Shown here: one piece after another, positions 1-64,000 of the stretch
Layout of the letters: the number at the start of each line of letters is the position of its first letter
Numbering within the stretch: position 1 is the first letter of the stretch
Virus record (IMG/VR): IMGVR_UViG_3300005563_000033
Span: 1-64,000 of that record
Length of the DNA stretch: 64,000 nucleotides
Origin: a virus
Direction: 5' to 3' (one strand)
The notes under the pieces: model-generated
Told to the model about the DNA's origin: nothing
What the model saw: only the letters and a program-made list of their open reading frames with translations
Databases searched by the model: none
Position numbers and translations under genes: made by a program

Positions 1-80
1 ATAACATGCTGAAAATCAATGCTTTATGCTAAAACTTTAGCATGTCGAACAAAGACATGAGTGGTAATAATACTCACAAA

Positions 81-539
81 TCAGCCTACTTGGGTGGGCA
101 TAGTGGGAAAAACAGGATCACAGATGGCTATTTCTATCCAGCCGGTGGGAAAATCTACCCAGAATTTGACCGCCTCGAAGTGGGCGATCCCTTTATCTTC
201 TGACAGCATACTGTCGAAAACGGCCTTCATTAGGTTGTCTATATCTGGCTTTTGTTGGTGCAGCTTAAAATGCATGATAGCCCTCTTCTTTTTACTCCAT
301 GTTTTGGGCATAGGGATGTAGAATCGAAAGGAGCATCCTTGGGGTAAAATAGTAAAGCCCTTCTCTTTGGCTAAGGCGAGAAGGGCCAGTTTATATTCAT
401 TATATCGTTCCAATCGTTTGAGTCTCTTCAGGCCGCCAGGGAGTAACTTTTCTCTTGGGATTCTGAAAAAAACACGATCTCCTTGTGTCGCTCGGACATT
501 AGTTTGTGGCGTAATATTTAGAATTACTCTCCTTTGCAA
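81..539 (-). CDS. rusA: RusA-family Holliday junction resolvase
   Basis: KPDIDNLMKAVFDSMLSED catalytic motif, preceded by F.FYIPMPK. Confidence 0.85.
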   Translation of the reverse strand: MQRRVILNITPQTNVRATQGDRVFFRIPREKLLPGGLKRLKRLERYNEYKLALLALAKEKGFTILPQGCSFRFYIPMPKTWSKKKRAIMHFKLHQQKPDIDNLMKAVFDSMLSEDKGIAHFEAVKFWVDFPTGWIEIAICDPVFPTMPTQVG

Positions 540-689
540 TTATCTTTTGCGGGTTTTTTCTTTCACCGCTTGCTGCAAAAGTAGGCAAACCATTTCAGAT
601 AATGTTCGCTTATTCTTATCGGCCAGTGCTTTTATCTGGTCAAATAATTCTTGAGACACCGTAGAACTAACTTGGGGATTTCTTGGCAT
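540..689 (-). CDS. Ribbon-helix-helix (Arc/CopG-like) regulator, 49 aa
   Basis: Translated by hand, not in ORF track: MPRNPQVSSTVSQELFDQIKALADKNKRTLSEMVCLLLQQAVKEKTRKR; fills the gap between neighbours. Confidence 0.7.
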   Translation of the reverse strand: MPRNPQVSSTVSQELFDQIKALADKNKRTLSEMVCLLLQQAVKEKTRKR

Positions 690-713
690 TATTTTACGTA
701 ATTAAAGTACTTA

Positions 714-1478
714 CTATTCTATTATCATTTCATTTTCCTCCCACCCTGCCAACAGTTCGGATAGGATGATTAGGGCTTGTTCGAGTCTCATTTTGAACTC
801 ATCCACCCATTCCTGATCTCTTGGAATCTTTACTATCTTCATTCTGAGCTTTGGATTGATGCGCCTGGGGTCATAGGAGGCGAAATAGCAGTAGTTCTTC
901 CCGGTGACTTCCATGTTCATTTGACATTGACAATACTCCGGGAAATGGCTCTCCTTGAACTCCTGGATGGTTTTTAGGAATAGCCGCTGGGTATGAATAT
1001 CGGTATTAAAGGGGCATTTGATCTCTAAAATGGCATCCTCATTCAAAACCTCTCCATCAGGGGACCCGCCAGCAAATTCCCCATATTCAATAAACTTTGG
1101 GCATACATTACCATGATATAGTAATTGCTTGCCAGTAACCCTAACAAATTCATCGGCTGCTAAAAATTCATGGTCTCTGCCCCATTTTAACTGTTTTGCT
1201 TCCCCAAATCCAAGAAAATCAGGGTCTTCAGACACGGTTGTTATCTCTGTTAATTTGGTTCTGATGTAGGTTATGGCTCCATCTCCAAAAAGGGTTTCTA
1301 TTGTCGTCCTTCTATCCAATAAACCACCACGCGGCCCCTTTGGACGTGCCTCAAGCTCGTCTTCGGTCATATCCCGCTTGCCTTTTATGAATATTTTATG
1401 GATTTCCGAGGCGGTGAACCGGCCACGGCGACATTTTAACCATAATTCCTCCTCTTGTGTGAAATAATTACTGCTCAT
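714..1478 (-). CDS. YqaJ/lambda-exonuclease family recombination nuclease
   Basis: WLKCRRGRFTASE, WGRDHE, GGSPDG, LEIKCP, YCQCQ motifs. Confidence 0.9.
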   Translation of the reverse strand: MSSNYFTQEEELWLKCRRGRFTASEIHKIFIKGKRDMTEDELEARPKGPRGGLLDRRTTIETLFGDGAITYIRTKLTEITTVSEDPDFLGFGEAKQLKWGRDHEFLAADEFVRVTGKQLLYHGNVCPKFIEYGEFAGGSPDGEVLNEDAILEIKCPFNTDIHTQRLFLKTIQEFKESHFPEYCQCQMNMEVTGKNYCYFASYDPRRINPKLRMKIVKIPRDQEWVDEFKMRLEQALIILSELLAGWEENEMIIE

Positions 1479-2103
1479 TGGTGATCTCCTTTTTCTTTTT
1501 AGCTAAAAATTGCTTGCTAATGGCAGAAGCGTGGTCCAGAAACTGCCTATCTTGGTGAAATTTCTTGTTTTTACCATATATTTCAGTCAATTCTTTCTGA
1601 TTTTTGGCTGTAAGAAGCTCATCCAAAGCTAAGTCCCGCTCTTTCTCAAAGGCCATATCGATAGTGGGTACATGCTCCCCTTTATCTAGCCGTCCATTAA
1701 GGTGCCGCCCGAATTGTTTGCCCAACTTCTTAGATGCGTTGGCGATACAAAGAGATAAAACCGTTCCTGCGAAGTCCATATTCTCATCTTTGCTACTAAT
1801 TGGGAATGTGACGGCTCCGCTAACCTTCTTTTTAAAGGTCAAGGATTCGCCTTGGACGCCCTCATGAAAAGCCACATACAGAGATAGGGAGCCTGAAGCA
1901 AACCATACATTACCGGTACGATCCAGGCTAAAAACAAAATCATCGGTGCCCCATTCATTAAATGTATCCAGCTTCTCTTCAATTATCCCGATGGGGATAT
2001 AGGCCCCTTCTTTCTTTTCTTCGTCCAAATACCGTATTTCGGACTCATTACATGGCTTAGCCAGCCACGCCCTAAGCTCATCAATTGTTTGAATTTCAAC
2101 CAT
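1468..2103 (-). CDS. Putative Rad52/Sak-like ssDNA-annealing protein
   Basis: YIPIGIIEEKLD and NASKKLGKQFGRHLN resemble Rad52/Sak; adjacent to exonuclease; ATG at 2103 preferred over TTG at 2121. Confidence 0.55.
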   Translation of the reverse strand: MVEIQTIDELRAWLAKPCNESEIRYLDEEKKEGAYIPIGIIEEKLDTFNEWGTDDFVFSLDRTGNVWFASGSLSLYVAFHEGVQGESLTFKKKVSGAVTFPISSKDENMDFAGTVLSLCIANASKKLGKQFGRHLNGRLDKGEHVPTIDMAFEKERDLALDELLTAKNQKELTEIYGKNKKFHQDRQFLDHASAISKQFLAKKKKEITNEQ

Positions 2104-2233
2104 AAAAATAAAAAAGCCCAAGAAGTCCGGGTAGTAGTGGCCTGCATTTCTGCCAGCCGACCGGACCGCTTGAGCGGTAATTTTTTTAATCCACTACCGA
2201 CTACTACCTCGATAATGTGTAAGTACTAAGATA
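2104..2233 (-). promoter_or_regulatory. Promoter (TATCTTAG) plus structured attenuator-like leader
   Basis: -7-like box at 2226-2233; hairpin GCTCAAG..GTCCGG / CCGGAC..CTTGGGC, then a U-tract directly before ATG; upstream GGTAGTAGT is complementary to the hairpin interior. Confidence 0.55.
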
Positions 2234-2237
2234 CGAA

Positions 2238-2534
2238 TTATTTTTCAGTATGTGGAATATCTTCGACTAGGGCGGCAGCTTTAGGGGCAACCAGTTCTTT
2301 AGGTAGGGATTGCATCAATCTTTCACCCAGCCTGGAAGCGGATTCTGTTACGGAGTCCCGGATCAGAGCTAAAAATTCATGAGCCTTGTCTTGGTTGATA
2401 TTGAAGGAGAAGGCTTCGTTTTGCTTATTGGCAAACTCTATCTTTCCCAGATACTTGCCTTTATATTCTCCCCACTCTTCGTACCTGATATTGATGGATT
2501 TAAGCCTCCATTCGGCATCATTTAAAATTTCCAT
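2238..2534 (-). CDS. Hypothetical protein
   Basis: 98-aa ORF with A-rich start, in a co-directional block. Confidence 0.7.
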   Translation of the reverse strand: MEILNDAEWRLKSINIRYEEWGEYKGKYLGKIEFANKQNEAFSFNINQDKAHEFLALIRDSVTESASRLGERLMQSLPKELVAPKAAALVEDIPHTEK

Positions 2535-2537
2535 TTT

Positions 2538-2657
2538 TTATTTATTTAGTCTTTTTAGCTGTATTTCTGTGATGATGGCTGATCCTGAAGCATTTGCAAG
2601 GATTTTGGATATGCTGGAACATCTGCATTTCCAGTTTTGCCAGGGGATTGTGTTCAT
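2538..2657 (-). pseudogene. 39-aa ORF resembling a truncated exonuclease N-terminus
   Basis: MNTIPWQNWKCRCSSISKILANASGSAIITEIQLKRLNK; the RCSS.SKI pattern recalls the start of YqaJ-like nucleases. Confidence 0.35.
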
Positions 2658-2998
2658 TTTTCGGTTGTGGGTTCAGGTGATTCTTTCATTTCTTCCATGT
2701 ATTTTTCCCATCCTAACCTACGTGCAGCTAATATATGGTTGCAACAAAACTGCATCATTGCGCCGGTTGCTTCGTTGTCAACGGCTTCGTTCATGTGTTT
2801 TTGCATCGACTTGCAGTCGTCGCTTTCGTTGAATTGAATGCCTGTGATATTGGGAGACTCTTTCCACCTTACATCCGCATCAGGATGTAAGTCCCACCAT
2901 TCCATTCCAGCGATAACCATTTTACGGCAGGCGTCCTCATAGCCGCCGCCAAAGCCGGATATTTCCCGGCTGTTTTCGTTGTAAGTGTATTTATTCAT
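2654..2998 (-). CDS. Hypothetical phage protein
   Basis: 114-aa ORF (EISGFGGGYEDAC), tightly packed. Confidence 0.75.
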   Translation of the reverse strand: MNKYTYNENSREISGFGGGYEDACRKMVIAGMEWWDLHPDADVRWKESPNITGIQFNESDDCKSMQKHMNEAVDNEATGAMMQFCCNHILAARRLGWEKYMEEMKESPEPTTEK

Positions 2999-3002
2999 AA
3001 CG

Positions 3003-3239
3003 TTATTGTTTTTTAATTAGTTGTGAGTGTTTTTCTGTGCAAGTGGGGCAGATTATTTCAAGACGGGCCGGGGATGTCCAGCCTTCATCTATAAGCATTT
3101 GCGCGACCTGTTCCTTGGTTCCGAATCGCTTTCCAACACAACCACACTTTTTACAATAGGTGCTATACACGGCTGCCAGGGAATCTAATACTGAATAGTA
3201 TTCGGCTTCTGCATCCCATGTATCTTCTTTTAGTGTCAT
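3003..3239 (-). CDS. Small Zn-finger-like protein
   Basis: CKKC...GW...ICPTC. Confidence 0.65.
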   Translation of the reverse strand: MTLKEDTWDAEAEYYSVLDSLAAVYSTYCKKCGCVGKRFGTKEQVAQMLIDEGWTSPARLEIICPTCTEKHSQLIKKQ

Positions 3240-3243
3240 AGCT

Positions 3244-3468
3244 TTACAATTGATTAAACTCTTCTTCGAGTTTGTTTAAAGAGTGTTCTGTGGCGTGCAT
3301 GAATTCATGAATGAGGCGTTCGGATAGGCCATACTTTCGCCCGGCATAACTGATTTCTACTGACTTATCCTTTGCGTTCGTGGCGTCATGCAGCATATTA
3401 AAAATGCCGGTATGGTTATTTATTGCCTTCTGTAGCTTCTCTGCTTCTTTATATTGATCTGGTGTCAT
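3244..3468 (-). CDS. Hypothetical protein
   Basis: 74-aa ORF in a packed block. Confidence 0.7.
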   Translation of the reverse strand: MTPDQYKEAEKLQKAINNHTGIFNMLHDATNAKDKSVEISYAGRKYGLSERLIHEFMHATEHSLNKLEEEFNQL

Positions 3469-3471
3469 AGT

Positions 3472-3687
3472 TTATAATGAGTTAAGTAGTTCTTGTTTGG
3501 TGGGGCAAATTCTATCTTCATCGACATATTTACCGCCAGACACCTTGTATTCTATCTTGGTATAAGACTCTGCGGCCCCGCAATCAGTCACCCTTCCAAT
3601 TACTTCAATGATTGTACTTTCTTGAACCGCATTGCTTTCAATGAAAAAATGCCGATCGCCTATTTCATATTTTGTCTCTATTGTCAC
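3472..3687 (-). CDS. Hypothetical protein (TKY.IGD...TKQELLNSL type, common in Bacteroidota phages)
   Basis: Recognisable N- and C-terminal motifs. Confidence 0.7.
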   Translation of the reverse strand: MTIETKYEIGDRHFFIESNAVQESTIIEVIGRVTDCGAAESYTKIEYKVSGGKYVDEDRICPTKQELLNSL

Positions 3688-3699
3688 TGTTATTTAGTT

Positions 3700-4020
3700 T
3701 TAGATGTGATGGGTTTGATTTTTAAAGAGTTGTAAGAGTTCGGTGGTGGTGTATTCTTTGTTTTCTGCGTCTGGATGTAACATGAGATAATTGCCGGTAA
3801 GCCTCCAAATAACAGGGTTTACTAGATAAGGAGAATTAGACCAAGCAGCTAATTTTATCCACTCTCCAAATAATATTGCCTCTTGTTCCGCCCATTCATC
3901 CATTGCAGTTTCAGGGTCTTGGGAATGTTGTGGGCATGAAACATTGTATACCTTTCCTCCGTCTTTTGCTGGCCAGCATCTACAAGTAATATATTTATCT
4001 AGTATCTCCTGCTTTGTCAT
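3700..4020 (-). CDS. Hypothetical protein
   Basis: Shares the AI.F.EW...TT.E...FK module with 13717..13965. Confidence 0.7.
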   Translation of the reverse strand: MTKQEILDKYITCRCWPAKDGGKVYNVSCPQHSQDPETAMDEWAEQEAILFGEWIKLAAWSNSPYLVNPVIWRLTGNYLMLHPDAENKEYTTTELLQLFKNQTHHI

Positions 4021-4198
4021 CGCTTACTGGTTGGGTTAGTGAAAGGAATTTTTCTTTAGCCAGGGCAAATACCGACCTGTGTTCACTTATGATTTTAAAA
4101 TCTTTTGAACGAATAGGAAATTTGGCAAGATTAACGTCGCAGTGAACTATGTTTTCATCTAACCATTTGAGGTATTGTTCTGTAGCTTCTGGTGTCAT
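3995..4198 (-). CDS. Hypothetical protein
   Basis: 67-aa ORF in a packed block. Confidence 0.65.
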   Translation of the reverse strand: MTPEATEQYLKWLDENIVHCDVNLAKFPIRSKDFKIISEHRSVFALAKEKFLSLTQPVSDDKAGDTR

Positions 4199-4209
4199 AG
4201 TTGTATGCC

Positions 4210-4374
4210 TTAGCTGTTTTTTTGAAAGTAAGATTTAGGTACAATATCTTTTGGTTGTAGTTCGTAGTAAGGATTTTCATTCATCCACTTAGCCATCTTT
4301 GGATTCTCACAGATATAATATAATCCTGATAAGGTATGTAGTACTATATCTCCTTTATTGATCTTGTTTTCCAT
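4210..4374 (-). CDS. Hypothetical protein, 54 aa
   Basis: Translated by hand (MENKINKGDIVLHTLSGLLYICENPKM...); fills a gap. Confidence 0.6.
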   Translation of the reverse strand: MENKINKGDIVLHTLSGLYYICENPKMAKWMNENPYYELQPKDIVPKSYFQKNS

Positions 4375-4804
4375 CCATTAGCTTTTTTCGCTTCTCGTTA
4401 ATTGTGCCCAGTAGTCTGGCGGGAAAGGTTGGGTTGTCTGTTTTCCATTGTTCTAGTTCTTCCAAGGATTGGCAGTTATCTATGTCCGCTTCCATTTGTT
4501 CAATCTTTTTATAGTCAATGGCTGCTGGAACGGACTGAGCTTGCCAATTGGGTTTATCAATTGTTCCCCCCATTGCTAATGGAACAAATTGTTTTTCTTC
4601 TTGGTACAAATGCGGATGAGATTTTTTATGCCATTCGTCCGCTATTTTTTCCAATTCTGACAATGCTCCTTCGGGAGTAAAGATAGTATAGCTTCCATCT
4701 TGTTCTCTTCTTGGTTCATCAAGAGACGCTTCAAAACCCACCCTATCCGTTAAATACGGCCCTATACTGTAGGTCTTTTGGTATGTTACTTTTTCTATTT
4801 TCAT
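4355..4804 (-). CDS. Hypothetical protein
   Basis: 149-aa ORF; C-terminal IDNCQSLEELEQW helical module. Confidence 0.75.
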   Translation of the reverse strand: MKIEKVTYQKTYSIGPYLTDRVGFEASLDEPRREQDGSYTIFTPEGALSELEKIADEWHKKSHPHLYQEEKQFVPLAMGGTIDKPNWQAQSVPAAIDYKKIEQMEADIDNCQSLEELEQWKTDNPTFPARLLGTINEKRKKLMDGKQDQ

Positions 4805-5154
4805 GGATTATTTCTTTTGGCAGCAGCTATTTTATTTCCAGCCCACATTGCGAACCCAGTCCAATCTTCTTGTATTTTTATGGAAACCTTTCGTATGAAT
4901 TTTTTGCCTTTAATATCCCAACCGCAATGGTTTACATATTCCTGAAGGATAGCTACTACATCTTCTGTCTTTTTGATGCCCTTCTTTGCAAGGAATGAGA
5001 TAACGCCACCAGCCGGATTCCCATTATTGCCACGTCCGCCTTCCCAAGGCAGTGATCTATTCCGCGTTCTGGGTATCCCATATCCACGACCAATATACTC
5101 CCCGGTATAAAAGTCAAAGTCTCCGTTGATTAGACCGTCTGCGATCTCTCCCAT
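4801..5154 (-). CDS. Hypothetical protein (MGEIAD.LING-type start)
   Basis: 117-aa ORF with ATGA overlap. Confidence 0.75.
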   Translation of the reverse strand: MGEIADGLINGDFDFYTGEYIGRGYGIPRTRNRSLPWEGGRGNNGNPAGGVISFLAKKGIKKTEDVVAILQEYVNHCGWDIKGKKFIRKVSIKIQEDWTGFAMWAGNKIAAAKRNNP

Positions 5155-5212
5155 ATAATTAATTTTTTATTGATAAGTATTGTCTTTCCTGTATCAGTCA
5201 TGGGGTTTTGTT

Positions 5213-5452
5213 TTATTCGTCAATGTGGTCTTTTCGCCACTGTTTATACGCTTCTCTTGACATACCCATGCCGGTTATGATAACTTTAGCTTCAATCGTA
5301 TCATCATCGAGGTGTATGTCAACATACTTTAAAATGTCTAGAACTTCATCCAAGGACTCGCAAATAGTCTCATCCCATTCCAAAGGCATATTTACTATTT
5401 CTACTTTGTAATAAGTATAGAGCGTTGCTTCATGACCTATAGGGTGGTTCAT
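5213..5452 (-). CDS. Hypothetical protein
   Basis: 79-aa acidic ORF. Confidence 0.65.
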   Translation of the reverse strand: MNHPIGHEATLYTYYKVEIVNMPLEWDETICESLDEVLDILKYVDIHLDDDTIEAKVIITGMGMSREAYKQWRKDHIDE

Positions 5453-5605
5453 TTATACTTCTGATTGATCTACCGGTAATTTAAAAATACTTTTTTCGGC
5501 TTTTATGATTAACCCATCACACCACGCTTTCAAGATGGCAATATCTTCCACATCTTTCACTAGCAAGGAAAGTAAATTATTGTCGTACTTTATATGCACC
5601 TCCAT
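5453..5605 (-). CDS. Hypothetical protein, 50 aa
   Basis: Translated by hand (MEVHIKYDNNLLSLLVKD...); abuts the next gene. Confidence 0.55.
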   Translation of the reverse strand: MEVHIKYDNNLLSLLVKDVEDIAILKAWCDGLIIKAEKSIFKLPVDQSEV

Positions 5606-5614
5606 ATTGAATAC

Positions 5615-5893
5615 TTATTTAGTGTTAGGATATTTTTTACCGCAGAACGGGCAGTAAGTCATAAAGACCTTCTGAGTATATTGAGAGCGCCTTGTAGCGC
5701 GTGAACCGTCTTTTTTCTTTCCGTAATACTCTATCGTAAATGGCAGGCCAATTGCATTTTTAATTGGTGGGCCCCATAACATCGCCTCATTATCAAATCC
5801 TATATGTTCGAAAGAATACACTTTGTTGTGATTCATCTCACCCTTCATCTTGTCAGTCATTTTCTGGGTGACATCCTTTAAACAATTACACAT
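5615..5893 (-). CDS. Zn-binding hypothetical protein
   Basis: MCNC...YCPFCGKKY. Confidence 0.75.
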   Translation of the reverse strand: MCNCLKDVTQKMTDKMKGEMNHNKVYSFEHIGFDNEAMLWGPPIKNAIGLPFTIEYYGKKKDGSRATRRSQYTQKVFMTYCPFCGKKYPNTK

Positions 5894-5921
5894 AGCTATT
5901 TATAGTTATTAAGTGAGGGGG

Positions 5922-6248
5922 TTAGTATTTATCTATCATTTCGGTTGGAAATGGCGGCTGTCTGTATTTTGGATTATTCTCTCGTTCATAAATAGCCCAA
6001 TCCATTCCAAGACCAATGGGATTATTTACGTCAAATACTGTGGTAAAACTTCCGTTCGACTTCCATTTAATCCCTTTTGAGTTTAAGTACTCTCTAAACT
6101 TATCTGAATTAAGCGGTGCTTCGTAGCTTGGGTATAGGGCGTCTACGGCGGCAATTTCAAAGAACCCACTAATTGTCTGGCCCGTTTTCTTGACTTTTTT
6201 CCGCACCTTACCCAAAAGATCGCTGTCTACTTTGATGTTTTCTTTCAT
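5922..6248 (-). CDS. Protein with N-terminal RHH-like domain
   Basis: ENIKVDSDLLGKVRKKVKKTGQTISGFFEIA; promoter box 4 nt upstream of ATG. Confidence 0.6.
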   Translation of the reverse strand: MKENIKVDSDLLGKVRKKVKKTGQTISGFFEIAAVDALYPSYEAPLNSDKFREYLNSKGIKWKSNGSFTTVFDVNNPIGLGMDWAIYERENNPKYRQPPFPTEMIDKY

Positions 6249-6252
6249 GCCA

Positions 6253-6285
6253 CTAAAGTAGTAAAAAGTATTCTATACTTCCAAA
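6253..6285 (-). promoter_or_regulatory. Bacteroidota-type promoter (-7 TACTTTAG, -33 TTTG), leaderless
   Basis: TACTTTAG at 6253-6260; TTTGG about 21 nt upstream. Confidence 0.55.
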
Positions 6286-6325
6286 TATATTTTCAGTCAG
6301 CTATAAAATTCACCAGAAACCATGA

Positions 6326-6366
6326 TAAATAAAAAAGAGCCCCGGTAAGATTCCCAGACAGGCTCC
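6326..6366 (-). terminator. Rho-independent terminator
   Basis: GAGCC(T)..(G)GGCTC stem followed by TTTTTTATTT, downstream of the 6396 gene. Confidence 0.6.
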
Positions 6367-6395
6367 TTTATCGACAGAAATTTATCAGAAAACTG

Positions 6396-6989
6396 TCAAC
6401 TATTTTCTACTGGGACAACTTTACTGGATTCCAGGTAGGCTATTTTGTCGTTATACTCCCCTATGCGTTTCTTGCACTTAGCATATCCTTCGGTCTCTTC
6501 CTTGAATTGCAGCATTTCGCTTTCACTTGAATCTCGCCACTTTCTGTATTTGGCTATCTCCTTGTCAATTACTGCATTTACCTCATAGGAAATATCGTAC
6601 AGTATTTCACTCCACTCCATTTCTTTTTGCAGTTCGGCTATTTTCTTAGCCGTCCGCTCCTTGTGTTTGGCAAGATGATGCGCGTCAAGGGCAGCCAAAT
6701 TTTGTAAATAAAGTTTTGCGAAAAGGATTGCTTCCGACTCGTAGTCGGTAGAGCTTATAACCCGACCGGCATACTTATAACACTTTTCGAAGATGCTCGG
6801 AAGATTATTAAATGCATCCTGAAAGTCGTCGATTTCATTAGGTTCGCCGGAATAATATAGCCGGGCCTTAAGCTCTCCTTCTTTGATAATCTGATTGTTT
6901 TCGAAAAGGCCCATAGAGAAAGACAGGGATTTTTCATTCCCCAATAAATTGAATTGCCCCACTTGGCATTGAATTACGCGAAGTTCCAT
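6396..6989 (-). CDS. Hypothetical coiled-coil protein
   Basis: Long ORF; ATG at 6989 follows an A-rich leader. Confidence 0.75.
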   Translation of the reverse strand: MELRVIQCQVGQFNLLGNEKSLSFSMGLFENNQIIKEGELKARLYYSGEPNEIDDFQDAFNNLPSIFEKCYKYAGRVISSTDYESEAILFAKLYLQNLAALDAHHLAKHKERTAKKIAELQKEMEWSEILYDISYEVNAVIDKEIAKYRKWRDSSESEMLQFKEETEGYAKCKKRIGEYNDKIAYLESSKVVPVENS

Positions 6990-7094
6990 GATTGATAAAT
7001 TTTTTGATGAGCTTACAAGATACACTACACATAGTCATGTATCCAAGAAAAATTCCCACGAAATAACAATTTTACCCACTTAGGTGATGAAACC

Positions 7095-7122
7095 ATGTCT
7101 CCGACATCCATGTCGGTAACAT
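7095..7122. repeat. Palindrome (possible operator)
   Basis: ATGT-CT-CCGACAT-CC-ATGTCGG-TA-ACAT. Confidence 0.5.
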
Positions 7123-7188
7123 ACCCTAACTCATTGAAAACACCGGGAATTACACACCCAATAAAAGAGGATTATTGCTATTTAGGGC

Positions 7189-7518
7189 TTAGTCATCAAA
7201 ATTCCTTTCCCTAAATATCTCCATCATTTTTTCTTCCTCTTCTTCGTCGCCTTCGATGTAGGGAATGTAAGGAGATTGCCGGACAACCCCGAATTTAGAA
7301 ATAACAATTTCAGAGACAGGATCAGCCATAGCCTTTGCTTCGGATTTAACCTTTGCGCGATTGTATTTTAATGGACGACAGCACCAGCAAGAACACGGAG
7401 TAGAATGAGATCGGTAGGCATAATAAGCGCTTTCTTGGGCCAAGGCCAATGGTCGTATCTTTCGTATGCGCCTCCTATAATGGAGCATCTTTAACTCCTG
7501 TCGTCGCCCCTTGTTCAT
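7189..7518 (-). CDS. Hypothetical protein with HSTPCSCWCC motif
   Basis: 109-aa ORF; TAACTTAG box 4 nt before ATG. Confidence 0.7.
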   Translation of the reverse strand: MNKGRRQELKMLHYRRRIRKIRPLALAQESAYYAYRSHSTPCSCWCCRPLKYNRAKVKSEAKAMADPVSEIVISKFGVVRQSPYIPYIEGDEEEEEKMMEIFRERNFDD

Positions 7519-8110
7519 ACCCCTAAGTTAATAAAATAACCCACAGAGACATGTATTTACATCCAACCCAAACAAACGGCGGGACTTTCGGCCAGGGAGA
7601 AATGCGAATGAGCGAAGCCAGCCGGGTCAGCTTTTCAAAATCCAGATTCAAATTCAATAGGCTATAATAAAAATGCGCCCAATCTTGGGAAAGTTATTTG
7701 TGATACCCTGCTAAAATCGCATTAGACGTACGCGCGGTGCCCAAATTTGGCAGATCGACCAATGACTGAACCAAACCACGCAACCCCCTTAATTAAGAAA
7801 AGAATAGCGTGCGGTCATTGCTTCAGCGTACCCCCGCCCAATAGAGCCGGTCGGCCGTCTGGGTCAATTCGTTTATCTGAACCGGGTGGATGTCGTTTTC
7901 GCCGCTGGAATTGCCTGGAATTAATTTCTTTGGGCCCTATTATATGTTATTGGGTTTGAAGGAACTAATTGCTGATACCGGATTGATTGGATTGCCTTTG
8001 GGCCCGAATTGGTGTTTTGGAAGTTATTGGCTTATGGGGATGGAGATTCAATAGGGCCGGGAATAAAGTGTTCTTGTAATTGGGGGAAGGGATTGTTGGG
8101 GGGGGGGGGA

Positions 8111-8310
8111 TCATCTAAGCACCGGCAGACCCTTGTCCTTGATTTTCTTCTTGTTAACTATTATTTTGGCTTGAATTGTGGCATCGAACAGGGTAATATT
8201 GCAGGCTGCTATTCTCTCAATAAGCGCGTAATATTCATCCCTTTGGGCCTCAACTTCCAATATCTTGCTAGCATATGCCTTGATTATATCATCTACTGAT
8301 TGCTTTCCAT
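8111..8310 (-). pseudogene. Frameshifted hypothetical ORF
   Basis: ATG GAA with a good A-rich context is one base out of frame with a protein-like open frame (KQSVDDIIKAYASKILEVEAQRDEYY...VLR*). Confidence 0.4.
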
Positions 8311-8352
8311 GAGCTTTTTTAGTTTATTTAAGAAGTAAAGGTAGATGATTTA

Positions 8353-8383
8353 TTTGTTTCATGAAATATTTATTGTAGCTTAG
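8353..8383 (+). promoter_or_regulatory. Bacteroidota-type promoter (-33 TTTG, -7 TAGCTTAG), leaderless
   Basis: TAGCTTAG at 8376-8383; ATG at 8388. Confidence 0.55.
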
Positions 8384-8387
8384 CGGT

Positions 8388-8726
8388 ATGGATATTATTG
8401 AATGGCTTACTGCCCACGATTTAATAAAAATTAGGCGGCTTTGCGAACTAGCTAAACTAGACCCTGGTAATTTTCATCGGTGGATGAATGTTACCAAAAA
8501 ACTGCCGGTTCATGCTATAGAAAAAATAGTCCCTATTTTAAGGGAATACGGGTATGAACCTGCTTTACAAGAGCAACCAATGAAGATTCCTGAAGACAAA
8601 ATGCTTATAAATAAATCAGTATTCAAGGATGCCCCCGGGAACTATATGGGACATCCTATCCCCAAAGGGCTAACGGGCATAGATTTAAGTATCTGGAAAT
8701 CGGAAATTAAAGAGAAGTTCAAATAA
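8388..8726 (+). CDS. HTH (XRE/Cro-like) DNA-binding protein
   Basis: IRRLCELAKLDPGNFHRWMN; first gene after a divergent region. Confidence 0.6.
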   Translation: MDIIEWLTAHDLIKIRRLCELAKLDPGNFHRWMNVTKKLPVHAIEKIVPILREYGYEPALQEQPMKIPEDKMLINKSVFKDAPGNYMGHPIPKGLTGIDLSIWKSEIKEKFK

Positions 8727-8794
8727 CTCTTCCCTTCAGACTGGGATAAAATGGGTAAAATAGATCGGCTAAAATGGTTGAAAAATAACAAAAT

Positions 8795-9346
8795 ATGACA
8801 GTAGAAGAATTTAAAAAGAAAAAGCCTGAATTAGCTCATTTGGAAGGTGATATGTTGCTTAATGCAATGGAAGATTATGTTTTGCGACAACAGGAGGGGT
8901 ATGCTATTACCAAGATTGTTTTGCCATTTTGGAAGCGATATACTTTTCGCTGGCTGTTTTACAGGAAAACCAAGAATTGGAGTATGCAAAAGGGCGACTA
9001 TACCTCTCCTAAAAGATGTGCCGTATGTAAAAGACCAACCGGGATGCTATGGGGTATTGGCGGCAAACTCTATTGTCACGGTCATGAATATAAGGAAGAA
9101 TTGAATACAAGCGTTAAGCATCGGGTATGGGTTATTTATTGCAAAATTTCTACTATCTTTTGGCTGTCACTGGATTGGCTCCATATAGTGCGATCAACCT
9201 ACGATAGTCGATATGGCATGTTTGGAGATGAGAACCAATATGTGGATCACTGGACAATGAACATGGAAACTGGTGAAATGAAATTCATTCTCAAAAAAAG
9301 AAAATGGTGGCAATATATCTTTGTAGAAAGAAAGTTTAAAATATAA
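8795..9346 (+). CDS. Hypothetical protein (Zn-ribbon-like CAVC...YCHGH)
   Basis: 183-aa ORF. Confidence 0.7.
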   Translation: MTVEEFKKKKPELAHLEGDMLLNAMEDYVLRQQEGYAITKIVLPFWKRYTFRWLFYRKTKNWSMQKGDYTSPKRCAVCKRPTGMLWGIGGKLYCHGHEYKEELNTSVKHRVWVIYCKISTIFWLSLDWLHIVRSTYDSRYGMFGDENQYVDHWTMNMETGEMKFILKKRKWWQYIFVERKFKI

Positions 9347-9358
9347 ATCAAATTAGTT

Positions 9359-9631
9359 ATGGAGCAGACAATTGATCCAATGAGAGATGCGGCGGCTTAT
9401 AGCGTGTCGATAATTGCCAAAATAGTCCCAATTGTGGATGAGTATATTCTTTGCCGAATGAAGATAGACCAACTCAGAACTGAAGGAATGAAAAGGAATC
9501 ACTTAAATGACAGTCATCGACAAATGATCGACACGTTATTTAAACAAGCAGATAACATAAAACTAGATTTGCTTTACGCCCTAGATTCTCCTTTTATGGA
9601 CAACACTAACACATCATTAAGTAAAGCATAA
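9359..9631 (+). CDS. Hypothetical protein
   Basis: 90-aa ORF. Confidence 0.65.
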   Translation: MEQTIDPMRDAAAYSVSIIAKIVPIVDEYILCRMKIDQLRTEGMKRNHLNDSHRQMIDTLFKQADNIKLDLLYALDSPFMDNTNTSLSKA

Positions 9632-9638
9632 AAATGTT

Positions 9639-10016
9639 ATGGAATTCAAAGATTTAATTGGTTGTACTTTAATATCAATAACCGGGGCTACGGTTGGTAG
9701 TGATGTGATAGCGTTTGAAAATTCTGATCATGAAAAATTTGTCTTACATCATCTTCAAGATTGTTGCGAATCAGTTTTGGTAGAAGATATTGAAGGGGAT
9801 ATTCAGTCCTTGATAGGGCATCCATTGACACTGGCAGAAGAAATAACCAGCACCGAGAATCCACCCGGAGTAGTTAAAGAATGGCAATATAGTTACACTT
9901 GGACATTTTATAAACTAGCTACTATTAAAGGATATGTAACTATCCGGTGGTATGGCGAGTCCAATGGGTATTATTCAGAATCTGTTGATTTTGTTCAATT
10001 ATCACCACAACCATGA
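9639..10016 (+). CDS. Conserved phage protein of unknown function
   Basis: H.QDCCESV.VEDI.GD, TWTFYKLATIKGYVTIRWYGESNGYYSESV signature. Confidence 0.85.
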   Translation: MEFKDLIGCTLISITGATVGSDVIAFENSDHEKFVLHHLQDCCESVLVEDIEGDIQSLIGHPLTLAEEITSTENPPGVVKEWQYSYTWTFYKLATIKGYVTIRWYGESNGYYSESVDFVQLSPQP

Positions 10017-10384
10017 AACTCAAAGACCATGAAGAATGGATACGCTACAATGCCCCTCATATGACAGTCTTTGATATGATGGATGAATTGGACGTTAAGG
10101 ATATAAAAGGCTTCCGGGAGTTCTGCAAACGGAATCAGATAGTACCCTTAACTGAGGGAGATAAAAAGCGAAAATACGTACTGGAATTATACCAAACCAA
10201 ATCAAAACAGTTCATTGCCGATAAGTTGAATATAAAAATAGACCGCGTCTCTCAAATATACAATGAACTAGGTATACAGGAGCCTGATTTTACTGCGCCC
10301 AAACCTAAAACCATTGAAAGAAACGGCTTATCTGTACGGCAAATATTCCAACGTTGTCACATTCCTAATGCACGAATAAGATAA
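10013..10384 (+). CDS. Putative HTH-containing protein
   Basis: SKQFIADKLNIKIDRVSQIYNELGI. Confidence 0.6.
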   Translation: MKLKDHEEWIRYNAPHMTVFDMMDELDVKDIKGFREFCKRNQIVPLTEGDKKRKYVLELYQTKSKQFIADKLNIKIDRVSQIYNELGIQEPDFTAPKPKTIERNGLSVRQIFQRCHIPNARIR

Positions 10385-10410
10385 GGCCCCGCTAGACAAC
10401 GGAGCCTTTT
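10383..10410. terminator. Hairpin between convergent genes (probable terminator)
   Basis: AAGGCCCCG-CTAGACAA-CGGAGCCTTTT. Confidence 0.55.
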
Positions 10411-10435
10411 ATATTATACAAAATAAAAAAAGCAA

Positions 10436-10963
10436 TTAAAAACTTACTTGCAGTTTCAGTTGGGTAGAAACCTTGTTAATCATAGTGATGCTTACTGCAA
10501 GGCCGGGGAATACAGTTCCGTCTGGAATGGCCTGAGCGGAACTTCCGGGAGCCGGTGTAGCATTACCCTGGCTGGTGAAATCCATCTTTAAATTAGCCGT
10601 AGTGCCCCCCTGTGGATTTTTCTCCTGCACGTCAATGGTATTGGGAGTAGTAGGATCAATAACAACTGAATCCTGTGTAGGGTCAGCTACGTCAATTACT
10701 GGATTAGAAAGAGTGCCGCTATACACATTGCCAAGATCGTCTACAACTTGAACTAATCCTGTATGCGGTTGCACATCCGTGAGTGTAATACTGTTAATTG
10801 AGGCCATGAGATGATGTTTTATTTTTGATTGAAAAATTACACGAAGTTTGAGCTTATGGTGATGCTTTCGCTTTTTTTTGTCGTCTATAATAATGATTAC
10901 CTTCACCATATACTTCAAAAGTACTAAAATTCCAAGGATAATTATCAAAGTATCTTTAAGCAT
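10436..10963 (-). CDS. Membrane-anchored beta-rich (Ig-like) protein with probable internal start at 10807
   Basis: N-terminal TM segment, K/H-rich stretch, then MASINSITL... beta-rich domain ending QLKLQVSF. Confidence 0.65.
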   Translation of the reverse strand: MLKDTLIIILGILVLLKYMVKVIIIIDDKKKRKHHHKLKLRVIFQSKIKHHLMASINSITLTDVQPHTGLVQVVDDLGNVYSGTLSNPVIDVADPTQDSVVIDPTTPNTIDVQEKNPQGGTTANLKMDFTSQGNATPAPGSSAQAIPDGTVFPGLAVSITMINKVSTQLKLQVSF

Positions 10964-10974
10964 AAGTTATTAAT

Positions 10975-11661
10975 TTATTGCATTTCTGGTACTCCGAAAG
11001 TGATAACCAATCTAACCTTAGATGGTCTTGGCTTACCATTTCTACCAAATTTCATGGGGGAGAAGATTTTATCAACCGGATTACCTCTTTTTATTCTATT
11101 TATTAAAGTTGTGTGGGATATCTTTAAGTGTTTGGCCCAATCTGTAAGCAATTTGGTTTCCCCTTTGTATGTTAACCATTTATTATCCCGCCTATTTCTG
11201 GCTTGTTCTTTTGTAGTGGCCCATTTACAATTATCGGGAGTATAATCCCCGTTAACTTCTTTTCTGTCTACGGAATGCTTCTTTGATGGCCTAGGCCCCA
11301 TATCTTCCAAAAAGTTATCAAAAGATTCAAGCCATCTGTCACAGACTTTTATCCCTCTGCCGCCATAATATTTATAGTCTTGATTTTTAGGGTTTAAGCA
11401 CCTCATTTTAATGTGAATCCAAGTATTGTATTCCGCCCTAAATTGAGAAATAATTGGCTTGCTTTGCCTCTTATTCCTTATTATGCCACATCCACATGAT
11501 GTAGTATGACCCGCCACTACTCTGTTTATATGACCAATAAACTCATTCCCGCATTGGCATAAAAACTTTGCATGCCTATCCCTTTTTGTAGTCTCAACCT
11601 CTTCAATAAATATACACTCTCCAATTTTTTGCCCAGGCATGTAATTAATTCTTGCTCCCAT
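10975..11661 (-). CDS. HNH-family homing-endonuclease-like protein
   Basis: CQCGN..SCGC, YGGRGIKVCDRW, SVDRKEVNGDYTPDNCKWAT. Confidence 0.85.
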   Translation of the reverse strand: MGARINYMPGQKIGECIFIEEVETTKRDRHAKFLCQCGNEFIGHINRVVAGHTTSCGCGIIRNKRQSKPIISQFRAEYNTWIHIKMRCLNPKNQDYKYYGGRGIKVCDRWLESFDNFLEDMGPRPSKKHSVDRKEVNGDYTPDNCKWATTKEQARNRRDNKWLTYKGETKLLTDWAKHLKISHTTLINRIKRGNPVDKIFSPMKFGRNGKPRPSKVRLVITFGVPEMQ

Positions 11662-11743
11662 ATTTTATTTTTTTAACATATTAAAAGTGCCCTGCACCAC
11701 CTTTTACACCTTCCCCGGTCTCTTTATGGCCGGGGGTTTTTAT

Positions 11744-12202
11744 TTACCATTCCACCCTCCAACTCTGCAGGACATGGGATAGGGTGTCTTTCTTGTTGTA
11801 GGTCAATCGATTAATCATCTCGACGGGAACCAATTCATTATAATCGTAGCCCTTTATTCTCACCCAGCGGTATTCCTTCCTCCACACTTCCCAGGCTTTA
11901 AACTTCCGTACATGCACCTCCGTACTGTCGTCAAATCCAAATGCCCAAATTGAATCTTCCACCACTCTGCTATATTTGAAGGAACTATCCCATTCCAGAT
12001 GAGCGCCATACGCTATTTTATAATTGAACTTGTACACCTCTGCTATGATCTTGAGGGTGTCGTATTGGGTGGCGGGAAGATCGGAGGAGCCCGTCAAGGC
12101 CCTTCTGGCGCTGTCCGATAAATCTTTCAGGTTGAGGGTTCCCATTTGGGTATGGCCAGCTATGGTGGCCAGCAATAACAGGGTGGTGAGAAGTTTTTTC
12201 AT
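11744..12202 (-). CDS. Secreted protein (Sec signal peptide)
   Basis: MKKLLTTLLLLATIAGHT|Q. Confidence 0.75.
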   Translation of the reverse strand: MKKLLTTLLLLATIAGHTQMGTLNLKDLSDSARRALTGSSDLPATQYDTLKIIAEVYKFNYKIAYGAHLEWDSSFKYSRVVEDSIWAFGFDDSTEVHVRKFKAWEVWRKEYRWVRIKGYDYNELVPVEMINRLTYNKKDTLSHVLQSWRVEW

Positions 12203-12207
12203 TTCTT

Positions 12208-12651
12208 TCAGTTATAAGTATGATTACATTTCCAGATGGAGTCGGCTATTTGCTTTTTTCTTTGAAGCGTGTCTGGATTACGAGTCCATCGAGCATATGC
12301 TAATAACGCACTGTCCTTGGCGGCAAATTGAAACTCGCTTCCTGCTAAAGAAACATCAAGGGTATCGGGCAACTCTTTTTCATCCATCCAAACCCAATCG
12401 CCTGCTACGGGTCCTCCTATAGGAGGACCCGCATGAACACTAAAAAATGGCCCTCCAAAATATATATTATTGAACGTGAATGTATCTTTAACTGGCCCAT
12501 ATTTATCTATACCTGTTTGGATGGCCCACTTATGGTTACATTCGTTGTAGACTGCTTTTACTTGTCGAGTAACATTGTGAGATGGTTTAACCGGCGCACT
12601 GTCTTTGCAAGACGCCACCAACAAAACAAATGCTAATAATAAATACTTCAT
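12208..12651 (-). CDS. Lipoprotein
   Basis: MKYLLLAFVLLVAS-C lipobox. Confidence 0.8.
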   Translation of the reverse strand: MKYLLLAFVLLVASCKDSAPVKPSHNVTRQVKAVYNECNHKWAIQTGIDKYGPVKDTFTFNNIYFGGPFFSVHAGPPIGGPVAGDWVWMDEKELPDTLDVSLAGSEFQFAAKDSALLAYARWTRNPDTLQRKKQIADSIWKCNHTYN

Positions 12652-12674
12652 GTTTTTTATTTAAAGCCTCTCGG

Positions 12675-13421
12675 CTAGGTTAAGAGTTGGGGGTATTTCG
12701 AGAGAAGTTCTTTTGTTTCCTGGGCAAATCCGCTGAGGCTATGTATTTGAGGATCGAACTTTCGCCAGTCGTCCAAGGCCTTTCGGTATTGCTTTATTTC
12801 CTCCTGCATCTTGTGGTACATGGCTATGGCTCCTTTCGCCCATCCGCGTTGTTCGCCCACTTCGCTGGCATAATCTTCCGGATCAAGACCTACATCCACC
12901 TTTGGTTTATTTTCCTTTATCCAGTCTTTTATCTCCTCCGGTATCTCTCCCTGCTTTGTTTGCCTATCAAAATCCTCCTGGCTCATTCCGGCTTCTGATG
13001 CCATTTGTCGGGTTTCGATGCGGGCGCATTCGGGGCATTCATCGTTATAAGGAAGATCATGAGCTTCGCAATAATCATCGAAGCCGTTCTGCTTGGCTCG
13101 TTCTCGCATCTCCCAGACCGTCGGCTGGACTACGGGGGAGGATGTTTCCTTCCATTGAGCCGCATATGCTTCCATTGCCTCCAACACCTGTGCCGTCTTG
13201 AAGTATGCCTTTCCTTTTTCTATGAAGCCATGCTTTTTAAGCATCTCCCTATAAATATCCTCAGCAGATTTTTTAGGCTCCTGTATGTTGGGGGTGGGTT
13301 GGGGCTGTCTCATTTTCCCTGTTCCAATGATGTGACGCTTACCACTCATGTCTACCCCACAGGGATCGCAGTCTTTGTACTCGTTACCTTCTTCATCGTA
13401 ATAAAAAATGTTATTGGGCAT
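12675..13421 (-). CDS. Mosaic hypothetical protein
   Basis: 248-aa ORF built of short modules (EAMEAYAAQ; CEAH..CPEC). Confidence 0.75.
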   Translation of the reverse strand: MPNNIFYYDEEGNEYKDCDPCGVDMSGKRHIIGTGKMRQPQPTPNIQEPKKSAEDIYREMLKKHGFIEKGKAYFKTAQVLEAMEAYAAQWKETSSPVVQPTVWEMRERAKQNGFDDYCEAHDLPYNDECPECARIETRQMASEAGMSQEDFDRQTKQGEIPEEIKDWIKENKPKVDVGLDPEDYASEVGEQRGWAKGAIAMYHKMQEEIKQYRKALDDWRKFDPQIHSLSGFAQETKELLSKYPQLLT

Positions 13422-13488
13422 ACTTTGTTTTTTTAGGTTATCTCATTCCATCCCTGCTAGGGGTAGATGTCTATTAGGGGGGGGGGTG

Positions 13489-13704
13489 CTAAGGCTCCCA
13501 TTCGTTATCTGGGAAGTCCTCGGGTTTAATATTAATCTTGTGAATTTTCTTTATCTGACCGACCGGGATGCAAAACTCCTTCAGGAACTTCCGATAGCCC
13601 ATTTCGTCCCATGTCTCTCGATTAAAGAATAAATCCATCCAGTCGTGAAACTCTATGATCACTACAGGGATAGTGCCGGGGCCTTTAACATTTTTATAGC
13701 TCAT
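13489..13704 (-). CDS. Hypothetical protein
   Basis: 71-aa ORF. Confidence 0.6.
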   Translation of the reverse strand: MSYKNVKGPGTIPVVIIEFHDWMDLFFNRETWDEMGYRKFLKEFCIPVGQIKKIHKINIKPEDFPDNEWEP

Positions 13705-13716
13705 ATTGCTGTTTAT

Positions 13717-13965
13717 TTACTTGGTGGATGGGTTGTTACGCTCCCTTTTGAATATTTCATATATCTCTGCCGTGGTTCGCTTCGTGTGGCGGCCAACTTT
13801 CCAAATACCGTTTCCTGCATAATGCCCCCAGTTTTTGCCATCCATCCACTCCGCAAAAGCAATCGCATTCTTCTCATTCTCCTCTTTTAGCAGCCTATAA
13901 GATTCCCTTAAGACCTTTATCTCTTCATCTTTATCGGCGGGGGTGGATAGATTGTCTGTATTCAT
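13717..13965 (-). CDS. Hypothetical protein
   Basis: Paralogous module to 3700..4020. Confidence 0.7.
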   Translation of the reverse strand: MNTDNLSTPADKDEEIKVLRESYRLLKEENEKNAIAFAEWMDGKNWGHYAGNGIWKVGRHTKRTTAEIYEIFKRERNNPSTK

Positions 13966-14387
13966 GCGTTTTGTTTTATTTGCACATTATCGGGGATTCT
14001 TATTTCAAATATTCCTTGATATGGACCAGACACATAGTAATGCCTGAATTCAAAATCTCTACTGAAATAGCGCCAGTCCTTAAGAAGAAGAGACTTTCTA
14101 TCAGGGTGCCATTCGATGCAAGCCGCCTGTTCATCTTCTTTGAGCATGGGACGGCCGTCATAGATATTCACAATGCAAAGAGCTTTCCCCGCATTTTTGC
14201 TGACCGAATTTGTCTTCCCGCAGCAGATAACAATATCTCCACGGTATTTAAACAACCTTCCCATGCGCGTCTCTATCGTCTTTTTCTGAATCTTTACCCA
14301 TTCTGCATAATGTGCCCCGGGATAGTCATTCAATATAATTGCCTTATAGATTCTTTCTTCCGGGGTGGATAGATTGGGGGTGTTCAT
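13962..14387 (-). CDS. ASCH/PUA-like domain protein
   Basis: YAEWV...KKTIETR...YRGDIVICCGK...GKALCIV...GPYQGIF. Confidence 0.8.
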   Translation of the reverse strand: MNTPNLSTPEERIYKAIILNDYPGAHYAEWVKIQKKTIETRMGRLFKYRGDIVICCGKTNSVSKNAGKALCIVNIYDGRPMLKEDEQAACIEWHPDRKSLLLKDWRYFSRDFEFRHYYVSGPYQGIFEIRIPDNVQIKQNA

Positions 14388-14399
14388 GATGGTTGGGTT

Positions 14400-14675
14400 T
14401 TATTGTTTATTCCATTTTATTTTAAATGCATAATCCATAGCGCCTATAAAATAGGTCATACTATCTCTCGATACCTTGTATTTTGAAATGGACGCCGAAT
14501 CTCCCATTATATTTCCGCGCATGTATTTAAGACTGGAATCATAATTTCTACTATATCCAGAAATAGCTTCAGTGAAATAGTCCTTATGCTGGGCAACAGG
14601 CCGATCACAGGAAAGAGTATTCATGCAAATGAGAATAAATAAAACAGATCGGGATAGTTCGTTGGGGATTGTCAT
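14400..14675 (-). CDS. Putative lipoprotein
   Basis: Hydrophobic stretch followed by TLS-C. Confidence 0.6.
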   Translation of the reverse strand: MTIPNELSRSVLFILICMNTLSCDRPVAQHKDYFTEAISGYSRNYDSSLKYMRGNIMGDSASISKYKVSRDSMTYFIGAMDYAFKIKWNKQ

Positions 14676-14947
14676 TGTTGTGTTTTTTCTTGCAATGATT
14701 GTATTTCGTCATTCCATATATCTAGGGCACAGCAAATGGTTTCTTTATCCAAAGAACCCCATACATCCTCTAATCTATGGCCTATTTTGTATTTCGTGGG
14801 GTCATAACCACATTTACAGACTACCCATACGTCGCAGGTATCTATTGCGCATTGTTCCGAATGGGCCGTAAATTCGGTATTATTCCCGCATTTAGGGCAC
14901 TTCTCAATCTGCGTGTTTTCTTTTAGATTAAACTTTTTTGTTCCCAT
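14672..14947 (-). CDS. Zn-ribbon hypothetical protein
   Basis: CPKCGN...VVCKCG. Confidence 0.7.
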   Translation of the reverse strand: MGTKKFNLKENTQIEKCPKCGNNTEFTAHSEQCAIDTCDVWVVCKCGYDPTKYKIGHRLEDVWGSLDKETICCALDIWNDEIQSLQEKTQQ

Positions 14948-15158
14948 CTTTAATAGAGTTTTGAATAATACTTCCCCCTTGTTGTATATAGTTATCTACG
15001 GCTTTTCGGAAATCTTCTATGGTCTGGTATGGAGTACCTTTCCAAACTATTCGGCCGTCTTTATCTTTTTCTCCACGGAATCCGCGATAATCCACGAAAA
15101 ATGCATGTAAAAGCCGTTGAAAACTATTGCCTAGATCAGTCTTTCTCATTTTATACAT
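14928..15158 (-). CDS. Hypothetical protein
   Basis: 76-aa ORF overlapping both neighbours. Confidence 0.6.
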   Translation of the reverse strand: MYKMRKTDLGNSFQRLLHAFFVDYRGFRGEKDKDGRIVWKGTPYQTIEDFRKAVDNYIQQGGSIIQNSIKDGNKKV

Positions 15159-15666
15159 TTTTTAATACGCTCTTCCAAGCCCTTTTGCCTTTAATGTCCC
15201 ATATTCTATTAAAACTTATATTATAGAGCTTAGATAGCTCTTTATATGATTTTTTTGAATTATATATCTCAATAACTTCCCTTTCTGACAGCCTAGACAT
15301 ATTGTTTTTCGAACCGTTTTGATCTCTATTTCGGCCCCTAACTTTTCTGTCTATATTATTCTGTCTTGGGGTTCCCAAAACTAGGTGTAATGGGTTAATA
15401 CACTTTCTGTTATCGCATGTGTGCCTAATAACTTTACCTTTGGGTATTTTCCCTTTGGCAAAAGTGTATGCAAATCGAGAGGCACGCCATCTAATGCCGT
15501 TAACGCTTACGTATGGATATCCATCACCATTACAAGCGTGTGAGACGCAAATATGACAACCCTCGCTGGATATAATATATAAAATTGGCGTGCGTTTAGG
15601 GCCTTTTTTATTTTCTTCCGAATGCCATTTACTATAATCCAGTGTAAGTTTTTTTATTTGTGTCAT
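15151..15666 (-). CDS. HNH endonuclease with C-terminal HTH
   Basis: VIRHTCDNRKCINPLHLVLGTPRQNNID. Confidence 0.9.
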   Translation of the reverse strand: MTQIKKLTLDYSKWHSEENKKGPKRTPILYIISSEGCHICVSHACNGDGYPYVSVNGIRWRASRFAYTFAKGKIPKGKVIRHTCDNRKCINPLHLVLGTPRQNNIDRKVRGRNRDQNGSKNNMSRLSEREVIEIYNSKKSYKELSKLYNISFNRIWDIKGKRAWKSVLKNV

Positions 15667-15878
15667 ATTTTTATTATTTCAAGTTTAGAATTATCACTTT
15701 CTTTCATTTCTGATAGGGCCATACCCAGATGGTCTTCTGCTAGTGACTTGTCGCCAAATGAAGTTCCATTTTCGCGCAACCCTTCGTAAGATATCGCCCA
15801 TCCATGCATCTTTGTACGTTGAAACCTAGCAAAATATCTGTATCTATTATATACTAGTTTAGAAATTAGGTAACTCAT
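15663..15878 (-). CDS. Hypothetical protein
   Basis: 71-aa ORF with ATGA overlaps. Confidence 0.6.
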   Translation of the reverse strand: MSYLISKLVYNRYRYFARFQRTKMHGWAISYEGLRENGTSFGDKSLAEDHLGMALSEMKESDNSKLEIIKI

Positions 15879-16039
15879 TTAGTGGCTTTTTGTTTGTGGA
15901 TTGGATTTCGACATTTTTTGCCCACAGCATAAAACCAGCCACAATTACATTTTTTCCAGCATTTGCATTCTTTCATCCCTTTGCCGCATTTAACACATTT
16001 TACAGTGCTATCTATCATTTTTTCTAAAGGACTTGGCAT
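15875..16039 (-). CDS. Small Cys-rich protein, 54 aa
   Basis: Translated by hand: MPSPLEKMIDSTVKCVKCGKGMKECKCWKKCNCGWFYAVGKKCRNPIHKQKATK. Confidence 0.6.
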   Translation of the reverse strand: MPSPLEKMIDSTVKCVKCGKGMKECKCWKKCNCGWFYAVGKKCRNPIHKQKATK

Positions 16040-16570
16040 TTATTTAAGGTTTTTAAGTTTATTCTCGTATTCCAGAATCATTTGCCTAAGCTCTTCTCGG
16101 CTCCAACGGTGAATTATTTTAGACTCTTCTAGCAATATTTCCGTTATCCCGGGGTGGTCTTCCTCAAGTCTTTTACCATACTCAGCTTGTAGGCCGTATT
16201 TAAATCTGTTATCCGTTCTGGATTGGGGACGAATATTGCGAAGATCAAACCTCAAATACATGCAATTCCTTGATATATAGTGCCCTGCATCAAGTTCTGA
16301 AGGTTTAAATCGCTTACGAGAAGTATAACATTCAACCAGTCCATCGAGCCCTACTGCACTATATCTAACCCATTTGCTTACTAATGAATCCAGCCTTGTA
16401 ATAAGCTCCGAAAGCCCTTCGTCTTTCGCCAACTCTCGTTCTTCCCTGGCATAAAAATCTTCTACCTTTGCGCACTGCTGACAGCGTTTTTTCGAAAACC
16501 ATTGACAAGGACGCCCACAGTTGACACAGATTTTCTCCCTGATTCTTATTGTTGAATTATGCCTTAGCAT
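16040..16570 (-). CDS. ninG: NinG/Rap-like recombination endonuclease
   Basis: LD..VSKWVR...ECYT...DAGHYISR...LRFDLRNI.PQ...N. Confidence 0.8.
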   Translation of the reverse strand: MLRHNSTIRIREKICVNCGRPCQWFSKKRCQQCAKVEDFYAREERELAKDEGLSELITRLDSLVSKWVRYSAVGLDGLVECYTSRKRFKPSELDAGHYISRNCMYLRFDLRNIRPQSRTDNRFKYGLQAEYGKRLEEDHPGITEILLEESKIIHRWSREELRQMILEYENKLKNLK

Positions 16571-16715
16571 TATGCCTATTTAATAATTGAAGGGCGCGGG
16601 TTGTGTAGTCGTAAAGGTTAATTTCTTTCTCTACACATATTTTCCTAGACTCTTTTACAACATCCTTTTCGGCCTTGATGGATGCTAATTCCGGCTTCTT
16701 TTTCTTTTTAATCAT
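16557..16715 (-). CDS. Putative RHH regulator, 52 aa
   Basis: Translated by hand: MIKKKKKPELASIKAEKDVVKESRKICVEKEINLYDYTTRALQLLN...; divergent from the sigma gene; TATATTCG box 3 nt upstream. Confidence 0.55.
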   Translation of the reverse strand: MIKKKKKPELASIKAEKDVVKESRKICVEKEINLYDYTTRALQLLNRHNAKA

Positions 16716-16806
16716 AAGCGAATATACAAACTTTGTAGAAAAGTAGAAAAATATTTGTTTTTTATTTTTTCAGCCATTACCTTCACAAAACAAATTCCTT
16801 ATCACA

Positions 16807-17277
16807 GTGGACAGAGAGCGTTTCAAAGAGGTCTATGAAGAGCATTATATAAAGATGCTCAGATATGCCAGAACAATGGTGCATGATCTGGATACGGCCC
16901 ATGACTTAGTGCTTGACGTTTTTCTGTTGTATCATAAGAATGCAGACATTGTTAAGTACGACGAAGTTTGGTTAATACGGGCCACCAGAAATTTATGCAT
17001 AGACCATCTTAGAAGGGTAAAGTTGCATAGAATAATGGAGGATACAATAGAATTAGAAGAGTGGGAGCCTTTCAAATGTAAAATTATCGAAGCGGAAGTA
17101 GGATACAATCTATCAAAAGAAATAAGTAAATTTCCTCCCAGATGCAGCCGTATTGTAACTTTATTTTTGAAGGGGCTTAATAGCAAACAGATAGGGGAAA
17201 GGTTGGGGATATCTTCACAAACAGCTAACAATCAGTACTCAATAGCTGTTAAAAAACTAAGATCACAATTACATTAA
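16807..17277 (+). CDS. ECF-type sigma-70 factor
   Basis: Region 2 (AHDLVLDVFL..WLIRATRNLCIDHLRR) and region 4 (FPPRC..GLNSKQIGERLGISSQTANNQ..AVKKLR). Confidence 0.85.
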   Translation: MDRERFKEVYEEHYIKMLRYARTMVHDLDTAHDLVLDVFLLYHKNADIVKYDEVWLIRATRNLCIDHLRRVKLHRIMEDTIELEEWEPFKCKIIEAEVGYNLSKEISKFPPRCSRIVTLFLKGLNSKQIGERLGISSQTANNQYSIAVKKLRSQLH

Positions 17278-17278
17278 T

Positions 17279-17668
17279 ATGGCCAAAAGAAAAGTAGCGG
17301 CCACATCCAGAGCCGCATACGACAGTCTTACAGCAGACAAGCTAAGAGAAGATTACAAAAAGATCATGTCTGCGCTTTCGGTGCTTGGTGAGGCAACTTC
17401 AGAACAGATAGCCGGTAAGCTGAAATGTAAGCCAGATAAGGTATGGAAGCGTTTATCTGAACTAAAAAAGGCAGATGTTTTATACAAACCTGGCAACCGC
17501 CGCCCTCTTAAATCCGGCTGCATGGGATTTACTTGGGCGCTAACTGAGAAGGGGAAGCAGATAGTAGAGTCTTCTCAAGAATTACTCCCTGGACAGACAG
17601 TTCAAGACTTTTCAAGAGCATTCAACCAGCCATCACAATCTAATAATACAATTAATAGGTTATTTTGA
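17279..17668 (+). CDS. Winged-helix DNA-binding protein
   Basis: TSRAAY..ATSEQIAGKL..VWKRLSELKKA. Confidence 0.75.
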   Translation: MAKRKVAATSRAAYDSLTADKLREDYKKIMSALSVLGEATSEQIAGKLKCKPDKVWKRLSELKKADVLYKPGNRRPLKSGCMGFTWALTEKGKQIVESSQELLPGQTVQDFSRAFNQPSQSNNTINRLF

Positions 17669-18258
17669 AAAGAGTTTTTCACCCTTATGATCTGTGGGAG
17701 GATTTTAAGTTTGGGATGTGGCGCAAAGTATCATTTAAAGAGGAACGACATTTTTTAGAAGCCGCCATAGTATTTACAGGAGATGCTGAATTGTATGGTA
17801 GATATATGATTAGAGCGATAAACGAATGGCCCTACGGATGTGAACATAATCTTAGTTGTGTCGGAATGAATAGACAAGCATGGATAGGACACGCGGCCAC
17901 TTGTATAGCTATCCACTGCCCTGAATATATTACCCGTCTTGCATGGCATCAATTGACTCAAAAACAGCAAGACGACGCAAACGAAAAAGCTGACATAGCA
18001 ATAAAAACTTGGGAAGAAAATTATGCCAAAGACAAAGATTGGAATAGATGTATTGACAGCCGCCCGTCATCGGATTTCATGGACGTTCGACACCTTCGAG
18101 AAAGTTTACCTTTCTTTCAGTGCCGGGAAGGACAGTACGGTGATGTTGCACTTAGTAGCGGAGGAAGCAAGAAAAAGAAAAAGGACGTTTGGTCTGTTGT
18201 TGATAGACATGGAAAGTCAATACAAACTAACGATGGATCACGCGACCGCCTGTTTTAG
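17665..18258 (+). CDS. Conserved phage protein upstream of ibrAB-like genes
   Basis: HPYDLWEDFKFGMW..EWPYGCEHNLS..NRQAWIGHAA; last 236 nt overlap the next gene. Confidence 0.7.
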   Translation: MKRVFHPYDLWEDFKFGMWRKVSFKEERHFLEAAIVFTGDAELYGRYMIRAINEWPYGCEHNLSCVGMNRQAWIGHAATCIAIHCPEYITRLAWHQLTQKQQDDANEKADIAIKTWEENYAKDKDWNRCIDSRPSSDFMDVRHLRESLPFFQCREGQYGDVALSSGGSKKKKKDVWSVVDRHGKSIQTNDGSRDRLF

Positions 18259-19234
18259 CGAATACTCTGATTGTACAGAGCCTTTTTGGTGCTGCCTTGA
18301 AATACATCTACGCAATGCCGTAAGTGTTTACGAGCCTCATTGGATAGCGTGGGACGAAACTAAAAAAGCCAGTTGGGTAAGAGAAAAGCCAGCAATTGCA
18401 TATCCTACTAATTTCTTTCCTTTTTATCACCGGGGGATGGAATTTGAAGAGTTTGTACCCGAATTTGGCTCATGGTATGCTGAAGGGAAACCATGCGCCT
18501 GTTTTGTTGGTATAAGATCGGACGAAAGCCTTAACCGTTATAGAACAATTGCCAGTGATAAAAAAATGATGTACGAAGGTCGTAAATGGACATCCTTAGT
18601 TCAGGATCAAGTATACAATATCTATCCCATTTACGATTGGAAGACAGAGGATATTTGGACATACCACGGCAAGAGACCAGACAAGCAATATAACAAGCTG
18701 TACGACTTAATGTACAAAGCAGGACTAACTATTAGCCAGATGCGTATATGTCAACCATATGGAGATGATCAAAGACGTGGCTTGTGGTTATTTCACCTTA
18801 TAGAGCCAGAAACATGGGCACGTGTAGTAGCCAGGGTGAACGGCGCAAACGGTGGCGCATTGTATATAAACGAATCTGGGAATGTAACAGGGTATAGGCG
18901 AATAAGCAAGCCGGAAGGCCATACGTGGCAATCGTTCGCTAAGATGCTTCTATCCTCAATGCCAGCTAAATCTCAAATACACTACGACGCTAAGATCAGC
19001 GTCTTTATAAAGTGGTGGATGGATAGAGGATACCCAGATGGTATACCAGACGAAGCACCCTACGAGATGGAAGCGAATAAACTAGCCCCCTCATGGCGTA
19101 GAATATGTAAGTCGTTGTTACGCAATGACTATTGGGGTAAGAGTATGGGCTTCAGCCAGACAAAATCGGAAGCGTACGAAAAATATTTAGCTCTTATAAA
19201 AAGAAAAAAAGAAAAATGGAAATTATCAATTTAA
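18023..19234 (+). CDS. ibrA: PAPS-reductase-like / DUF3440 protein (IbrA-like)
   Basis: SFSAGKDS PP-loop, VGIRSDESLNR, YPIYDW, MRICQPYGDDQR, PSWRRICK..LRNDYW. Confidence 0.85.
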   Translation: MPKTKIGIDVLTAARHRISWTFDTFEKVYLSFSAGKDSTVMLHLVAEEARKRKRTFGLLLIDMESQYKLTMDHATACFSEYSDCTEPFWCCLEIHLRNAVSVYEPHWIAWDETKKASWVREKPAIAYPTNFFPFYHRGMEFEEFVPEFGSWYAEGKPCACFVGIRSDESLNRYRTIASDKKMMYEGRKWTSLVQDQVYNIYPIYDWKTEDIWTYHGKRPDKQYNKLYDLMYKAGLTISQMRICQPYGDDQRRGLWLFHLIEPETWARVVARVNGANGGALYINESGNVTGYRRISKPEGHTWQSFAKMLLSSMPAKSQIHYDAKISVFIKWWMDRGYPDGIPDEAPYEMEANKLAPSWRRICKSLLRNDYWGKSMGFSQTKSEAYEKYLALIKRKKEKWKLSI

Positions 19235-19872
19235 TGGAAATAGAAGCGTTGCCGCTTCATGAAAAAATTGAAGCAATTAATCAGGCAAAACTAGCCTTAC
19301 ACGCTATTTCGCCTTTTAATAAAGAGCCGGTGGACTGTGTGTTGTGGGTAAGATCAGATACGGTTACAGCTAATGACTATAACCCTAATGCCGTAGCACC
19401 CCCAGAAATGAAATTACTGGCTATTTCTATAGGTGAAGATGGATATACACAACCTATCGTAACTTGGGTAGAAGAAGATAGGCGAGAAGTAATTGACGGC
19501 TACCATAGGCACCGTGTAGGTAAAGAGGACAAGGAAATAAATGTACGCATATTCAACTATCTCCCAGTGGTTACAGCCAACGAAAACAGAACAGACAAAG
19601 GAGATCGTATTGCCGCCACTATAAGACACAACCGAGCTAGGGGTAAGCACAAGATAGACGCAATGAGCGAAATTGTGTTAGAGCTTAAACGTCGAAACTG
19701 GTCAGATAAAAAGATAGGTCAGCAATTGGGTATGGATCAGGATGAAGTTTTAAGATTAGCGCAAATAACAGGGTTGGCTGAAATGTTTGCCGATAGAGAA
19801 TTTTCAGAAGCCTGGGAAGTTGATAAAATAGACGAAAACGACACACTTAGCATTCAAGAAGAAAATCAATAG
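19216..19872 (+). CDS. ibrB: ParB/Srx N-terminal domain protein (IbrB-like)
   Basis: ANDYNPNAVAPPEMKLL..DGYTQPIV..VIDGYHR..ATIRHNRARGKH. Confidence 0.85.
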   Translation: MEIINLMEIEALPLHEKIEAINQAKLALHAISPFNKEPVDCVLWVRSDTVTANDYNPNAVAPPEMKLLAISIGEDGYTQPIVTWVEEDRREVIDGYHRHRVGKEDKEINVRIFNYLPVVTANENRTDKGDRIAATIRHNRARGKHKIDAMSEIVLELKRRNWSDKKIGQQLGMDQDEVLRLAQITGLAEMFADREFSEAWEVDKIDENDTLSIQEENQ

Positions 19873-19874
19873 TA

Positions 19875-20879
19875 ATGAATATTCCAATTAAAGAATTAAA
19901 AAGATTTCAGGCAATGGCCGGCCATGTACAAGGGTCAAACATTCTCCCGGCGCATAAGTATCTAAAAATAGGTGAAGGCAAGATTGTAAAAAACGTCAGC
20001 AGCAGTTTTATAGTCTATGAATGTAAGGCAGCAGATGAAGGGCCTTTGCTGGTTCATGAAGATGACCTTTTTGGGCTTGTATCCGAAACACCATCCGCTG
20101 TAGTATCCATAAACAAGGTGAAAGGTAAGATTGAATTAAATGACGGCATAGATGTAATTAAATTGCAGGAAATGCCACCAAAGACGTTTAATGAACCACC
20201 CGTGGCAGATAGCGAAAAAGTTATTTTATCGGATGAGTTTTGGGAGGCCGTTGCCAAAGCGACGCATTTTTCACAGTTTATAAAAGACATGCCAACCTAT
20301 TACGGCTATGTGCATATAGCTGAAAACTGCGTATGTGCAGGGGATGGAATAATAGCCTATCACTATCCGATAGAAGAGGATGTAAAGATTATCATAGAAG
20401 GTAAACTAGCGAAGTCAATAGCGGAAGCAAAACCGTCATGGTTCTCACAGAACGAAAAAAACGTATTCTTTGAAGGTGCGGGCGTAGTGTTCGGGTTTGT
20501 AAAGCCAGAAATAGGCTGGCTGGACATAAAGAGGCTGTTTGCACATGAAAAGAAATATGCATTCTCGCTGCCTGCCAGCGATATAACATCCTTTGGAAAC
20601 TTGTCCATTAAGTTAACATCTGATCCAATGGTTACTATTACTACAGGACTATTGGAGATGAACGACATGCTACTGGATAAGAACCACAAGCGGGCCGTAC
20701 CTTCCATAAAGATGCCGGGAGAGTTTACCTACAACCCAAAAAGAATGAACACAGTATTGAAAGGCTTAGATGTTGAAGATATAGATTTCAGCGAAAACGG
20801 ATCAGCATACTACCTTTCATCGAAAGACACAAAAGCAACCGCACTTATAGCAAAAATTCAAAAACCCCAACAAAAATGA
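19875..20879 (+). CDS. DNA polymerase III beta sliding-clamp-like protein
   Basis: 334 aa; DnaN-like N-terminus (NILP...LKI), three-domain size, FTYNPKRM..VL near the C-terminus. Confidence 0.6.
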   Translation: MNIPIKELKRFQAMAGHVQGSNILPAHKYLKIGEGKIVKNVSSSFIVYECKAADEGPLLVHEDDLFGLVSETPSAVVSINKVKGKIELNDGIDVIKLQEMPPKTFNEPPVADSEKVILSDEFWEAVAKATHFSQFIKDMPTYYGYVHIAENCVCAGDGIIAYHYPIEEDVKIIIEGKLAKSIAEAKPSWFSQNEKNVFFEGAGVVFGFVKPEIGWLDIKRLFAHEKKYAFSLPASDITSFGNLSIKLTSDPMVTITTGLLEMNDMLLDKNHKRAVPSIKMPGEFTYNPKRMNTVLKGLDVEDIDFSENGSAYYLSSKDTKATALIAKIQKPQQK

Positions 20880-21181
20880 ACAAGAAGACTAACATAGAAT
20901 ACCTGCGAGATTGCATTAAAGGTAATGAGGAAGCTAATGAGTTTCTTGATGCAGTCATAAAAGAAATTAAGGCTAAGGATAAAAGAGTTAAAGCCTTAGA
21001 AGATGATTGCGACTGTGACGAATATGAAGATAGAAGTTATGAAAATACCATTGACACGGGCATGGAGCCGCTGGAATGGTCATGCCCTAACTTAGGCATC
21101 ATTTCTTTGATGGAAACATTTGAAGAAAAGTTGGAAAAATTAGGCCACATACGTTTAGAAGCAGCTATTAAATCTCTTTAA
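20876..21181 (+). CDS. Hypothetical protein
   Basis: 101-aa ORF with ATGA overlap. Confidence 0.7.
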   Translation: MNKKTNIEYLRDCIKGNEEANEFLDAVIKEIKAKDKRVKALEDDCDCDEYEDRSYENTIDTGMEPLEWSCPNLGIISLMETFEEKLEKLGHIRLEAAIKSL

Positions 21182-21205
21182 CACTCAGCACTACAATTTT
21201 AAGTT

Positions 21206-21598
21206 ATGGCTAAGGGTATGAGGAAGTTTAAAGATGATTGGCCTTTAATGGAGATTCATAGACAATATGAAAAGGACGAAGCCATGAAGGCGCTATTTGA
21301 TGAAATATCTCGGCTAAAGTTCAAGATTGGAGAGCAAGATTCAGGGATTTCCGAATTAAAATACGAGATAGTTCATACCAAGCCAAAGGAAATAGAGAAG
21401 ATTGTTGTTAAAGAGGTGGCTGCCACTGCCGGTAAAAAATCAGTAAAGGCATGGAAAAAAGACGAATACTTTGCAGAAATAATGAGCCGGTTAGAAAGAG
21501 CTAATGAGACTAAAAAAAGATATGAGAAAGACGTTATTTTATGGCGTAACAAGTACTTTGACCTTCTAGCCAGAACGAACAAAGACGGCCATGAATAG
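21206..21598 (+). CDS. Hypothetical coiled-coil protein
   Basis: 130-aa ORF. Confidence 0.7.
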   Translation: MAKGMRKFKDDWPLMEIHRQYEKDEAMKALFDEISRLKFKIGEQDSGISELKYEIVHTKPKEIEKIVVKEVAATAGKKSVKAWKKDEYFAEIMSRLERANETKKRYEKDVILWRNKYFDLLARTNKDGHE

Positions 21599-21647
21599 TC
21601 ATACTTCTATATATTGTTTCTATTGTGAAAAATAAATTTGTAGAAAA

Positions 21648-21841
21648 ATTTGCTCATCTGCAAAAAGATTGCCACCTTAGTCTTCCAATGAACTTTTTAA
21701 AGCCCTCTACATGCTAAATCATTTTACATAATTGTATCTAGGTATTGACCGGGAAGCAGTACTGAGAGACTAAAAATAATTCGTGGTGACACGAAGATAA
21801 AGTAGTCCCCCATTCTTCCCGGATGGGGGCTATTTATTTTT
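21648..21841 (+). promoter_or_regulatory. Promoter plus attenuator-like leader of the replication operon
   Basis: TTTG..CACCTTAG; terminator TAGTCCCCCAT/ATGGGGGCTA plus TTTATTTTT directly before ATG; loop CTTCCCGG is complementary to upstream CCGGGAAG. Confidence 0.6.
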
Positions 21842-22213
21842 ATGGAATACGAAGAACTACTAAAGGATGAGAGGTGGCAAGCAAAAAGAAAAGCGATTTT
21901 ACATAGAGACAATCACCAATGTAAGATAAAAGGCTGTAGGTCAAAGAAAGGGCTTGACGTTCATCATTATTTCTACATGAGTAAAGACCTTGCACCGTGG
22001 GAATATTCGGACGACTGCTTATTAACCTTATGCCGGTATCATCATAGTCAGTACCATGATCTTGTTGCGAAAATGGAAGCCAGATTGTGCCTTACTTTAA
22101 AAACCAAAGGCTTCATGCTTGGCGATTTATTGGCCTTATCCACTCTTTTTGACACGGATGCGGAATTTACCCAATCCCTATTAAGCACCTTAAGAGACAT
22201 GCAGAATGGCTAA
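21842..22213 (+). CDS. HNH-domain protein
   Basis: W..KR..IL.RD.HQC...C...LDVHH...PWEY...LLTLCRYHH. Confidence 0.8.
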   Translation: MEYEELLKDERWQAKRKAILHRDNHQCKIKGCRSKKGLDVHHYFYMSKDLAPWEYSDDCLLTLCRYHHSQYHDLVAKMEARLCLTLKTKGFMLGDLLALSTLFDTDAEFTQSLLSTLRDMQNG

Positions 22214-22958
22214 AGACCCGGCTTTTTTGTTTTATTCATCTGATTTTATTACCGGGGTGCAGGTAATGGGGATGGAGGATCGTGGGAAGTACATCACAAT
22301 TCTTTGCCTAATGCATCAGCAAGGTAGGCTGTCCGAAGAAACCATTAGGTTTCTTGTAGGTTCGGTTTCGGATATCCTAAAATCTAAGTTTTCCGTCGAT
22401 GAAGCCGGATTATGGTACAACAAGCGCCTGGAAGCCGAATCTGAGAAAAGAAGAAAATTCTCTAAAAGCCGCTACGACAACGGAGTTAAAGGCGGCAGAC
22501 CCAAGAATCCGGAAAAACCTAGTGGTTTATCTATGGTTAACCTACCTGAAGATGAAAATATAAATAGAATTATAGAGCAGTTGGAGAATATTTCCGGCAA
22601 ACTGGACGCGACTAAAACAAAAGAGTTTATGTACTTGGTAGTAGAAATGGCAAGACTATTCATGGCTCATAACCCGGATTATTTTTTTGACAAAGAGTCC
22701 GACTATTCCGCCTGCTTGGAAATAGCGTACAAGATCGCAGCTATGAAAAAGTGGAAAAAGGCAGATGTTGTTGACGGGAAAATGAATGCTTGCCTAACTA
22801 GCTGGGCAGCGATAGTAGAATTCATAAAAGAGGATGAATGGCTGCAAAATAGATCATTGTCGGATTTAGCAAAGGTAAATGAATGGCAACGGCTTGTTCA
22901 AAAAATGAATAATTCCAAGCCACACCAAAGTGGTTCGGAAAAAAGAATGGTTTTATGA
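22206..22958 (+). CDS. Phage replication initiator (DUF1376/YdaU-like N-terminus)
   Basis: KDPAFLFYSSDF..RGKYITILC..Q, NKRL..E, NGVKGGRPK; lies upstream of the primase-helicase. Confidence 0.75.
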   Translation: MAKDPAFLFYSSDFITGVQVMGMEDRGKYITILCLMHQQGRLSEETIRFLVGSVSDILKSKFSVDEAGLWYNKRLEAESEKRRKFSKSRYDNGVKGGRPKNPEKPSGLSMVNLPEDENINRIIEQLENISGKLDATKTKEFMYLVVEMARLFMAHNPDYFFDKESDYSACLEIAYKIAAMKKWKKADVVDGKMNACLTSWAAIVEFIKEDEWLQNRSLSDLAKVNEWQRLVQKMNNSKPHQSGSEKRMVL

Positions 22959-24715
22959 TTTCAGAATATTGTATACAGCGCATTAAGGATTCAGCCATTA
23001 TAAATGAAGTAATAGGTTCATTTATAACACTTAAGAGAGAAGGGAAAGACTATAAAAGTTGCTGCCCTTTCCATGCGGAAAAAAGCCCGTCTTTTAGCGT
23101 TTCTCCGGTAAAGGGCATATACAAATGCTTTGGATGTGGTAAGTCTGGGGATAGTATAACCTTTTTGATTGAACACGAAAAAATGTCTTACGTCGATGCA
23201 TTGAAATGGGTGGCAAGCAAATATAATATTGAAATTGAAGAAGTTAGAACTAAAAATTATGTAAAGCCTGCCCCCAGACTACAAAAAATGAGCGACAAAG
23301 CCGTTGAATGGTTTGAAAAGGAGCGACATATAAGCAATAATACTCTTTTGCGTTTTGGTGTTACAGAGGCAATAGAATGGATGCCACAATTCAAGCAAGA
23401 GGTTAACACAATATGTTTCAACTACATTAAGGATGGCGAGTTGATAAATATTAAATTCCGTGGGCCAAAAAAGTCATTCAAGATGGCTAAGGATGCGGAA
23501 TTAATTTTCTACAACTTAGACGAAATTGAAAAAGAGCAAGAATGCATAATCGTAGAAGGGGAAATAGACTGTCTCTCTCTTTATGAAGCTGGTATGTACA
23601 ATGTCGTATCGGTTCCAAATGGAGCCGCGCCGGGCAACCAACGGTTAGAATATTTAGATAATTGCTGGTCGTACTTTGAAAATAAAACGAAGATCATTCT
23701 CATGGTGGACAATGATCCGCCAGGAGAGCGATTACGAGAAGAATTAGGGCGTAGGCTTGGCTATGACAAATGCTGGCAAGTTGCATACCCGCCCGGCTGC
23801 AAAGATGCCAACGATGTGCTTATTAACCACGGGAAATCTGCCCTCAAAGTTATTGTTGAGGAAGCTAAAATGTGGCCATTAGAGGGCTTGGTTACTATGG
23901 ATGATATGTTTGAAACGGTAGTATCATTCTACGAGGATGGATATCCTAAAGGCTGTAACGCCAATATTGGCCCTTTTGATGATTACCTTACGTTTTATCC
24001 CGGGCAGTTGACGGTGATAACAGGCATCCCAGGCTCCGGTAAATCCGAATTTATCGACTGGCTTATGGCGTCCTTAGCAAAGTATCATGATTGGACTTGG
24101 GGAATATGTAGTTTTGAGACCCCCCCCGAGTTTCATGTAACAAAATTAGCTGAGAAATTCACGAATAAATCGTTCTCTTTTAGAAAAGACCCCAATCATA
24201 GAATGAATAGGTCTGAGTTCGAATATGCTATTGGGATGATTGATAAGTACTTCCACTTCATAAATCTTTCTCTTATTGATATTACAATGGACGGACTAAT
24301 TAAAAAGGGGGAAGAGTTGGTAAAAAGGAAGGGGATAAAAGGAATATTATTTGATCCGTGGAATTGCATAGAGCATAAGCATGGCGGCGAAAATGAAACT
24401 ACATATGTTCTAGCCTGCTTAAATAAATTTATTGCTTTTTTGGATAAATATAAGGTGCATGGGTTTTTGGTGGCACACCCTACAAAGTTGAAAAAGGATG
24501 TGAAGACGGGGAAATACGAAATTCCAACTTTATATAGTATTTCAGGATCAGCCCATTTTTTTAATAGGACGCACAACGGACTAAGTGTATGGAGGGATTT
24601 TGAAACAAATGTGGTTGATGTGTATGTGCAGAAAGTTAAATGGAGTTGGCTTGGTAAAATAGGGTTCTGTAGCTATCAATTTAATTCATTCACAAGAGAA
24701 TACGAACAATTATGA
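22955..24715 (+). CDS. Primase-helicase (CHC2 Zn finger + TOPRIM + SF4/Twinkle-like helicase)
   Basis: CPFH..CFGC; VEGEIDCLS; DND..G; KDAND; TGIPGSGKS; DPWN; LVAHP. Confidence 0.95.
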   Translation: MISEYCIQRIKDSAIINEVIGSFITLKREGKDYKSCCPFHAEKSPSFSVSPVKGIYKCFGCGKSGDSITFLIEHEKMSYVDALKWVASKYNIEIEEVRTKNYVKPAPRLQKMSDKAVEWFEKERHISNNTLLRFGVTEAIEWMPQFKQEVNTICFNYIKDGELINIKFRGPKKSFKMAKDAELIFYNLDEIEKEQECIIVEGEIDCLSLYEAGMYNVVSVPNGAAPGNQRLEYLDNCWSYFENKTKIILMVDNDPPGERLREELGRRLGYDKCWQVAYPPGCKDANDVLINHGKSALKVIVEEAKMWPLEGLVTMDDMFETVVSFYEDGYPKGCNANIGPFDDYLTFYPGQLTVITGIPGSGKSEFIDWLMASLAKYHDWTWGICSFETPPEFHVTKLAEKFTNKSFSFRKDPNHRMNRSEFEYAIGMIDKYFHFINLSLIDITMDGLIKKGEELVKRKGIKGILFDPWNCIEHKHGGENETTYVLACLNKFIAFLDKYKVHGFLVAHPTKLKKDVKTGKYEIPTLYSISGSAHFFNRTHNGLSVWRDFETNVVDVYVQKVKWSWLGKIGFCSYQFNSFTREYEQL

Positions 24716-24846
24716 AGCCAAAGAAAGATAGAAATAAACCAATGGACGGCATTATTTATTTAAAAGACATATTTCCTGAAATGTTTGAAAGGTTCAAAAA
24801 GATAAAAAAGGGACAATATGTTAGAAATTCCAAAATGACACCATAA
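24712..24846 (+). CDS. 44-aa micro-protein resembling the primase-helicase linker
   Basis: Translated by hand: MKPKKDRNKPMDGIIYLKDIFPEMFERFKKIKKGQ...; ATGA overlap with the helicase stop. Confidence 0.55.
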   Translation: MKPKKDRNKPMDGIIYLKDIFPEMFERFKKIKKGQYVRNSKMTP

Positions 24847-24858
24847 ATACTTTTTACA

Positions 24859-25203
24859 ATGAATTACTGGGTAGTACCATCTGCTTTGTCTAAGTATGAT
24901 CCTGAAATAATAAGAACAGCTAGAGCATTAAGTATAGACGATATTGTAAAAGCCGTGTGCAATTACTATATGGTACATGAAAAATTGTTATACAATAAAA
25001 ACAGAAAAAGAGAAGTAGTGGATGCTAGGAATATAGTATTTTACATAGCTCGAAAGTATACTAGACTTTCTTTGAAAAATGTTGGAAAGCCATTTGGGAA
25101 AGATCATACTACCGTAATACATGGCATCCAATCATTCAAAGATAGATTTGATACAGAGGATAAGCTTAAAATGGAGATTGGAATAATTTGTCAATCTTTA
25201 TAA
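24859..25203 (+). CDS. Stand-alone DnaA domain IV (C-terminal DNA-binding) protein
   Basis: RKREVVDARNIVFYIARKYTRLSLKNVGKPFGKDHTTVIHG. Confidence 0.9.
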   Translation: MNYWVVPSALSKYDPEIIRTARALSIDDIVKAVCNYYMVHEKLLYNKNRKREVVDARNIVFYIARKYTRLSLKNVGKPFGKDHTTVIHGIQSFKDRFDTEDKLKMEIGIICQSL

Positions 25204-25219
25204 AACATTTAAAGGAGTA

Positions 25220-25531
25220 TTGTATATGAAAAGTAGTTTAATAAAGTTGTTTCCTTGGTGTCTTTCGCTTTGTTTTTTGTGCTGGGCAGTTTGGAGTAAT
25301 TTGGAATTGAACAAGACTGGCCTTATATTATTTTATGTAGAACAGTATAATGATCGTATTCAGCATAAATATGACTCTGTAGTTAAGGTGAATGAACGAA
25401 TAATTAGCCTTAACCCCTTGCATTTAGAAATAGGTTCAGCAGGGCCAAATAGAGTAATATCAGGGGACAATGATATACTAGTGCTGCAAGGAGGTAACGA
25501 AAATTCATCAGTCATTAAAATTAAAAAATAA
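25220..25531 (+). CDS. Membrane-anchored hypothetical protein
   Basis: N-terminal hydrophobic segment. Confidence 0.6.
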   Translation: MYMKSSLIKLFPWCLSLCFLCWAVWSNLELNKTGLILFYVEQYNDRIQHKYDSVVKVNERIISLNPLHLEIGSAGPNRVISGDNDILVLQGGNENSSVIKIKK

Positions 25532-25534
25532 ATC

Positions 25535-25951
25535 ATGATTTCAACAACAACAAAACGTTCAGGATGTATTCCCTCAATGGTCTTTATTATGGGTATTGTA
25601 ATTTGTATTTACGCTTGCAATGGCAGTAAAGCACCAGAAGTTAAAGCGCAAACTAATCTTTGCAATATAGCTACTACTCCACGTGGTAATGACTCAGGAT
25701 GGACTCTACTCAAGGCAGAGTATACGGTAGGTAAGAAATGGGCTTATGGAGACTCGATTAAAAGCGAGGGCCAGTTTAAAATGGATACCATATCTTGGAG
25801 AGTATTTATTTTAGACACCGCTAGAGATGCAAAAGGTAAACCCATCTATGATTCTACTCTTAAAAGATGGAAACCGGGTGGATACTGGGTAGAACTAACC
25901 GAAGCCCAAAAACAAGCAAATCTTATTCATATACTACCTAAATCTAAATAA
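25535..25951 (+). CDS. Putative lipoprotein
   Basis: VFIMGIVICIYA-C. Confidence 0.7.
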   Translation: MISTTTKRSGCIPSMVFIMGIVICIYACNGSKAPEVKAQTNLCNIATTPRGNDSGWTLLKAEYTVGKKWAYGDSIKSEGQFKMDTISWRVFILDTARDAKGKPIYDSTLKRWKPGGYWVELTEAQKQANLIHILPKSK

Positions 25952-25952
25952 A

Positions 25953-26198
25953 GTGACTATAATAGTAGAGACAAATACAGAGACCTTTAAAAGGATTGGC
26001 AACGGAGAATTAACTATGATTGTCCATAAATTCAATAAGCCAATTGCCGTGACCGATAATATTATCTTTCAGGAAGTAGTAGGCGAAGTAAAGCACACCG
26101 GGGAAGAGTTAACCTATGTAGTTTCCCAGATTGAAACGGATGGGTGCAAAGCTGGATATTCGGCCGTAGCTTTCAAAGAAAAAGAACCAAACTATTAA
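25953..26198 (+). CDS. ASCH/DUF3850-like small protein
   Basis: FKRI.NG...DNIIFQE...HTGEEL...V...GYSAV. Confidence 0.6.
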   Translation: MTIIVETNTETFKRIGNGELTMIVHKFNKPIAVTDNIIFQEVVGEVKHTGEELTYVVSQIETDGCKAGYSAVAFKEKEPNY

Positions 26199-26201
26199 GC
26201 C

Positions 26202-26834
26202 ATGAAATACTTTATTGACCAAGAATTTATAGAGGGCTTTTATAAGCCAACTTTCGGCAAAAGGCGTCATTTCATAGACTTAATCAGCATAGGCATAGTA
26301 AGTGAGGATAACAGGGGGCTATATTTCCTAAGCAGCGAATACAACTATAAAGATGCCGACAAATGGGTTAAAGACAACGTTATTCTTAAAGCCTATACCC
26401 ATGCAGTACACGGGGACAACAGAAACAGATATTCGGCAAATACTTTCCATAAATCGTTTGGCGTCCCTGTGAAAGAAATACGAAAGGAGATATTGAAGTT
26501 TATAGGAGACGATAAGGATATTTCATTCTACGGGTATTATGCAGACTATGACTGGGTGCTATTTTGTTCCATATTTGGCCGCATGATAGACTTGCCTAAA
26601 GGATGGCCTATGTATTGTATCGACTTAAAACAAGAACTAGATAGAAGGGTGGCCGCTTTGACAAATAGCGACTTCCTGACTCATTTCCATGTGCCAGAAC
26701 CTTTAAAATTTGAAGATAAATTACGACTAGTTAAAGAGAAAAATGTAAGGTATCCCAAACAATCCAACGAACATTTGGCCATAAACGATGCCGCCTGGAA
26801 CAAAGAACTTTACAAATTCCTACAAACTTTGTAA
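26202..26834 (+). CDS. DEDDh 3'-5' exoribonuclease (RNase AS / Rv2179c-like)
   Basis: YFIDQEF, DLISIGIV, GYYADYDWV, CIDLKQ, HLAINDA. Confidence 0.85.
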   Translation: MKYFIDQEFIEGFYKPTFGKRRHFIDLISIGIVSEDNRGLYFLSSEYNYKDADKWVKDNVILKAYTHAVHGDNRNRYSANTFHKSFGVPVKEIRKEILKFIGDDKDISFYGYYADYDWVLFCSIFGRMIDLPKGWPMYCIDLKQELDRRVAALTNSDFLTHFHVPEPLKFEDKLRLVKEKNVRYPKQSNEHLAINDAAWNKELYKFLQTL

Positions 26835-26837
26835 CCC

Positions 26838-27251
26838 ATGAATACATACATACTACTAATATTCCTTTTTATTGGGAATGTTTGTTTCGGGCAAAATGAT
26901 CTGATAGAAAAGATCAGAAGTGGCGGCAATTACAATGATTCTGCCATAAGATATGTACTTTATAAATCTGATTCTTTTAAGATATTCTACAGATTTGATA
27001 ATACATTCTGGTCAGAACCAATGGTAGGGATTATTATTAGAGATAGTGCAGGAAACTATGACGAAAATGCGGTTAATGAATATTATAGGCAAAACAGGCA
27101 TTACTTTGCCGAAGTAACCGTAAGTTTAATTAAGAAGGGAAAGTCAATTAAATCATGGCCGCCTATTTCAACAAAATATGTCCCTGCTGGCTGCTTCGAA
27201 GATGTTCCAGAAGGTTATGTCAAACAAGTTCTAAATGAGAAGAAACCATGA
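26838..27251 (+). CDS. Secreted protein
   Basis: MNTYILLIFLFIGNVCFG|Q. Confidence 0.7.
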   Translation: MNTYILLIFLFIGNVCFGQNDLIEKIRSGGNYNDSAIRYVLYKSDSFKIFYRFDNTFWSEPMVGIIIRDSAGNYDENAVNEYYRQNRHYFAEVTVSLIKKGKSIKSWPPISTKYVPAGCFEDVPEGYVKQVLNEKKP

Positions 27252-27472
27252 TAAAATTATCTTCCATACTACTAATGCTTTTTATTATTTTCACTGGATG
27301 TTATTCTCCGCGTGATTCTAATGGTCGATATTGGCCAGCAAAGTGTGTATGGAAGAGAGTGCTATCAAAAAAGGAACATAAGTCATTACCCCCATTTATA
27401 AAAATGCCCCGACAAAAAAGCCGGGGCCTAACCAAAGTAAATTCAGATGAAATTAAGCAGCACCCGTATTAA
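27248..27472 (+). CDS. Small putative lipoprotein
   Basis: ILLMLFIIFTG-C. Confidence 0.55.
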   Translation: MIKLSSILLMLFIIFTGCYSPRDSNGRYWPAKCVWKRVLSKKEHKSLPPFIKMPRQKSRGLTKVNSDEIKQHPY

Positions 27473-27737
27473 GAGTAGCAGCAGTGGAATCGGTAAGATA
27501 CTTTTTACCGTGGGTATTAAGCCCGGTGGGAAGTACTTCTACGATAGCGTTACAGGTAGCCGAACCTACGGTAATAGCAGGACTAATTGCCGTAAAGACC
27601 GTACCGGCAGAAGCAACGCTTTTGGCAATACCCATAGGAGAGTTGGCGTACGGGTAAATGTTGCTTGTGCTTGAATTGATTTTGGAGTCATTGCCTGTAT
27701 ACTCTCCATACCCTTGAAAGATTACATGACCAGCCAT
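27453..27737 (-). CDS. Small A/S/T/G-rich protein, virion-like composition
   Basis: 94 aa with A-rich start context; the only minus-strand gene I can support after 16.8 kb. Confidence 0.65.
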   Translation of the reverse strand: MAGHVIFQGYGEYTGNDSKINSSTSNIYPYANSPMGIAKSVASAGTVFTAISPAITVGSATCNAIVEVLPTGLNTHGKKYLTDSTAATLNTGAA

Positions 27738-27784
27738 TTTGTTTAGTTTTAATGTTAGGTAAATAATATATATTAGTAAAAATA

Positions 27785-29212
27785 ATGAAAAATTTAGATA
27801 GGGTAACTTTAATTATTGTTGATACTTATAGATATGGACGGGCATTGCATAGCCTTAAAATGTCTCTAATCCAAATAAAACCAGCCAGAACCATATTTTT
27901 TACTGACATAGATTTGGATTGTGGACCAGATATAGAGGTAGTAAAAATAGACCCAATTCAGTCAAAACAAGATTATAGCCGGTGGGTAATGCGAGAGCTT
28001 TATAAGCACATTACTACTGAGTTTGTGCTAGTAACCCAGTGGGATGGATGGACGTTAGACGGGGAACTATGGAATGATGAATTTTATGAGTATGACTATT
28101 TGGGTGCCCCCTGGATTTTCGAGCATAATCGCAACATCGCAAATGGTGGATTTTCTTTAAGATCGAAACAACTTTGCGAAATATTAGGGACTGACCCGCT
28201 GATACAAATTACTCATCCAGAAGATCAATCGATAGGTATTCTATATAGAGGTTACTTGGAAGAAACTTATGGAATAAAATTTCCATCCGAAGAACTAGCC
28301 GACACGTTTGCCTTTGAATTAAAATGCCCAGCAACCCCCACCTTTGGATTTCATGGCTGGTTCCATAAACCTTATCAAAAGACCGTCGTTATAAAAAGGA
28401 CTGCTGCAATGGGAGATGTAGTGCAAACGGAAGCTGTCCTTTACTATTTTTTCAAAAAAGGGTATAGGGTGGTTCTGGACACGTTGCCGCAATTCCACAA
28501 TCTTTTTATTCAGCATCAATTCAAAGTACACCGGCCAGAAGAAGTAGACGGGAGAGTATTAGCTACGGCCAAAAAGTATGATCTAGATTTTTCCTACGAA
28601 AGCAAACCAGCACAACTTCATCTTAAAACTTATTTTGAGTTTTGTGAAGTGCCAGAAAGCGAAATGTTACTTCAAAATCCAGTACTACATCTTAATATCC
28701 CGAAAGACCAATCTACTAAATTATTCAAGAAGTATGCGGTCATTCACTACCCTGACCGTAAGCAAAATTCGCGCAATATTCAAGGAAAAATTGATTGGGT
28801 GTCTGTAGTTAAATATCTTAAAACAAAAGGATACGACTCCATCCAGCTAAGTGGCGGTAAAGACATTGAGGGGGCTTTACGAATGCAGACGCCAGGAGAA
28901 CCATTTTTAATGTGGGTATTGCGAGAGGCTGATCTAATGATAGCAATTGACAGTGGCCCGGCGAATATCGCGGTGGCATTTGATGTACCCGCTATCATAT
29001 TTTTTGGGTCTGTTGACGCCTCTCATATATACGCTGACTTAAGTAAGGTTGAGGTAATAGAAACGGAGCCTAATTGTGGCAATAGAAAATGTTGGAGCCG
29101 TGTAGTTGGTTGCGAAGGTATGGAATGTGTGGTAGACGAATCCCGCCCGCCATGCGTACAGTACACCACCGAACAAGTCATAACCGCTATAAATAATATC
29201 ACATGCAAATAA
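27785..29212 (+). CDS. Two-domain glycosyltransferase (DUF5672-like GT-A + GT9 heptosyltransferase-like)
   Basis: VLVTQWDG..YDYLGAPW..NGGFSLRS..PED..FGFHG; RTAAMGDV..IAIDSGPANIAVAFDVPAIIFFG. Confidence 0.85.
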   Translation: MKNLDRVTLIIVDTYRYGRALHSLKMSLIQIKPARTIFFTDIDLDCGPDIEVVKIDPIQSKQDYSRWVMRELYKHITTEFVLVTQWDGWTLDGELWNDEFYEYDYLGAPWIFEHNRNIANGGFSLRSKQLCEILGTDPLIQITHPEDQSIGILYRGYLEETYGIKFPSEELADTFAFELKCPATPTFGFHGWFHKPYQKTVVIKRTAAMGDVVQTEAVLYYFFKKGYRVVLDTLPQFHNLFIQHQFKVHRPEEVDGRVLATAKKYDLDFSYESKPAQLHLKTYFEFCEVPESEMLLQNPVLHLNIPKDQSTKLFKKYAVIHYPDRKQNSRNIQGKIDWVSVVKYLKTKGYDSIQLSGGKDIEGALRMQTPGEPFLMWVLREADLMIAIDSGPANIAVAFDVPAIIFFGSVDASHIYADLSKVEVIETEPNCGNRKCWSRVVGCEGMECVVDESRPPCVQYTTEQVITAINNITCK

Positions 29213-29784
29213 CCTTAGAAGGATTACATGGTAGTGGAGAACTTTGGCTAGACATAATGAGAATTATTTGTGGAAATACGTATGGCAAATCGTTCCTAGA
29301 CGCTGGTTGCCATAAAGCCCCTTATACGCCTTCACTTGGGTTTACAGAAAGGACATACGTTGATATTCAAGGACGGAAATTAGACCATTCGGAGGAGCAA
29401 AGATATTTTATACAAGACGATGTGGTAGAATATTTATATTTCAGTAAAAAGCATTTTGATGTTATTATCGCAAGTGATTTTCTGGAACATTTGACAATTG
29501 AAAAAGGGTACGAGTTTATAGCATTGATATGTATGAACTCCAATAAGCAAATTATTTTTACACCATTAGGAGAATATAACATCACCGATGATAATCATCC
29601 AGATAGCCATCATAGTGGGTGGACGCCGGAAATGTTTGTAGATAAGAGTCCGTTTAACTGGCTTTTTATTGTGCTGCCAAACTTTCATCCAACCTTAGAA
29701 GTCGGTGCATTTTTCGCAATCAGGTGTGAACAAGATGATCAATTAAGAATCTATAACGAAATAAAAAATAAATATGTTAAGTAA
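29203..29784 (+). CDS. Class I SAM-dependent methyltransferase
   Basis: FLDAGC, YVDI, FDVIIASDFLEHL, IFTPLG, HHSGW. Confidence 0.8.
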   Translation: MQITLEGLHGSGELWLDIMRIICGNTYGKSFLDAGCHKAPYTPSLGFTERTYVDIQGRKLDHSEEQRYFIQDDVVEYLYFSKKHFDVIIASDFLEHLTIEKGYEFIALICMNSNKQIIFTPLGEYNITDDNHPDSHHSGWTPEMFVDKSPFNWLFIVLPNFHPTLEVGAFFAIRCEQDDQLRIYNEIKNKYVK

Positions 29785-30460
29785 GATTGAGCAAATACAA
29801 GAAGCTATTTTTTATGCGGAACAAAGACAGTCTAAAATTACGCCACTGGCCTTGGCCGTTCCGGCATTAAGCTCTTTAAACATTCGCCATTTAATGAATA
29901 ATTTAGGGGCCATATCCACGCATTATCTTGAACATGGCGTCCATAAAGGAGGTTTATTCTGCGCAACCGTCTTTAAGAACAACAACCTTATGTCAGCTAC
30001 AGCGGTGGATAACTTTGAATCAGACGAACATAACGCTGATAAGGCTATGCCGCAGTTTCTGGAAAATGTAGAAATATGTTTGCCAAAAGAACTGAAAATG
30101 GGGTTCGTTCATAGAGAGGAAGAAAATACTTTGACAGAGTGCTTTACGCTCATTAAGCGAAATAGTTTCGATGTTTCTCCGGAAGAAATACCGCACAAGA
30201 TAGACTTATATCTTTTTGATGCAGATCACAGTGAGGATTCGCAATGCCGGGCCTTAACTCACTTCCTCCCTGCAATGGCAGATGAATTTATTTTTTGCGT
30301 AGATGATTGGGATTTTCCAGAAGTGAGTGCCGGAACCCTAAGAGGGATAAAGGAAACAGGAGTTGAAATATTGTTTTGTCAAATATTCGAAGGGAATGAC
30401 CACGATAATGACGGCTGGTGGAATGGCTATGCGGTGTTCCTGCTAAAAAAGAAGGTATGA
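29774..30460 (+). CDS. Class I SAM methyltransferase (Methyltransf_24-like)
   Basis: YLEHGVHKGG, AVDNF, IDLYLFDADH, FCVDDW, WWNG. Confidence 0.8.
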   Translation: MLSKIEQIQEAIFYAEQRQSKITPLALAVPALSSLNIRHLMNNLGAISTHYLEHGVHKGGLFCATVFKNNNLMSATAVDNFESDEHNADKAMPQFLENVEICLPKELKMGFVHREEENTLTECFTLIKRNSFDVSPEEIPHKIDLYLFDADHSEDSQCRALTHFLPAMADEFIFCVDDWDFPEVSAGTLRGIKETGVEILFCQIFEGNDHDNDGWWNGYAVFLLKKKV

Positions 30461-31209
30461 GCAAACGATTAGGGGGAACGATGTTTGTTATTGATGGCCT
30501 AAAATGGGACTACCCTTTCGAAGAGTCTATTTTGTCCATGAAAGAGCATTGTGATGAAATTATCATTTTAGATGCTGGTTCATTGGATGGAACGGCTCAG
30601 GTGTTGAAAAAGTTAGAGGATAAAAAGACCAAAGTAATTTACCTAGATCGTACCGAATGGGAAGAACAAAAAGGGTGGCAAAAATTAAATTACTTTTCCA
30701 ATAAGGCCATTGCGGAACTTACAACCGAATGGAATTGGTATCAGCAATCCGACGAAATTCTACATGAGCATTGTTATAACGTACTAAGAGGAGCCATAAA
30801 TTCAGGCAAAGCAGATAGCTATATGTGTGCTAGGTTCAATCTATGGGCATCCCCTTACAAGATGATTAATGTTGTCGGGAATAGGAACCCGTGCAGCACT
30901 AAAGTTCTAAGACTGGCCAAATCTCAGTATATGACATACGGAGACGCCGAAAGCATTGCTTGCGACAACGTGAACGAAGACTATGTTAATCGTATTCGAT
31001 TATATCATATGGGATTTGTAAGGTCAAAAGAAGTACACGCGGCCAAAATAAGACACATGCAAGCAGACGTGTTCCAGGTTACGCCGGACGCAAAACTAGA
31101 AGGAATGACTACATTTGACCCGTATAAATGGTTTTCCGAGGACGATCTTATCCCAATTCCAGAACCATTACCCAGAGTCATACAAGAATGGGCAAGAGCT
31201 AGGGAATAA
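30457..31209 (+). CDS. GT2-like glycosyltransferase
   Basis: DEIIILDAGSLDGT, QSDE, LYHMGFVR; start taken at the ATGA overlap at 30457. Confidence 0.8.
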   Translation: MSKRLGGTMFVIDGLKWDYPFEESILSMKEHCDEIIILDAGSLDGTAQVLKKLEDKKTKVIYLDRTEWEEQKGWQKLNYFSNKAIAELTTEWNWYQQSDEILHEHCYNVLRGAINSGKADSYMCARFNLWASPYKMINVVGNRNPCSTKVLRLAKSQYMTYGDAESIACDNVNEDYVNRIRLYHMGFVRSKEVHAAKIRHMQADVFQVTPDAKLEGMTTFDPYKWFSEDDLIPIPEPLPRVIQEWARARE

Positions 31210-31221
31210 ACAAAAAATCCT

Positions 31222-31229
31222 TAACTTAG
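31222..31229 (+). promoter_or_regulatory. -7-like promoter box TAACTTAG
   Basis: Intergenic, upstream of 31246. Confidence 0.45.
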
Positions 31230-31245
31230 TAAAAATTTAAATATT

Positions 31246-31470
31246 ATGCCAACTACATCTGCCAGCACTAAGGTAAACCATGCTGACCTTCCCAATCTTT
31301 CAGGGCAATCCGTTGTCGTTCGCTTCACTTCCGATGAATCTGAAAAAAGAGGAACCGTTAGCACTTATGACAGCGGTAACCAGAAGGTAAGGATTAACCA
31401 AGGGAAACGCCATTTCTGGGTTCCATCCGTAAATACTACATCCCACATTATCCGGGTAGAAAACTTCTAA
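31246..31470 (+). CDS. Hypothetical small protein
   Basis: 74-aa ORF. Confidence 0.65.
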   Translation: MPTTSASTKVNHADLPNLSGQSVVVRFTSDESEKRGTVSTYDSGNQKVRINQGKRHFWVPSVNTTSHIIRVENF

Positions 31471-31473
31471 GCC

Positions 31474-31692
31474 GTGACCAAGGTAAAAGTTTCAAAAGGG
31501 AAGGGACAAATAACCTATCCGCCAGATCATAAACCGGGGATGAGAGTGCCAAAGGGCGGTAGTTCGTGTTTATCATGCGAGTACCTTTCGGATGGGAAAT
31601 GTACCAACCGCTACTTTATAAAGTGGAATGGAAGTGGTGTATTGCCAGCACCCCCCGACGAATACTGTTCGGACTGGTATGAGCAAAAATAA
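31474..31692 (+). CDS. Small 4-Cys protein (HiPIP-like Cys pattern)
   Basis: CLSCEY...C...YCSDWY. Confidence 0.55.
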   Translation: MTKVKVSKGKGQITYPPDHKPGMRVPKGGSSCLSCEYLSDGKCTNRYFIKWNGSGVLPAPPDEYCSDWYEQK

Positions 31693-31697
31693 TATTT

Positions 31698-32390
31698 ATG
31701 AGTGAATTAAAAGCTGCTGCTGGCCGTGTAATAGTCAAAGTAAAAATGGATGAAAAGGATTCATACCAGTTTGAATCCGGGCTAAAAATAGCTATCCAAC
31801 GCAACACCGAAAACTTTGACCGCAAATACACCTCTATATCCCAAGGAGAGGTAATGGACTCTGAATACATACCCAAAGGAGCAACCGTTTATTTCCACCA
31901 TAACGGAACCCACGAAAACAACCACATTTATAATTATAAAGCTCTTAATACCGAAGACATAGCCAATGAAATAAGATACTTCTCTATTCCAGAACAAGAA
32001 TGTTTCTTATATCGCATTGGAGACGGTGAATTATTGCCATTAAAGGGATTTGCCACCGCGCTTAGGGTATTCAAGCCTTACAATGGAATACTACAAGGCA
32101 TAGAACCAACTCTATTAAAGAATGTCCTGTATCTTACTTCCGGTGAAATGAAAGGACAAGTTTGTCATACCCTTAAAGCCTGCGATTATCAGCTAACAGT
32201 ATTGGTAGACGGAAGAGATAGAAACATCATTCGCGTACGAGATGTAGGATTCCATGAAGAACATCGAGAGGAACTTGTGGCCATTAACCACGCTTACGCC
32301 AAGCAAGTAAAAGAAGGAAAGCTATACCTAGGACTTACTACAACCGACTGCAAACCTTTAAATGAGTTTCAAAATGCCGTTCACGGATAA
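31698..32390 (+). CDS. GroES-like co-chaperonin domain protein with C-terminal extension
   Basis: LKAAAGRVIVKV..ESGLKI..GEV..IPKGATVYFHH. Confidence 0.6.
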   Translation: MSELKAAAGRVIVKVKMDEKDSYQFESGLKIAIQRNTENFDRKYTSISQGEVMDSEYIPKGATVYFHHNGTHENNHIYNYKALNTEDIANEIRYFSIPEQECFLYRIGDGELLPLKGFATALRVFKPYNGILQGIEPTLLKNVLYLTSGEMKGQVCHTLKACDYQLTVLVDGRDRNIIRVRDVGFHEEHREELVAINHAYAKQVKEGKLYLGLTTTDCKPLNEFQNAVHG

Positions 32391-32679
32391 GTTCATAAAA
32401 GTACCTATAATTAAGTATGATACTTCGGAAGAAAACATACTAGGGAAAGACCCGCATGATTGTGAACGGTATATGACATTTAAATGCATTGATCCCCTCG
32501 AAATAGCCTCTTATGATCCTGCCATTCCTAAAGGCCTGCCATTGACAAAAGAAAATGAAGTCTGGACTTCTGTGTATATGAAATACGGGGATTCTTTTTA
32601 TACGCCTATCCCTATAACCGAATTTGAACAAATACTAAACTCATTCAAACATATAGAACTATGGGCGACGAATCAATAG
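32374..32679 (+). CDS. Hypothetical protein
   Basis: ORF coupled to both neighbours; start uncertain. Confidence 0.65.
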   Translation: MPFTDKFIKVPIIKYDTSEENILGKDPHDCERYMTFKCIDPLEIASYDPAIPKGLPLTKENEVWTSVYMKYGDSFYTPIPITEFEQILNSFKHIELWATNQ

Positions 32680-33017
32680 AGGAACTAAAGAAGCAGTTAG
32701 AGGCTGAAAAAAAAAGGAATAAGGCGTTGATTGAAAAGATAGCCGGGTATGAAGGCCCAAGCAAGGCAAAGCTTTACTATGCCATTAACCGACAGGTGTC
32801 AGATATGGCTGACATGATAAACTCTAAAAGCCTTAAAAATATAGATATATCGGATGGCTCAGATAAGAGTATTGAAAAAATGAAAATAATATGGGGTGCC
32901 GTTAAATCCCTATGTGAAATTCTCCCATTACTTGCTCAGTCTGCCGGTATAACCGGAAATGAAGAAGAGGACCTTAAAACCCCATTTATTGAAACCGTAG
33001 CCGAAACAAGAAAATAA
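32661..33017 (+). CDS. Possible terminase small subunit
   Basis: Helical 118-aa ORF directly before TerL (position only). Confidence 0.4.
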   Translation: MGDESIEELKKQLEAEKKRNKALIEKIAGYEGPSKAKLYYAINRQVSDMADMINSKSLKNIDISDGSDKSIEKMKIIWGAVKSLCEILPLLAQSAGITGNEEEDLKTPFIETVAETRK

Positions 33018-35087
33018 ATGCTGTCAGTAGACATATATGGCTCACTTTGTTACTATCCGGATGCTCCTCCGGATTCTTTAATTGAGGGGTGGGACCTGCC
33101 AAGGGAGGAACAATATTGGAGAAGAAAAGAACTGCCAGACTATTTCGACATTATTAACTATGATGAAGATAAAAATGCGATACTTACCCCACAACAGAAA
33201 GCATATGCATCAATAGAGGTACAACGTTGCAAAAAAGGGTATTGGTTCTTTAATAATGGCATTCCTACTTACATAACCGGGAAAAACTATTTCTATCTTC
33301 AGTGGTGGAAATTAGAGGACGATATACACCCAGACTATAGAGATGCAGATAGGAGGTATTTTTTATTCCTTGATAAGTGGGAAAACATTCTATGGTGTAT
33401 TGGCATAGGGAGAGGTAAAAAAAGACGCGAAGGCGCAAGCTCTCAGGCTACATCCAATTTAATTTATGAATGCATATTTTACACTAATAGTAATTGCGGT
33501 CTTGTAAGTAAAACAAATATAGACAGCAGAGACACCTTTACTGACATGGTATCTTTCGGCTACAATCAGTTGCCTGTATTCTTAAAGCCAAGGCAGTTAA
33601 ATAGGGCCGACAGTGTTACTGAACTTGTGTTTGCTGCAAGAGTAGGAAAGGGAGATGTGGCCGCAAAGGGTATGCGGTCTAAGGTAAATTATCGAGCCCC
33701 TGTAGAAAATGCATACGATAGAGGCCGCGTTTCGAGAGGGCTGTGGGATGAGGGCGGAAAATGGCCATTGGATGTGAAGTTCTCTAAATTCATTTCTAAG
33801 GTTACAAAGACAATGGTGAAAGGAGCCAAGCGCGTTGGGTTCGCTGAATGTCCATCAACTGTGAACGAAATGACAAAAGGGGGCGGCGCGGAGTATAAGG
33901 TATTTTGGGATGGAGCCAATCAATTTAAAAGTGGTGGCAAGAAAACAAAAAATAGATTTGTTACTTACTTCACTCCGGCATATGATAATTACGAAGGGTT
34001 TATTGATAAATACGGAATGTCCGTCATTGACGAACCTACAGAGGAGCAATATCAATACCTTGTTGAAAAATGGGTAGTTAAAGACCCTAATACCGGAGAA
34101 ACGGTTTCCGAAATATCGGAAGAAGATATTAGGCTAGGCGCAAGGAAGTATATTTATAGTAGGCGCGAAGGGTTAACGGGAGAGTTATTAGAAGAGGAGA
34201 TAAGGCAAAACCCATGCACTGTACAGGAGATGTTTGAGGCTGCCAATACAGATTGCGCCTTTAATTCCTATAATATCAATAAACGCAGAAAAGAACTTGA
34301 AGAAAAGCCTATATACAAAAGGAAGGTTCTGTTTTATAGAACGCTTGATCAAAAAGTAACCTTCCGGGATGTAGATGAAAAGAAAGACCCATTTTATTGG
34401 AGGATAACAGCCTTCCCGCCCCCGGGCCAAGAAAATATCTATAAAACAAATGCGGGAGTAAGAGAGCCAGGACGTACGCATGATGGAGTTATTGCCGTGG
34501 ATAGCTATTCTAATAGTCAGGGAGGGCGTAAATATGGCTCCAAAGCGTCTGCTTGGATAGGCAGAAGATTTGATATATTAGACCCAGAAAACACAGGGAA
34601 GCCAATAGGCCATCTTTACGGACGACCAGCAGACAAGGCTATACTTCACGACCAGTGTCTCTTAGCGGCAGAATACTTTGGTTTTAAAGTTTTTTATGAA
34701 CACACGGCAGATGATTACCTGTCCCACTATCGGGATAGGGGCAAATCCGGGTATTTAGGGACATACCCCATGAGTTTAATTGATCCGAATAAGCGGCATA
34801 ATGCAGATCGTTTCAAGGGTGTACCTATAACACCATTCAGCCTTACTAAGCAACTAGACAATGGGATTGCCTATTTCAACGACCATTGTGATTTGATAGA
34901 TTTTGAGGAACTACTTGAAAATGCGCTCATTTTTGATCCTTACGATAGGACGGCCTATGACTGCGTGGTAGCATTTCTGATTCTTGTATCTTGCCTGATG
35001 GAGCCTATAAATAAGCCAAGGAAACAAACCGAACCCTTGGTAACAGTCTACGAAAATCCCCTTTATGGTAGAAATTCAATGAATTAA
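33018..35087 (+). CDS. terL: Terminase large subunit (crAss-like type)
   Basis: YITGKNYFYLQW, KKRREGAS, WDEGGKW Walker B, nuclease AVDSY. Confidence 0.9.
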   Translation: MLSVDIYGSLCYYPDAPPDSLIEGWDLPREEQYWRRKELPDYFDIINYDEDKNAILTPQQKAYASIEVQRCKKGYWFFNNGIPTYITGKNYFYLQWWKLEDDIHPDYRDADRRYFLFLDKWENILWCIGIGRGKKRREGASSQATSNLIYECIFYTNSNCGLVSKTNIDSRDTFTDMVSFGYNQLPVFLKPRQLNRADSVTELVFAARVGKGDVAAKGMRSKVNYRAPVENAYDRGRVSRGLWDEGGKWPLDVKFSKFISKVTKTMVKGAKRVGFAECPSTVNEMTKGGGAEYKVFWDGANQFKSGGKKTKNRFVTYFTPAYDNYEGFIDKYGMSVIDEPTEEQYQYLVEKWVVKDPNTGETVSEISEEDIRLGARKYIYSRREGLTGELLEEEIRQNPCTVQEMFEAANTDCAFNSYNINKRRKELEEKPIYKRKVLFYRTLDQKVTFRDVDEKKDPFYWRITAFPPPGQENIYKTNAGVREPGRTHDGVIAVDSYSNSQGGRKYGSKASAWIGRRFDILDPENTGKPIGHLYGRPADKAILHDQCLLAAEYFGFKVFYEHTADDYLSHYRDRGKSGYLGTYPMSLIDPNKRHNADRFKGVPITPFSLTKQLDNGIAYFNDHCDLIDFEELLENALIFDPYDRTAYDCVVAFLILVSCLMEPINKPRKQTEPLVTVYENPLYGRNSMN

Positions 35088-35108
35088 TTAGGATTTTCAA
35101 AAAAATGT

Positions 35109-35116
35109 TATATTTG
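35109..35116 (+). promoter_or_regulatory. Bacteroidota -7 promoter box TATATTTG
   Basis: Exact TAnnTTTG upstream of the portal gene. Confidence 0.55.
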
Positions 35117-35136
35117 AACTAACTAACTCTTTTTCA

Positions 35137-37566
35137 TTGTATCCCGAAAATAGATCAGGGGACCCCGGCCCGCAGTCCGGTAATGTACTCAAAAACTTCC
35201 AGTTAACAACGGATAGTAAGAGTAAACTAGATTTCTCCTACGGGAAAAGTATAGCGGAATACATAGTCTCTACAATGGCTGGAACCAATAGCTATTACTG
35301 GTTACGGAACAATCGATATAAGCTCAATAGGAACGCAGCAGCCGGGAAAATAGATATGTCAAAATTCCAAGATCGCTTGGAAATGAACGGGAAGGACAAC
35401 TTTGCAAATTTAAATTGGCAAAGTATCAAGGTGGTCAATACGATCATAGCTCGTTTAGTAGCTCGTGGGATGAATAGCACTGAAAAGATTGTTGTAACCG
35501 CCGTAGATTCCCTTTCCCAAAAAGATAAGCAAGAAGAATATCAAGCCGCCGAATTTTACATGCGTCATCAACAGATGATCCGACAATTAGAACAAGCATC
35601 CGGCCAACAAATCATTCCTACTGGCCAATACATTCCAGAAGATCAAAATGAGCTAGACCTTTGGGCGGCTGAATATTTGGAACTTCCAGAAGAAATATTG
35701 TACGAAAAAACGGTCAATGATATATTAGCGGCGAATGGCTTTTTTGATGTGATAAAGGAAATGCAATTGCATGACAGTGATGAGGTTGGATTTGTTGGTA
35801 CATACACTTGGATGGATGAGTCTGGGGTTATTCACGTAGACCGAGTGAAGCCAGAAAATGCCATCTATTCGTATTCAGAATTTAATGATTTCAGGGATAC
35901 AGCTTGGCGTGGTCGAGCTTTCGATATGAAAATCAGTGAGTTTAGACGTAGATATGGTAAAGAATTTGGTGGCAAATTGACGGAGGAAGAGATTTGGCAA
36001 TACGCTATGACTTCCAAAGAATACCAGCTTGATGATAAAATACGCTGGCTCTTACAATGGAATACAATGATGTTACGACCTTATGACGAATGGAATATAG
36101 GTATGATCCATTTTGAATTAAGGAGCTTGGACAAAGACGATTACACTATCACCGAAACCCTTCAAAATAAAAGAACCTTTGTTGATCGGGGCGTCCCTAC
36201 TAATCTGAAACCCAATCAGGAATATGTAGCAGATGAATATTGGAATATCTATGAAGGGATGTTTGCCCGCGATAAGTGCGAAATGCTGGAATGGGGATTG
36301 AAGAAAAACATGATTCGCCCCCAAGACCCGAAAGAAATAGGTAACGCTGAATTCTCTTATAGCTTCTATATGCATCAAAATTACCAGATGCGTAATGTAG
36401 CTATCCCGGAAAAGATAGAGGAGCCGGTGGATCAAATGATATTGGCTCTTCTGAGGATTCAACAGTGTATTGCCACTATGCGGCCGCCCGGATCAGCCAT
36501 AAACGTAAGGGCATTAAGAGAGGTGGATTTGGGATTAGCAGACGGCACAAAACCTTTTGATGTAAAAAAAGTTTTTGACCAAAAAGGAGACTTGTATTAT
36601 ACGGACATGGATGCGGAAGGGAATATGATTCCCGGCTCTCCCGTAACGGCTGCCCCAGACGACGGCTTTATGAACAAACTACAAGCCCTGATTGCCGATT
36701 ATCAATTCCATCAGGCTGTTTTGCGAGATGAACTAGGAGAAGACCCCAATCTTATTTCCCAAGCAGCCAAACCCCGCGTTACCACAGAGAACATAAATAC
36801 TGCCCAAAATCAAAGCCTCTTAGCTACCGATTACTTTTATGACTCTTGGTTAAATTGCATGAAAGATACAGCCAAGAAAGTATGCTGTTTGATTCATGAC
36901 TCTGTTTATTACGGAGCATCAGTCTATAGGCATCTTTTAGGGGAGCAAGATGTAGAAGGGCGTGTGTTTACTTCTGACATACAAATGTTACCTACGGAGC
37001 AAGAGCAAGCTAACTTACAGGCCATGATGAATGAGATTATCCAAAGTAACCCTGAATTTTTGGTATACTGCGACACATTTAAGGTCATGCGGATGGCTAA
37101 GGAGGATTACAAACTTGCAGAGAAGTATTTGCGTCAATGTCAGAAAAAAATGATTCAAGGCCAAAAAGAACAAGCCGCGCAGAATACACAGTTGGCCGCA
37201 CAACAACAACAGGCAAGCAACCAACAGGCCGCTGAAAATGAAATGCAGATGGAGAAAATGAAGGCGGATTTAGAATCTCGAAAGAATGAGGAGTTAAGTA
37301 GGGCCAAAAAAGAAGAGCTATTTATTAACGGAATATTCTCTGTTTGGACAAAAGGGGGAACGCTACCACCCGAATTACAGGGGGTGGCTCAGGAGCTAAT
37401 CCAAAATGTAGGATTACCTTTATTTGCTCAAAATACAAAAAATAATGTAGCTTTAGCACAAGGAATGCAGGCCATGCAACAATCGGACCAGGGACAACAG
37501 GCCCCATCTGAAGATCAGCAAGAACCTGCCGAAACCGATCAATCACCACAAACTATGCAACAATGA
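35137..37566 (+). CDS. Portal protein
   Basis: 809 aa directly after TerL; long Q-rich C-terminal coil; size and position as in crAss-like phages. Confidence 0.85.
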   Translation: MYPENRSGDPGPQSGNVLKNFQLTTDSKSKLDFSYGKSIAEYIVSTMAGTNSYYWLRNNRYKLNRNAAAGKIDMSKFQDRLEMNGKDNFANLNWQSIKVVNTIIARLVARGMNSTEKIVVTAVDSLSQKDKQEEYQAAEFYMRHQQMIRQLEQASGQQIIPTGQYIPEDQNELDLWAAEYLELPEEILYEKTVNDILAANGFFDVIKEMQLHDSDEVGFVGTYTWMDESGVIHVDRVKPENAIYSYSEFNDFRDTAWRGRAFDMKISEFRRRYGKEFGGKLTEEEIWQYAMTSKEYQLDDKIRWLLQWNTMMLRPYDEWNIGMIHFELRSLDKDDYTITETLQNKRTFVDRGVPTNLKPNQEYVADEYWNIYEGMFARDKCEMLEWGLKKNMIRPQDPKEIGNAEFSYSFYMHQNYQMRNVAIPEKIEEPVDQMILALLRIQQCIATMRPPGSAINVRALREVDLGLADGTKPFDVKKVFDQKGDLYYTDMDAEGNMIPGSPVTAAPDDGFMNKLQALIADYQFHQAVLRDELGEDPNLISQAAKPRVTTENINTAQNQSLLATDYFYDSWLNCMKDTAKKVCCLIHDSVYYGASVYRHLLGEQDVEGRVFTSDIQMLPTEQEQANLQAMMNEIIQSNPEFLVYCDTFKVMRMAKEDYKLAEKYLRQCQKKMIQGQKEQAAQNTQLAAQQQQASNQQAAENEMQMEKMKADLESRKNEELSRAKKEELFINGIFSVWTKGGTLPPELQGVAQELIQNVGLPLFAQNTKNNVALAQGMQAMQQSDQGQQAPSEDQQEPAETDQSPQTMQQ

Positions 37567-37838
37567 GTGTAGTAGTAACCAACCAAGTTTCATCTCCTGC
37601 GAATGCCGGTCAATGCGCATTGGTAACACTTAATTCAGCAGATGCTTTGGCACAACTGCCTACATTGACAAATGGGACAAAGGCCACTTGTGGCTCAAGC
37701 TCAAAAGTTGGGTATGTAACTAATGTGGACGCATTGGGTAATACCTTTGAGGTAAGACCGGTTACACAACAGGCTAGATTTGATAGTTCAAGCACTCCGT
37801 ACATACTAAATGCTACAGAGTCAATAACTTTAGGGTAA
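37563..37838 (+). CDS. Putative minor head/decoration protein
   Basis: Beta-rich, S/T/A-rich, in the head module. Confidence 0.5.
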   Translation: MSVVVTNQVSSPANAGQCALVTLNSADALAQLPTLTNGTKATCGSSSKVGYVTNVDALGNTFEVRPVTQQARFDSSSTPYILNATESITLG

Positions 37839-37854
37839 CGAATAAAATATTTTT

Positions 37855-38208
37855 ATGGCTACATCCTCAGTACTTGATATATCGGCTGAATTTAATTCAG
37901 TAGGGCATAAGAATATAGATATGTCCGGGTGGGATTCGGTTACTATTCAATTAGTGACACCCACGGGAACTATCACATTTAATGGAACAAATGACGATGG
38001 AAGCGTAACGGGGAGCGTTCAGGGAAATGCAAATTCTGCTATTAACTGGACAGCTATTCAGGCAACCAACTTAAATACCGGTGCGGCGGCCACTACCGGC
38101 GCAGCGTCTGGGCTATGGAGGGTATCTGCGTTTCCCAGGTTCTTGCAATTAACCGGCAGTTCAGTTACGGCTGCTAAAATATTATTGTTCTTTAGTAAGA
38201 TTTGTTAA
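37855..38208 (+). CDS. Putative head decoration protein
   Basis: Beta-rich, jelly-roll-like composition (TITFNGTND..W). Confidence 0.5.
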   Translation: MATSSVLDISAEFNSVGHKNIDMSGWDSVTIQLVTPTGTITFNGTNDDGSVTGSVQGNANSAINWTAIQATNLNTGAAATTGAASGLWRVSAFPRFLQLTGSSVTAAKILLFFSKIC

Positions 38209-38211
38209 AAT

Positions 38212-38239
38212 ATTTCCACGTGGAACGTTCTGTGGAACA
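38212..38239. promoter_or_regulatory. parS-like palindrome plus half site
   Basis: ATTTCCACGTGGAACG (13/16 to TGTTCCACGTGGAACA), then TGTGGAACA. Confidence 0.45.
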
Positions 38240-38242
38240 GAA

Positions 38243-38268
38243 AGGCCCGCTGTAGAAACAGAAGGCCT
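38243..38268. other. Intergenic hairpin
   Basis: AGGCC-CG-CTGT-AGAA-ACAG-AA-GGCCT. Confidence 0.45.
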
Positions 38269-38325
38269 ATAAAAAATTGGTTAGTATCAGGACACAAGGT
38301 AGTGATTTTTAATCAACTATAATAT

Positions 38326-39486
38326 ATGCCTGATACGTTAGTTTCTCCGGGAGCCGCTCCCATTGATTTAGGGTTTGTAAATCCCTTTGATACTACGCTT
38401 GTAAAAGAGCCTGTAGTAACCCCTCCCGCACCTGCTGCCACCACGGAACCCGTGGTAACGCCGCCAACTCCTGAAGTAAAAGAACCGCCCGCGCCAGCCA
38501 CTCCCCCCAAAGAGGAAGATGATATTTTTGACGAAGTGCAATATGTAAAAAATACCTTCGGGTGGGATAACGTAGAAGCCGGGAAAGCCGAATTGGAACG
38601 CCTTCGCGCCTTGGAAAAGCAGCCTTTTAAGTTCCCCAATGCTGATAGCGAAGCGGCCTTTAATTATCTGAAAGAAGATAAGCTACCGGAATTGCACAGT
38701 CTATTAGACAAAAAGATAAAACTCAGTAAGGCCGATACGCTGGATGCAAAAAACGCTATTGCCCTTCACTTGCAAGTAACAAATCCGCACTTTACCCAAC
38801 AGGACATAGACGACGTATTGGAAGAAAGATACCCGGCTCCCGCACAGCCCAAAAAGGGAGCCGACGAAGAAGATGCCGAATTTGAGGCCCGGCAAAACGA
38901 ATACAAGGCCGCTATGGAAAAGATTAACCGGCGCATTAACCGGGACTCCTTGGCAGCTAAAGAAGACCTCAAAAAACTACATAGCGAACTCGTTCTCCCA
39001 GATATAAACAGAGTAGACCCAAAACTGGCTCAGGAAGCTGCCCAAAAGGAATTGGAAGCCACTCAGGCCAGGGAAAGGTTTCTGCAAACATTAGATCGCG
39101 ATTTCAAAAACGTTGAAGGGTTTAAGGCAACGTACAAAGACAAGGAAGTCGAAATACCGTTGTCCTACGACATTACCGACGAAGAAAAAGCGGCCTATAA
39201 AGAAAAGATCAAAACGCTCGATCTACGGGAGTATTTCGGACCGCGATGGTTCAATGAAGACGGCACTCCAAAAGTTAATAGGATCATTCGTGACCTATAC
39301 CGATTGGAGAATGAAGAAAAGGTTGATCAAAAACTTGTTAACGATGCCGGTTCCAAAAGAATGGAACAGTATTTAAAACAACGTAAGCAAATCAGTCTTG
39401 ACGGTAAAAAGCCGGAAGGAACCTTTGCGCCGGATATTACCAAAGAACAAGAGCAGCGTTTAGGAGAATGGGCATTTGCGAAATAA
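38326..39486 (+). CDS. Putative capsid scaffolding protein
   Basis: Pro-rich acidic N-terminus, helical body, directly upstream of MCP. Confidence 0.65.
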   Translation: MPDTLVSPGAAPIDLGFVNPFDTTLVKEPVVTPPAPAATTEPVVTPPTPEVKEPPAPATPPKEEDDIFDEVQYVKNTFGWDNVEAGKAELERLRALEKQPFKFPNADSEAAFNYLKEDKLPELHSLLDKKIKLSKADTLDAKNAIALHLQVTNPHFTQQDIDDVLEERYPAPAQPKKGADEEDAEFEARQNEYKAAMEKINRRINRDSLAAKEDLKKLHSELVLPDINRVDPKLAQEAAQKELEATQARERFLQTLDRDFKNVEGFKATYKDKEVEIPLSYDITDEEKAAYKEKIKTLDLREYFGPRWFNEDGTPKVNRIIRDLYRLENEEKVDQKLVNDAGSKRMEQYLKQRKQISLDGKKPEGTFAPDITKEQEQRLGEWAFAK

Positions 39487-39516
39487 CAATTTTACTAACA
39501 TCTAATTCTAAATAAG

Positions 39517-40929
39517 ATGCCAGCAGGAATTCCTACGTCAAATATATTACAGCCGGGTGCGATTAGTCAGCAGACCCAGCTACGCCAGCTTATGGTGGAC
39601 CTTCAAATTCTCAAGCCTCAGTGGTATAAAAACTACGTAGAAAAGTACGGCAACGAAGATTTTACGTGGTGGTTAGCTACCTATGCCGGAATGGAAGAGG
39701 TTAAAAACCAGCAGTATTTTTGGTTTGAAAACCGTGGTAAGCTCATGGTAGCTATCACGAACCTGAATGCAGTAAATGCTCCCGCAGCAGGGGCTACCGT
39801 TACGGTAACCTTGCCGGTAGGTGACCACTTCGATGCCGGTACATTAAGCCCGTTGCGTGTTGGTGAAACTGTTCGTATTGCATCTAACCACGTAGAAGGT
39901 AAGATACTTACGATCAACGAAACTACGCCTAATGCGCACTTCTGTACCATTCGTCCGCTTCAGTCTACCCAGGCATTTGCCAGCCCGTCCGGTAACCTGG
40001 ATGCGAACGAAATTCTCATCTTTGGTGGCGATACGGAAGCCGGTGAACAATCGACCCAGATTAACCCGCTCATTCACTTGGACAAGCAGTATTTAAACAC
40101 TATCACTGAAATACGTGATGGATGGAGCAATACAGACCTTGCTCAGATGGCAGAAACCTACTACGAGTTTCCGGTTAGCGGGGATTTGGCACAGAATGGT
40201 GTAACCGCCTTCACCTATAAGGGCATGTTTAAGACGCTCACGCGCTTCAAGAACAACGTAGAAGCAAAGCTCATGTTTGGTGATGTACAGACCAATACGG
40301 GCCTTAATACGTCCGTAGGCGCTCAGGGCTTACTTCCTAAGCTGTTTGCCGATGCCGAAACATTGACCTACACGCCTCCTACGATTGACTTTGCCAAGAT
40401 GCATGAACTTACCCGTATCATGGACGTAAACGGATGCGATAAGCAGTGTGCTTGGTTGATGGATATTTTCCAGTCTCAGCAATTCAGTGATGGCATTTTC
40501 AACGAACTGCCAGCCGGTGCATTTGTATGGGGCCAAGGGGAAAAATCCGAAGAGGCAAGCATGGCTTACGGGTTCAAGCAGCTCTACATCGACGGATATA
40601 TGTTCATGAAAAAGAAGTACGTCAACTTCAATACAGAGGTCATGACCGGTAAGACCCCCAACACGGACCTTACTCGCAACTTCGGCATTATCTATCCGAT
40701 GGGAGAAACAAAAGACGCCCGTTCTGCCGCGCCGATGAAGAACTTGACCGTGATGTATCAACAGCCTCCTGTAGGCGGTACAATCGGTAACGCGATTCGT
40801 CTATGGCAGTACGGTGGTGGTTCTCCGAACCCCACGGACGGAACAATGACTAATCAATTGGCTATGATCACCTACCGTTCGCTCCGGTGTGTATCTGCTA
40901 ACAAGTTCGTCGTTGTAGAATCCAACTAG
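39517..40929 (+). CDS. Major capsid protein
   Basis: 470 aa; position after the scaffold; strong C-ending codon bias; followed by a terminator. Confidence 0.85.
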   Translation: MPAGIPTSNILQPGAISQQTQLRQLMVDLQILKPQWYKNYVEKYGNEDFTWWLATYAGMEEVKNQQYFWFENRGKLMVAITNLNAVNAPAAGATVTVTLPVGDHFDAGTLSPLRVGETVRIASNHVEGKILTINETTPNAHFCTIRPLQSTQAFASPSGNLDANEILIFGGDTEAGEQSTQINPLIHLDKQYLNTITEIRDGWSNTDLAQMAETYYEFPVSGDLAQNGVTAFTYKGMFKTLTRFKNNVEAKLMFGDVQTNTGLNTSVGAQGLLPKLFADAETLTYTPPTIDFAKMHELTRIMDVNGCDKQCAWLMDIFQSQQFSDGIFNELPAGAFVWGQGEKSEEASMAYGFKQLYIDGYMFMKKKYVNFNTEVMTGKTPNTDLTRNFGIIYPMGETKDARSAAPMKNLTVMYQQPPVGGTIGNAIRLWQYGGGSPNPTDGTMTNQLAMITYRSLRCVSANKFVVVESN

Positions 40930-40939
40930 TATTTATCAG

Positions 40940-40977
40940 GTGTGGCGGGGTAATGCCTGCCACACTTTCATTTTTTT
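40940..40977 (+). terminator. Rho-independent terminator after MCP
   Basis: GTGTGGCGGG/CCTGCCACAC stem followed by TTTCATTTTTTT. Confidence 0.75.
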
Positions 40978-40990
40978 AAACAATTTTAAT

Positions 40991-41893
40991 ATGGCAACAA
41001 CGCTCAGAAATACGCAATCTGCATTGGCAGATCGTACTCCGGAAGGCCCGGCTATTGAATCAGAGCAACTTGCCTCTACAATGGCAGTCGCACAGGCGGC
41101 AGCACAAGCGGGGGTAGCTCAGACGCACAAAGTTTTTAAACTAGTCAATACCAAAAGAAATGGCCGTGTCCATATCTCAGGTATTGATGATGTGCCGGAC
41201 CCCGTAACCAAGAAATTAACCCGTATCCGACTTTTGCAAGGGTTTGACAGTATTTGGGTAAAAGATCAAAAAGACTTACCAGAAGATTTCGTAAAAATGA
41301 ATCAACGAAGTCTAACTTTCGAAAGCAAGATTTTACGTATTCCTATATGGGATACGCAGGCATTGGAATTTATTTCCTTGTGTCGCTCCAATGTAAAAAG
41401 CCCCAATAAGACCAAGGCGGCCAAACACCAGTTTTTCGAATGGGAACCGGAAGAAATGCAGAAAGAGCAGCTTAAAAAACGCAAAGCTAAATTGGATGCT
41501 ATCAAAATGGCGCTCAATGAAACCGACATGGATAAGGTACGTAAGCATTGCAGTTTCTTAGGCATCCCCATGATTGACCAATTAGGATTTCCGCTTACAG
41601 ATAGCGGATTGTCGGACGCCTATGCATTATATGCTGAACAGAACCCGGATAGGTTTACAGAAACCATTACATCTCCCCTTATCAATGTCTCCTGGCTCGT
41701 TAAAAAAGCCATTATAGACGCTAAAATTGATTTAGGAAAGCAACCCAATACTGCTTGTTGGTCTAATGGAGGCGGTTTTATCTGTAAAATCCCCGATCCT
41801 GCAAAGGCAACCGAATACCTTATAGAACTAGCCATGTTACATACGGATGAGGGGAAACAATTTTTAATGCAACTACAAGAAAACGTACGATAA
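40991..41893 (+). CDS. Conserved post-capsid protein (crAss-like head module)
   Basis: Position; ATG at 40991 downstream of the terminator. Confidence 0.7.
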   Translation: MATTLRNTQSALADRTPEGPAIESEQLASTMAVAQAAAQAGVAQTHKVFKLVNTKRNGRVHISGIDDVPDPVTKKLTRIRLLQGFDSIWVKDQKDLPEDFVKMNQRSLTFESKILRIPIWDTQALEFISLCRSNVKSPNKTKAAKHQFFEWEPEEMQKEQLKKRKAKLDAIKMALNETDMDKVRKHCSFLGIPMIDQLGFPLTDSGLSDAYALYAEQNPDRFTETITSPLINVSWLVKKAIIDAKIDLGKQPNTACWSNGGGFICKIPDPAKATEYLIELAMLHTDEGKQFLMQLQENVR

Positions 41894-42580
41894 ATGGACG
41901 CTGATACGCCGTATAGAATTCTGCAAATAATTTGCAACAAGTTTCAGGCGGGAAATATTACGGCCCAGCAGTACATGGACGCTATTAATCAGGCCCAGCG
42001 AGACTTTCTTGCTTTCTTGCTGGGCCAATTCGTATCCTATCAATATGGCAAACCTCTATCTAGGGTGCAATTTGGTATGAATGAAATAGTGCGCCAAAGG
42101 GTTACTCCTTTTATAAGCAAGCCAGCACCATTAGTAATCGACACCAACGGTAATGCACCTTATCCAGTTGGCATGCAGCAAGTAGATGCCATGTACACAA
42201 CATCTATGGATAGGATTAGATACGTACCGCAGCATAAACTATTTTCATATTTAAAGAGCAAGATAGACCCAATTGCAACTAATCCAATATTCTTAATAGA
42301 AGACACTCAGTTTCAATTTTATCCGAATACAACTTTTAATGGAGTTGCATTGAGTTCTGCTAAGATTAGCTATGTAAATACGCCTCCTGATGTAGTTTGG
42401 GCTTCAATACCTGATGGGCAAGGAAGACCCGTTTACAATCCGGGAGCAAGCCAAGGACCATTGTTTTATGATGTAGATGTAATGGAATTGATTTCAAGGG
42501 CATTAGCTATGTTTGGAGTAAATCTTCAAGCGAATGAGGTAAGTCAATATGCACAGATGGCTAAAACACAAGGAGCGTAA
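41894..42580 (+). CDS. Tail ring / head-tail adaptor protein
   Basis: NKFQAGNIT...INQAQ..., ISYVNTP; position. Confidence 0.65.
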   Translation: MDADTPYRILQIICNKFQAGNITAQQYMDAINQAQRDFLAFLLGQFVSYQYGKPLSRVQFGMNEIVRQRVTPFISKPAPLVIDTNGNAPYPVGMQQVDAMYTTSMDRIRYVPQHKLFSYLKSKIDPIATNPIFLIEDTQFQFYPNTTFNGVALSSAKISYVNTPPDVVWASIPDGQGRPVYNPGASQGPLFYDVDVMELISRALAMFGVNLQANEVSQYAQMAKTQGA

Positions 42581-43207
42581 ATGGATAGATACACTTTTTG
42601 CGAAAGGGCATTACGTCAAATATACGGAGAACAGCCTACGGATGATTCAAATATCACCGTAAATCTAGTCAATTCGTGGATTGGTGATGCCACCGCCTTC
42701 GCCGCAAAAAAGAACTGGACGGATAATATACAAATTGATCAGTTGGCGTATGTGAATAACGGGTTCTACACCACCTTCAAAAATATACCTGTTGTAGATG
42801 AAGGTGAACTTTTTTTATACAAAATAACCTTGCCTGAAATACCAGTAGGAATTGGGAGAAATGAAGGCGTTTCTACTTTACAATTCGTAGATTCTAGTGG
42901 GAATGTGTCAGACCCAGCTATCCCGTTGAGCCAAAATCAAGTTGGATATTATAGGGGGCAGCGCCAAATACCTAATAAAATATCCTATTACCCGGAAGGA
43001 ACATTTTTATACGCCATTTCTCCCTTGATTTTAAGTGACTATACAGCCAAGGTAAAAATGGTTAGCGCAGGCGATAGTACGGATTTGAATAGTACTTTAA
43101 ATGTTCCACAGGATTATTTTCAGCCAATGGTTGAGTATATAAAAATGCAGTTATCCTTTGAAAGGGCTCAAGTTAAAGATTTGCAGAACGATGGCCAAGA
43201 TTCATAA
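42581..43207 (+). CDS. Tail ring protein
   Basis: 208 aa in the ring cluster; YKITLPEIP, LNVP.DY. Confidence 0.6.
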   Translation: MDRYTFCERALRQIYGEQPTDDSNITVNLVNSWIGDATAFAAKKNWTDNIQIDQLAYVNNGFYTTFKNIPVVDEGELFLYKITLPEIPVGIGRNEGVSTLQFVDSSGNVSDPAIPLSQNQVGYYRGQRQIPNKISYYPEGTFLYAISPLILSDYTAKVKMVSAGDSTDLNSTLNVPQDYFQPMVEYIKMQLSFERAQVKDLQNDGQDS

Positions 43208-43422
43208 TGCCGATCTATTCAAACATATCAGGAGCATCGAATATATCAGCTTACAATATAGGCCCAGATTTTATAGATGTCATGTTTAATAGTGGTCAGG
43301 TTTACAGATATTCCTATGATAGTGCCGGGGAGGATAATGTGGAAGAAATGAAAAGATTGGCTGAAAGCGGCAGCGGATTAAACAGCTATATTTTAGCATA
43401 CGTAAAAGAAGATTATGAGTAA
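43207..43422 (+). CDS. KTSC-like domain protein
   Basis: SNISAY..IDVMFNSGQVYRY..LAESGSGLNSYI. Confidence 0.7.
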   Translation: MPIYSNISGASNISAYNIGPDFIDVMFNSGQVYRYSYDSAGEDNVEEMKRLAESGSGLNSYILAYVKEDYE

Positions 43423-43690
43423 TATACGACCGATAAAAACACAAGTTTTGGTAAAACCATGTGCATCAGATACTATTTCTGAGGGAGGCATAATTGTTCC
43501 AAATAGCTTTTTGGAAGAGAGTAACAAGGTGGAAGTTATTGCTACCGGGAATGGGACAAAGAAAAAACCTATGCGATACTCAAAAGGACAAATAGCTTTT
43601 CGGGTAAAAGGGCACGGCGAACCGATTGAGGAAAATGGAGAAAGATATTACTTAATGGATCAAGACGCGCTTTTGGCAACTTTAAATTAA
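43415..43690 (+). CDS. groES: Co-chaperonin GroES-like protein
   Basis: IRPIKTQVLVKP..SEGGIIVP..VIATGNG..YYLMDQDALLA. Confidence 0.85.
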   Translation: MSNIRPIKTQVLVKPCASDTISEGGIIVPNSFLEESNKVEVIATGNGTKKKPMRYSKGQIAFRVKGHGEPIEENGERYYLMDQDALLATLN

Positions 43691-43695
43691 AAAAA

Positions 43696-44466
43696 GTGGC
43701 ACAGCAGAAACAAGGAATGATAACAGTGGATGAGGTAGTTAACAACTACTTAGATCGATCTGAGCAAGGTATCCATAAGTATTGGAAAATCTGGCATATA
43801 GCCTTTGATGGATTGTATGAAATGGGCCTTGATTTCTTTTTTAGGGTTAAATCTGTCAAACTTCCTGTAAATGCCAACTTGACCGTAAATATGCCGGATG
43901 ATTGCTTGATTTATTCCAAGGTGGGCGTTTTGAATTCTCGTGGTGAAGTTATTCCGCTTTCATATAATAACAAACTTACTGCTTTTGCTGATTTGAGTTC
44001 TGATCGATTAGCCAAGACGCAGGATAATACCATTGTAGACCTATTGCTATTTAATACTCCAATTTGGTATAACTATTGGAATGGCGACTGTTATACAGCT
44101 CTATATGGACTACCAAGCGGTGCGCCATTTGTGGGGTCATTCAAAATAGACTTAGCAAACGGAATTATTCTACTGGGGGAACATTTTGGTTATGACTACA
44201 TTTTACTTGAATATGTAGCGAGTCCAGAAGAGGGAGGCACATATTACTTGCCCGTTCAGTTTAAAACAGCCCTCATGTGGTATCTTGCTTGGCAGGATAT
44301 TGCCATGATGCCAAATACTAGACGCGGAACCTTGGGAGACAAAGCGGACAGAAAAAGGAATTATTTTAATGAACTCAGAAAAGCAAATGCAAGGTTCAAG
44401 CCGATTTATCTTAGCGACGCATATGAATGGAGTATGGAAAATCAAAGACTTGTAGTTAAAATGTAA
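43696..44466 (+). CDS. Tail ring/tubular protein
   Basis: MPDDCLIYSKVG, ILLEYVA; precedes the muzzle. Confidence 0.65.
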   Translation: MAQQKQGMITVDEVVNNYLDRSEQGIHKYWKIWHIAFDGLYEMGLDFFFRVKSVKLPVNANLTVNMPDDCLIYSKVGVLNSRGEVIPLSYNNKLTAFADLSSDRLAKTQDNTIVDLLLFNTPIWYNYWNGDCYTALYGLPSGAPFVGSFKIDLANGIILLGEHFGYDYILLEYVASPEEGGTYYLPVQFKTALMWYLAWQDIAMMPNTRRGTLGDKADRKRNYFNELRKANARFKPIYLSDAYEWSMENQRLVVKM

Positions 44467-44469
44467 TAA

Positions 44470-47400
44470 ATGGCTATTGCTCTACATAGATTTGCGGGTG
44501 CCATGGATTTGGATAGTCCGGATACAGTCAAACAAAAAGGACTGCATGGCCCAGCCCGTAATGGCATCTTTCGCGGAGTGCCTGGAAATTATCGGTGGGA
44601 GTCTAATGTAGGAAATACTTTACGGGCTAATCCCCTTTTGCCAAATACCGGAACGAATAAAAATATAGGCAGGCATTATGACCCGGTTAATCACCGGCTT
44701 TTTTCCTTTAACTGGAATAGTACAGGATTTCACGGGATTTACATATATGATACGCTCCTATCCACATGGTCTAGGCTGATTCAAACAGGCATTAATACCA
44801 TTGGAGACCCATTGGCCTTTACAGCTACGGTAAGAGTTCATAGTATTGACATTTTATACGGAGATGGGACAGCCGGAGACTTATTATTTTTTGTAGACAG
44901 CCAGAAAAGGCCGCGTAAGCTGAATATTCAACGGCTTTTAAATGGTGGGTATGTAAATGTAAGGGATAGTTTTCTAAAAGTTATCAAAGCTCCGCCAATA
45001 CCGCCTCCTAATTGCGTATACGAAAATGACACTACTGTAACAGCTAATAACGTTATAAACTCATTATTTAATTTCTGCTGTACGCATTTGTATGATGATG
45101 CGGAAGAGTCCGTTTTAGGAAGTGCGTGTATTCAGCCATTGCCACCCGATCCATTTGACCCTACGAATAATACACCCGCTTCAAGATGCGCCCGCATAGC
45201 TATTTACCTGCCAACGGGAGACGCCAATGTAAAAAAGATACGAGTATACGGCAAGCAAACAAAAGACGGAAACACAACCGATTGGTTTATTATTGATACG
45301 CTTATAAAGGCTGATTTGGGAATAGCTGATAATACAGTCTACAGGTATCTATTTTTTAATAACGGTAATTATATTCCAGCGGACATTGGTTTTGCTGTTT
45401 TGGATCAGGATTATGTTCCCCAAGCAGCCAATACACAATCTCTTATAAACGGCAGTGTCATTTCCTACGGAGGTATCACAGAGGGGTATAATTTTTTCAA
45501 TCCGTCCTTTGGGATTACTACTTCTAATGTCAATAGTCCCCAATTCATTGCCAATGGAACACTATTCTTTGCGGCTTTTAATGGGCAATTTACGGGCAAT
45601 CAACCGCAATTAACCGTATATTTAACAGGCGTCGGGACTAATGATGGGTTTGGCAATCCCCAAACATTGGAGAAATCCCCGCTTAACCTTATTGTATCGG
45701 CAACTTCCCGATTGGTTTCTATCGTAACAATTATCGACTTTAATTACGTAAATTCTACGAACTCCAACAATATACCATTCTTGTTAACCGCACTACAGGC
45801 ATCGGCGGTAACAGCAGGATGGGTAGTGGTATCTTCAACAGCTAATAGTTTTACTGTATATTACCCAACGGGTGTAATTTCTTTAAAATCTTCCCATACA
45901 GTAGGGTTTACCAACACATCTCCTTATTCATCTGCGGTTAGCTGTCATTTACCCGAATGCGCATACTCTTATGGTGTATTATATAGGGATGCAGATGGTC
46001 GTACGAACGGGGTTATTAGCAATGTAACCGGGAATATAAAAACACAAACCAGAGGGCCAGCCGGCCAGATACCGCAAATACAAATTGGATTAGCCGGTTT
46101 TACACCCCCGCTTTGGGCAGCTTATTACGAGATTGTACGAACGGATAATTTGACGTACAATAAAAGATTAGAGTGGATAAGCGACTCTGCATATAGCGAT
46201 ATAGCCCAAGTAAGTAATATCAAATATGCATACTTTGGCATCAGTAATATACAGTACTACAATGACAGTATAAAAGCTACTGAAGGGGTCGTAAGTTATG
46301 GATTTACGCCGGGAGATCGGATTAAGATTACGGGAAGGTATGATGTAAACGGTAACTTTTTTTCATTGGCATTTGATTATGCTATTTTGGGCGTTACCGT
46401 TGATCCGGTGATTAATGGTCAAGTACAACTGGGAACTTTCATTCAAATATCCTACCCAACGAATGACATAAGCCCTTCTTTTAAATTTGACGGTACGCAA
46501 GACTTTTTACAATATCAAGTGCTTATCTACTCGTACAAAGCCTTTGCCGCCACCAATCAAAACGTATATTTTCAAGTAGGCCATCAGTATGGTATAGGCA
46601 ATCCAGGTACCCTAACTGCCTTCCATTATGGCAATACGGCAGATAATCAAGTAACGCTGACAGACGGGGATGTTTTTTACCGAACGCGGACCGTACCTAT
46701 TATAAACACCTTCTACATGCCAATGGGTTCCTATGAACAAGGGGACCAATACATGACCATTTGGACCTATGCGGGCGGCATTAATCCTTTATCTGATAAC
46801 GCTATTTGGAATGTAGGGGGTGACATACAAAGACCAGCTAGTTTAGACGCGGCTGCGTTCCCGACTTCTGCCAGTGCCGGATGGGTAGTCCAAAACAAGT
46901 CAGCCAACCAGTTTAGCGTACGATTAAGAGGGTCGATTACGGCCATTGAAAAAACGGACCCTAACGGAGCATTTGCGCTGTATGTGAAAGTTGTTCTGCC
47001 AGGACAGGCATTTATCTACAATGTAGTTCCTCAAAAACCAGGATTGAAAGTAGGCGACACGAATTTGTACGAATACGACATAACCATTCCCGTGCCCGCC
47101 GGGGGAAAATTGTGGATTGTAGATTATGTGTTGCTGGATATGCTCATAGGCGGAAGTCCCTTAAGGATAGATATTATCCGGTACATTACACAGAACGTAT
47201 TTGACTACTCCTTTAGTGATATTTATAAGCTGGTAACCAACTCAGATAATAAACCCAACATCATAGATGCAACGGCGTTAAGTACGTATTACAGTACCTT
47301 GTTTCGGTTCAGCCAACCAGATCAATTAGGAACTAATATAAATAATTCCAATCGTTTTTACTTTAATAACTTTGATGAATTTGATAAATCTTTTGGAGAT

Positions 47401-48447
47401 ATTATTAGGATGCGTGTCCGACAAAGGGAGCTTAGGGTTTTTCAATATAGGAGGTGTGGCCAAGTAGGAATTTATCAAAAATTCATCAAGGGTAACACGG
47501 GATCAAACCAGTTGATAACAACCGATACAATTATTACGCCCAATAACATTCATTATTTTGAGGGAGAGTTTGGTATAGGCAACCAGCCGGATAGCTTGTG
47601 TAGTTCTGGTTATCAGGACTATTTTGCTGATCCAGTAAAAGGATATTGGTGCAGACTTTCTTTAAACGGCATAGAACCTATCAGCGAATTGTATAAGGTA
47701 CAAACATTAGCAGGTAATAGGCTTCCTATCTATCTCAATAATTATAACAATGTAAGGGGCGGCTACGCTGTTATTTTGGGAGCCTTTAATTTTTGCAAAG
47801 ACAGGGATGGAGAAGTGATATTTTCTATGCAATCAGGCACAACAAGTGCCGTATCTTTTGCCGGACCTAGCAGTACAACCATAACACAAGGCGCTATTTT
47901 TGGTATATCTCCAAGTACAATACCAGGAGAATCTATTCAATTTAACGAGTCTAAAAATGGATGGACTTCTTTTATGGACGTGGACCCGGATAGTATAGTG
48001 TGCTGTGAAAACCTGCTTATGAGTTCAGTAAATGGAGAATGGTATACCCATGATAATACGTCTGCATATGCCAATTATTTTGGTACTCAGTTCCCATGTA
48101 GTATAACTATTCAGATTAACGATAATTTGGTAGAAAAGAAAACTTTTCTTAGCCTCACAGAAGTGGCGAATCAAATATGGGAATGCCCGTCTATTACAAC
48201 TAATCTGATGAGCTACGGAACTACTCCGCAGCAAAGTAATTTGGTGGCGGAAGATTTTGCGGCCTTGGAAAGTACGTTTAATTCTAGTTTTTGGAGAGAT
48301 GCCAACTCGATTGGTGGCCAATTTAACGGTAATGCTTTGAAGGGGAACTTAATTGTTATACAATTCCAAGTGACCAATCCGGCCAATTTCGTAAATTTAA
48401 CTGACATTTCGGTGCATTACATTGAGTCACGAAGAAACAATAGATAA
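44470..48447 (+). CDS. Tail muzzle / stabilization (nozzle) protein
   Basis: 1325 aa; GAMDLD start, LFFVD..PRKLNI, EFGIGNQPDS, RLSLNGIEPIS, FNESKNGWTSF; beta-propeller-like. Confidence 0.8.
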   Translation: MAIALHRFAGAMDLDSPDTVKQKGLHGPARNGIFRGVPGNYRWESNVGNTLRANPLLPNTGTNKNIGRHYDPVNHRLFSFNWNSTGFHGIYIYDTLLSTWSRLIQTGINTIGDPLAFTATVRVHSIDILYGDGTAGDLLFFVDSQKRPRKLNIQRLLNGGYVNVRDSFLKVIKAPPIPPPNCVYENDTTVTANNVINSLFNFCCTHLYDDAEESVLGSACIQPLPPDPFDPTNNTPASRCARIAIYLPTGDANVKKIRVYGKQTKDGNTTDWFIIDTLIKADLGIADNTVYRYLFFNNGNYIPADIGFAVLDQDYVPQAANTQSLINGSVISYGGITEGYNFFNPSFGITTSNVNSPQFIANGTLFFAAFNGQFTGNQPQLTVYLTGVGTNDGFGNPQTLEKSPLNLIVSATSRLVSIVTIIDFNYVNSTNSNNIPFLLTALQASAVTAGWVVVSSTANSFTVYYPTGVISLKSSHTVGFTNTSPYSSAVSCHLPECAYSYGVLYRDADGRTNGVISNVTGNIKTQTRGPAGQIPQIQIGLAGFTPPLWAAYYEIVRTDNLTYNKRLEWISDSAYSDIAQVSNIKYAYFGISNIQYYNDSIKATEGVVSYGFTPGDRIKITGRYDVNGNFFSLAFDYAILGVTVDPVINGQVQLGTFIQISYPTNDISPSFKFDGTQDFLQYQVLIYSYKAFAATNQNVYFQVGHQYGIGNPGTLTAFHYGNTADNQVTLTDGDVFYRTRTVPIINTFYMPMGSYEQGDQYMTIWTYAGGINPLSDNAIWNVGGDIQRPASLDAAAFPTSASAGWVVQNKSANQFSVRLRGSITAIEKTDPNGAFALYVKVVLPGQAFIYNVVPQKPGLKVGDTNLYEYDITIPVPAGGKLWIVDYVLLDMLIGGSPLRIDIIRYITQNVFDYSFSDIYKLVTNSDNKPNIIDATALSTYYSTLFRFSQPDQLGTNINNSNRFYFNNFDEFDKSFGDIIRMRVRQRELRVFQYRRCGQVGIYQKFIKGNTGSNQLITTDTIITPNNIHYFEGEFGIGNQPDSLCSSGYQDYFADPVKGYWCRLSLNGIEPISELYKVQTLAGNRLPIYLNNYNNVRGGYAVILGAFNFCKDRDGEVIFSMQSGTTSAVSFAGPSSTTITQGAIFGISPSTIPGESIQFNESKNGWTSFMDVDPDSIVCCENLLMSSVNGEWYTHDNTSAYANYFGTQFPCSITIQINDNLVEKKTFLSLTEVANQIWECPSITTNLMSYGTTPQQSNLVAEDFAALESTFNSSFWRDANSIGGQFNGNALKGNLIVIQFQVTNPANFVNLTDISVHYIESRRNNR

Positions 48448-48671
48448 TGGGAGAATTGACGCGAAAAATAGAAAACTGGGAGCATTATTGGAATGTTTGC
48501 AAGACCAGACCGGATTTGAAGGAATTTAAAGACTTGCTGCACGTGAATGCCAATATGCCCCATATGAAAATTGGAGAAAACTTAATCAGTACCAAGGACG
48601 GAAACAAAACATTTAATCAACTGGTAAAAGAATTAGCGCCTAAAAATGATAGCGAAGCCAATAACATATAA
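48447..48671 (+). CDS. Hypothetical protein
   Basis: 74-aa coupled ORF. Confidence 0.6.
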   Translation: MGELTRKIENWEHYWNVCKTRPDLKEFKDLLHVNANMPHMKIGENLISTKDGNKTFNQLVKELAPKNDSEANNI

Positions 48672-49074
48672 GGAATTCGAAATGGCCATTAAAACGGTCT
48701 TTGAGGGCGATAAAGATGCCGTTGCCTTATATGACCCAAAGGCAACTATTGAAAGCGTTGACGACATTATAAGAGATGTAGTATTAAAGGTCCGTACATA
48801 TGAAAATGCCATTTACAAGGGGATTTTTGAAAAAGGTAAATTGATCGGCTATTATGTCTATGAAGACAATTCCCTTGTGAGTTTCGGCCTTAATCCACAA
48901 TACAGGATAAGGAATTATTTAAGAGAATTTTTCGGCATCATTAAAAAGGAATTATCTAAGCCATTTTTTTGTGTGTTACACAGCAGGAATTTGAGGGGAG
49001 TTAAATGGCTAAGAAAAATGGGCATGGAAATAAATGACTCAAACCCTTTACAAACACAATTAATATATAAATAA
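48646..49074 (+). CDS. GNAT-fold protein (T7 gp13-like position)
   Basis: SFGLNPQYR...NLRGVKWLRKMGM; lies between nozzle and ejection genes. Confidence 0.65.
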   Translation: MIAKPITYKEFEMAIKTVFEGDKDAVALYDPKATIESVDDIIRDVVLKVRTYENAIYKGIFEKGKLIGYYVYEDNSLVSFGLNPQYRIRNYLREFFGIIKKELSKPFFCVLHSRNLRGVKWLRKMGMEINDSNPLQTQLIYK

Positions 49075-49075
49075 A

Positions 49076-49744
49076 ATGCCCGTATCGGCCATCAGCAGTA
49101 TGTTTTCCAAAACCCTTCAGACGGGAGCCGGGGTATTGCAAACCGGCTTCGGGTTGTTTGGAATGCACAAGAACCAAAAGGCGTTGGATGCGCTGTCCAA
49201 TCCCATGTACACCCCGAGTAGGGCCATTGCAGACTATTACAGTGCGGCAAAAAGTAGGTATGATGCAGGGCCGTATAATTCTAACTATTACCAGCAAGCT
49301 GAAAAAAATACTGGACGCGGCTTAGCTACGGGGATTAATGCGCTAGTCGATAGACGCTCCTCTGGTAATGTGGCCGGATTGGTACAAGGAGCCGAAGATC
49401 AATTACAAAAAGCAGGTGTACAGGCAGAGGCCATGCAAAGCAGAAATTTAGCCCAATTAGGACAAGCAGCAGGCGCTAAGGCGGGCGATGAACGGTACGC
49501 ATTTGGTGTCAACCAAGAGGCTCCTTTTGAACGTAAATATGGGGAGTTAAGCCAGCGGTTACAAAATTCAAGAGCCTTGTTTAATTCCGGAGTTAGTAAT
49601 TTGTTTGGCGGGTTAACGGGCGGCGGCGGTCAGGGTCTTGGGGGTATAATGAATCTACCGGGTGCTTTAAGAGGAACCAGCGGGCTATCGGGGGCAACGA
49701 ATCCATACACACCTTCTTATTCAAATAGTCAATTCAACGATTAA
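49076..49744 (+). CDS. Ejection (internal virion) protein, small
   Basis: Gly/Ala/Gln-rich with hydrophobic Gly-rich ends. Confidence 0.7.
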   Translation: MPVSAISSMFSKTLQTGAGVLQTGFGLFGMHKNQKALDALSNPMYTPSRAIADYYSAAKSRYDAGPYNSNYYQQAEKNTGRGLATGINALVDRRSSGNVAGLVQGAEDQLQKAGVQAEAMQSRNLAQLGQAAGAKAGDERYAFGVNQEAPFERKYGELSQRLQNSRALFNSGVSNLFGGLTGGGGQGLGGIMNLPGALRGTSGLSGATNPYTPSYSNSQFND

Positions 49745-51147
49745 TGGCCAAACGTTTTCATATACCTACTGTTGGTAATGTGGCTGCCGGAGCCGTGGTG
49801 TTTAATCCGCACTATGACAACATGGCCCGTCAAATGCAGATGCACCAACTGGCCAAAGATCAGGCATTGGGTCAATACTACAGCAAGCTGGAAAATAGCA
49901 TCAATCCGGCAGGCGTTAGGCAACAGGATATGGACGGATGGCAGAAAAAACTACAGGATTGGCAAGCGTTTGCTATCGAAAATAGACAAGCTCTTATTAA
50001 TCCCAACCTAGACAGAGGGCAGGCCATGCGTAGGTTCGGAGCCATGCACCAAGACCTTTTGGGAGATATTCAAAAATCAAAGGCGGCCGCTGCTACAGAA
50101 AGGGCCGTTCAGCCGCTTTTTCTTGACCCGAAAAGAAGGGCTTTAACTACCAATAAAGACCTAGAATACGGACACCGGCTAAGTGCTTCTATTTATGATC
50201 CACAGCATTACAAAGACGATGGAGTCACACCCATAGCACCGGAAGATTTTTCTTTTAACGCGGCCCCTTATGATGTAAACAAACAGAGAACTACCAATAT
50301 TGAATTAACGAGGGGATTGAAGCAAGAAAAAACATATGGTAAGGGGAAGGTAAATGAAGCAGAACTAAAAGATTATGTGCCTTTTACGTTAAAGCATTCG
50401 CCCCAAAACCTACGGGTTATTGGTGATCGGATGGCATCTTTGTATGGGAGTGGGGATCATGGAGACAAGTCCATCCAACAGTATTATGACAACTTCCCTG
50501 TAGACGCCGCCGCTCATGAGCAATTGGATAAAGCCTATCGTTCGGTCTATCCAGAAGATAAAGACGGCATTGGAACGGACCCCAAAAAATTGGCTATGGC
50601 CCATGCTATCCAATTAAACTCCCAAGAAACACAAGGGACAGAGATAAAAGGCTGGTCTCGACCACCACAAGGCCGTCAATTGAGTCAAACCAAGCAAGCA
50701 CAACAGGATATGGCTAACTGGATAAATGGATTCTCAACAGCCATAAAGAACGGGGATGAGGGAGAAATGAACCGGTACGGGGACCTTTTATATGGCGGGA
50801 AAGGGCAGAGCAAGTATCAAGGATTAGAGAAAGGGCCGGTTGAAACTGGTAATCCACCCGGGCTACACCTAATAGAAAATATTAAGCCAGGGGTTAGTAT
50901 TATCCATCAGGATCAGGTTTTCAACCCCACTAAGGGTATTTATGAACCGCAGACCTTACGAGAACAATTAGACCCGAACGACCCGGCACTGGCAGATAAA
51001 CTAGGGAGAATTTATCAAATGCATATGGGAAGTTCTTCCCCGATGAAGAATGTTCTTTTGAAAAGCGCCGTCAATCAACCGCCGCCCCCTAGCACGAAAC
51101 CCGCTCCCGTAACACCCGAAAAAGACCCATTAGGACTATTTAAATAA
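49744..51147 (+). CDS. Ejection (internal virion) protein, middle
   Basis: 467 aa between the small and giant ejection genes. Confidence 0.6.
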   Translation: MAKRFHIPTVGNVAAGAVVFNPHYDNMARQMQMHQLAKDQALGQYYSKLENSINPAGVRQQDMDGWQKKLQDWQAFAIENRQALINPNLDRGQAMRRFGAMHQDLLGDIQKSKAAAATERAVQPLFLDPKRRALTTNKDLEYGHRLSASIYDPQHYKDDGVTPIAPEDFSFNAAPYDVNKQRTTNIELTRGLKQEKTYGKGKVNEAELKDYVPFTLKHSPQNLRVIGDRMASLYGSGDHGDKSIQQYYDNFPVDAAAHEQLDKAYRSVYPEDKDGIGTDPKKLAMAHAIQLNSQETQGTEIKGWSRPPQGRQLSQTKQAQQDMANWINGFSTAIKNGDEGEMNRYGDLLYGGKGQSKYQGLEKGPVETGNPPGLHLIENIKPGVSIIHQDQVFNPTKGIYEPQTLREQLDPNDPALADKLGRIYQMHMGSSSPMKNVLLKSAVNQPPPPSTKPAPVTPEKDPLGLFK

Positions 51148-54100
51148 TGCCTGTAAATAAATACGATATACCAACCTTTGCTTCTCGAATAAAAGAGAAA
51201 TACCCCCAATATAAGGATGTTAATGATACAACGTTAACTAAGGCTATCGTAGACAAGCATCCAGAATATAGAGAGGCGGTTGACTTGTCTGGACTCGACA
51301 AACAGACTTCGCCCGTCGATCAAGGTATTGACAAAACCACGAACAAGGTTAACCAATCTATCCAATTCAATGGGACTTTCCAGCCGGATTTAGAGGGTGA
51401 AAAGAACGGCGTTTATACCAATGACCCCGATTACCAGAAGCAAAAGGCCGACTTCGTAAGCAAGATCATGACGGATCAACAAGGGCGACTACTTTATCCC
51501 GAACAGGATACCAAGGGGAACTGGGTAAACTATTATACCAAAGAGCCTATTGTAAACTTTGATCCACACGAAATGAGGGGGAAAATACTGCAAGTTCCCC
51601 ATGAATATCTCCCGGCAACAGGTGGTAAAAAGTTCATCACCCCCGTTTATAATCAAAAGACAGGAAGTTACGACTTCCCGGATGTGCAAACACCAGATGT
51701 GCCGCATCAAGAAACGCTACCAGAAGCAACCGTTTATGGAGGTAAAAAAGGAAATGGAGAATCTCCTGAATTACAAGGGCTCTCACCTGAAGTAAATTCT
51801 ATACTTGATGAATCCGGCAAACAGGGGGGGCAATTTTCGCAGATTCTAAAAAAGAACCCATCATTAGCGCAAGATATAGACAAAACGCTGAAAAAATACG
51901 GCGAACCTTATGTCCAATCCCTTAAAACAGGTAGTGAAGCGATGAGCAATGTCCTTCAAAAAACTGTAGAGGATAAGTTTGATCTGAATAAACCATTGCC
52001 ACAAGACGTTGACCCGGCTATCTTAAATGGGCATTTGAATGTCTTAAATAACTTTGAGAAAAACAGGAAACAATTTGAGGATACGCAGAAAGAACTACAA
52101 AGACAGGCAGATTTAATAGCCGACAAAGCAAAAAGGACCGGGCAGCCGATTGCTCAACAGGATGTAGATATATTGAATCAAAAATCTGCTAAAAATACAG
52201 CCAATTGGAATGAATATACCAAGGCAGTTAAATATGCGCAGAACTTTGTAGAACAACCGGCTGTAAAAAACTATTTGGATGAATTTAAAAAACGGCAATC
52301 CGGCCTTCAATTATTGGATGAAGTTCGGCAAAGAACCTTCCCAAGTGATATAAACAAGGAAATAAAACAAGATGAATACGACCGAAAAGCCATTGAGGGG
52401 AATCTAAATGCCTGGGATTACGCGAAAACATTCATGGGTAAGGCCGGTGCTGGTATTTCTAATATAGGGGAATCTGTTTTAAAAGCCGCTCCTAGCGTAG
52501 TTACAGGCGGCGCACTAAGATGGTCTCCGGAAGGGGAAGCCAAGATAGAAAGTCTTAATAATGGGGCACAACAATTTTTATCAGCCAATCTCCCGTCTAT
52601 TTCCCAAGAAGCATTACAAGAAATGGACAAGCGGGGAATGGGGCATTTGATTGATGATATAAGCTCTACCTTGGGAGGATTTGCGCCTTATATTATTCCG
52701 GGCGCAGCAGGAGAAGGGTTAGGGGCTAAAGCAGCTACGTTTGCGACTGCCTTAGCAGAAAGTGTTCCTACGGTTCGAAAAGAGGCCGAAAAAGCTGGCT
52801 TAACCGGAGCAGCTTACAATACCTTCATTACGGCCAAGCCTTTGATTAATGCGGCCTTTATGACCTTACTGCCCAATGTGAAATTTGCCAAAGGATTCGA
52901 TAATGATCTAGCTAAATCTATTGTAAATGGGGAATTTAATAGCCCGAAACGATTCTTGTTGAATATGGCATCCAAAGCATTGAAAGACCCTAGCGACATT
53001 GCCCACTTGCAGGCTATGTTATCCGGAACCGAAATAGGAAACAATTTGGTCAATCAAATTACCAATGCCATCCAAAAGGGTCAGGATATTGACAGAGGCA
53101 TTAGCAGAAAAGAAGGACTACCCGTTGACTATTCGAATATAATCAATCCCAGACAGACGGCAGTTATGGCATTGGCTGGTAAAGTGCTGGAAACAATCCC
53201 GACCCTTAAAAATGCTATAGGAGATCGGATAGCCGGAAAAGATATTGCCGAAACGTACAACCATATTCAAAGTAATATAGTCGAACTAGCTGCCCATAAC
53301 TTAGATGGCGTAAGCAAGCAAGTGGACGCCTTAGTGAAGAAAGACCCCGGTAATATATATGCGCAACACCTCAAAAATACGTTACAAGATTTTGCTTATG
53401 CCAAAGCGCATATGCCGGAAGGATTAAATGAGGATCAGCAAGCGGCTATCTTTTCACTTCAGCAAGAAACTTCCAAGGCACAACGGCAACTATCAACTGC
53501 TGACCCCATGTATCAACCTCACCTGCAAAAAATGGTAGAGGAATACAATAAACAAATTGGAGATATCATAAAGAATCCTAATAAAGCTATCGACTATTTA
53601 AAAGATTCTCATAAAGATTTGCAGGAACAAATTTTATCACCTCAAACAGAACAAAATGGCAAAGAAACCGAAGCCAATGCCCAAGCCGAAGGGGTATTAA
53701 GCCAACCAGAAGGCGAAGCTAAGGAAGTAGCTGCAAAATCGCCTTCTTATCTTCTTTCCAGACATGCGGATACAAAAAAAGACGAAGAGGGGAAAGTGAG
53801 CGGACCGAACCAGCATCCATTGTCCGAGATGGGTAAAAAAGATGCCGACGACTTGGCGACTGAAGTGCAAATGCAAGCAGATAAAACCGGCATTCCTATT
53901 ACTAAAATCGTTCACTCCGGGTTAGAGAGATCAGCGGAAACAGCCAATAGAGTGGCAAACAGGGTAAAGGCTCGCACTGTGAGTGATCCTGATTTAAACA
54001 CATGGGCTAATGGAGATTTCGACAATATTTCAGACCAAGAGTGGAAGGATGTACAAGCATGGTATGGAGAGCATCCTGACGAAGTAGTTTACGATGGGCC

Positions 54101-57100
54101 TATTGAAAAATTCAAAGGGTGGAAATTGGATGAATCCTTAAATCAATATGCCAACAGAACAATTGGAGCGCATGCTAAATACGAAGGCGAACCGGCCAGT
54201 ACCCTATTAATCGACCATAGCAATAACATGATGGTCATGGATGCTTATCGTAAAAATGGTGGCAAATGGGATAAAAAGGCTATCCAATATTATCTGAATG
54301 CCGAAAAGCCGGAACCGGCATCCTTAGTGAAAGGAGAAAAGCCAAAGATCACCATATCGACACCAAATATTGTTAACGTAAAATTGAAAGAAAATCCAAT
54401 TATTGACTTAAATAATGAAAACCATGTATCTAGTGTTATAAAAACACAATGGGATGCCGTAAATGAAGGTAAGCTATTGGATAATGAGGGAAGTTCTATA
54501 CAAGGGCCAAATAACGGCATCGCATCTAATGGGCTTGAAAATTTGACAGATAAAACATGGGGACACGGATCGGATAGGTTGACTGTAAAAGACAGTCTAA
54601 AAGCATTACAGAGTTTGATGTCAGGTGGTAAATTCACAGGGTGGTTTGGGAAAATAAAAGAACCGGAAGGCGGGATGAATGTTCGTGATTATGGGGCTAA
54701 ATTTGTAGTGGCTACGGATGATGTAGAAGCCATACATGGAGAGAAAGGAACAGGTAAGTTAAATCCTAAAGAAGTTGAGATAATATTGAATGATCAATTA
54801 TCTCCTTTTGGCCAATCGCTAAAAAATGAGTACCCTGAATTTACTATTAAAGATTATAATGGGAAAGAATTTAAACAAATAAAACCAAAAGAAAATGTAT
54901 CAGTCGGACAAACAGCGCCGCTGGGCACACACGAAAACGGGGACGGAGGCACTGGGAGGACCAGCGAAAGTAGCGGAGTGGGACCAAGCCAGCAAGGGGA
55001 AGGACCTGCCGGAAACGGCCCCAAAAAAGAAGAAGATACGGGTCAAAAAGAAAAGCCAGTAAGCGACGAACTGCCTTTCATTGAAGAAGAAGGAGACAAT
55101 GAGTTTACCAGCACCAAAAATGAAGTAACCAAGCAGAAAGTAGAAGACTCTGGACTCAGGCCAGCAATGGAAGAAGCCGCTAGGGATTTTGGTAGTGTGT
55201 GGAAAGATGCCCAAAAGAAACTAAGTAAGGGTTTTGACATTGAAGGACTACTGAAGGGATTAGCCAAAAAGCCAAGGGCTGTGACTGACCTTGAAAACGC
55301 TATGATCCTTTTTCATCAAAACGTAAAAGAGGCGCAATTGGATGCCGCTAATAAGGAATTGGATCAGGCCAGAAAAGATGGCGACCGGGATAAATGGAAT
55401 GAAGCCTATGGAACGAGAGCAAGATTGTTAGACGACTTGCAAGATATTTATGACGTAGATAAGTCTATCGGTCGTGAAACGGCTAGAGGTTTGAATGCGC
55501 GGAAAATGATGGCAGACCGTAGGTTTTCGTTGGTGAATATGCAAATGGAGAAGCGGGCGGCAGGCGGCGGTGAACCATTAACCGAAAAACAAACGGAAGA
55601 GGTTCAAAAACAATATGAGGCTATAAAACAGGCTAAAGAGGCTCTTGATGCAAGAGTATCTGAATTGGAAAAAGAGAATGTCAGATTGAAGGCAGAAAAA
55701 TCCGTTCAGGGCCAACGGGGAACAGGCGGTCGTACGAAGAAAACAAAAGAGCAATACGCTCAGGACAGGAAAGATATTGTCCAAAAAATGAGGGATGATC
55801 TACTTAAAGCGGCCAAAGGCGGAGAAGGTTTAACCTCATCCATTCCCTTGGCGGCCCAATTGAAGGCCATTGCTCCGCACGTAAAAAAATTAGTCGAAAG
55901 TTTCATAGAGCAGGGTATTGATAAACTGGAAGATATTACCAAGGGGATTCATGATCTTTTAAGTCCTTCCATTCCTGAGTTAGAAGAAAGGCATATTCAT
56001 GACCTGATTGCCGGTGAATTCAATGAGCCCAAACCTAAATCCGGCACACCTTCAAAGGCACAACAGATAAAAGAAGAGGCTAAGGTACAAAAGTATAGAG
56101 CAACCGATCCAGTATTAATGAAAGCTCAGGCCGAATATGAAAAAGCAAAAGAAACATTCTTACAAAATATAAAGAAGGATCAACTTAAGGCCAGAACCGG
56201 ACTTCAAAAGATACAGGATGCTTTCCTTAAATATGAACGCTTTGCAAAGCTATCCAACCCTATTACCCTTGGCAAACTGTCAATGGCGGCGCTCACTAGA
56301 CTATCCACCACTCCCCTAGAAGAAGGCGTAGGCGCTGTTTATTCTAAATTGCTGCCAGGATTAGCCGCCAAAGCTCCGGGCGAAGCTGGCGCTAATGTAA
56401 AGGCATTGGCTAAAGGGTATAAAGCAGCTTTCATGAGAGGGTTGGATGATGCGGCAACCGTTGTAAAAGGTGGTAAAACAGATATAGAAGCCGTCTACGG
56501 AAAGAAGGGATATTTACCCCCCGAAGCCATAGATTTCTTCGGACAACTTCACAGTGCTATTAAAGCCCCGGTGAAAAGGTTTGCCTTTGAGCGGTCTTTC
56601 GAAAAGAGAATGGCCAATAATATTAAGAATGGGACGCCTATTGACGGAATGGTCGAGGCGCGTATTGCAGTGGAAGCCTATAAAGACGCCCAACGATCTA
56701 TATTCATGCAAGATAATGCCGTATCTCGCGGGTGGTCGATGTTGATAAATGGGCTGGAAAGAACGGATACGCCGGGCGGCAAAGAATTGGCAACGGCTAT
56801 GCAGTGGCTAATCCCGTTTGTGAAAGTGCCTACCAATATCGTAGGAGAGACGGTATCGCATGTAGCCGGACCTGAAATAGCATTGGCTAAAGTGCTTCAT
56901 GCCGGATTGACGAAAGGGCTTAAAAATTTGTCACAAGATGAAGCAGAAATGATCTTACGTAACCTTAAAAAAGGAACCATAGGACACGGAGCATTGATGT
57001 TGGGTTATTTGAATCCACAAGCATTTGGAGGGTATTACCAAAAGTATGAAAAACGAGACCCGGAAGATGTAAAATTCGGAGCGGCAAAACTTTTTGGAGT

Positions 57101-57554
57101 GAAAATACCTGCTTGGATGCTAGAAGCTCCTATACTCCAGACTATGCAATTGGGGGCAACCGTTAGACGTGTTAAAGACACAATGGTAAAGGGCCAGCCC
57201 AAAGGAATAGGAGAAGGGATGTGGGCTGGTGGGCTTGGGTTATTGGAACATGAACCCTTAATAGATGAGCCAGTAAGATTAGGCGAAATGTTGGGTAAGA
57301 GCAATGAAAGGCAGTACTTCATGGGTGAATTAGCCAAAAGCACGTTGGTTCCCGCTGCGGCTGATTATGCGGCAAAGGTGAGTGATCCGCTGGATACAAG
57401 ACCAGTGGGAGAAAGATTAATGGACCCTGAAAACAAAAGAAAGCCGACTACTATACCAGAACATATTGAAAGTGCCATACCGGGATTGCGTGAAAATGTA
57501 GAAGAAAAAAAACCAGTACCGCACAAACAAAGACAACATAAACCAGCTAGTTGA
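51147..57554 (+). CDS. Giant ejection/polyvalent protein with histidine-phosphatase domain
   Basis: 2135 aa; helical with Gly/Ala hydrophobic patches; RHADT..PLSEMG..HSGLERSAETA..LIDHS; C-terminal IPFVKVPTNI. Confidence 0.8.
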   Translation: MPVNKYDIPTFASRIKEKYPQYKDVNDTTLTKAIVDKHPEYREAVDLSGLDKQTSPVDQGIDKTTNKVNQSIQFNGTFQPDLEGEKNGVYTNDPDYQKQKADFVSKIMTDQQGRLLYPEQDTKGNWVNYYTKEPIVNFDPHEMRGKILQVPHEYLPATGGKKFITPVYNQKTGSYDFPDVQTPDVPHQETLPEATVYGGKKGNGESPELQGLSPEVNSILDESGKQGGQFSQILKKNPSLAQDIDKTLKKYGEPYVQSLKTGSEAMSNVLQKTVEDKFDLNKPLPQDVDPAILNGHLNVLNNFEKNRKQFEDTQKELQRQADLIADKAKRTGQPIAQQDVDILNQKSAKNTANWNEYTKAVKYAQNFVEQPAVKNYLDEFKKRQSGLQLLDEVRQRTFPSDINKEIKQDEYDRKAIEGNLNAWDYAKTFMGKAGAGISNIGESVLKAAPSVVTGGALRWSPEGEAKIESLNNGAQQFLSANLPSISQEALQEMDKRGMGHLIDDISSTLGGFAPYIIPGAAGEGLGAKAATFATALAESVPTVRKEAEKAGLTGAAYNTFITAKPLINAAFMTLLPNVKFAKGFDNDLAKSIVNGEFNSPKRFLLNMASKALKDPSDIAHLQAMLSGTEIGNNLVNQITNAIQKGQDIDRGISRKEGLPVDYSNIINPRQTAVMALAGKVLETIPTLKNAIGDRIAGKDIAETYNHIQSNIVELAAHNLDGVSKQVDALVKKDPGNIYAQHLKNTLQDFAYAKAHMPEGLNEDQQAAIFSLQQETSKAQRQLSTADPMYQPHLQKMVEEYNKQIGDIIKNPNKAIDYLKDSHKDLQEQILSPQTEQNGKETEANAQAEGVLSQPEGEAKEVAAKSPSYLLSRHADTKKDEEGKVSGPNQHPLSEMGKKDADDLATEVQMQADKTGIPITKIVHSGLERSAETANRVANRVKARTVSDPDLNTWANGDFDNISDQEWKDVQAWYGEHPDEVVYDGPIEKFKGWKLDESLNQYANRTIGAHAKYEGEPASTLLIDHSNNMMVMDAYRKNGGKWDKKAIQYYLNAEKPEPASLVKGEKPKITISTPNIVNVKLKENPIIDLNNENHVSSVIKTQWDAVNEGKLLDNEGSSIQGPNNGIASNGLENLTDKTWGHGSDRLTVKDSLKALQSLMSGGKFTGWFGKIKEPEGGMNVRDYGAKFVVATDDVEAIHGEKGTGKLNPKEVEIILNDQLSPFGQSLKNEYPEFTIKDYNGKEFKQIKPKENVSVGQTAPLGTHENGDGGTGRTSESSGVGPSQQGEGPAGNGPKKEEDTGQKEKPVSDELPFIEEEGDNEFTSTKNEVTKQKVEDSGLRPAMEEAARDFGSVWKDAQKKLSKGFDIEGLLKGLAKKPRAVTDLENAMILFHQNVKEAQLDAANKELDQARKDGDRDKWNEAYGTRARLLDDLQDIYDVDKSIGRETARGLNARKMMADRRFSLVNMQMEKRAAGGGEPLTEKQTEEVQKQYEAIKQAKEALDARVSELEKENVRLKAEKSVQGQRGTGGRTKKTKEQYAQDRKDIVQKMRDDLLKAAKGGEGLTSSIPLAAQLKAIAPHVKKLVESFIEQGIDKLEDITKGIHDLLSPSIPELEERHIHDLIAGEFNEPKPKSGTPSKAQQIKEEAKVQKYRATDPVLMKAQAEYEKAKETFLQNIKKDQLKARTGLQKIQDAFLKYERFAKLSNPITLGKLSMAALTRLSTTPLEEGVGAVYSKLLPGLAAKAPGEAGANVKALAKGYKAAFMRGLDDAATVVKGGKTDIEAVYGKKGYLPPEAIDFFGQLHSAIKAPVKRFAFERSFEKRMANNIKNGTPIDGMVEARIAVEAYKDAQRSIFMQDNAVSRGWSMLINGLERTDTPGGKELATAMQWLIPFVKVPTNIVGETVSHVAGPEIALAKVLHAGLTKGLKNLSQDEAEMILRNLKKGTIGHGALMLGYLNPQAFGGYYQKYEKRDPEDVKFGAAKLFGVKIPAWMLEAPILQTMQLGATVRRVKDTMVKGQPKGIGEGMWAGGLGLLEHEPLIDEPVRLGEMLGKSNERQYFMGELAKSTLVPAAADYAAKVSDPLDTRPVGERLMDPENKRKPTTIPEHIESAIPGLRENVEEKKPVPHKQRQHKPAS
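53656..53700 (+). CDS. Nested +1-frame basic peptide MAKKPKPMPKPKGY
   Basis: A-rich start context; inside a low-complexity linker of the giant gene. Confidence 0.4.
   Translation: MAKKPKPMPKPKGY
54895..55062 (+). CDS. Nested +1-frame small basic protein, 55 aa
   Basis: MYQSDKQRRWAHTKTGTEALGGPAKVAEWDQASKGKDLPETAPKKKKIRVKKKSQ; preceded by AAACAAATAAAACCAAAAGAAA. Confidence 0.65.
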   Translation: MYQSDKQRRWAHTKTGTEALGGPAKVAEWDQASKGKDLPETAPKKKKIRVKKKSQ

Positions 57555-58522
57555 GAAAGTATTATGCCATATTACCAAGTGAAGGAGGGGAAGTAGAAGA
57601 ACTACCAAAGACAGCGGCAACCCCATCCTTAGCGTCCTTGCCTACAATGGCTAATCCTATTGTCGCACCCGTTCCCGCTGCTGCACCTTCTTTGCCTATT
57701 AAAGCAGCTTCTATTCCGCCTGATAGAATACCGTTGCCCAATTTCAATGATGCAGCTTCAAGAGGAAATTACCTCAAACAATGGCAGGGGAAATACGGGA
57801 GCTTAGAGGGAAGAGGAGACACCGTTTTGAAAGTAAATGAAACTCCGAGAACAGGCTCGGCAACAGCTAAAGAAATTTCGGCTAAAGCAGCAGGTAAATA
57901 CGGCCTTGATCCGGCTTTATTGTATTCATCTGCTATGGAAGAGGGTATGAGTGGGCTTTTTAAAGACAAATCAGGAATTGATACCAAACATAGAAAACCC
58001 TCTGATTTTGGTTATCAGGATTATTACGGAGATAAAGAATATCCTATCGAAGGAAAGGAGAATTTTGGATTAAACACTTTTGCAGATAGGTTCCCGGATT
58101 TAGTGAAAAAAGGATATTTGAGTGCTGATTTTGCAAAGAACTTCAGAGGAGCAAAAAACGAAACCGGTGGTTTTTTGAGAAATGATTTCAAAAGCGTGGA
58201 TGCTGCTATGCAAGCTAAGGCAGCTATCATGAAATATCATTATGACGATATAGATTCATATGCGGCACATCGGGGGATAAAACTTTCTCCTAAAGCCAGA
58301 GATTTTTTTGCGCTTGCAGAATACAACGGAGGCGAAGGTACGGGGCATCAAATGCTAAATGATTATTACAATAACGGCCATTTAGAAGGAGACAAATTTT
58401 TGCAAGGACGACCGACAACCGGGAAGGGTCTAAAGGCTGACTCCTACAAGGCTGTGTATGACAATGTAGCCCGAAGACTGAGAATGCAAGAAGGACTTAA
58501 AAAAGAAGGATTATTTGACTAA
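57551..58522 (+). CDS. Lytic transglycosylase (SLT/lysozyme-like), probably virion-associated
   Basis: AAGKYGLDPALLYSSAMEEG and ALAEYNGGEG. Confidence 0.7.
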   Translation: MRKYYAILPSEGGEVEELPKTAATPSLASLPTMANPIVAPVPAAAPSLPIKAASIPPDRIPLPNFNDAASRGNYLKQWQGKYGSLEGRGDTVLKVNETPRTGSATAKEISAKAAGKYGLDPALLYSSAMEEGMSGLFKDKSGIDTKHRKPSDFGYQDYYGDKEYPIEGKENFGLNTFADRFPDLVKKGYLSADFAKNFRGAKNETGGFLRNDFKSVDAAMQAKAAIMKYHYDDIDSYAAHRGIKLSPKARDFFALAEYNGGEGTGHQMLNDYYNNGHLEGDKFLQGRPTTGKGLKADSYKAVYDNVARRLRMQEGLKKEGLFD

Positions 58523-58558
58523 TATAACCATTTTCATTAATTTTAACAAACCAATAAA

Positions 58559-59071
58559 ATGCCGATAGTCCCCAACGTATCTTTAGGATCGGTTAACACC
58601 GGAGCGACAATCGATCCTAGTGCGATTATCGCTCAAGATATTTCTACGGGTTCCGATGTGGCTATAGCGTCGCGGCAAATTCTCCTATATACAGTACAGA
58701 ATGCACAATTTGTCGCGGCTATTCCTTGGCCCTTGGCGACAAATCCAATTACAATAAATCCCCTTACGCAAGACATCGCACTTAACTGCGTAATTAATTG
58801 GTTAGATGGAAGCGGGAATGTCCTTTATACATTTTCTGCAATACAATCATTTACGGGGTATGGGGAGAATTTTGCCTATAATTTAATTCAGACCGAAGAG
58901 TCTTCACCCGGCATTTTACAGGATACAAACTATCAGAATTACGTAAATACGCTTAATAATTATTTAGTTTCTGCTGTAAGAGCTATTTCCGTAGGGCAGA
59001 GTTTAAAAAATGCTCAATTGATGATACTGAAAGAGCAATATTTGGTAACTAATTCAAATAGGTATTATTAA
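58559..59071 (+). CDS. Putative tail hub/structural protein
   Basis: Beta N-terminus and helical C-terminus; start of the fibre module. Confidence 0.55.
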   Translation: MPIVPNVSLGSVNTGATIDPSAIIAQDISTGSDVAIASRQILLYTVQNAQFVAAIPWPLATNPITINPLTQDIALNCVINWLDGSGNVLYTFSAIQSFTGYGENFAYNLIQTEESSPGILQDTNYQNYVNTLNNYLVSAVRAISVGQSLKNAQLMILKEQYLVTNSNRYY

Positions 59072-59940
59072 TGCCAAGCGAATACTCTATACAAACCATT
59101 TTGTCTATCGCTGATATTAGTCAATATTTGGCCAATGCCGATAATGACAAACAAACCTTTTTCAAAGGCGGAACGCTTGATCCACTATTGGGCAGAACTA
59201 TTTATAGGATAAGAAGGTCTTTGGGATTAAGATTTCAGGCCGCTCCGAACGATACAACTTTAAGAGGAACAGCAGAGTATCTTTTATCATTATGTGGGCC
59301 TTATGCCTTACAAGCAAAGCAAATATTGAACAATCTGGGCCAATCTCCCCCAGTGATAACAGGACCAAATAACCAAAGCGTTCTCGTAGGGCAGACCGGA
59401 ACGTTTAGCGTATCGGTTACAGGAACAGCACCATTCGCTTATCAGTGGTATCTCAACTCTGTTCTTATACCGGGAGCCACAAGTAGTTCTTATTCTAAAA
59501 CAAATGCGCAGCTTACTGATAGTGGTGGGGTATATTTCGTAAAAGTAAGCAATCCTGCCGCACCTTCAGGAGTATTTAGTAATACAGCTACTTTGACGGT
59601 TACGGCTGTATTACAGGGCTTTTTCGCTTATATGGACACTGATCCAGGCCCAGACTTGCAAGCCAATTTAGACCCATTCACTTATCAATCGACTTTTGCC
59701 ATAACGCACAATGCCCCCTTTGTAATAACCTTACCGGGAGCCAGTACGCCGAATAAATACCTTATTGTAAAAGTTCCTATTGGAGAATCTGTAAAATCAA
59801 CGTGGTTCAATACTCCGCTGAATAATGGCACTATACCGGATAGCGTATGGCAGTCATTGATACAATTTGGCGGATTTTCATATTATTACACGCGGGTAGC
59901 TGCCAGCATGGACACTTCACAAACTTTAACTCTTTCATAA
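59071..59940 (+). CDS. Ig-domain structural protein (fibre adaptor-like)
   Basis: PVITGPNNQSVLVGQTGTFSVSVTGTAPFAYQWY..DSGGVYFVKVSN (I-set-like). Confidence 0.75.
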   Translation: MPSEYSIQTILSIADISQYLANADNDKQTFFKGGTLDPLLGRTIYRIRRSLGLRFQAAPNDTTLRGTAEYLLSLCGPYALQAKQILNNLGQSPPVITGPNNQSVLVGQTGTFSVSVTGTAPFAYQWYLNSVLIPGATSSSYSKTNAQLTDSGGVYFVKVSNPAAPSGVFSNTATLTVTAVLQGFFAYMDTDPGPDLQANLDPFTYQSTFAITHNAPFVITLPGASTPNKYLIVKVPIGESVKSTWFNTPLNNGTIPDSVWQSLIQFGGFSYYYTRVAASMDTSQTLTLS

Positions 59941-60518
59941 TGAATGAATTTGTAGACATAAAAGGATTCGAAGGTTTTTTTAAAATCAACTCTATTGGTG
60001 AGGTATTTAGTTATGACAGGGTTGTAAATACTGGCAACGGATTTTACATTATGAAAGCAAAAAAATTAGCCATTGTTATAAGACAAAAATACCCGTCAGT
60101 ATCATTATGCATGAATGGCGGAAGAGTCAAGAAATTTCTCCACGTGTTATTGGCAGAGCATTTTATTCCCAATCCGAATAACTTTAAATTTGTTAGGCAT
60201 TTGAATGATGATAAATTAGATTTTCGGTTGGAAAACCTGGCGTGGGGTACGCATGCCGATAACGCCGCAGACGCCATAAGAAATGGTAAATTTGTCTTTT
60301 TGAAGCCGGAAAATAATCCTCAAACTGGCAAGAAAGGAAAATTAAGTATGTTTTATAGGGAGAAGAGCGGTCGCGCAAGACTAGTCTTAGATTTAAATAC
60401 TGGCATTTTTTATGAAACTGCGAAAGATGCTGCCGAAGCAAAAAATGTTAAATACAAGGGACTGGCTAGAAAATTATTAGGGCGCAGAAAAAATAATACA
60501 GGAATGGTTTATGTATAA
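59940..60518 (+). CDS. NUMOD4-HNH homing endonuclease
   Basis: DIKGFEGFFKINSIGEV, HVLLAEHFIPNP..VRHLNDDKLD..LENLAWGT..N; ATG overlaps the upstream TAA. Confidence 0.85.
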   Translation: MNEFVDIKGFEGFFKINSIGEVFSYDRVVNTGNGFYIMKAKKLAIVIRQKYPSVSLCMNGGRVKKFLHVLLAEHFIPNPNNFKFVRHLNDDKLDFRLENLAWGTHADNAADAIRNGKFVFLKPENNPQTGKKGKLSMFYREKSGRARLVLDLNTGIFYETAKDAAEAKNVKYKGLARKLLGRRKNNTGMVYV

Positions 60519-60536
60519 ATAATAAAATTGAACGAT

Positions 60537-63500
60537 ATGGCTCCAAAAGAAAGAAGGAGGTTAGGGAATAAATATCCCTCCCTCTTTCTGACGATAATCA
60601 TACTATTATTATGCGTTAAAGTAAATTCTCAGACGTATAATCCTAGCTTACATACGGTTACAAATAAGGCTCTGGGGATAGCGCAAGCAACACCTACGGA
60701 TGCTCGTAGTATGTTCTATGATCAGACAAATTTTATTTACAGACCCTATCAATCTATTGTTGAGGTTAAAACATATTTGAATCTAGCAAAATATCGAACT
60801 GGTAATTTCTTAATTGTAGTCGATTCCGGAGGTTTATTGCAACCGAACGGCGTGTATGTCGGGGGGCATAATAATTTTTGGATGTTTAAAGATTCTACGG
60901 CAGATGCAAATCTCATAGAATTAAATCTTCAAGGAAGTTCCGGAAGTTGTGCTGGATGTCTTTTGGCTGTTAATAATCTAAGTGATTTAGCTAATGCTAC
61001 AACCGCTCGATCTAACCTTGGCTTAGGTTCCATATCTACATTGTCATCTACCGCATCAGGAGGTGACGCGTCGGGGAACTGGCCTGCCATCACCGTAAAC
61101 TCAATTCAAGGGAAGAATTTAGCCTACATAACCAACTATCTCAATTTAAGTAACACTCCGGCAATTCCAAGTCAATTAAACCCAACAGGACTAGGTTTAG
61201 TAACCATAACGGGGGTATACCCCAATCTTACGTGGACTGGAAGAACACCGGGAATCGAGGAAACTATTTTCGCGAATAATGCTACGTCTCGAACTGACTC
61301 TCTTAATATAGGAGCTTTCTTGTTTAGGATGTATGGTACATCTGCTTTTGGACTTCCCAAGGGTACAACAGCACAAAGACCGTCCTCTGCTGCTGCCGGT
61401 GACACCAGATGGAATACGGATAGTTTAAAGAAAGAAACATTTGACGGTGCTTCATGGGTAACAGATGGAAGCGGGGGAGGGGGTGGAGGCGGTATTACAG
61501 CCCTTACAGGAGACGGTACGGCATCAGGAACAGGATCAGTACCTTTCACCTTAGCAACAGTTAATAGTAATGTCTTTGGCTCCAATACCTTTTTGAAATT
61601 TGGGGTGAATGGCAAAGGTTTGGTAACAAGTGCGACCGCCGTAGGATCAGGAGATATTACGGGAGCTTTGGGCTTCACTCCTTATAATGCTACCAATCCG
61701 GCAGGATACATTTCTAACATAACAGGACTCGTAACTCAGGGTACGGAAATAAGTATAACGGGTTCTGGAACGTCTGGGACACCTTACGTAGTCAATTCTA
61801 AGGCCAATATCCGGACGGTTAAAACAATAGCCAATTTGTATGCGCTACCTACGGCAGGGTTAACGGACAGTGCGGTGGTTGTGGTTACGGATACAGTTGC
61901 AGGTGGACCTATGATGTGGATTTCCACTACAACTACTGTAGAAGATTCGGGAACAATATTCAAACCAACTGCCATTAGTTCGGGAAGCCCTGGCCGGTGG
62001 ATACGTCAATACAACGGGTTAAAAAGTTTGCATTTTTGGGGTGTGAACGGCGACAATAGCACCAACGTTACAAGACGTACACAGCTTGCTATGAATAGTT
62101 GTGTGGGTGGTACTTTATATGTTCCATCGGGGATATACCTGATCGACTCTCTTATTTATCCAGCGCAATTATCCATGAGAGGGGAAAGCCGTAGGAATAC
62201 ACGCTTCCAGGCAACCGCCAGCGGTGCCCAATCTTTCATACGTCTTGGCCCCGGTCAGTCTAATGAAATTTATTGGACAGATATATCCATTGTAGCCAAT
62301 GCCAGTAACGTAGGTCAAAAAGGATTTGACTTTACGGCGGTTCCGGGGTCAACTACGGGTGGTTTGTGGAACTTCGAAATGGACAGAGTGGATGTAACGA
62401 ATTTCAGAGGTACGGGTATTAACCTATACTGTCATGATGGAGCCTTTGATATGGCGCATCAATTCCTAACTTTCCGTCAAGTAAGAGTCTATTGTACCAC
62501 CGATACAGCCTCTCATGCCGTGGTATGGGATGGGCAAGTCAACCAGACAACTTTTGATGATTGCGAATTCGATTGCCCTAGTTGGGCAGCCGGAACGAGA
62601 GGCGTTGTTTTGATTAGTGGAGGCGCAAGCAATGACCAGATCGTAGGAGGCAATACTTTTCATAACATATCGGTTCAAGGGTTTGATCAGGCTGTATATA
62701 CTTATAATGCACAAGGGGTAAGTTTCACGCAGGATTATTTTGAGTCAGACAGCGTTGGCATCTATGCCACCAATAGTTCCCGCATTACCGTGTACGACAT
62801 TCACCTGTCCAATGTAGGTAACACCAGATACGTGTTTGGGAATGACAATAGCGTAATGGACATTCTAGGATACCGGCTAACTCCCAACCCCATCACCGGA
62901 AAATTCTATACCTCTCCGGGCGGAACTTCGGGCGGCGGCGTTATTCAACGTGGTGTTGGGCAAACAACCAATACCGTAACAACTGTTTTTACCGGGCAGA
63001 ACATAAACGTCTCTGCTAACACCTTAAACACGGGTTATTTTACCGACATTATAACCAACGTAAGCAGTTCTGTATCCAGCTATGTAACGACCATTAACAG
63101 CAATCTTAGCCCAACGGAGCATCTTTTTATAAGAGCTTATGACGCATCTCATACCAGCAATAATGCTTTGTTATTTAAATCGGGCGGTAATATATCTCTT
63201 CCCGGTAGTTTAGATAGCGGAATGCTGGTATTGCATGACGGACAATCGGCAGAGTTTGCACGTACTGACATTGGCACTAGTGTATGGGCTTTGGTGCCTT
63301 CGTCTATTACGCCCTTATACATGAGTGCCTTTCCAACTACTGGCTTGTGGATTACTGGCAACGTTGTTTATAACAGCAATCCAACTTTCGGAACGGCTGG
63401 GATATGGGTATGTAAGAAAGGGGGCATTGGAGCAGCAGCTTTATGGGATAGTCTTGTAGTGGGAGCAGGGGGCGGAAGCGGAGGGACTAATTCAAATGTG

Positions 63501-64000
63501 GGTTCCGGGTATCGCTTGGCAATACCGACCACCAACAATATAAAAACTATTTTTGGTAGCACTTTTATTTCGTGGGATTCTACTTCAAATACCAATGCGC
63601 TGACCTCTAAAATAGCCAATGGAACCGCTAATAATATACTGGGTTGGGATGGGTCTGGGAATCCAGCTTCGTTAGCCCCCGATACTTTGTTTGTAAAAAA
63701 TAGAGTGTCAGGAACAGGGGTTCAAGTAGGGAATATATCAAACGACACGCTGTATTTGAATAATCTAAACGGCAGCACCTTCATATCGCAGGCGAAAAAT
63801 TCCGACAGTTCCATAACAACCGCAATAGCCAATTCTACGGCCAATACTCTTTTAGGGTGGAATGGGTCCGGAGTACCGACGAATATAACAGCAGGATCAG
63901 GAATCACAATATCTGGTGGCGTTATAAGTTCAAGTGGTGGCTCTAGCGCCTTAACCAATACGCATATTTTCGTAGGAAACGCCTCTAACATAGCCACAGA
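60537..64000 (+). CDS. Tailspike/fibre with N-terminal Sec signal peptide and beta-helix (pectate-lyase-3-like) domain; 3' partial
   Basis: Absent from the ORF track because there is no stop; by hand it is open for 1154 codons; NNLSDLANATTARSNLGL, LPKGTTAQRP, FWGVNGD..GGTLYVPSGIYLI, PTTGLW..VYNSNP..WVC. Confidence 0.85.
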   Translation, partial: MAPKERRRLGNKYPSLFLTIIILLLCVKVNSQTYNPSLHTVTNKALGIAQATPTDARSMFYDQTNFIYRPYQSIVEVKTYLNLAKYRTGNFLIVVDSGGLLQPNGVYVGGHNNFWMFKDSTADANLIELNLQGSSGSCAGCLLAVNNLSDLANATTARSNLGLGSISTLSSTASGGDASGNWPAITVNSIQGKNLAYITNYLNLSNTPAIPSQLNPTGLGLVTITGVYPNLTWTGRTPGIEETIFANNATSRTDSLNIGAFLFRMYGTSAFGLPKGTTAQRPSSAAAGDTRWNTDSLKKETFDGASWVTDGSGGGGGGGITALTGDGTASGTGSVPFTLATVNSNVFGSNTFLKFGVNGKGLVTSATAVGSGDITGALGFTPYNATNPAGYISNITGLVTQGTEISITGSGTSGTPYVVNSKANIRTVKTIANLYALPTAGLTDSAVVVVTDTVAGGPMMWISTTTTVEDSGTIFKPTAISSGSPGRWIRQYNGLKSLHFWGVNGDNSTNVTRRTQLAMNSCVGGTLYVPSGIYLIDSLIYPAQLSMRGESRRNTRFQATASGAQSFIRLGPGQSNEIYWTDISIVANASNVGQKGFDFTAVPGSTTGGLWNFEMDRVDVTNFRGTGINLYCHDGAFDMAHQFLTFRQVRVYCTTDTASHAVVWDGQVNQTTFDDCEFDCPSWAAGTRGVVLISGGASNDQIVGGNTFHNISVQGFDQAVYTYNAQGVSFTQDYFESDSVGIYATNSSRITVYDIHLSNVGNTRYVFGNDNSVMDILGYRLTPNPITGKFYTSPGGTSGGGVIQRGVGQTTNTVTTVFTGQNINVSANTLNTGYFTDIITNVSSSVSSYVTTINSNLSPTEHLFIRAYDASHTSNNALLFKSGGNISLPGSLDSGMLVLHDGQSAEFARTDIGTSVWALVPSSITPLYMSAFPTTGLWITGNVVYNSNPTFGTAGIWVCKKGGIGAAALWDSLVVGAGGGSGGTNSNVGSGYRLAIPTTNNIKTIFGSTFISWDSTSNTNALTSKIANGTANNILGWDGSGNPASLAPDTLFVKNRVSGTGVQVGNISNDTLYLNNLNGSTFISQAKNSDSSITTAIANSTANTLLGWNGSGVPTNITAGSGITISGGVISSSGGSSALTNTHIFVGNASNIAT

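Follow-up and report, generated by a model that had tools for sequence, protein, structure and literature searches.

Gene context and architecture of P0002

We analyzed a window of 64,000 nt from an uncultured marine short-tailed phage, in which a 2135-residue protein, P0002, carries a histidine phosphatase domain (Table 1). The P0002 start overlaps the stop of an upstream 467-aa gene (TAATG), and the gene that follows has a TTG start codon overlapping the P0002 stop. Genes for TerL, portal, capsid-like, ring-like, and muzzle-like proteins lie upstream, while Ig and fiber genes lie downstream. The 1325-aa upstream protein matches phrog_14478 (E 1.7e-37) but reaches only 20.5 bits against crAss_MUZ_C (E 6.4e-4), below the cutoff of 27; an upstream Ring_2 match, at 20.2 bits, likewise falls below its cutoff of 27. 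Because both the muzzle and the ring matches are below cutoff, the phage can be no more than a distant crAss relative. The synteny, including the muzzle-like gene, is retained in related loci L002, L006, L008, and L009. These neighbors place the P0002 gene among the structural genes of a marine, podovirus-like phage whose tail genes are distantly crAss-like.

Table 1. Features of the P0002 locus, in window coordinates
Feature	Position	Strand	Remarks
Muzzle-like tail protein, 1325 aa	44470..48447	+	Three genes upstream of P0002
Giant ORF P0002, 2135 aa	51147..57554	+	100 homologs, from metagenomes
N-terminal leader, ~47 aa, KYP.YKD ... K[YH]P.Y	51147..51290	+	
N module, aa 1-855	51147..53711	+	Without known family; mosaic among homologs
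His_Phos_1 domain, aa 866-1063	53742..54335	+	Canonical strand order
R872-H873 of RHA motif	53760..53765	+	
D879-E880	53781..53786	+	
R928, phosphate-pocket Arg (PhoE Arg59 equivalent)	53928..53930	+	Invariant, 102/102
T952-W953 of LNTW motif	54000..54005	+	
H1024, second active-site His (PhoE His151 equivalent), motif HSNNMM	54216..54218	+	Kept in 98/102
Extra module, aa 1075-1250	54369..54896	+	Common only to P0002 and P0068
G/P/S/E-rich linker, aa 1251-1310	54897..55076	+	
Conserved C module, aa 1311-2135	55077..57551	+	Without known family

His_Phos_1 is the single Pfam domain recognized in P0002. Searches of Pfam, PHROG, and NCBIfam found no family for the N and C modules, and a full-length P0002 profile run against the PDB returned the phosphatase only, with no solved relative of either module, crassvirus virion proteins included. 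A language-model look-up of the N and C modules in the Atlas gave only viral hypothetical clusters and, as a weak link of the C module, one LPD38-bearing cluster. The extra module has no stand-alone relatives and no sequence match in the PDB; among 225 fetched proteins it recurs in P0068 alone. An H-G-S motif within it prompted a reading as an ADP-ribosyltransferase, which we keep as a candidate lead; Atlas leads to Arr/DarT score just 0.75 to 0.77, below the useful range. P0002 as a whole carries long disordered linkers, and a sequence scan found no signal peptide, fiber-like repeats, or transmembrane helix (the maximum Kyte-Doolittle 19-residue mean is 1.16, so there is no hydrophobic segment).

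The leader at the extreme N terminus recurs in 24 giant proteins among those fetched, even in some with no other relationship, and is a candidate virion-incorporation tag. In a tblastn search of GenBank phages its sole match is Maribacter phage Panino, whose giant protein we rejected as a homolog: beyond the leader it has no similarity to P0002 and no Pfam domain, and it is a positional analogue only. Full-length P0002 matches nothing in the same database (tblastn), and the phosphatase domain alone matches only two unannotated Listeria phage fragments.

Fold and family of the phosphatase domain

The domain is a genuine, strongly conserved histidine phosphatase fold that lacks the usual catalytic glutamate. 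It scores 54.6 bits against Pfam His_Phos_1 (PF00300; cutoff 21.7, E 1.5e-14) and 53.5 bits in the genome scan. The predicted structure is an alpha/beta/alpha sandwich of the PhoE/dPGM type, with a cap helix at model residues 104 to 116. The Pfam match and the fold place the domain in branch 1 of the histidine phosphatase superfamily. The first-pass annotation had proposed a PGM-superfamily fold, to be checked by profile search and structure prediction, and both bear it out.

None of the NCBIfam equivalog models reaches its cutoff for the domain. The best scores are those of RNase H/acid phosphatase (40 bits versus 326), CobC (37.6 versus 162.9), and PspA (24.7 versus 350), and because no characterized enzyme family reaches its cutoff, no substrate can be named. 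An assignment to the SixA phosphohistidine phosphatases was considered and rejected: TIGR00249 scores 19.4 bits against a cutoff of 74.5, and the domain has a cap, whereas SixA is a minimal core without one.

An exchangeable slot and a permuted form

Whether homologs carry the domain as a variable insert was a question raised by the first-pass annotation, and they do. The canonical phosphatase is found in 25 of the 100 P0002 homologs, while 22 others carry a circularly permuted phosphatase in the same slot, with the gene order unchanged. An ADP-ribosyltransferase is present in four more, with its position in the slot established for one, P0041 (Pfam ART-PolyVal), and LPD1 in a single homolog. 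The C module persists in homologs that lack the phosphatase or that have ART-PolyVal or LPD1 in its place. The phosphatase domain is thus a swappable module within a giant scaffold. Queries for related loci with P0041 and with a single phosphatase domain found none.

In a tree for which permuted copies were reordered before alignment, the window copy falls in a clade separate from them. It differs from them in its ordinary strand order and in having Asp rather than Asn in the phosphate pocket, and shares with them a Thr at the Glu position. The permutation call rests on swapped profile halves and partial structural matches; Foldseek with the permuted model found no histidine phosphatase, and the structural matches needed an exhaustive aligner. 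We found no paper that combines circular permutation with histidine phosphatases. A single scaffold that takes either the canonical or the permuted form at one and the same slot is a natural experiment in the topology of a textbook enzyme fold. Nor is the clade rare: the domain matches 128 sequence clusters (50% identity), and nearly all of the 45 closest are giant proteins.

Active site and probable catalytic competence

We counted residue conservation over 102 giant-protein copies of the domain; the domain alignment comprised short relatives and locus cut-outs. The R/H/R/H catalytic set recognized at first pass stands, with R872, H873, R928, and H1024 all present and conserved. H873, the predicted phospho-accepting nucleophile, is invariant (102/102), and R872 is replaced in 15 copies (15%). 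Both departures from the canonical motifs that had been noted, RHG to RHA and Glu to Thr, are also real. The glycine of RHG is Ala in the window copy, as in PspA, and T952 aligns with the canonical proton-donor Glu (PhoE Glu83, dPGM Glu89), at which position the giant-protein copies have T (57), S (16), P (14), A (9), or E (5). The adjacent W953 is retained in 97 of the 102. D879 takes the place of the Asn of the phosphate pocket (PhoE Asn16), and all of the 22 aligned full-length proteins have it. With Thr in place of the Glu donor clade-wide, leaving-group protonation and hydrolysis of the phospho-enzyme would need another residue or be slow, and D879 is, on the alignment, the best candidate for a substitute proton donor. 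That a whole clade has lost the usual donor raises a well-defined question of mechanism, one within reach of simple enzymology.

The domain might instead be a pseudo-enzyme that no longer turns over: a phosphate-binding module for some phosphorylated ligand, of which a DNA end, the head group of a phospholipid, and a phosphoprotein are examples, or else nothing more than a structural bead. The replacement of Glu by T952 and of Asn by D879, the variability of the Glu position across the clade (T/S/P/A), and the loss of R872 in some copies would all fit such a role. We nevertheless consider it quite unlikely, because the nucleophile His and the pocket Arg are kept in every giant-protein copy and the second His in nearly all, because proton donors vary within the histidine phosphatase superfamily (PMC12051542), and because the permuted clade, which diverged independently, keeps RHG, the pocket Asn and Arg, and the second His. 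The domain is, moreover, the most conserved part of the giant protein and is under strong purifying conservation. It is most likely catalytically competent.

Alternatively, an enzyme without the water-activating Glu might be a phosphotransferase or mutase, in which a long-lived phospho-His873 passes its phosphoryl group to an acceptor, as in the cofactor-dependent phosphoglycerate mutases. The domain has its fold and catalytic core in common with dPGM, its LNTW segment aligns with the L-x-E segment of dPGM and PhoE, and the loss of Glu is clade-wide. The dPGMs themselves, however, retain the Glu. Among structures and profiles, the domain comes closest to phosphatases (PhoE, PspA, CobC, and GpgP) rather than to mutases, and the mutase equivalog models score far below cutoff; we regard a phosphotransferase or mutase as very improbable.

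A proposed ejected modular phosphatase

We propose, with a probability of roughly 55%, that the domain is a branch-1 histidine phosphatase forming one bead of a modular phage protein that is packaged, ejected, and active in the host. The modules run from the N-terminal leader through the N module, an effector slot, and the linker to the conserved C module, and the gene lies where such phages encode the proteins that are stored in capsid and tail and leave the particle together with the DNA. In the proposed sequence of events, P0002 would be packaged in the virion and, at infection, threaded out in a partly unfolded state. The domain would then refold in the host, where a phosphomonoester substrate, bound by Arg872, Arg928, and His1024, would give up its phosphoryl group to His873. 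Candidate substrates are host phosphoproteins and small phosphorylated metabolites or signals. The first-pass annotation had conjectured that such an injected enzyme acts at entry on host proteins, nucleotide signals, or envelope substrates, possibly as counter-defense. Ejection is suggested by the position of the gene after the muzzle-like gene, by the beads-on-a-string architecture, and by the ART-PolyVal domain in the slot of P0041. Several observations count against this proposal: turnover could be crippled by the missing Glu and by the change of the pocket Asn to Asp; a minority of copies lack R872; the NCBIfam equivalogs score far below cutoff; and no cultured relative carries the protein, the muzzle and Ring_2 matches are below cutoff, and neither the N nor the C module has a match of solved structure.

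With the muzzle-like gene on one side of its gene and the Ig and fiber genes on the other, P0002 could also be a virion-associated enzyme that stays outside the cytoplasm. As a tail or central-fiber component, or retained in the envelope after ejection, it would dephosphorylate surface or periplasmic molecules, such as capsule, LPS core, or lipid-linked sugars, and so aid adsorption or penetration. A permuted relative faintly matches (E 1.4e-4, far below cutoff) the NCBIfam model for PmrG, an LPS core heptose-phosphate phosphatase. A review of crassviruses mentions tail spikes with annotated phosphatase domains (PMC10136315). P0002, however, has no signal peptide, hydrophobic segment, or fiber-like repeats, and the fiber genes are separate and downstream. 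The long disordered linkers, and the ART-PolyVal domain that fills the slot in P0041, are more in keeping with an intracellular effector. We judge an extracytoplasmic role unlikely.

The proposal of an ejected phosphatase can be carried further, to a Glu-less clade that occurs almost only in giant phage proteins, in two interchangeable topologies, and is injected to erase a host phospho-signal. The signal erased in the first moments of infection might be a phosphohistidine relay, a kinase-based defense, or a phosphorylated nucleotide alarm. In this extended form the proposal is speculative and, as a whole, rather doubtful.

Injected proteins act before phage gene expression, which makes them prime candidates for host takeover and for disarming defenses. 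Those known include ADP-ribosyltransferases, methylases, RNA polymerases, and nucleases. If P0002 is injected, its PGM-superfamily phosphatase would add a new chemistry to this toolkit; we found no paper in which ejected virion proteins, or giant phage proteins of this kind, are connected with histidine phosphatases.

Comparison with known systems

The structures nearest to the domain are those of PhoE (YhfR) from Geobacillus stearothermophilus (PDB 1h2e and 1ebb) and the phosphoserine phosphatase PspA/iPSP1 from Hydrogenobacter thermophilus (4ij5 and 4ij6), and CobC and the mycobacterial GpgP are other near relatives. Identity to the PhoE/PspA group is only ~20%, however, and the domain departs from it in having Thr for PhoE Glu83 and Asp for the pocket Asn, and in being one part of a 2135-aa phage protein, where those enzymes stand alone.

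P0002 is encoded among podovirus structural genes, just past a tentatively identified muzzle-like gene, a position that fits that of the cargo proteins of the Crassvirales (C1, C2, and the virion RNA polymerase subunits of crAss001). It is also large, like the crAss001 cargo, and its disordered linkers would let it pass through a narrow tail. It differs from this cargo in that no solved crassvirus protein matches it in sequence. We rejected a reading of P0002 as a virion RNA polymerase: it has no D[FY]DGD motif (the two-barrel DxDGD type) and no transmembrane segment.

Stand-alone phage histidine phosphatases have the same fold, with a match of the domain to the PHROG 12933 profile (E 8e-8) and examples in BFVD from Tenacibaculum phage PTm1 and Acinetobacter phage ME3. 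The small relatives share an L-R-x-W-x-x-G motif from which the Glu is absent. Those enzymes, unlike the domain described here, are encoded by separate genes of ~200 aa and are not modules of a structural-block giant.

P1 DarB and T4 Alt are injected enzymes that have been studied experimentally. P0002, for which packaging is a prediction, differs from the polyvalent proteins of phages and conjugative elements in that its N and C modules belong to no described family. Among the domains given for the polyvalent proteins in the main text of Iyer et al. (2017; PMC5512222) are 2H phosphoesterases, pyrophosphatases, and RelA/SpoT, with no histidine phosphatase or PGM-type domain. P0002 is nonetheless like the polyvalent proteins (PMC5512222) in being a giant multimodule protein encoded with late or structural genes, and its homologs carry ART-PolyVal in the same slot (P0041) or, in another case, LPD1. 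We infer that P0002 belongs with the polyvalent or ejected phage proteins, a known kind.

Fold and active site of the domain

The first-pass annotation proposed a histidine phosphatase domain at 53745-54300, and the peptide strings that it quoted are the exact translation of that interval in the frame of the giant ORF. His_Phos_1 (PF00300) is the sole Pfam family in the whole giant protein (P0002; residues 869-1017, E 9.9e-13) and occurs in a single copy across the whole 77,352-base virus contig; the annotated segment itself reaches 54.6 bits (E 1.5e-14; curated cut-off 21.7). PHROG 12933, a family of phage proteins without a known function, matches the domain as well (E 8e-8), and a profile search returned no solved relative for the rest of the giant protein. 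An AlphaFold2 model built from alignment A2 (the window domain, aa 860-1090, with 34 short relatives and four segments cut from related viral contigs) adopts a histidine phosphatase/phosphoglycerate mutase-like fold (mean pLDDT 90.8, pTM 0.83), as the motif reading had implied. The matches listed by Foldseek against the PDB were all histidine phosphatases or phosphoglycerate mutases (E ~1e-10), and the A2 profile found PhoE at E 4e-41. The final strand ends at about residue 1063, and the domain therefore runs slightly beyond the interval first annotated.

Positions of features and of active-site residues
Feature	Position	Strand	Remark
475-aa DUF5672 protein	27785-29212
Large terminase	33018-35087		Upstream of giant gene
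Portal	35137-37566		Upstream of giant gene
Giant ORF	51147-57554	+	Single frame, 2135 codons
Leader	51147-51290		~47 aa
Histidine phosphatase domain	53742-54335	+	End taken from fold in AlphaFold2 model
Extra module	54369-54896		aa 1075-1250; between phosphatase and linker
HNH endonuclease	59847-60518		Between Ig-domain and fibre genes
Permuted phosphatase copies	L008:12698-13330; L006:12656-13282; L009:13694-14320		Related contigs; same slot, same scaffold
Panino leader ORF	L010:21708-21974		88 aa
R872-H873			R-H of PhoE RHG motif; H873 predicted nucleophile
A874			Gly of RHG in PhoE; RHA also in PspA
D879			PhoE Asn16; phosphate pocket
R928			PhoE Arg59; phosphate pocket
T952			PhoE Glu83, proton donor in canonical enzymes
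H1024			PhoE His151; second active-site His

A profile alignment to PhoE and A2 together map the active site; all of these codons were verified on the DNA, and the earlier reading of the motifs, including RHA and the Glu-to-Thr change, was correct. Across 102 aligned related domains, all from proteins of 500 aa or more, H873, R928, E996, and R1004 are 100% kept, while H1024 is kept in 96%, W953 in 95%, and R872 in 85%. The Glu position holds Thr (57), Ser (16), Pro (14), Ala (9), or Glu (5), and the Asn16 position mostly Asp (68) or Asn (18). Because the Glu is replaced in nearly all of these domains, loss of the proton donor is a trait of the whole clade and not a lesion of the window's copy. 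A recent structural study notes that proton donors differ between families of the superfamily (PMC12051542). In the window's copy, Asp879 is a candidate replacement. A pseudo-enzyme that binds phosphate is quite unlikely, and a phosphotransferase carrying a long-lived phospho-His is very unlikely; an active phosphatase is the reading that we prefer. None of the NCBIfam equivalogs, CobC, PspA, GpmB, and SixA among them, scores close to its cut-off, so the sequence points to no substrate.

In 15 of the 102 domains, including that of the giant protein P0047, the RH motif keeps its His but has another residue for the Arg (Glu in 6, His in 3, Ala in 3, Asp in 1, and two others); activity may be altered or lost in some of these lineages.

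A modular carrier with a swappable insert

Besides the window's own protein, a word-seeded search recovered 100 homologues, 1290-3700 aa long; all are metagenomic, and several were auto-named "broad specificity phosphatase PhoE" by JGI. BLAST maps and region statistics resolve the giant protein into a ~47-aa leader, an N module ending at aa 855, the phosphatase, the aa 1075-1250 module, a G/P/S/E-rich linker, and a C module that spans aa 1311-2135. Alignment A1, in which the window's protein is set beside 21 homologues, has 47 invariant columns among the 193 of the phosphatase (24%), as against <1% in the mosaic N and C modules (minimum identity 17-18%), a contrast partly built in since the members were picked for possessing the domain. 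The phosphatase is nonetheless the best-kept part of the giant protein.

Whether the domain is a variable insert was an early question, and the homologues answer it: local profile classification found 25 canonical copies, 22 circularly permuted copies, and 53 proteins without the domain. Four of these 53 carry Pfam ART-PolyVal and one LPD1; in P0041, ART-PolyVal (814-885) occupies the same slot, immediately before the shared C module. The phosphatase is a swappable insert. When 1.84 billion cluster representatives were searched exhaustively with the domain (HMMER), 128 matched, of which the best 45 (E<1e-10) are almost all in proteins of 500-4400 aa; stand-alone proteins of ~200 aa enter only from E ~1e-9.

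The relatives P0148 and P0151 (~525-563 aa) have a phosphatase domain of the Glu-less subfamily followed by repeated helix-turn-helix-like segments, and may be fusions to DNA-binding repeats. The extra module, shared among the fetched proteins only with P0068, contains W-G-H-G-S-D, reminiscent of H-G-S, the NAD-binding motif of H-Y-E ADP-ribosyltransferases; the nearest named Atlas clusters, Arr and DarT, score 0.75-0.77, below the useful range.

Permuted copies

In the 22 permuted homologues, the canonical profile matches its C-terminal half first and its N-terminal half second, the halves abutting directly. Their sequence begins at Y-R-T-L-D-Y-G-D (counterpart of L-N-T-W-x-x-G-D), passes the E-x...R helix and after it the T-H-S strand, and goes on into V-R-H-G-E-T-E-D-N ... 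S-S-D-x-P-R-T. The new termini lie ahead of the strand preceding the L-x-(E/T) loop. A model of the L008 copy (AlphaFold2, from alignment A3) has pLDDT 91.7 and pTM 0.88. Foldseek recognized no histidine phosphatase with it; with an exhaustive aligner, the best 16 PDB matches were histidine phosphatases without exception, and the alignments begin at about chain residues 62-85. Positions 3-67 of NCBIfam models match residues 135-202 of the permuted copy. In a tree for which the 22 copies were re-ordered, for alignment only, they group as a single clade (support 0.97). The genes flanking the giant gene follow the same order in a canonical contig (L002) and in permuted contigs (L006, L008, L009). 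Both topologies are thus interchangeable at a single slot of one scaffold; the window's copy is canonical.

Genomic neighbourhood

Upstream of the giant gene on this virus contig lie, in this order, genes for a primase-helicase, large terminase, portal, capsid-like protein, Ring 2-like protein (a sub-threshold match to crassvirus Ring 2), and a 1325-aa protein matching phrog_14478 ("virion structural protein"; E 1.7e-37) and, sub-threshold, the crassvirus muzzle C-terminal domain. Three small genes separate this muzzle-like gene from the giant gene. At its start the giant gene overlaps the stop codon of the preceding 467-aa gene (TAATG), and its own stop codon overlaps the TTG with which the next gene begins; the overlaps place it in a tightly packed operon. 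Downstream come two small genes, then genes for an Ig-domain protein and an HNH endonuclease, and a long fibre gene. Amid such neighbours, an enzyme acting at the tail or envelope is conceivable but unlikely. A scan of the giant protein found no transmembrane segment and no polymerase motif.

The ORF of the HNH endonuclease (Pfam HNH_3 E 4e-9; phrog_59), which has a NUMOD4 motif, overlaps the end of the Ig gene. Neither L002 nor L008 has it at the equivalent site, and it therefore resembles an inserted homing endonuclease. The DUF5672 protein (E 1.1e-17), with a weak heptosyltransferase-like C-terminal match (Glyco_transf_9), could be a glycosyltransferase encoded by the phage.

Among GenBank phages, only Maribacter phage Panino, a podovirus that infects a marine flavobacterium (PMC11590407), shows any similarity to the muzzle-like protein. 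At the same gene position Panino has an unrelated 1829-aa protein, and this phage shares the N-terminal leader motif. The leader carries a doubled KYP.YKD / K[YH]P.Y motif and stands at the N-terminus of 24 fetched giant proteins, some of which have nothing else in common. In Panino (PP540027) it is a separate ORF, beginning at the upstream gene's stop and in a frame different from that of the annotated giant CDS0069 (GTG 21890), and the annotation puts CDS0070 on the opposite strand; the likely cause is a frameshift or a mis-called start.

Proposed delivery and function

Histidine phosphatase is not among the domains in the main text of the survey of polyvalent proteins (PMC5512222). We found no paper describing this enzyme class in phage proteins of this kind, and the matches in a viral structure library are histidine phosphatases encoded by genes of their own and include no giant virion protein. 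We favor, at a probability of roughly 55%, an active phosphatase module that would be packaged within a cargo or polyvalent protein, ejected with the phage DNA, and directed at a target after delivery. The genes that follow the muzzle gene in crassviruses encode cargo proteins, stored in capsid and tail and thought to be expelled partly unfolded (PMC10136315). Phage polyvalent proteins have likewise been proposed to be injected with the DNA, T4 Alt and P1 DarB being the studied cases (PMC5512222).

Follow-up and report, generated by a model that had tools for sequence, protein, structure and literature searches.

Evidence for a small gene embedded in the +1 frame of a giant virion-module gene of a phage

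We have analysed a stretch of 64,000 nucleotides of viral DNA (in the following the window) and conclude that the positions 54895–55062 are very probably a functional protein-coding gene which is embedded in the +1 frame of a giant virion-module gene; its translation is inferred. The original prediction of a real nested gene at this site is supported by a conserved ATG-started open reading frame, by selection acting in the +1 frame and by free-standing homologs. That the nested gene is real we state with high confidence, whereas our confidence in its function is moderate to low.

Results

The nested open reading frame and its giant host gene

The features of the region are as follows:

51147–57554, plus strand: host gene of 2135 codons coding for a giant protein of the virion structural module (open reading frame, ∼100 homologs, neighbouring genes)
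53751–54197, plus strand: histidine-phosphatase domain of the giant protein, aa 869–1017 (Pfam PF00300, E = 9.9e-13)
54875–54894, plus strand: putative initiation region without Shine–Dalgarno sequence (15 of 20 bases are A, one is G)
54894–55070, plus strand: host-frame linker, aa 1250–1308, rich in G, E, S, T, and P (out-of-frame reading of the nested gene)
54895–55062, plus strand: nested gene, 55 codons and TAA, in the +1 frame of the giant open reading frame; belongs to the family matched by phrog_1375
54895–55014, plus strand: conserved domain, residues 1–40, three short helices followed by an invariant Leu-Pro (AlphaFold2, alignment)
55015–55059, plus strand: lysine-rich tail, residues 41–55, predicted to be disordered (AlphaFold2, composition)

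The coordinates and the frame that had been given for the 55-aa open reading frame are correct: its ATG is at position 54895, its TAA ends at 55062, and the offset to the giant open reading frame is (54895-51147) mod 3 = 1. Taken alone an open +1 frame is weak evidence, since the T content of the nested open reading frame is only 7.1% (21.5% over the whole giant gene) and since the +1 frame was fully open in 13% of the trials when the synonymous codons were resampled with the host protein held fixed. These two values are what an open reading frame arising by chance has in its favor: a T-poor, purine-rich linker would leave its sense frames open, and the conservation of the +1 frame would only be the shadow of selection on a host motif. 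As detailed below we find this explanation hardly credible. Apart from the nested gene, the giant gene contains only one other ATG-started open reading frame of at least 40 codons in an alternative sense frame, namely 51601–51795 (plus strand, 64 codons, +1 frame) in the N-terminal part. This frame contains stops in the related loci L013 and L016 and has no ATG in L012; we take it to be a chance open reading frame and use it as internal negative control for the nested gene.

Upstream of the giant gene the terminase (33018), the portal (35137), and virion structural proteins are encoded. The giant protein has ∼100 homologs in the protein collection, many of which possess the histidine-phosphatase domain, and a few carry PolyVal-type Pfam domains (ART-PolyVal, Kinase-PolyVal, and others). 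The closest homologs are P0003 and P0004 with 89% and 84% identity, respectively, for which only the C-terminal region (residues 1300–1720) was searched. The host-frame linker ends where the conserved C-terminal module of the giant protein begins.

As far as can be judged from the sequences, modules are shuffled around the spacer of the giant protein. Between its histidine phosphatase and the nested gene, the window encodes an additional domain of ∼170 aa (∼54400–54890, host aa ∼1085–1250), which is absent from L012 and L011 and is found in a different protein of L004. The homolog P0003 has a different insertion directly after the spacer. In L013, L014, and L016 the spacer is preceded by what appears to be the N-terminal half of a second histidine-phosphatase-like domain with an RHG-type motif, and a segment resembling the C-terminal half of such a domain is located further upstream; both were read by eye from the translations.

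Conservation of the nested frame in related loci

DNA of relatives was taken from IMG/VR by pattern scans. Interruption of the +1 frame by stops in close relatives would have spoken against the nested gene. In fact, an ATG-started open +1 frame is present at the same site in every related locus with this linker (10 of 10 loci, the window counted). Eight of these loci share an obvious protein motif; the frames of L011 and L018 are open but unrecognisable. In these two loci (L011:2460–2600 and L018:10095–10256) an ATG and an open frame are found in the right place and the sequence is no longer family-like. Apparently, the nested gene has decayed there while the spacer persists; thus, a nested gene can decay with its frame still open. 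An open frame with unrelated sequence would also be compatible with an open reading frame that never had a function.

A degenerate DNA pattern that represents the best-conserved motif of the +1 frame recovered 15 viral contigs. In six of them the open reading frame is nested, within open frames of 671–2157 codons, and for several of these six further giant open reading frames no homology to the giant protein of the window can be detected. Altogether there are 16 nested copies, all of which have kept the ATG. The residue which supplies the A and T of this ATG in the host frame is Asn, His, or Asp among the protein homologs, all three of which have NAT codons. As had been anticipated, gene callers miss the nested gene: the same layout is unannotated in 16 contigs, which points to a systematic blind spot.

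Selection acts on the +1 frame

The ungapped 111 nt starting with the nested ATG were compared in six loci, yielding 15 pairs. The differences concentrate at codon position 1 of the host frame, which is the wobble position of the +1 frame, and the wobble position of the host frame is the least variable (e.g., 9, 2, and 2 differences at the three host codon positions between L016 and L012). In all 15 pairs the amino-acid identity in the +1 frame exceeds the identity in the host frame. In addition, pN/pS was determined on nucleotide-level alignments for seven disjoint pairs, including the window and L013, with 600 nt as flanks. In the +1 frame the values range from 0.11 to 0.57 (pooled 0.36) and in the host frame across the nested segment from 1.15 to 1.98 (pooled 1.52); for the window and L013 the respective values are 0.42 and 1.64. 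In the flanks the host frame has a pooled pN/pS of 0.44, which is the ordinary pattern. The distribution of the differences over the three phases is 112/81/69 in the nested region versus 361/263/558 in the flanks (chi-square p = 5.5e-9).

This pattern is expected when the protein under constraint is encoded in the +1 frame and nothing but openness is required of the host frame. The substitutions between the loci thus show that purifying selection on the +1 frame keeps the nested gene, and that, along these bases, the host frame changes in the manner of a spacer which is free of constraint except that it must stay open. Two earlier suggestions are borne out by these data: frame-specific conservation is seen in the +1 frame with the opposite pattern in the flanks, and the host linker is constrained by the nested gene, as the host wobble positions are the least variable and the host pN/pS is above 1. 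Many giant homologs have a linker that looks conserved when read in the host frame, which would suit an open reading frame left open by chance. On the contrary, selection on a host motif should not leave a host pN/pS above 1 together with a pooled value of 0.36 in the +1 frame in seven of seven pairs, opposite to the flanks.

It could also be argued that the nested frame is the relic of a formerly free-standing functional gene, which is not expressed in this phage and whose DNA, now a linker, has not yet diverged. The decayed copies in L011 and L018, the lack of expression data and the divergent peptide of the window, which is missed by the phrog_1375 model, would be in line with this proposal. 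Nevertheless, we regard it as improbable: the selection on the +1 frame was measured between copies which are all nested, including the pair of the window and L013, and the window has retained the six invariant residues of the family, the ATG, the A-rich leader, and a confidently predicted fold.

A large family of small basic phage proteins

When 1.84 billion representative proteins were searched with a profile made from eight nested peptides, there were 3224 matches at E ≤ 1e-3 and 86 at E ≤ 1e-10. Most of the matching proteins have 45–110 aa and are matched at their N-terminus, from the first residue on. In addition, in eight of the 15 viral contigs recovered with the DNA pattern the gene stands by itself and the other frames contain stops, as verified from the DNA. 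Stand-alone homologs, which were named as a possible support for the nested gene, hence exist: there are thousands of matches and many of them are free-standing. From the predicted proteins it is evident that the nested gene is a member of a very large and unnamed family of small basic phage proteins.

A family HMM was then built from 125 separately called proteins only. The free-standing status of most of these proteins is not confirmed by their contig context, and there is a mild circularity, as the 125 proteins were chosen by a profile that had included the peptide of the window. In the window the HMM has a single match, 54883–55059, with E = 7e-8 and 28.7 bits; of the 1372 six-frame segments searched, the next best has E = 1.1. 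The nested open reading frames of the relatives are matched with E-values of 1e-16 to 9e-21 among 15,687 segments. With BLASTP, the peptide of the window is 49% identical to the free-standing L049:5575–5745 (pairwise E = 1e-11). Free-standing homologs, a match that is unique in the window, and an ATG kept by all 16 nested copies would not be expected for a chance open reading frame.

The only library family that was matched is phrog_1375, annotated as "unknown function": the nested peptide of L012 matches at 8e-7 and free-standing members match as well. The phrog_1375 HMM did not match the peptide of the window at E ≤ 1, nor was a match obtained in the six-frame search of its genome. As the relatives match and the window's peptide does not, the phrog_1375 model covers only a part of the family. 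The peptide of the window is a divergent member by its predicted sequence, which is missed by phrog_1375 and lacks the usual Pro2. The motif which had been given for small basic phage proteins is essentially the family consensus; the peptide of the window, however, fits this motif only with a gap of one residue after Met1, since it is without Pro2.

Neither Pfam nor NCBIfam has a family for any member. A hint to DUF3008 from a protein atlas (score 0.86, 15% of one cluster) could not be confirmed. Searches against cultured phages with the region (blastn) and with the peptide of the window (tblastn) gave nothing meaningful, and P0103 had no match among cultured phages at E ≤ 1e-3. We found no paper on the phrog_1375 family or on genes nested in polyvalent proteins. 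One free-standing variant of 99 aa (L047:4177–4473, plus strand) has a long extra C-terminal extension and is located near a large glycosyltransferase-like gene.

Some family members are longer proteins in which the motif forms an N-terminal domain ahead of NUDIX or SAM-lyase domains. In P0174 and P0205, for example, the domain of ∼40 aa is the N-terminal module of long proteins with NUDIX or SAM-lyase-like domains. This predicted arrangement suggests a tag-like or adaptor role of the domain.

Predicted structure of the nested peptide

With a family alignment of 64 rows AlphaFold2 predicts the peptide of the window with a mean pLDDT of 82.6, and the blocks of the residues 1–40 reach 85–93. The predicted helices comprise the residues 5–11, 14–20, and 23–33. 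In the same alignment the columns M1, S4, Q7, W29, L38, and P39 are invariant, and all of these residues are present in the window; the nearly invariant Pro2 is missing. The net charge of the peptide is +9, compared with +5 to +13 for the 16 nested copies, and the free-standing members have similar K/R-rich tails. The peptide contains no cysteine and has no hydrophobic N-terminus. A search of the PDB with the family profile gave no match, and Foldseek found nothing significant in the PDB and BFVD, the best hit being an uncharacterised phage protein of 44 aa (E = 0.21).

Initiation of translation

The A-rich initiation region that had been noticed upstream of the ATG is indeed present, with 15 A and one G in the 20 bases before it. 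A TAA stop of the +1 frame is located at 54880–54882, four codons before the nested ATG. Such a leader conforms to the other genes of the window, of which only 2 of 38 have a Shine–Dalgarno core and whose 20-base leaders contain 49% A and 9% G. Leaders which work independently of a Shine–Dalgarno sequence are known from Bacteroidota. The DNA of the window occurs in rhizosphere metagenomes, which are possibly its source. All 16 nested copies have 9–15 A in the 20 bases upstream, an in-frame stop is found 1–6 codons upstream of the ATG in 14 of the 16, and the Met encoded by the nested ATG corresponds to the first residue of the free-standing members.

Instead of a separate protein, the +1 segment could be expressed by programmed frameshifting. 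A −1 slip from the nested into the host frame would yield the small domain joined to the C-terminal module, and a +1 slip from the host frame would yield a truncated giant protein with a basic tail. Such fusions are conceivable, as in many cases the family domain stands at the N-terminus of a long protein (NUDIX, SAM-lyase), and an in-frame A-AAA-AAG heptamer is found in the tail of the window's gene. Canonical −1 slippery heptamers, however, occur in only 5 of the 16 nested copies and at no fixed position, the upstream stop leaves almost no room for a +1 shift, the ATG matches the N-terminal Met of the family, and homology to the giant protein is lacking in all 43 long family members. We therefore consider frameshifting very unlikely. 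Given the A-rich leader, the identity of the ATG with the family Met, the upstream stop, and the scarcity of slippery heptamers, independent initiation is the best reading. That the small protein is translated independently from the ATG at 54895 is inferred and not shown, as there are no ribosome-profiling or peptide data.

Genomic context and possible function

The family genes are located in the head/virion morphogenesis module; this holds for the host gene of the window as well as for the free-standing copies. In viral contigs the free-standing copies lie two to three genes away from the large terminase. The mycobacteriophage members (gp10 of Patience and of cluster D) directly follow the portal gene and precede the protease and MuF genes. 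Patience gp10 matches the family HMM with 30.7 bits, and it is listed as a virion protein identified by HPLC-MS/MS (PMC4324244, Table 1).

Tentatively, and with somewhat less than even confidence, we suggest that the small protein is packaged in the virion, that its helical domain serves the incorporation, and that its basic tail contacts the DNA; both the DNA binding and the presence in the virion are inferred. Docking within the procapsid or close to the portal would be the task of the N-terminal three-helix domain; the packaged DNA would be bound by the lysine-rich tail, and at infection the small protein would leave together with this DNA. The functional assignment rests on composition and on a single proteomics entry for a distant homolog. 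Similarly, the original idea of a DNA-condensing or core peptide remains an inference for which there is no more support than the basic tail, the location within the head module, and the detection of Patience gp10 in virions.

Discussion

The nested gene had been described as overprinted. The direction is probably the reverse: the family is widespread and free-standing, whereas the low-complexity linker is confined to giant proteins. Judged from the comparison of the predicted sequences alone, the giant open reading frame probably reads across a small gene that is older than itself. Three observations lead to this suggestion: the family is vast and its members are mostly free-standing; the host-frame reading, which occurs in giant proteins only, is of low complexity and has a pN/pS above 1; and the nested gene is located at a junction at which the N-terminal modules of the relatives differ. 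The giant open reading frame would have arisen by the fusion of flanking modules across the small gene in another frame, and the linker would be a by-product, namely the out-of-frame reading of the small gene. An intermediate preceding this fusion was not found, and no free-standing copy was seen beside the distant giant homologs without the linker. A fusion ancestor among the long family members was considered as well and was discarded, since none of them (n = 43) is homologous to the giant protein.

A more general proposal can be put forward, which we regard as possible but rather doubtful. The spacers of giant "polyvalent" proteins would often be old small genes in a second frame, and the three-helix domain would be a general adaptor for capsid targeting or portal docking, which is used free-standing, as N-terminal tag of cargo enzymes, and nested, the nesting having occurred several times independently. 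Repeated independent nesting is suggested because the nested subtypes have closer free-standing relatives and because the host open reading frames are unrelated. If this were true, nesting would fix the ratio in which the small protein and the giant ejected protein are produced.

The nested gene is a further well-supported example of dual coding, here in a large dsDNA phage, in which a "disordered linker" is another gene read out of frame. Conservation or dN/dS that is read in the host frame would be misleading across such spacers. Furthermore, a connection with the virion and with giant ejected proteins is made for an orphan family with thousands of clusters and without Pfam entry; this provides a handle on its function.

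Which known systems are comparable? Among the free-standing proteins, phrog_1375 and Patience gp10 share with the nested peptide the start Met-Pro-aromatic-x-Ser...Gln, two conserved aromatic positions, the Leu-Pro-Glu stretch, the K/R-rich tail, the length of 45–70 aa, and the location in the head-morphogenesis module. The gp10 genes of Patience and cluster D are, however, free-standing between the portal and the protease/MuF genes, whereas the copy of the window is embedded out of frame. With regard to the host, polyvalent proteins of phages and conjugative elements have reportedly been described by Iyer et al. in 2017. The host protein of the window resembles them as a giant multi-domain protein of the virion module with homologs that contain PolyVal domains. 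The literature we found on polyvalent proteins describes their domains and not genes nested in their spacers; a single paper in which both terms appear deals with something unrelated.

With regard to the dual coding, the genes B, K, and E of phiX174 are overprinted genes, and in small viruses the novel frame is usually a small accessory gene. As in phiX174, one stretch of DNA has two coding functions, one frame being constrained and the other relaxed or disordered. The evidence from the window points in the opposite direction, that is, to an old and widespread small gene and a new spacer of a giant protein.

The genes Rz and Rz1 of phage lambda are embedded spanin genes, and embedded, overlapped, and separate layouts occur across phages. 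As Rz1, the nested gene is a complete small gene within a larger phage gene, on the same strand and in the +1 frame, with both frames open. For Rz/Rz1 both frames are translated from the same mRNA, whereas this is only inferred for the gene of the window. The product of Rz1, encoded in the lysis cassette, is a lipoprotein of the outer membrane that possesses a signal peptide and a lipobox cysteine; in contrast, the peptide of the window is lysine-rich and belongs to the virion module. An o-spanin like Rz1 can be ruled out on account of the missing cysteine, the missing hydrophobic N-terminus, and the position in the structural module. In addition, the host of the nested gene is a multi-domain virion protein of 2135 aa, and the overlap covers only a spacer between domains. 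Thus the architecture is of a known kind, namely that of embedded out-of-frame phage genes, and the product and the host differ from those of Rz1/Rz.

Follow-up and report, generated by a model that had tools for sequence, protein, structure and literature searches.

Tailed-phage particles are held to assemble wholly in the cytoplasm, and no paper was found that describes an exported, signal-bearing fibre route for tailed phages. The protein considered here is a fibre-like protein of 2321 aa, encoded at the end of a 64,000-nucleotide stretch of viral DNA (positions 1 to 64,000 of the IMG/VR record IMGVR_UViG_3300005563_000033, hereafter the window), and several described systems resemble it in part. 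The gp22 protein of crassvirus PhicrAss001 is likewise of the trimeric-fibre type, with an extreme N-terminus that is the likely docking element; its residues 1–26 sit in the THA2/THB hub (PMC10172136). Since these residues are present in the virion, gp22 has no cleaved signal, unlike what is predicted for the fibre described here, and the structure paper names neither signal peptides nor glycosylation (PMC10172136). A tblastn search of GenBank phage records with the first 1154 aa of our protein returned only Bacillus phage and cyanophage matches and none to gp22.

The export features themselves have their counterparts in the Bacteroidota substrates of signal peptidase I (SPI), which follow the “Q-rule” (PMC5837995; PMC10653852), and of the general O-glycosylation system, whose motif, D-(S/T)-(A/I/L/V/M/T), is enriched in noncytoplasmic Bacteroidota proteins (PMC12871550). 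These substrates share with the fibre a signal, Gln at +1, and enrichment of the sequon, but they are cellular proteins (PMC12871550; PMC5837995; PMC10653852). Sequon sites in Bacteroidota are generally glycosylated almost fully, and engineered motifs are glycosylated too; the review of this system mentions phages 0 times (PMC12871550). Five Q-rule proteins were reported in Porphyromonas gingivalis prophages; their function is unknown and they are not fibres (PMC10367356). The cultured Cellulophaga phage phi18:3 (Pachyviridae), which also has a Bacteroidota host and a distantly related terminase (26.6% identity), encodes just upstream of its lysis genes three consecutive late proteins, gp085–gp087, in which a signal is followed by Gln. 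However, these proteins of 547–785 aa have no homology to the fibre or its N-terminal domain and are sequon-poor (3 vs. 9.6 expected), and no paper was found that comments on their signals. Likened by description only, the MAT fibres of Bdellovibrio bacteriovorus also combine a signal, a conserved beta-rich domain, and a chimeric fibre; they differ in being chromosomal and displayed on the cell of a predatory bacterium, neither a virion nor Bacteroidota O-glycosylation being involved (PMC10769870). WceF of Pantoea stewartii, a trimeric enzyme acting on surface polysaccharide, is likewise exported and has a beta-helix/tailspike fold, but it belongs to a bacterial exopolysaccharide cluster, carries a Tat signal (and is thus exported folded) instead of a Sec signal, and has no fibre shaft or virion context (PMC7949094).

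The fibre gene and its surroundings

All features given below lie on the plus strand of the window. The open reading frame, unlisted but noticed in the initial annotation, is real: it starts with ATG at 60537, remains open to the window end at 64000, and encodes 2321 aa in the full 77,352-bp record (L002:2538-9503; gene end at record position 67,502). It occupies a late structural module, preceded by cargo/adaptor genes and followed by lysis genes, in the order terminase, portal, capsid-type, ring/muzzle-like, cargo-type giant, 170-aa protein, Ig protein, fibre, lysis genes, and the same order is found in the relatives L004, L005, and L010. The crAss-like particle genes nearby are represented by weak CrAss_Ring_2 and crAss_MUZ_C matches together with giant cargo-type proteins. 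The nearest terminases are those of Flavobacterium, Cellulophaga, and Maribacter phages, which places the host in the phylum Bacteroidota.

Two signal-less proteins encoded upstream are candidate partners of the fibre. The 289-aa product of 59071–59940 had been described as Ig-type and lacking a signal, and an Ig_3 domain was indeed found (Pfam E=7e-7); its gene stands directly upstream of the fibre gene in L004, L005, and L010, and this conserved synteny makes the protein a candidate adaptor or hub. The 170-aa protein of 58559–59071, another candidate hub/adaptor partner, serves as a lineage marker, since alignment places a homologue at the same position in 56 viral contigs. Between the Ig and fibre genes lies a gap that results from the insertion of an HNH/NUMOD4 homing endonuclease gene (59940–60518; Pfam HNH_3 and NUMOD4; phrog_59 E=1.6e-33), which is missing from the three relatives and is considered to be outside the system. 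Downstream of the fibre gene, an RCC1/PKD protein was found to carry a signal of its own, ending in ANA and followed by Gln. Among the 56 related contigs, signal-bearing fibres are encoded in 22 and ordinary fibres in 34; in the signal-less relatives of the same lineage, ordinary fibres are encoded at the corresponding place and swap modules with the exported-type ones.

The fibre protein combines a conserved N-terminal anchor with a mosaic shaft and phage-type distal enzymatic or binding domains. The family-defining N-terminal domain (aa 32–135; 60630–60941) contains the motifs QTYNPS..PTDARS..YRPYQS..IVVDSGG..FKD and has phmmer homologues in 567 clusters at E<=1e-3 (451 at E<=1e-10), across which this domain is kept while the remainder of the protein is mosaic. 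It is modelled by AF2 with pLDDT 85–95 for aa ~50–135, and the first ~25 mature residues, conserved yet modelled at low confidence, are a candidate docking peptide. No fold match was found for the domain in the PDB, and no match at E<=1 in 50,697 GenBank phage records, that is, in no cultured phage. Directly past it lies a CxxC motif (C138-A-G-C141; 60948–60959), present at that place in 45 of 150 signal-bearing and 0 of 10 signal-less homologues, which may form an inter-chain disulfide.

Both fibre motifs and a beta-helix had been proposed, and both find support. A DUF2793-like shaft motif (GxxxxRP..G..RWN...DG..W, followed by a Gly run) occupies aa 254–329 (61296–61523; phrog_1325 E=5e-12); this region is 55–65% identical to T4-like cyanophage proteins adjoining an annotated tail fibre gene, and Pfam DUF2793 is carried by the homologue P0173. 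For aa 430–1000 (61824–63536), a right-handed beta-helix of the pectate-lyase/rhamnogalacturonase type is indicated by ESM Atlas language-model neighbours, which are PF12708 (Pect-lyase_RHGA_epim) clusters (score 0.95, 190 shared features), and by a tblastn match of aa 527–759 to a Bacillus phage Goe8 protein (24% identity) adjoining a putative pectate lyase; Pfam gave no match to this region on the fibre protein itself. The helix is a candidate depolymerase. The distal part starts at 63537–64000 and ends outside the window, at record position 67,502, with shaft modules (aa 1000–1260), a GDSL/SGNH esterase at aa ~1359–1533 (Lipase_GDSL_2 E=3.5e-12 on L002:6300-7300), more beta-rich regions, and finally a C-terminal domain (aa 2232–2321) that is conserved; SASA esterase and BNR sialidase domains were found in homologues. 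The C-terminal 90 aa are common to ~25 homologues at 50–83% identity (pLDDT >90) and match the XD docking domain of CBA120 TSP4 (7rej_A residues 79–173; 87 residues aligned, rmsd 2.7, 21% identity) with a Z of 9.0, which barely exceeds the usual background of 7–8; five of the six next fold matches likewise come from phage virions (tail, baseplate, or capsid-spike proteins). In CBA120 the XD domain, of the T4 gp10 type, is N-terminal and carries other tailspikes, whereas in the fibre it stands at the extreme C-terminus. On these sequence features, the protein is best described as fibre-like and is probably the receptor-binding tail fibre/depolymerase of a crAss-like Bacteroidota phage.

Signal peptide and glycosylation sequons

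The N-terminus reads MAPKERRRLGNKYP-SLFLTIIILLLCV-KVNS and then QTYNPS, with the predicted SPI cut before Gln32. The predicted signal peptide (aa 1–31; 60537–60629) agrees with the Sec signal first described: an extended n-region (MAPKERRRLGNKYP) of net charge +4, an h-region (SLFLTIIILLLCV) of 13 residues, and a c-region, KVNS, which places Val at -3 and Ser at -1, with Gln at +1. The h-region, within the 7–15 residues of Sec/SPI signals, holds the most hydrophobic 11-mer of the entire protein (Kyte-Doolittle 3.4). It had been asked whether homologues of the QTYNP..PTDARS domain keep the signal, and among the best 150 of the 567 cluster representatives a hydrophobic N-terminus is retained in 143 (~95%). 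In the signal-bearing representatives, position -3 is A/G/S/V/T in 132/142, position -1 is G/A/S in 136/142, and Gln is found at the aligned +1 site in all 142 examined, as the Q-rule predicts. The h-region varies in sequence from homologue to homologue, but QTYNPS at the mature end stays conserved. From this comparison, the N-terminus has the properties of a cleavable Sec/SPI signal, one that is conserved and obeys the Bacteroidota Q-rule. Other routes were also considered. The fibre contains RRR, yet RR occurs in just 13 of 161 homologues and none of the 161 fits (S/T)-R-R-x-F-L-K, which rejects a Tat substrate. A lipoprotein processed by SPase II is rejected as well: no Cys lies at or adjoining the cleavage site in 161 homologues, and Cys26 of the fibre is not conserved. 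A type IX sorting domain gave no Pfam/NCBIfam match at E<=10 for the whole protein or its last 107 or 322 aa; a divergent one could escape such a search.

The rare signal-less homologues start precisely where the signal is predicted to be cut off, with M-[A/S/P], from which the initiator Met can be removed. Upstream stop codons, at distances of 9 and 13 codons, show that they are genuine. The N-terminal domain is also found, in L007 and L009, on a short protein that has no signal; the proteins encoded after it bear signals but have unrelated N-termini, so that the domain is not strictly bound to export.

The D-(S/T)-(A/I/L/V/M/T) motif occurs 25 times in the whole fibre against 9.1 expected, a count reached in 0 of 2000 shuffles (Poisson p = 1e-5). 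A hand count of about a dozen had been reported, which is exact for the part in the window (12 vs. 4.4 expected); the accompanying view that enrichment is modest does not hold, as it is 2.3- to 3-fold and confined to signal-bearing proteins. The observed/expected ratio (O/E) is 2.34 in signal-bearing homologues (1608/688, n=150) and 0.89 in signal-less ones (33/37.1, n=10; Mann-Whitney p=6e-6), and in the 56 related contigs it is 2.98 for 28 signal-bearing fibres vs. 0.49 for 37 signal-less ones (p=1e-11), the samples in these comparisons not being phylogenetically independent. The same division is seen between unrelated signal-bearing neighbours (2.26) and the signal-less proteins of the same loci (1.05), and a value of 0.96 was obtained for ten fibre or fibre-region proteins from phages of Bacillus and Cellulophaga and from cyanophages. 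Control motifs showed no such excess (D-S/T-other 0.64; N-S/T-hydrophobic 1.03; reversed motif 0.93). In comparison with homologue P0002 (~80% identity), sequons were kept in 17/17 cases and control motifs in 47/67 (Fisher p=0.005). The host-type signal combined with a near-threefold sequon excess indicates that the fibre very probably matures outside the cytoplasm; its export and glycosylation, as far as these can be deduced from sequence, are well supported.

Proposed route and competing explanations

It is proposed that the fibre is made with a host secretion signal, sent through the host envelope, and joined to virions after lysis, a reading to which we give a probability of about one half. 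Late in infection, the 31-residue extended signal peptide would take the 2321-aa precursor to the Sec translocon, and signal peptidase I would cut before Gln32, baring the conserved QTYNPS; the exposed Gln32 would probably be cyclised to pyroglutamate, like in host SPI substrates. In the periplasm, the host general system would O-glycosylate the chain at many of the 25 sites, and the glycosylated chain would trimerise into a fibre with the pectate-lyase-like beta-helix, the SGNH esterase, and the XD-like distal domain, the RCC1/PKD neighbour being expected in the same compartment. After holin and endolysin open the envelope, mature fibres could meet fibre-less particles and dock onto signal-less hub/adaptor proteins through the N-terminal domain and its free peptide, similarly to residues 1–26 of PhicrAss001 gp22. 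What sequence and comparison show directly is the signal, with its conservation and cleavage-site position, the fibre-type domains, and the sequon enrichment, which goes with the signal; from them we infer actual export, cleavage, and glycosylation. Post-lysis attachment is the least certain step; it is favoured mainly by analogy to the signal-bearing, virion-annotated proteins of phi18:3, along with the lack of another fibre candidate in this phage, and is made plausible by P22 tailspikes and T4 fibres, which attach in vitro. As capsids and tails assemble in the cytoplasm and the periplasm stays apart until lysis, attachment would have to be fast, efficient, and extracellular. The proposal of an exported receptor-binding protein was strengthened in its export part, by the conserved SPI signal, the signal of the downstream protein, the enrichment tied to the signal, and the conservation of all 17 compared sequons.

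It is very unlikely that the signal is an annotation artefact, arising from a true start downstream or from a spurious N-terminal extension made by HNH insertion. The homing endonuclease does sit directly upstream, the fibre ATG lying 18 nt past its stop codon (with an in-frame TTG at 60528), and Bacteroidota genes lack strong Shine-Dalgarno sites by which the start could be fixed. However, the HNH-free relatives carry the same signal, starting 18 nt past the Ig gene, and a signal is encoded in 143/150 homologues from independent assemblies. The first in-frame Met after the ATG is residue 62, inside the conserved N-terminal domain, so a start beyond the h-region would truncate the family domain; a downstream true start is therefore contradicted. 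Improbable too, if less remote, is a hydrophobic N-terminus that serves not for export but as an uncleaved membrane tether or assembly/timing device, keeping fibres at the inner membrane face until lysis, or one that a phage protease removes, so that the fibre would assemble onto virions in the cytoplasm as usual and stay unglycosylated. The cytoplasmic assembly of other tailed-phage parts agrees with this, as does the use that phages make of N-terminal signal-like segments as membrane tethers in SAR endolysins, and an unusually long, partly conserved n-region (R-x-L-x-D-K-Y-R), borne by 64/160 family members (~40%), hints at a role past simple targeting. But an h-region of 13 residues is too short to span the membrane stably, and the small -3/-1 residues and Gln +1, kept in >90% of 142 homologues, make sense only as a site cut by host signal peptidase I. 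Conserved sequons, and an enrichment that follows the signal, are also hard to explain unless the protein reaches the periplasmic glycosylation machinery.

The export evidence fits equally well an exported, glycosylated fibre-like protein that acts outside the virion, which we regard as possible though rather doubtful. Such a protein would serve as a depolymerase/esterase, either free or bound to the envelope. Working from within the periplasm, it could strip or modify the surface glycans of the infected cell and in this way destroy receptors, exclude superinfecting phages, or keep progeny from sticking to debris; or it could be set free at lysis, stable and soluble, to digest the surrounding matrix. 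The N-terminal domain would tether it to an envelope component, as in the Bdellovibrio MAT fibres. The pectate-lyase-like helix and GDSL esterase, with the SASA esterase and BNR sialidase of homologues, are of receptor-destroying types, and the signal-bearing RCC1/PKD, esterase-like, and other non-fibre neighbours resemble a secreted enzyme set. Precedents owned by cells exist in the Bdellovibrio MAT fibres, with the same plan of signal, ~130-aa beta-rich domain, and chimeric fibre (PMC10769870), and in WceF, an exported tailspike-fold enzyme (PMC7949094). Yet such an enzyme would leave the phage with no recognisable receptor-binding protein, for its sole other large tail protein resembles the crassvirus muzzle protein and no other fibre candidate is present. 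The module swapping with ordinary cytoplasmic fibres at the same position and the XD-type C-terminal fold also speak for a virion protein, and signal-less proteins with the N-terminal domain suit virion docking better than envelope anchoring. Phage phi18:3 adds that its gp085, gp086, and gp087, each with a signal peptide and then Gln, are annotated from MS/MS as virion/tail proteins, although this detection could reflect co-purifying secreted proteins.

Meaning for the phage lineage

If attachment of an exported fibre is correct, it would constitute a new assembly route, with fibres attached extracellularly or at lysis. The phage is not an isolated case, as the N-terminal domain family comprises 567 clusters with a signal in ~95% of the best 150 representatives, and the 22 signal-bearing and 34 ordinary-fibre contigs provide natural controls. 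For the crAss-like and related Bacteroidota clade, it may tentatively be suggested, at somewhat less than even odds, that heads and tails are cytoplasmic, while exported, pyroglutamate-ended, O-glycosylated fibres, tailspike enzymes, and lectin-like accessories join at lysis. We know of no earlier case in which the host general periplasmic glycosylation decorates the host-recognition gear of a tailed phage. If true, such fibres made in the E. coli cytoplasm would miss processing and glycans, infectious virions would bear host-type glycans on their receptor-binding proteins, and this would affect protease resistance, gut immune recognition, and phage–host specificity.

Signal peptide and predicted cleavage site of the fibre

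The fibre ORF begins with an ATG at 60537, 18 nt 3' of the preceding gene's stop codon, and is open at the window end; in the whole record (77,352 bp, linear, 67% complete by CheckV, the window being its first 64 kb), its full length is 2321 aa (L002:2538-9503, L002 being the locus of this record that runs past the window end). The N-terminus reads MAPKERRRLGNKYP, SLFLTIIILLLCV and KVNS, followed by QTYNPS, and combines an n-region of +4 net charge, a 13-residue h-region that is the most hydrophobic stretch in the whole protein, and a predicted cleavage site with Val at -3, Ser at -1 and Gln at +1. A HMMER search with fibre residues 1-140 against 1.84 billion representatives returned 567 clusters of N-domain homologues at E<=1e-3 and 451 at E<=1e-10. 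The initial annotation had proposed a Sec signal peptide cleaved before Gln and had raised the question whether N-domain homologues keep it. They do, with a hydrophobic N-terminus in 143 of the 150 best; the observation is confirmed and stands on firmer ground than was thought. Across homologues the h-region sequence varies freely and conservation begins after the predicted cut, marked here by a slash, in (G/A/S)/Q-T-Y-N-P-S; among 142 homologues, 136 have G, A or S at -1 and 132 have A, G, S, V or T at -3. Tat and lipoprotein readings of this N-terminus were rejected because neither a Tat consensus nor a lipobox Cys is present in any homologue examined, and a false start was rejected because the next in-frame Met (residue 62) falls inside the conserved domain.

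Two signal classes are found among the fibre homologues P0001-P0177: a short, MKK-type one of 17-21 residues and a long one of 29-33 residues with a semi-conserved n-region, R-x-L-x-D/N-K-Y-R-x-L. Median protein length, uncorrected for phylogeny, is 1431 aa in the long class and 962 aa in the short one. Extended signal peptides occur on autotransporters, and the long-class fibre signals recall these.

About ten homologue clusters are signal-less and start with M-(A/S/P)-(Y/F)-N-P, precisely at the predicted +1. At the DNA level, a stop lies 9 codons (related viral loci L007/L008) or 13 codons (L009) 5' of the ATG, and therefore these homologues truly lack a signal. Their start points fix the predicted cleavage site of the fibre. 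Since their second residue permits removal of the initiator Met in every case, signal-bearing and signal-less forms would expose a near-identical N-terminal peptide. The signal-less P0083 and P0095, used as queries against viral contigs, gave no match. A CxxC motif (aa 138-141; 60948-60959) immediately follows the N-domain in 45 of 150 signal-bearing members and in none of the 10 signal-less ones, and two consecutive Cys occupy mature positions 6-7 in 30/150 and 0/10, respectively; both could possibly form periplasmic disulfides. Overall Cys content does not differ (4.2 in signal-bearing vs 5.1 in signal-less members per 1000), and thus there is no general disulfide signature.

Sequon enrichment in signal-bearing proteins

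The O-glycosylation sequon D-(S/T)-(A/I/L/V/M/T) is overrepresented in noncytoplasmic Bacteroidota proteins, its sites are in general almost fully occupied, engineered motifs become glycosylated, and Bacteroidota O-glycosylation operates across species (PMC12871550). Given these properties, glycosylation of the fibre would be near-automatic, if the protein is exported. An earlier count of about a dozen sequons in the window part of the fibre agrees with the 12 present vs 4.4 expected; the whole protein contains 25 vs 9.1 expected, a number reached in 0 of 2000 shuffles. The enrichment had been considered modest, which does not hold for the whole protein or for its family, where the observed/expected ratio (O/E) is 2.34 in signal-bearing members (1608/688, n=150) and 0.89 in signal-less ones (33/37.1, n=10; Mann-Whitney p=6e-6). 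A further three homologues, ambiguous and probably truncated at their start, are sequon-rich, as expected if their signals are really present. The enrichment is motif-specific, the control motifs giving O/E of 0.64 (D-S/T-other), 1.03 (N-S/T-hydrophobic), 0.57 (E-S/T-hydrophobic) and 0.93 (reversed motif). Between the fibre and its homologue P0002 (~80% identical), 17/17 sequons are kept vs 47/67 control motifs (Fisher p=0.005). Outside the N-domain family, signal-bearing proteins of seven loci (the phage's own and six relatives) have O/E of 2.26 and signal-less ones 1.05, and 25 other ORFs of the phage, pooled, contain 34 sequons vs 27 expected. Ten fibre or fibre-region proteins of a cyanophage, a Bacillus phage and Cellulophaga phage phi38:1 have O/E of 0.96; the phi38:1 fibres carry no signal, and therefore the signal is not general among Bacteroidota phage fibres.

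The same association was found across the lineage, for which 56 related viral contigs (L016-L071) were retrieved with the 170-aa protein encoded upstream of the fibre as a marker. In 22 of them, large fibre-like genes downstream of the marker carry a signal and Gln at +1 and fall into no fewer than four different mature N-terminal families, QTYNPS among them; in the other 34, the N-termini of the fibres encoded at this position are ordinary (e.g., MAIQGLLSGDLKV). Sequon O/E is 2.98 in the signal-bearing fibres (341/114.3, n=28) and 0.49 in the ordinary ones (54/110.2, n=37; p=1e-11), the two groups being clades, so that p-values overstate independence. Signal-less proteins of these contigs lie below the composition-based expectation, with O/E of 0.37-0.68 in upstream proteins and 0.49 in fibres; with this depletion, the contrast to exported proteins is about six-fold.

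Gene neighbourhood and domain composition

The 5' part of the gene neighbourhood encodes a terminase, a portal and capsid-type proteins, then ring- and muzzle-like proteins, a 2135-aa cargo-type giant protein and, after it, proteins of 323 aa, 170 aa and 289 aa (Ig_3). Weak Pfam matches, under the curated cut-off, to crassvirus tail ring protein 2 (42581-43207, E 5e-4) and the crassvirus muzzle protein C-terminal domain (44470-48447, E 6e-4) suggest a crAss-like tail. The GenBank terminases nearest to that of the phage, at 23-27% identity, come from phages of Flavobacterium, Cellulophaga and Maribacter, and the host is therefore placed within Bacteroidota. The Ig and fibre genes are separated by an HNH/NUMOD4 homing endonuclease gene (59940-60518), the ATG of which overlaps the Ig stop (TAATG); it is regarded as an insertion because three related loci (L004, L005, L010) lack it and there the fibre gene directly follows the Ig gene. 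The fibre gene is followed by that of a 532-aa RCC1 and K319L-like PKD protein (L002:9507-11105; record 67,506-69,104, past the window) with the signal peptide MKTILTILFSWAFIANA, predicted to be cleaved before QTVKQ (ANA/Q), and 7 sequons vs 2.2 expected; signal-bearing RCC1-like homologues also lie 3' of the fibre in L004, L007 and L067. Further 3' are genes for a PAS protein, holin-like membrane proteins, a DUF6808 protein and a TIGR02594 endolysin. In a rule-based scan of all record ORFs, the fibre and the RCC1/PKD protein were the only two large proteins with a signal and Gln. Small ORFs with lipoprotein- or signal-like N-termini (e.g., LLVAS/C, ICIYA/C, IFTG/C) occur in the early and middle regions at 11744-12651 (-), 25535-25951 (+) and 27248-27472 (+), and may encode envelope-targeted accessory proteins.

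The fibre is a mosaic protein. Its full-length sequence gave no match in Pfam, NCBIfam or PHROGs, domains emerging only on fragment scans, and none in PDB by sequence. The family N-domain (aa 32-135) is followed by a phrog_1325/DUF2793-like fibre motif (aa 254-329), a pectate-lyase-like beta-helix (aa 430-1000), a GDSL/SGNH esterase (aa ~1359-1533, E=3.5e-12) and a conserved C-terminal domain (aa 2232-2321, pLDDT >90); no T9SS sorting domain was detected. Homologues bear SASA esterase, BNR sialidase, Beta_helix and GDSL domains. The N-domain matches none of 50,697 GenBank phage records at a cut-off as loose as E<=1, and Foldseek gave no PDB match for it. With a best VIA Z of 2.7 and only borderline BFVD matches (E 1e-3 to 2e-2; an uncultured phage, a crAss-like virus and Cellulophaga phage phi18:1), the N-domain is assigned no fold. 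For locus scans the broad N-domain alignment varied too much, and a narrower one matched only two viral loci and a doubtful Gammaproteobacteria MAG, which was rejected as it did not hold in frame.

Place of the probably exported fibre

The best reading of these data is that the fibre is exported, cleaved before Gln32 and O-glycosylated. The probability of export is put at about 0.85, and O-glycosylation is likely. The main rival also has the protein exported, as a depolymerase or adhesin outside the virion, and finds its models in the Bdellovibrio MAT fibres (PMC10769870) and Pantoea WceF (PMC7949094). Literature searches yielded no description of tail fibres that are Sec-exported or glycosylated by the host; P. 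gingivalis prophages are reported to encode proteins following the Q-rule (Gln at +1), of unknown function (PMC10367356). For a place on the virion, the weakest step, the best evidence is indirect and comes from the cultured Cellulophaga phage phi18:3 with its gp085-087 (L074, record 32,891-38,583), annotated from MS/MS proteomics as 'virion structural protein', 'structural protein' and 'tail protein', respectively. Like the fibre, each has a signal followed by Gln (SFGYS/QV, GVSA/QT, GLNA/QT); however, they are non-homologous to it and, unlike metagenomic signal-bearing fibres, sequon-poor (3 vs 9.6). The best structural match of the fibre's C-terminal domain is CBA120 TSP4 residues 79-173 (Z 9.0, rmsd 2.7, 87 residues), and its further matches are other phage virion proteins (tail, baseplate, capsid spike). 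The phage has one other large tail protein, which resembles the muzzle protein, and this leaves the exported proteins as the sole candidates for its fibres.

The N-terminus of the mature fibre is also relevant to virion attachment. In the AF2 model, residues ~32-50 have low confidence and precede a confident domain (50-135, pLDDT 85-95), and in PhicrAss001 residues 1-26 of the fibre gp22 dock into the THA2/THB hub (PMC10172136). By this analogy, we infer that the free conserved N-terminal peptide of the fibre resembles a gp22-type docking element. A strict tie between N-domain and export is counted against by L007 and L009, where the N-domain makes up most of short signal-less proteins (L007:1402-2595, 397 aa; L009:8001-8642, 213 aa), after which come one to three large signal-bearing proteins with unrelated mature N-termini; this split arrangement might represent a cytoplasmic adaptor apart from exported fibres. 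It is plausible, at about even odds, that the exported, glycosylated fibre would join virions at or after lysis. Across the lineage, a few shaft modules are common to signal-bearing and ordinary fibres, and, together with the same genomic position, this makes the exported proteins positional counterparts of conventional tail fibres, drawn from the same module pool.
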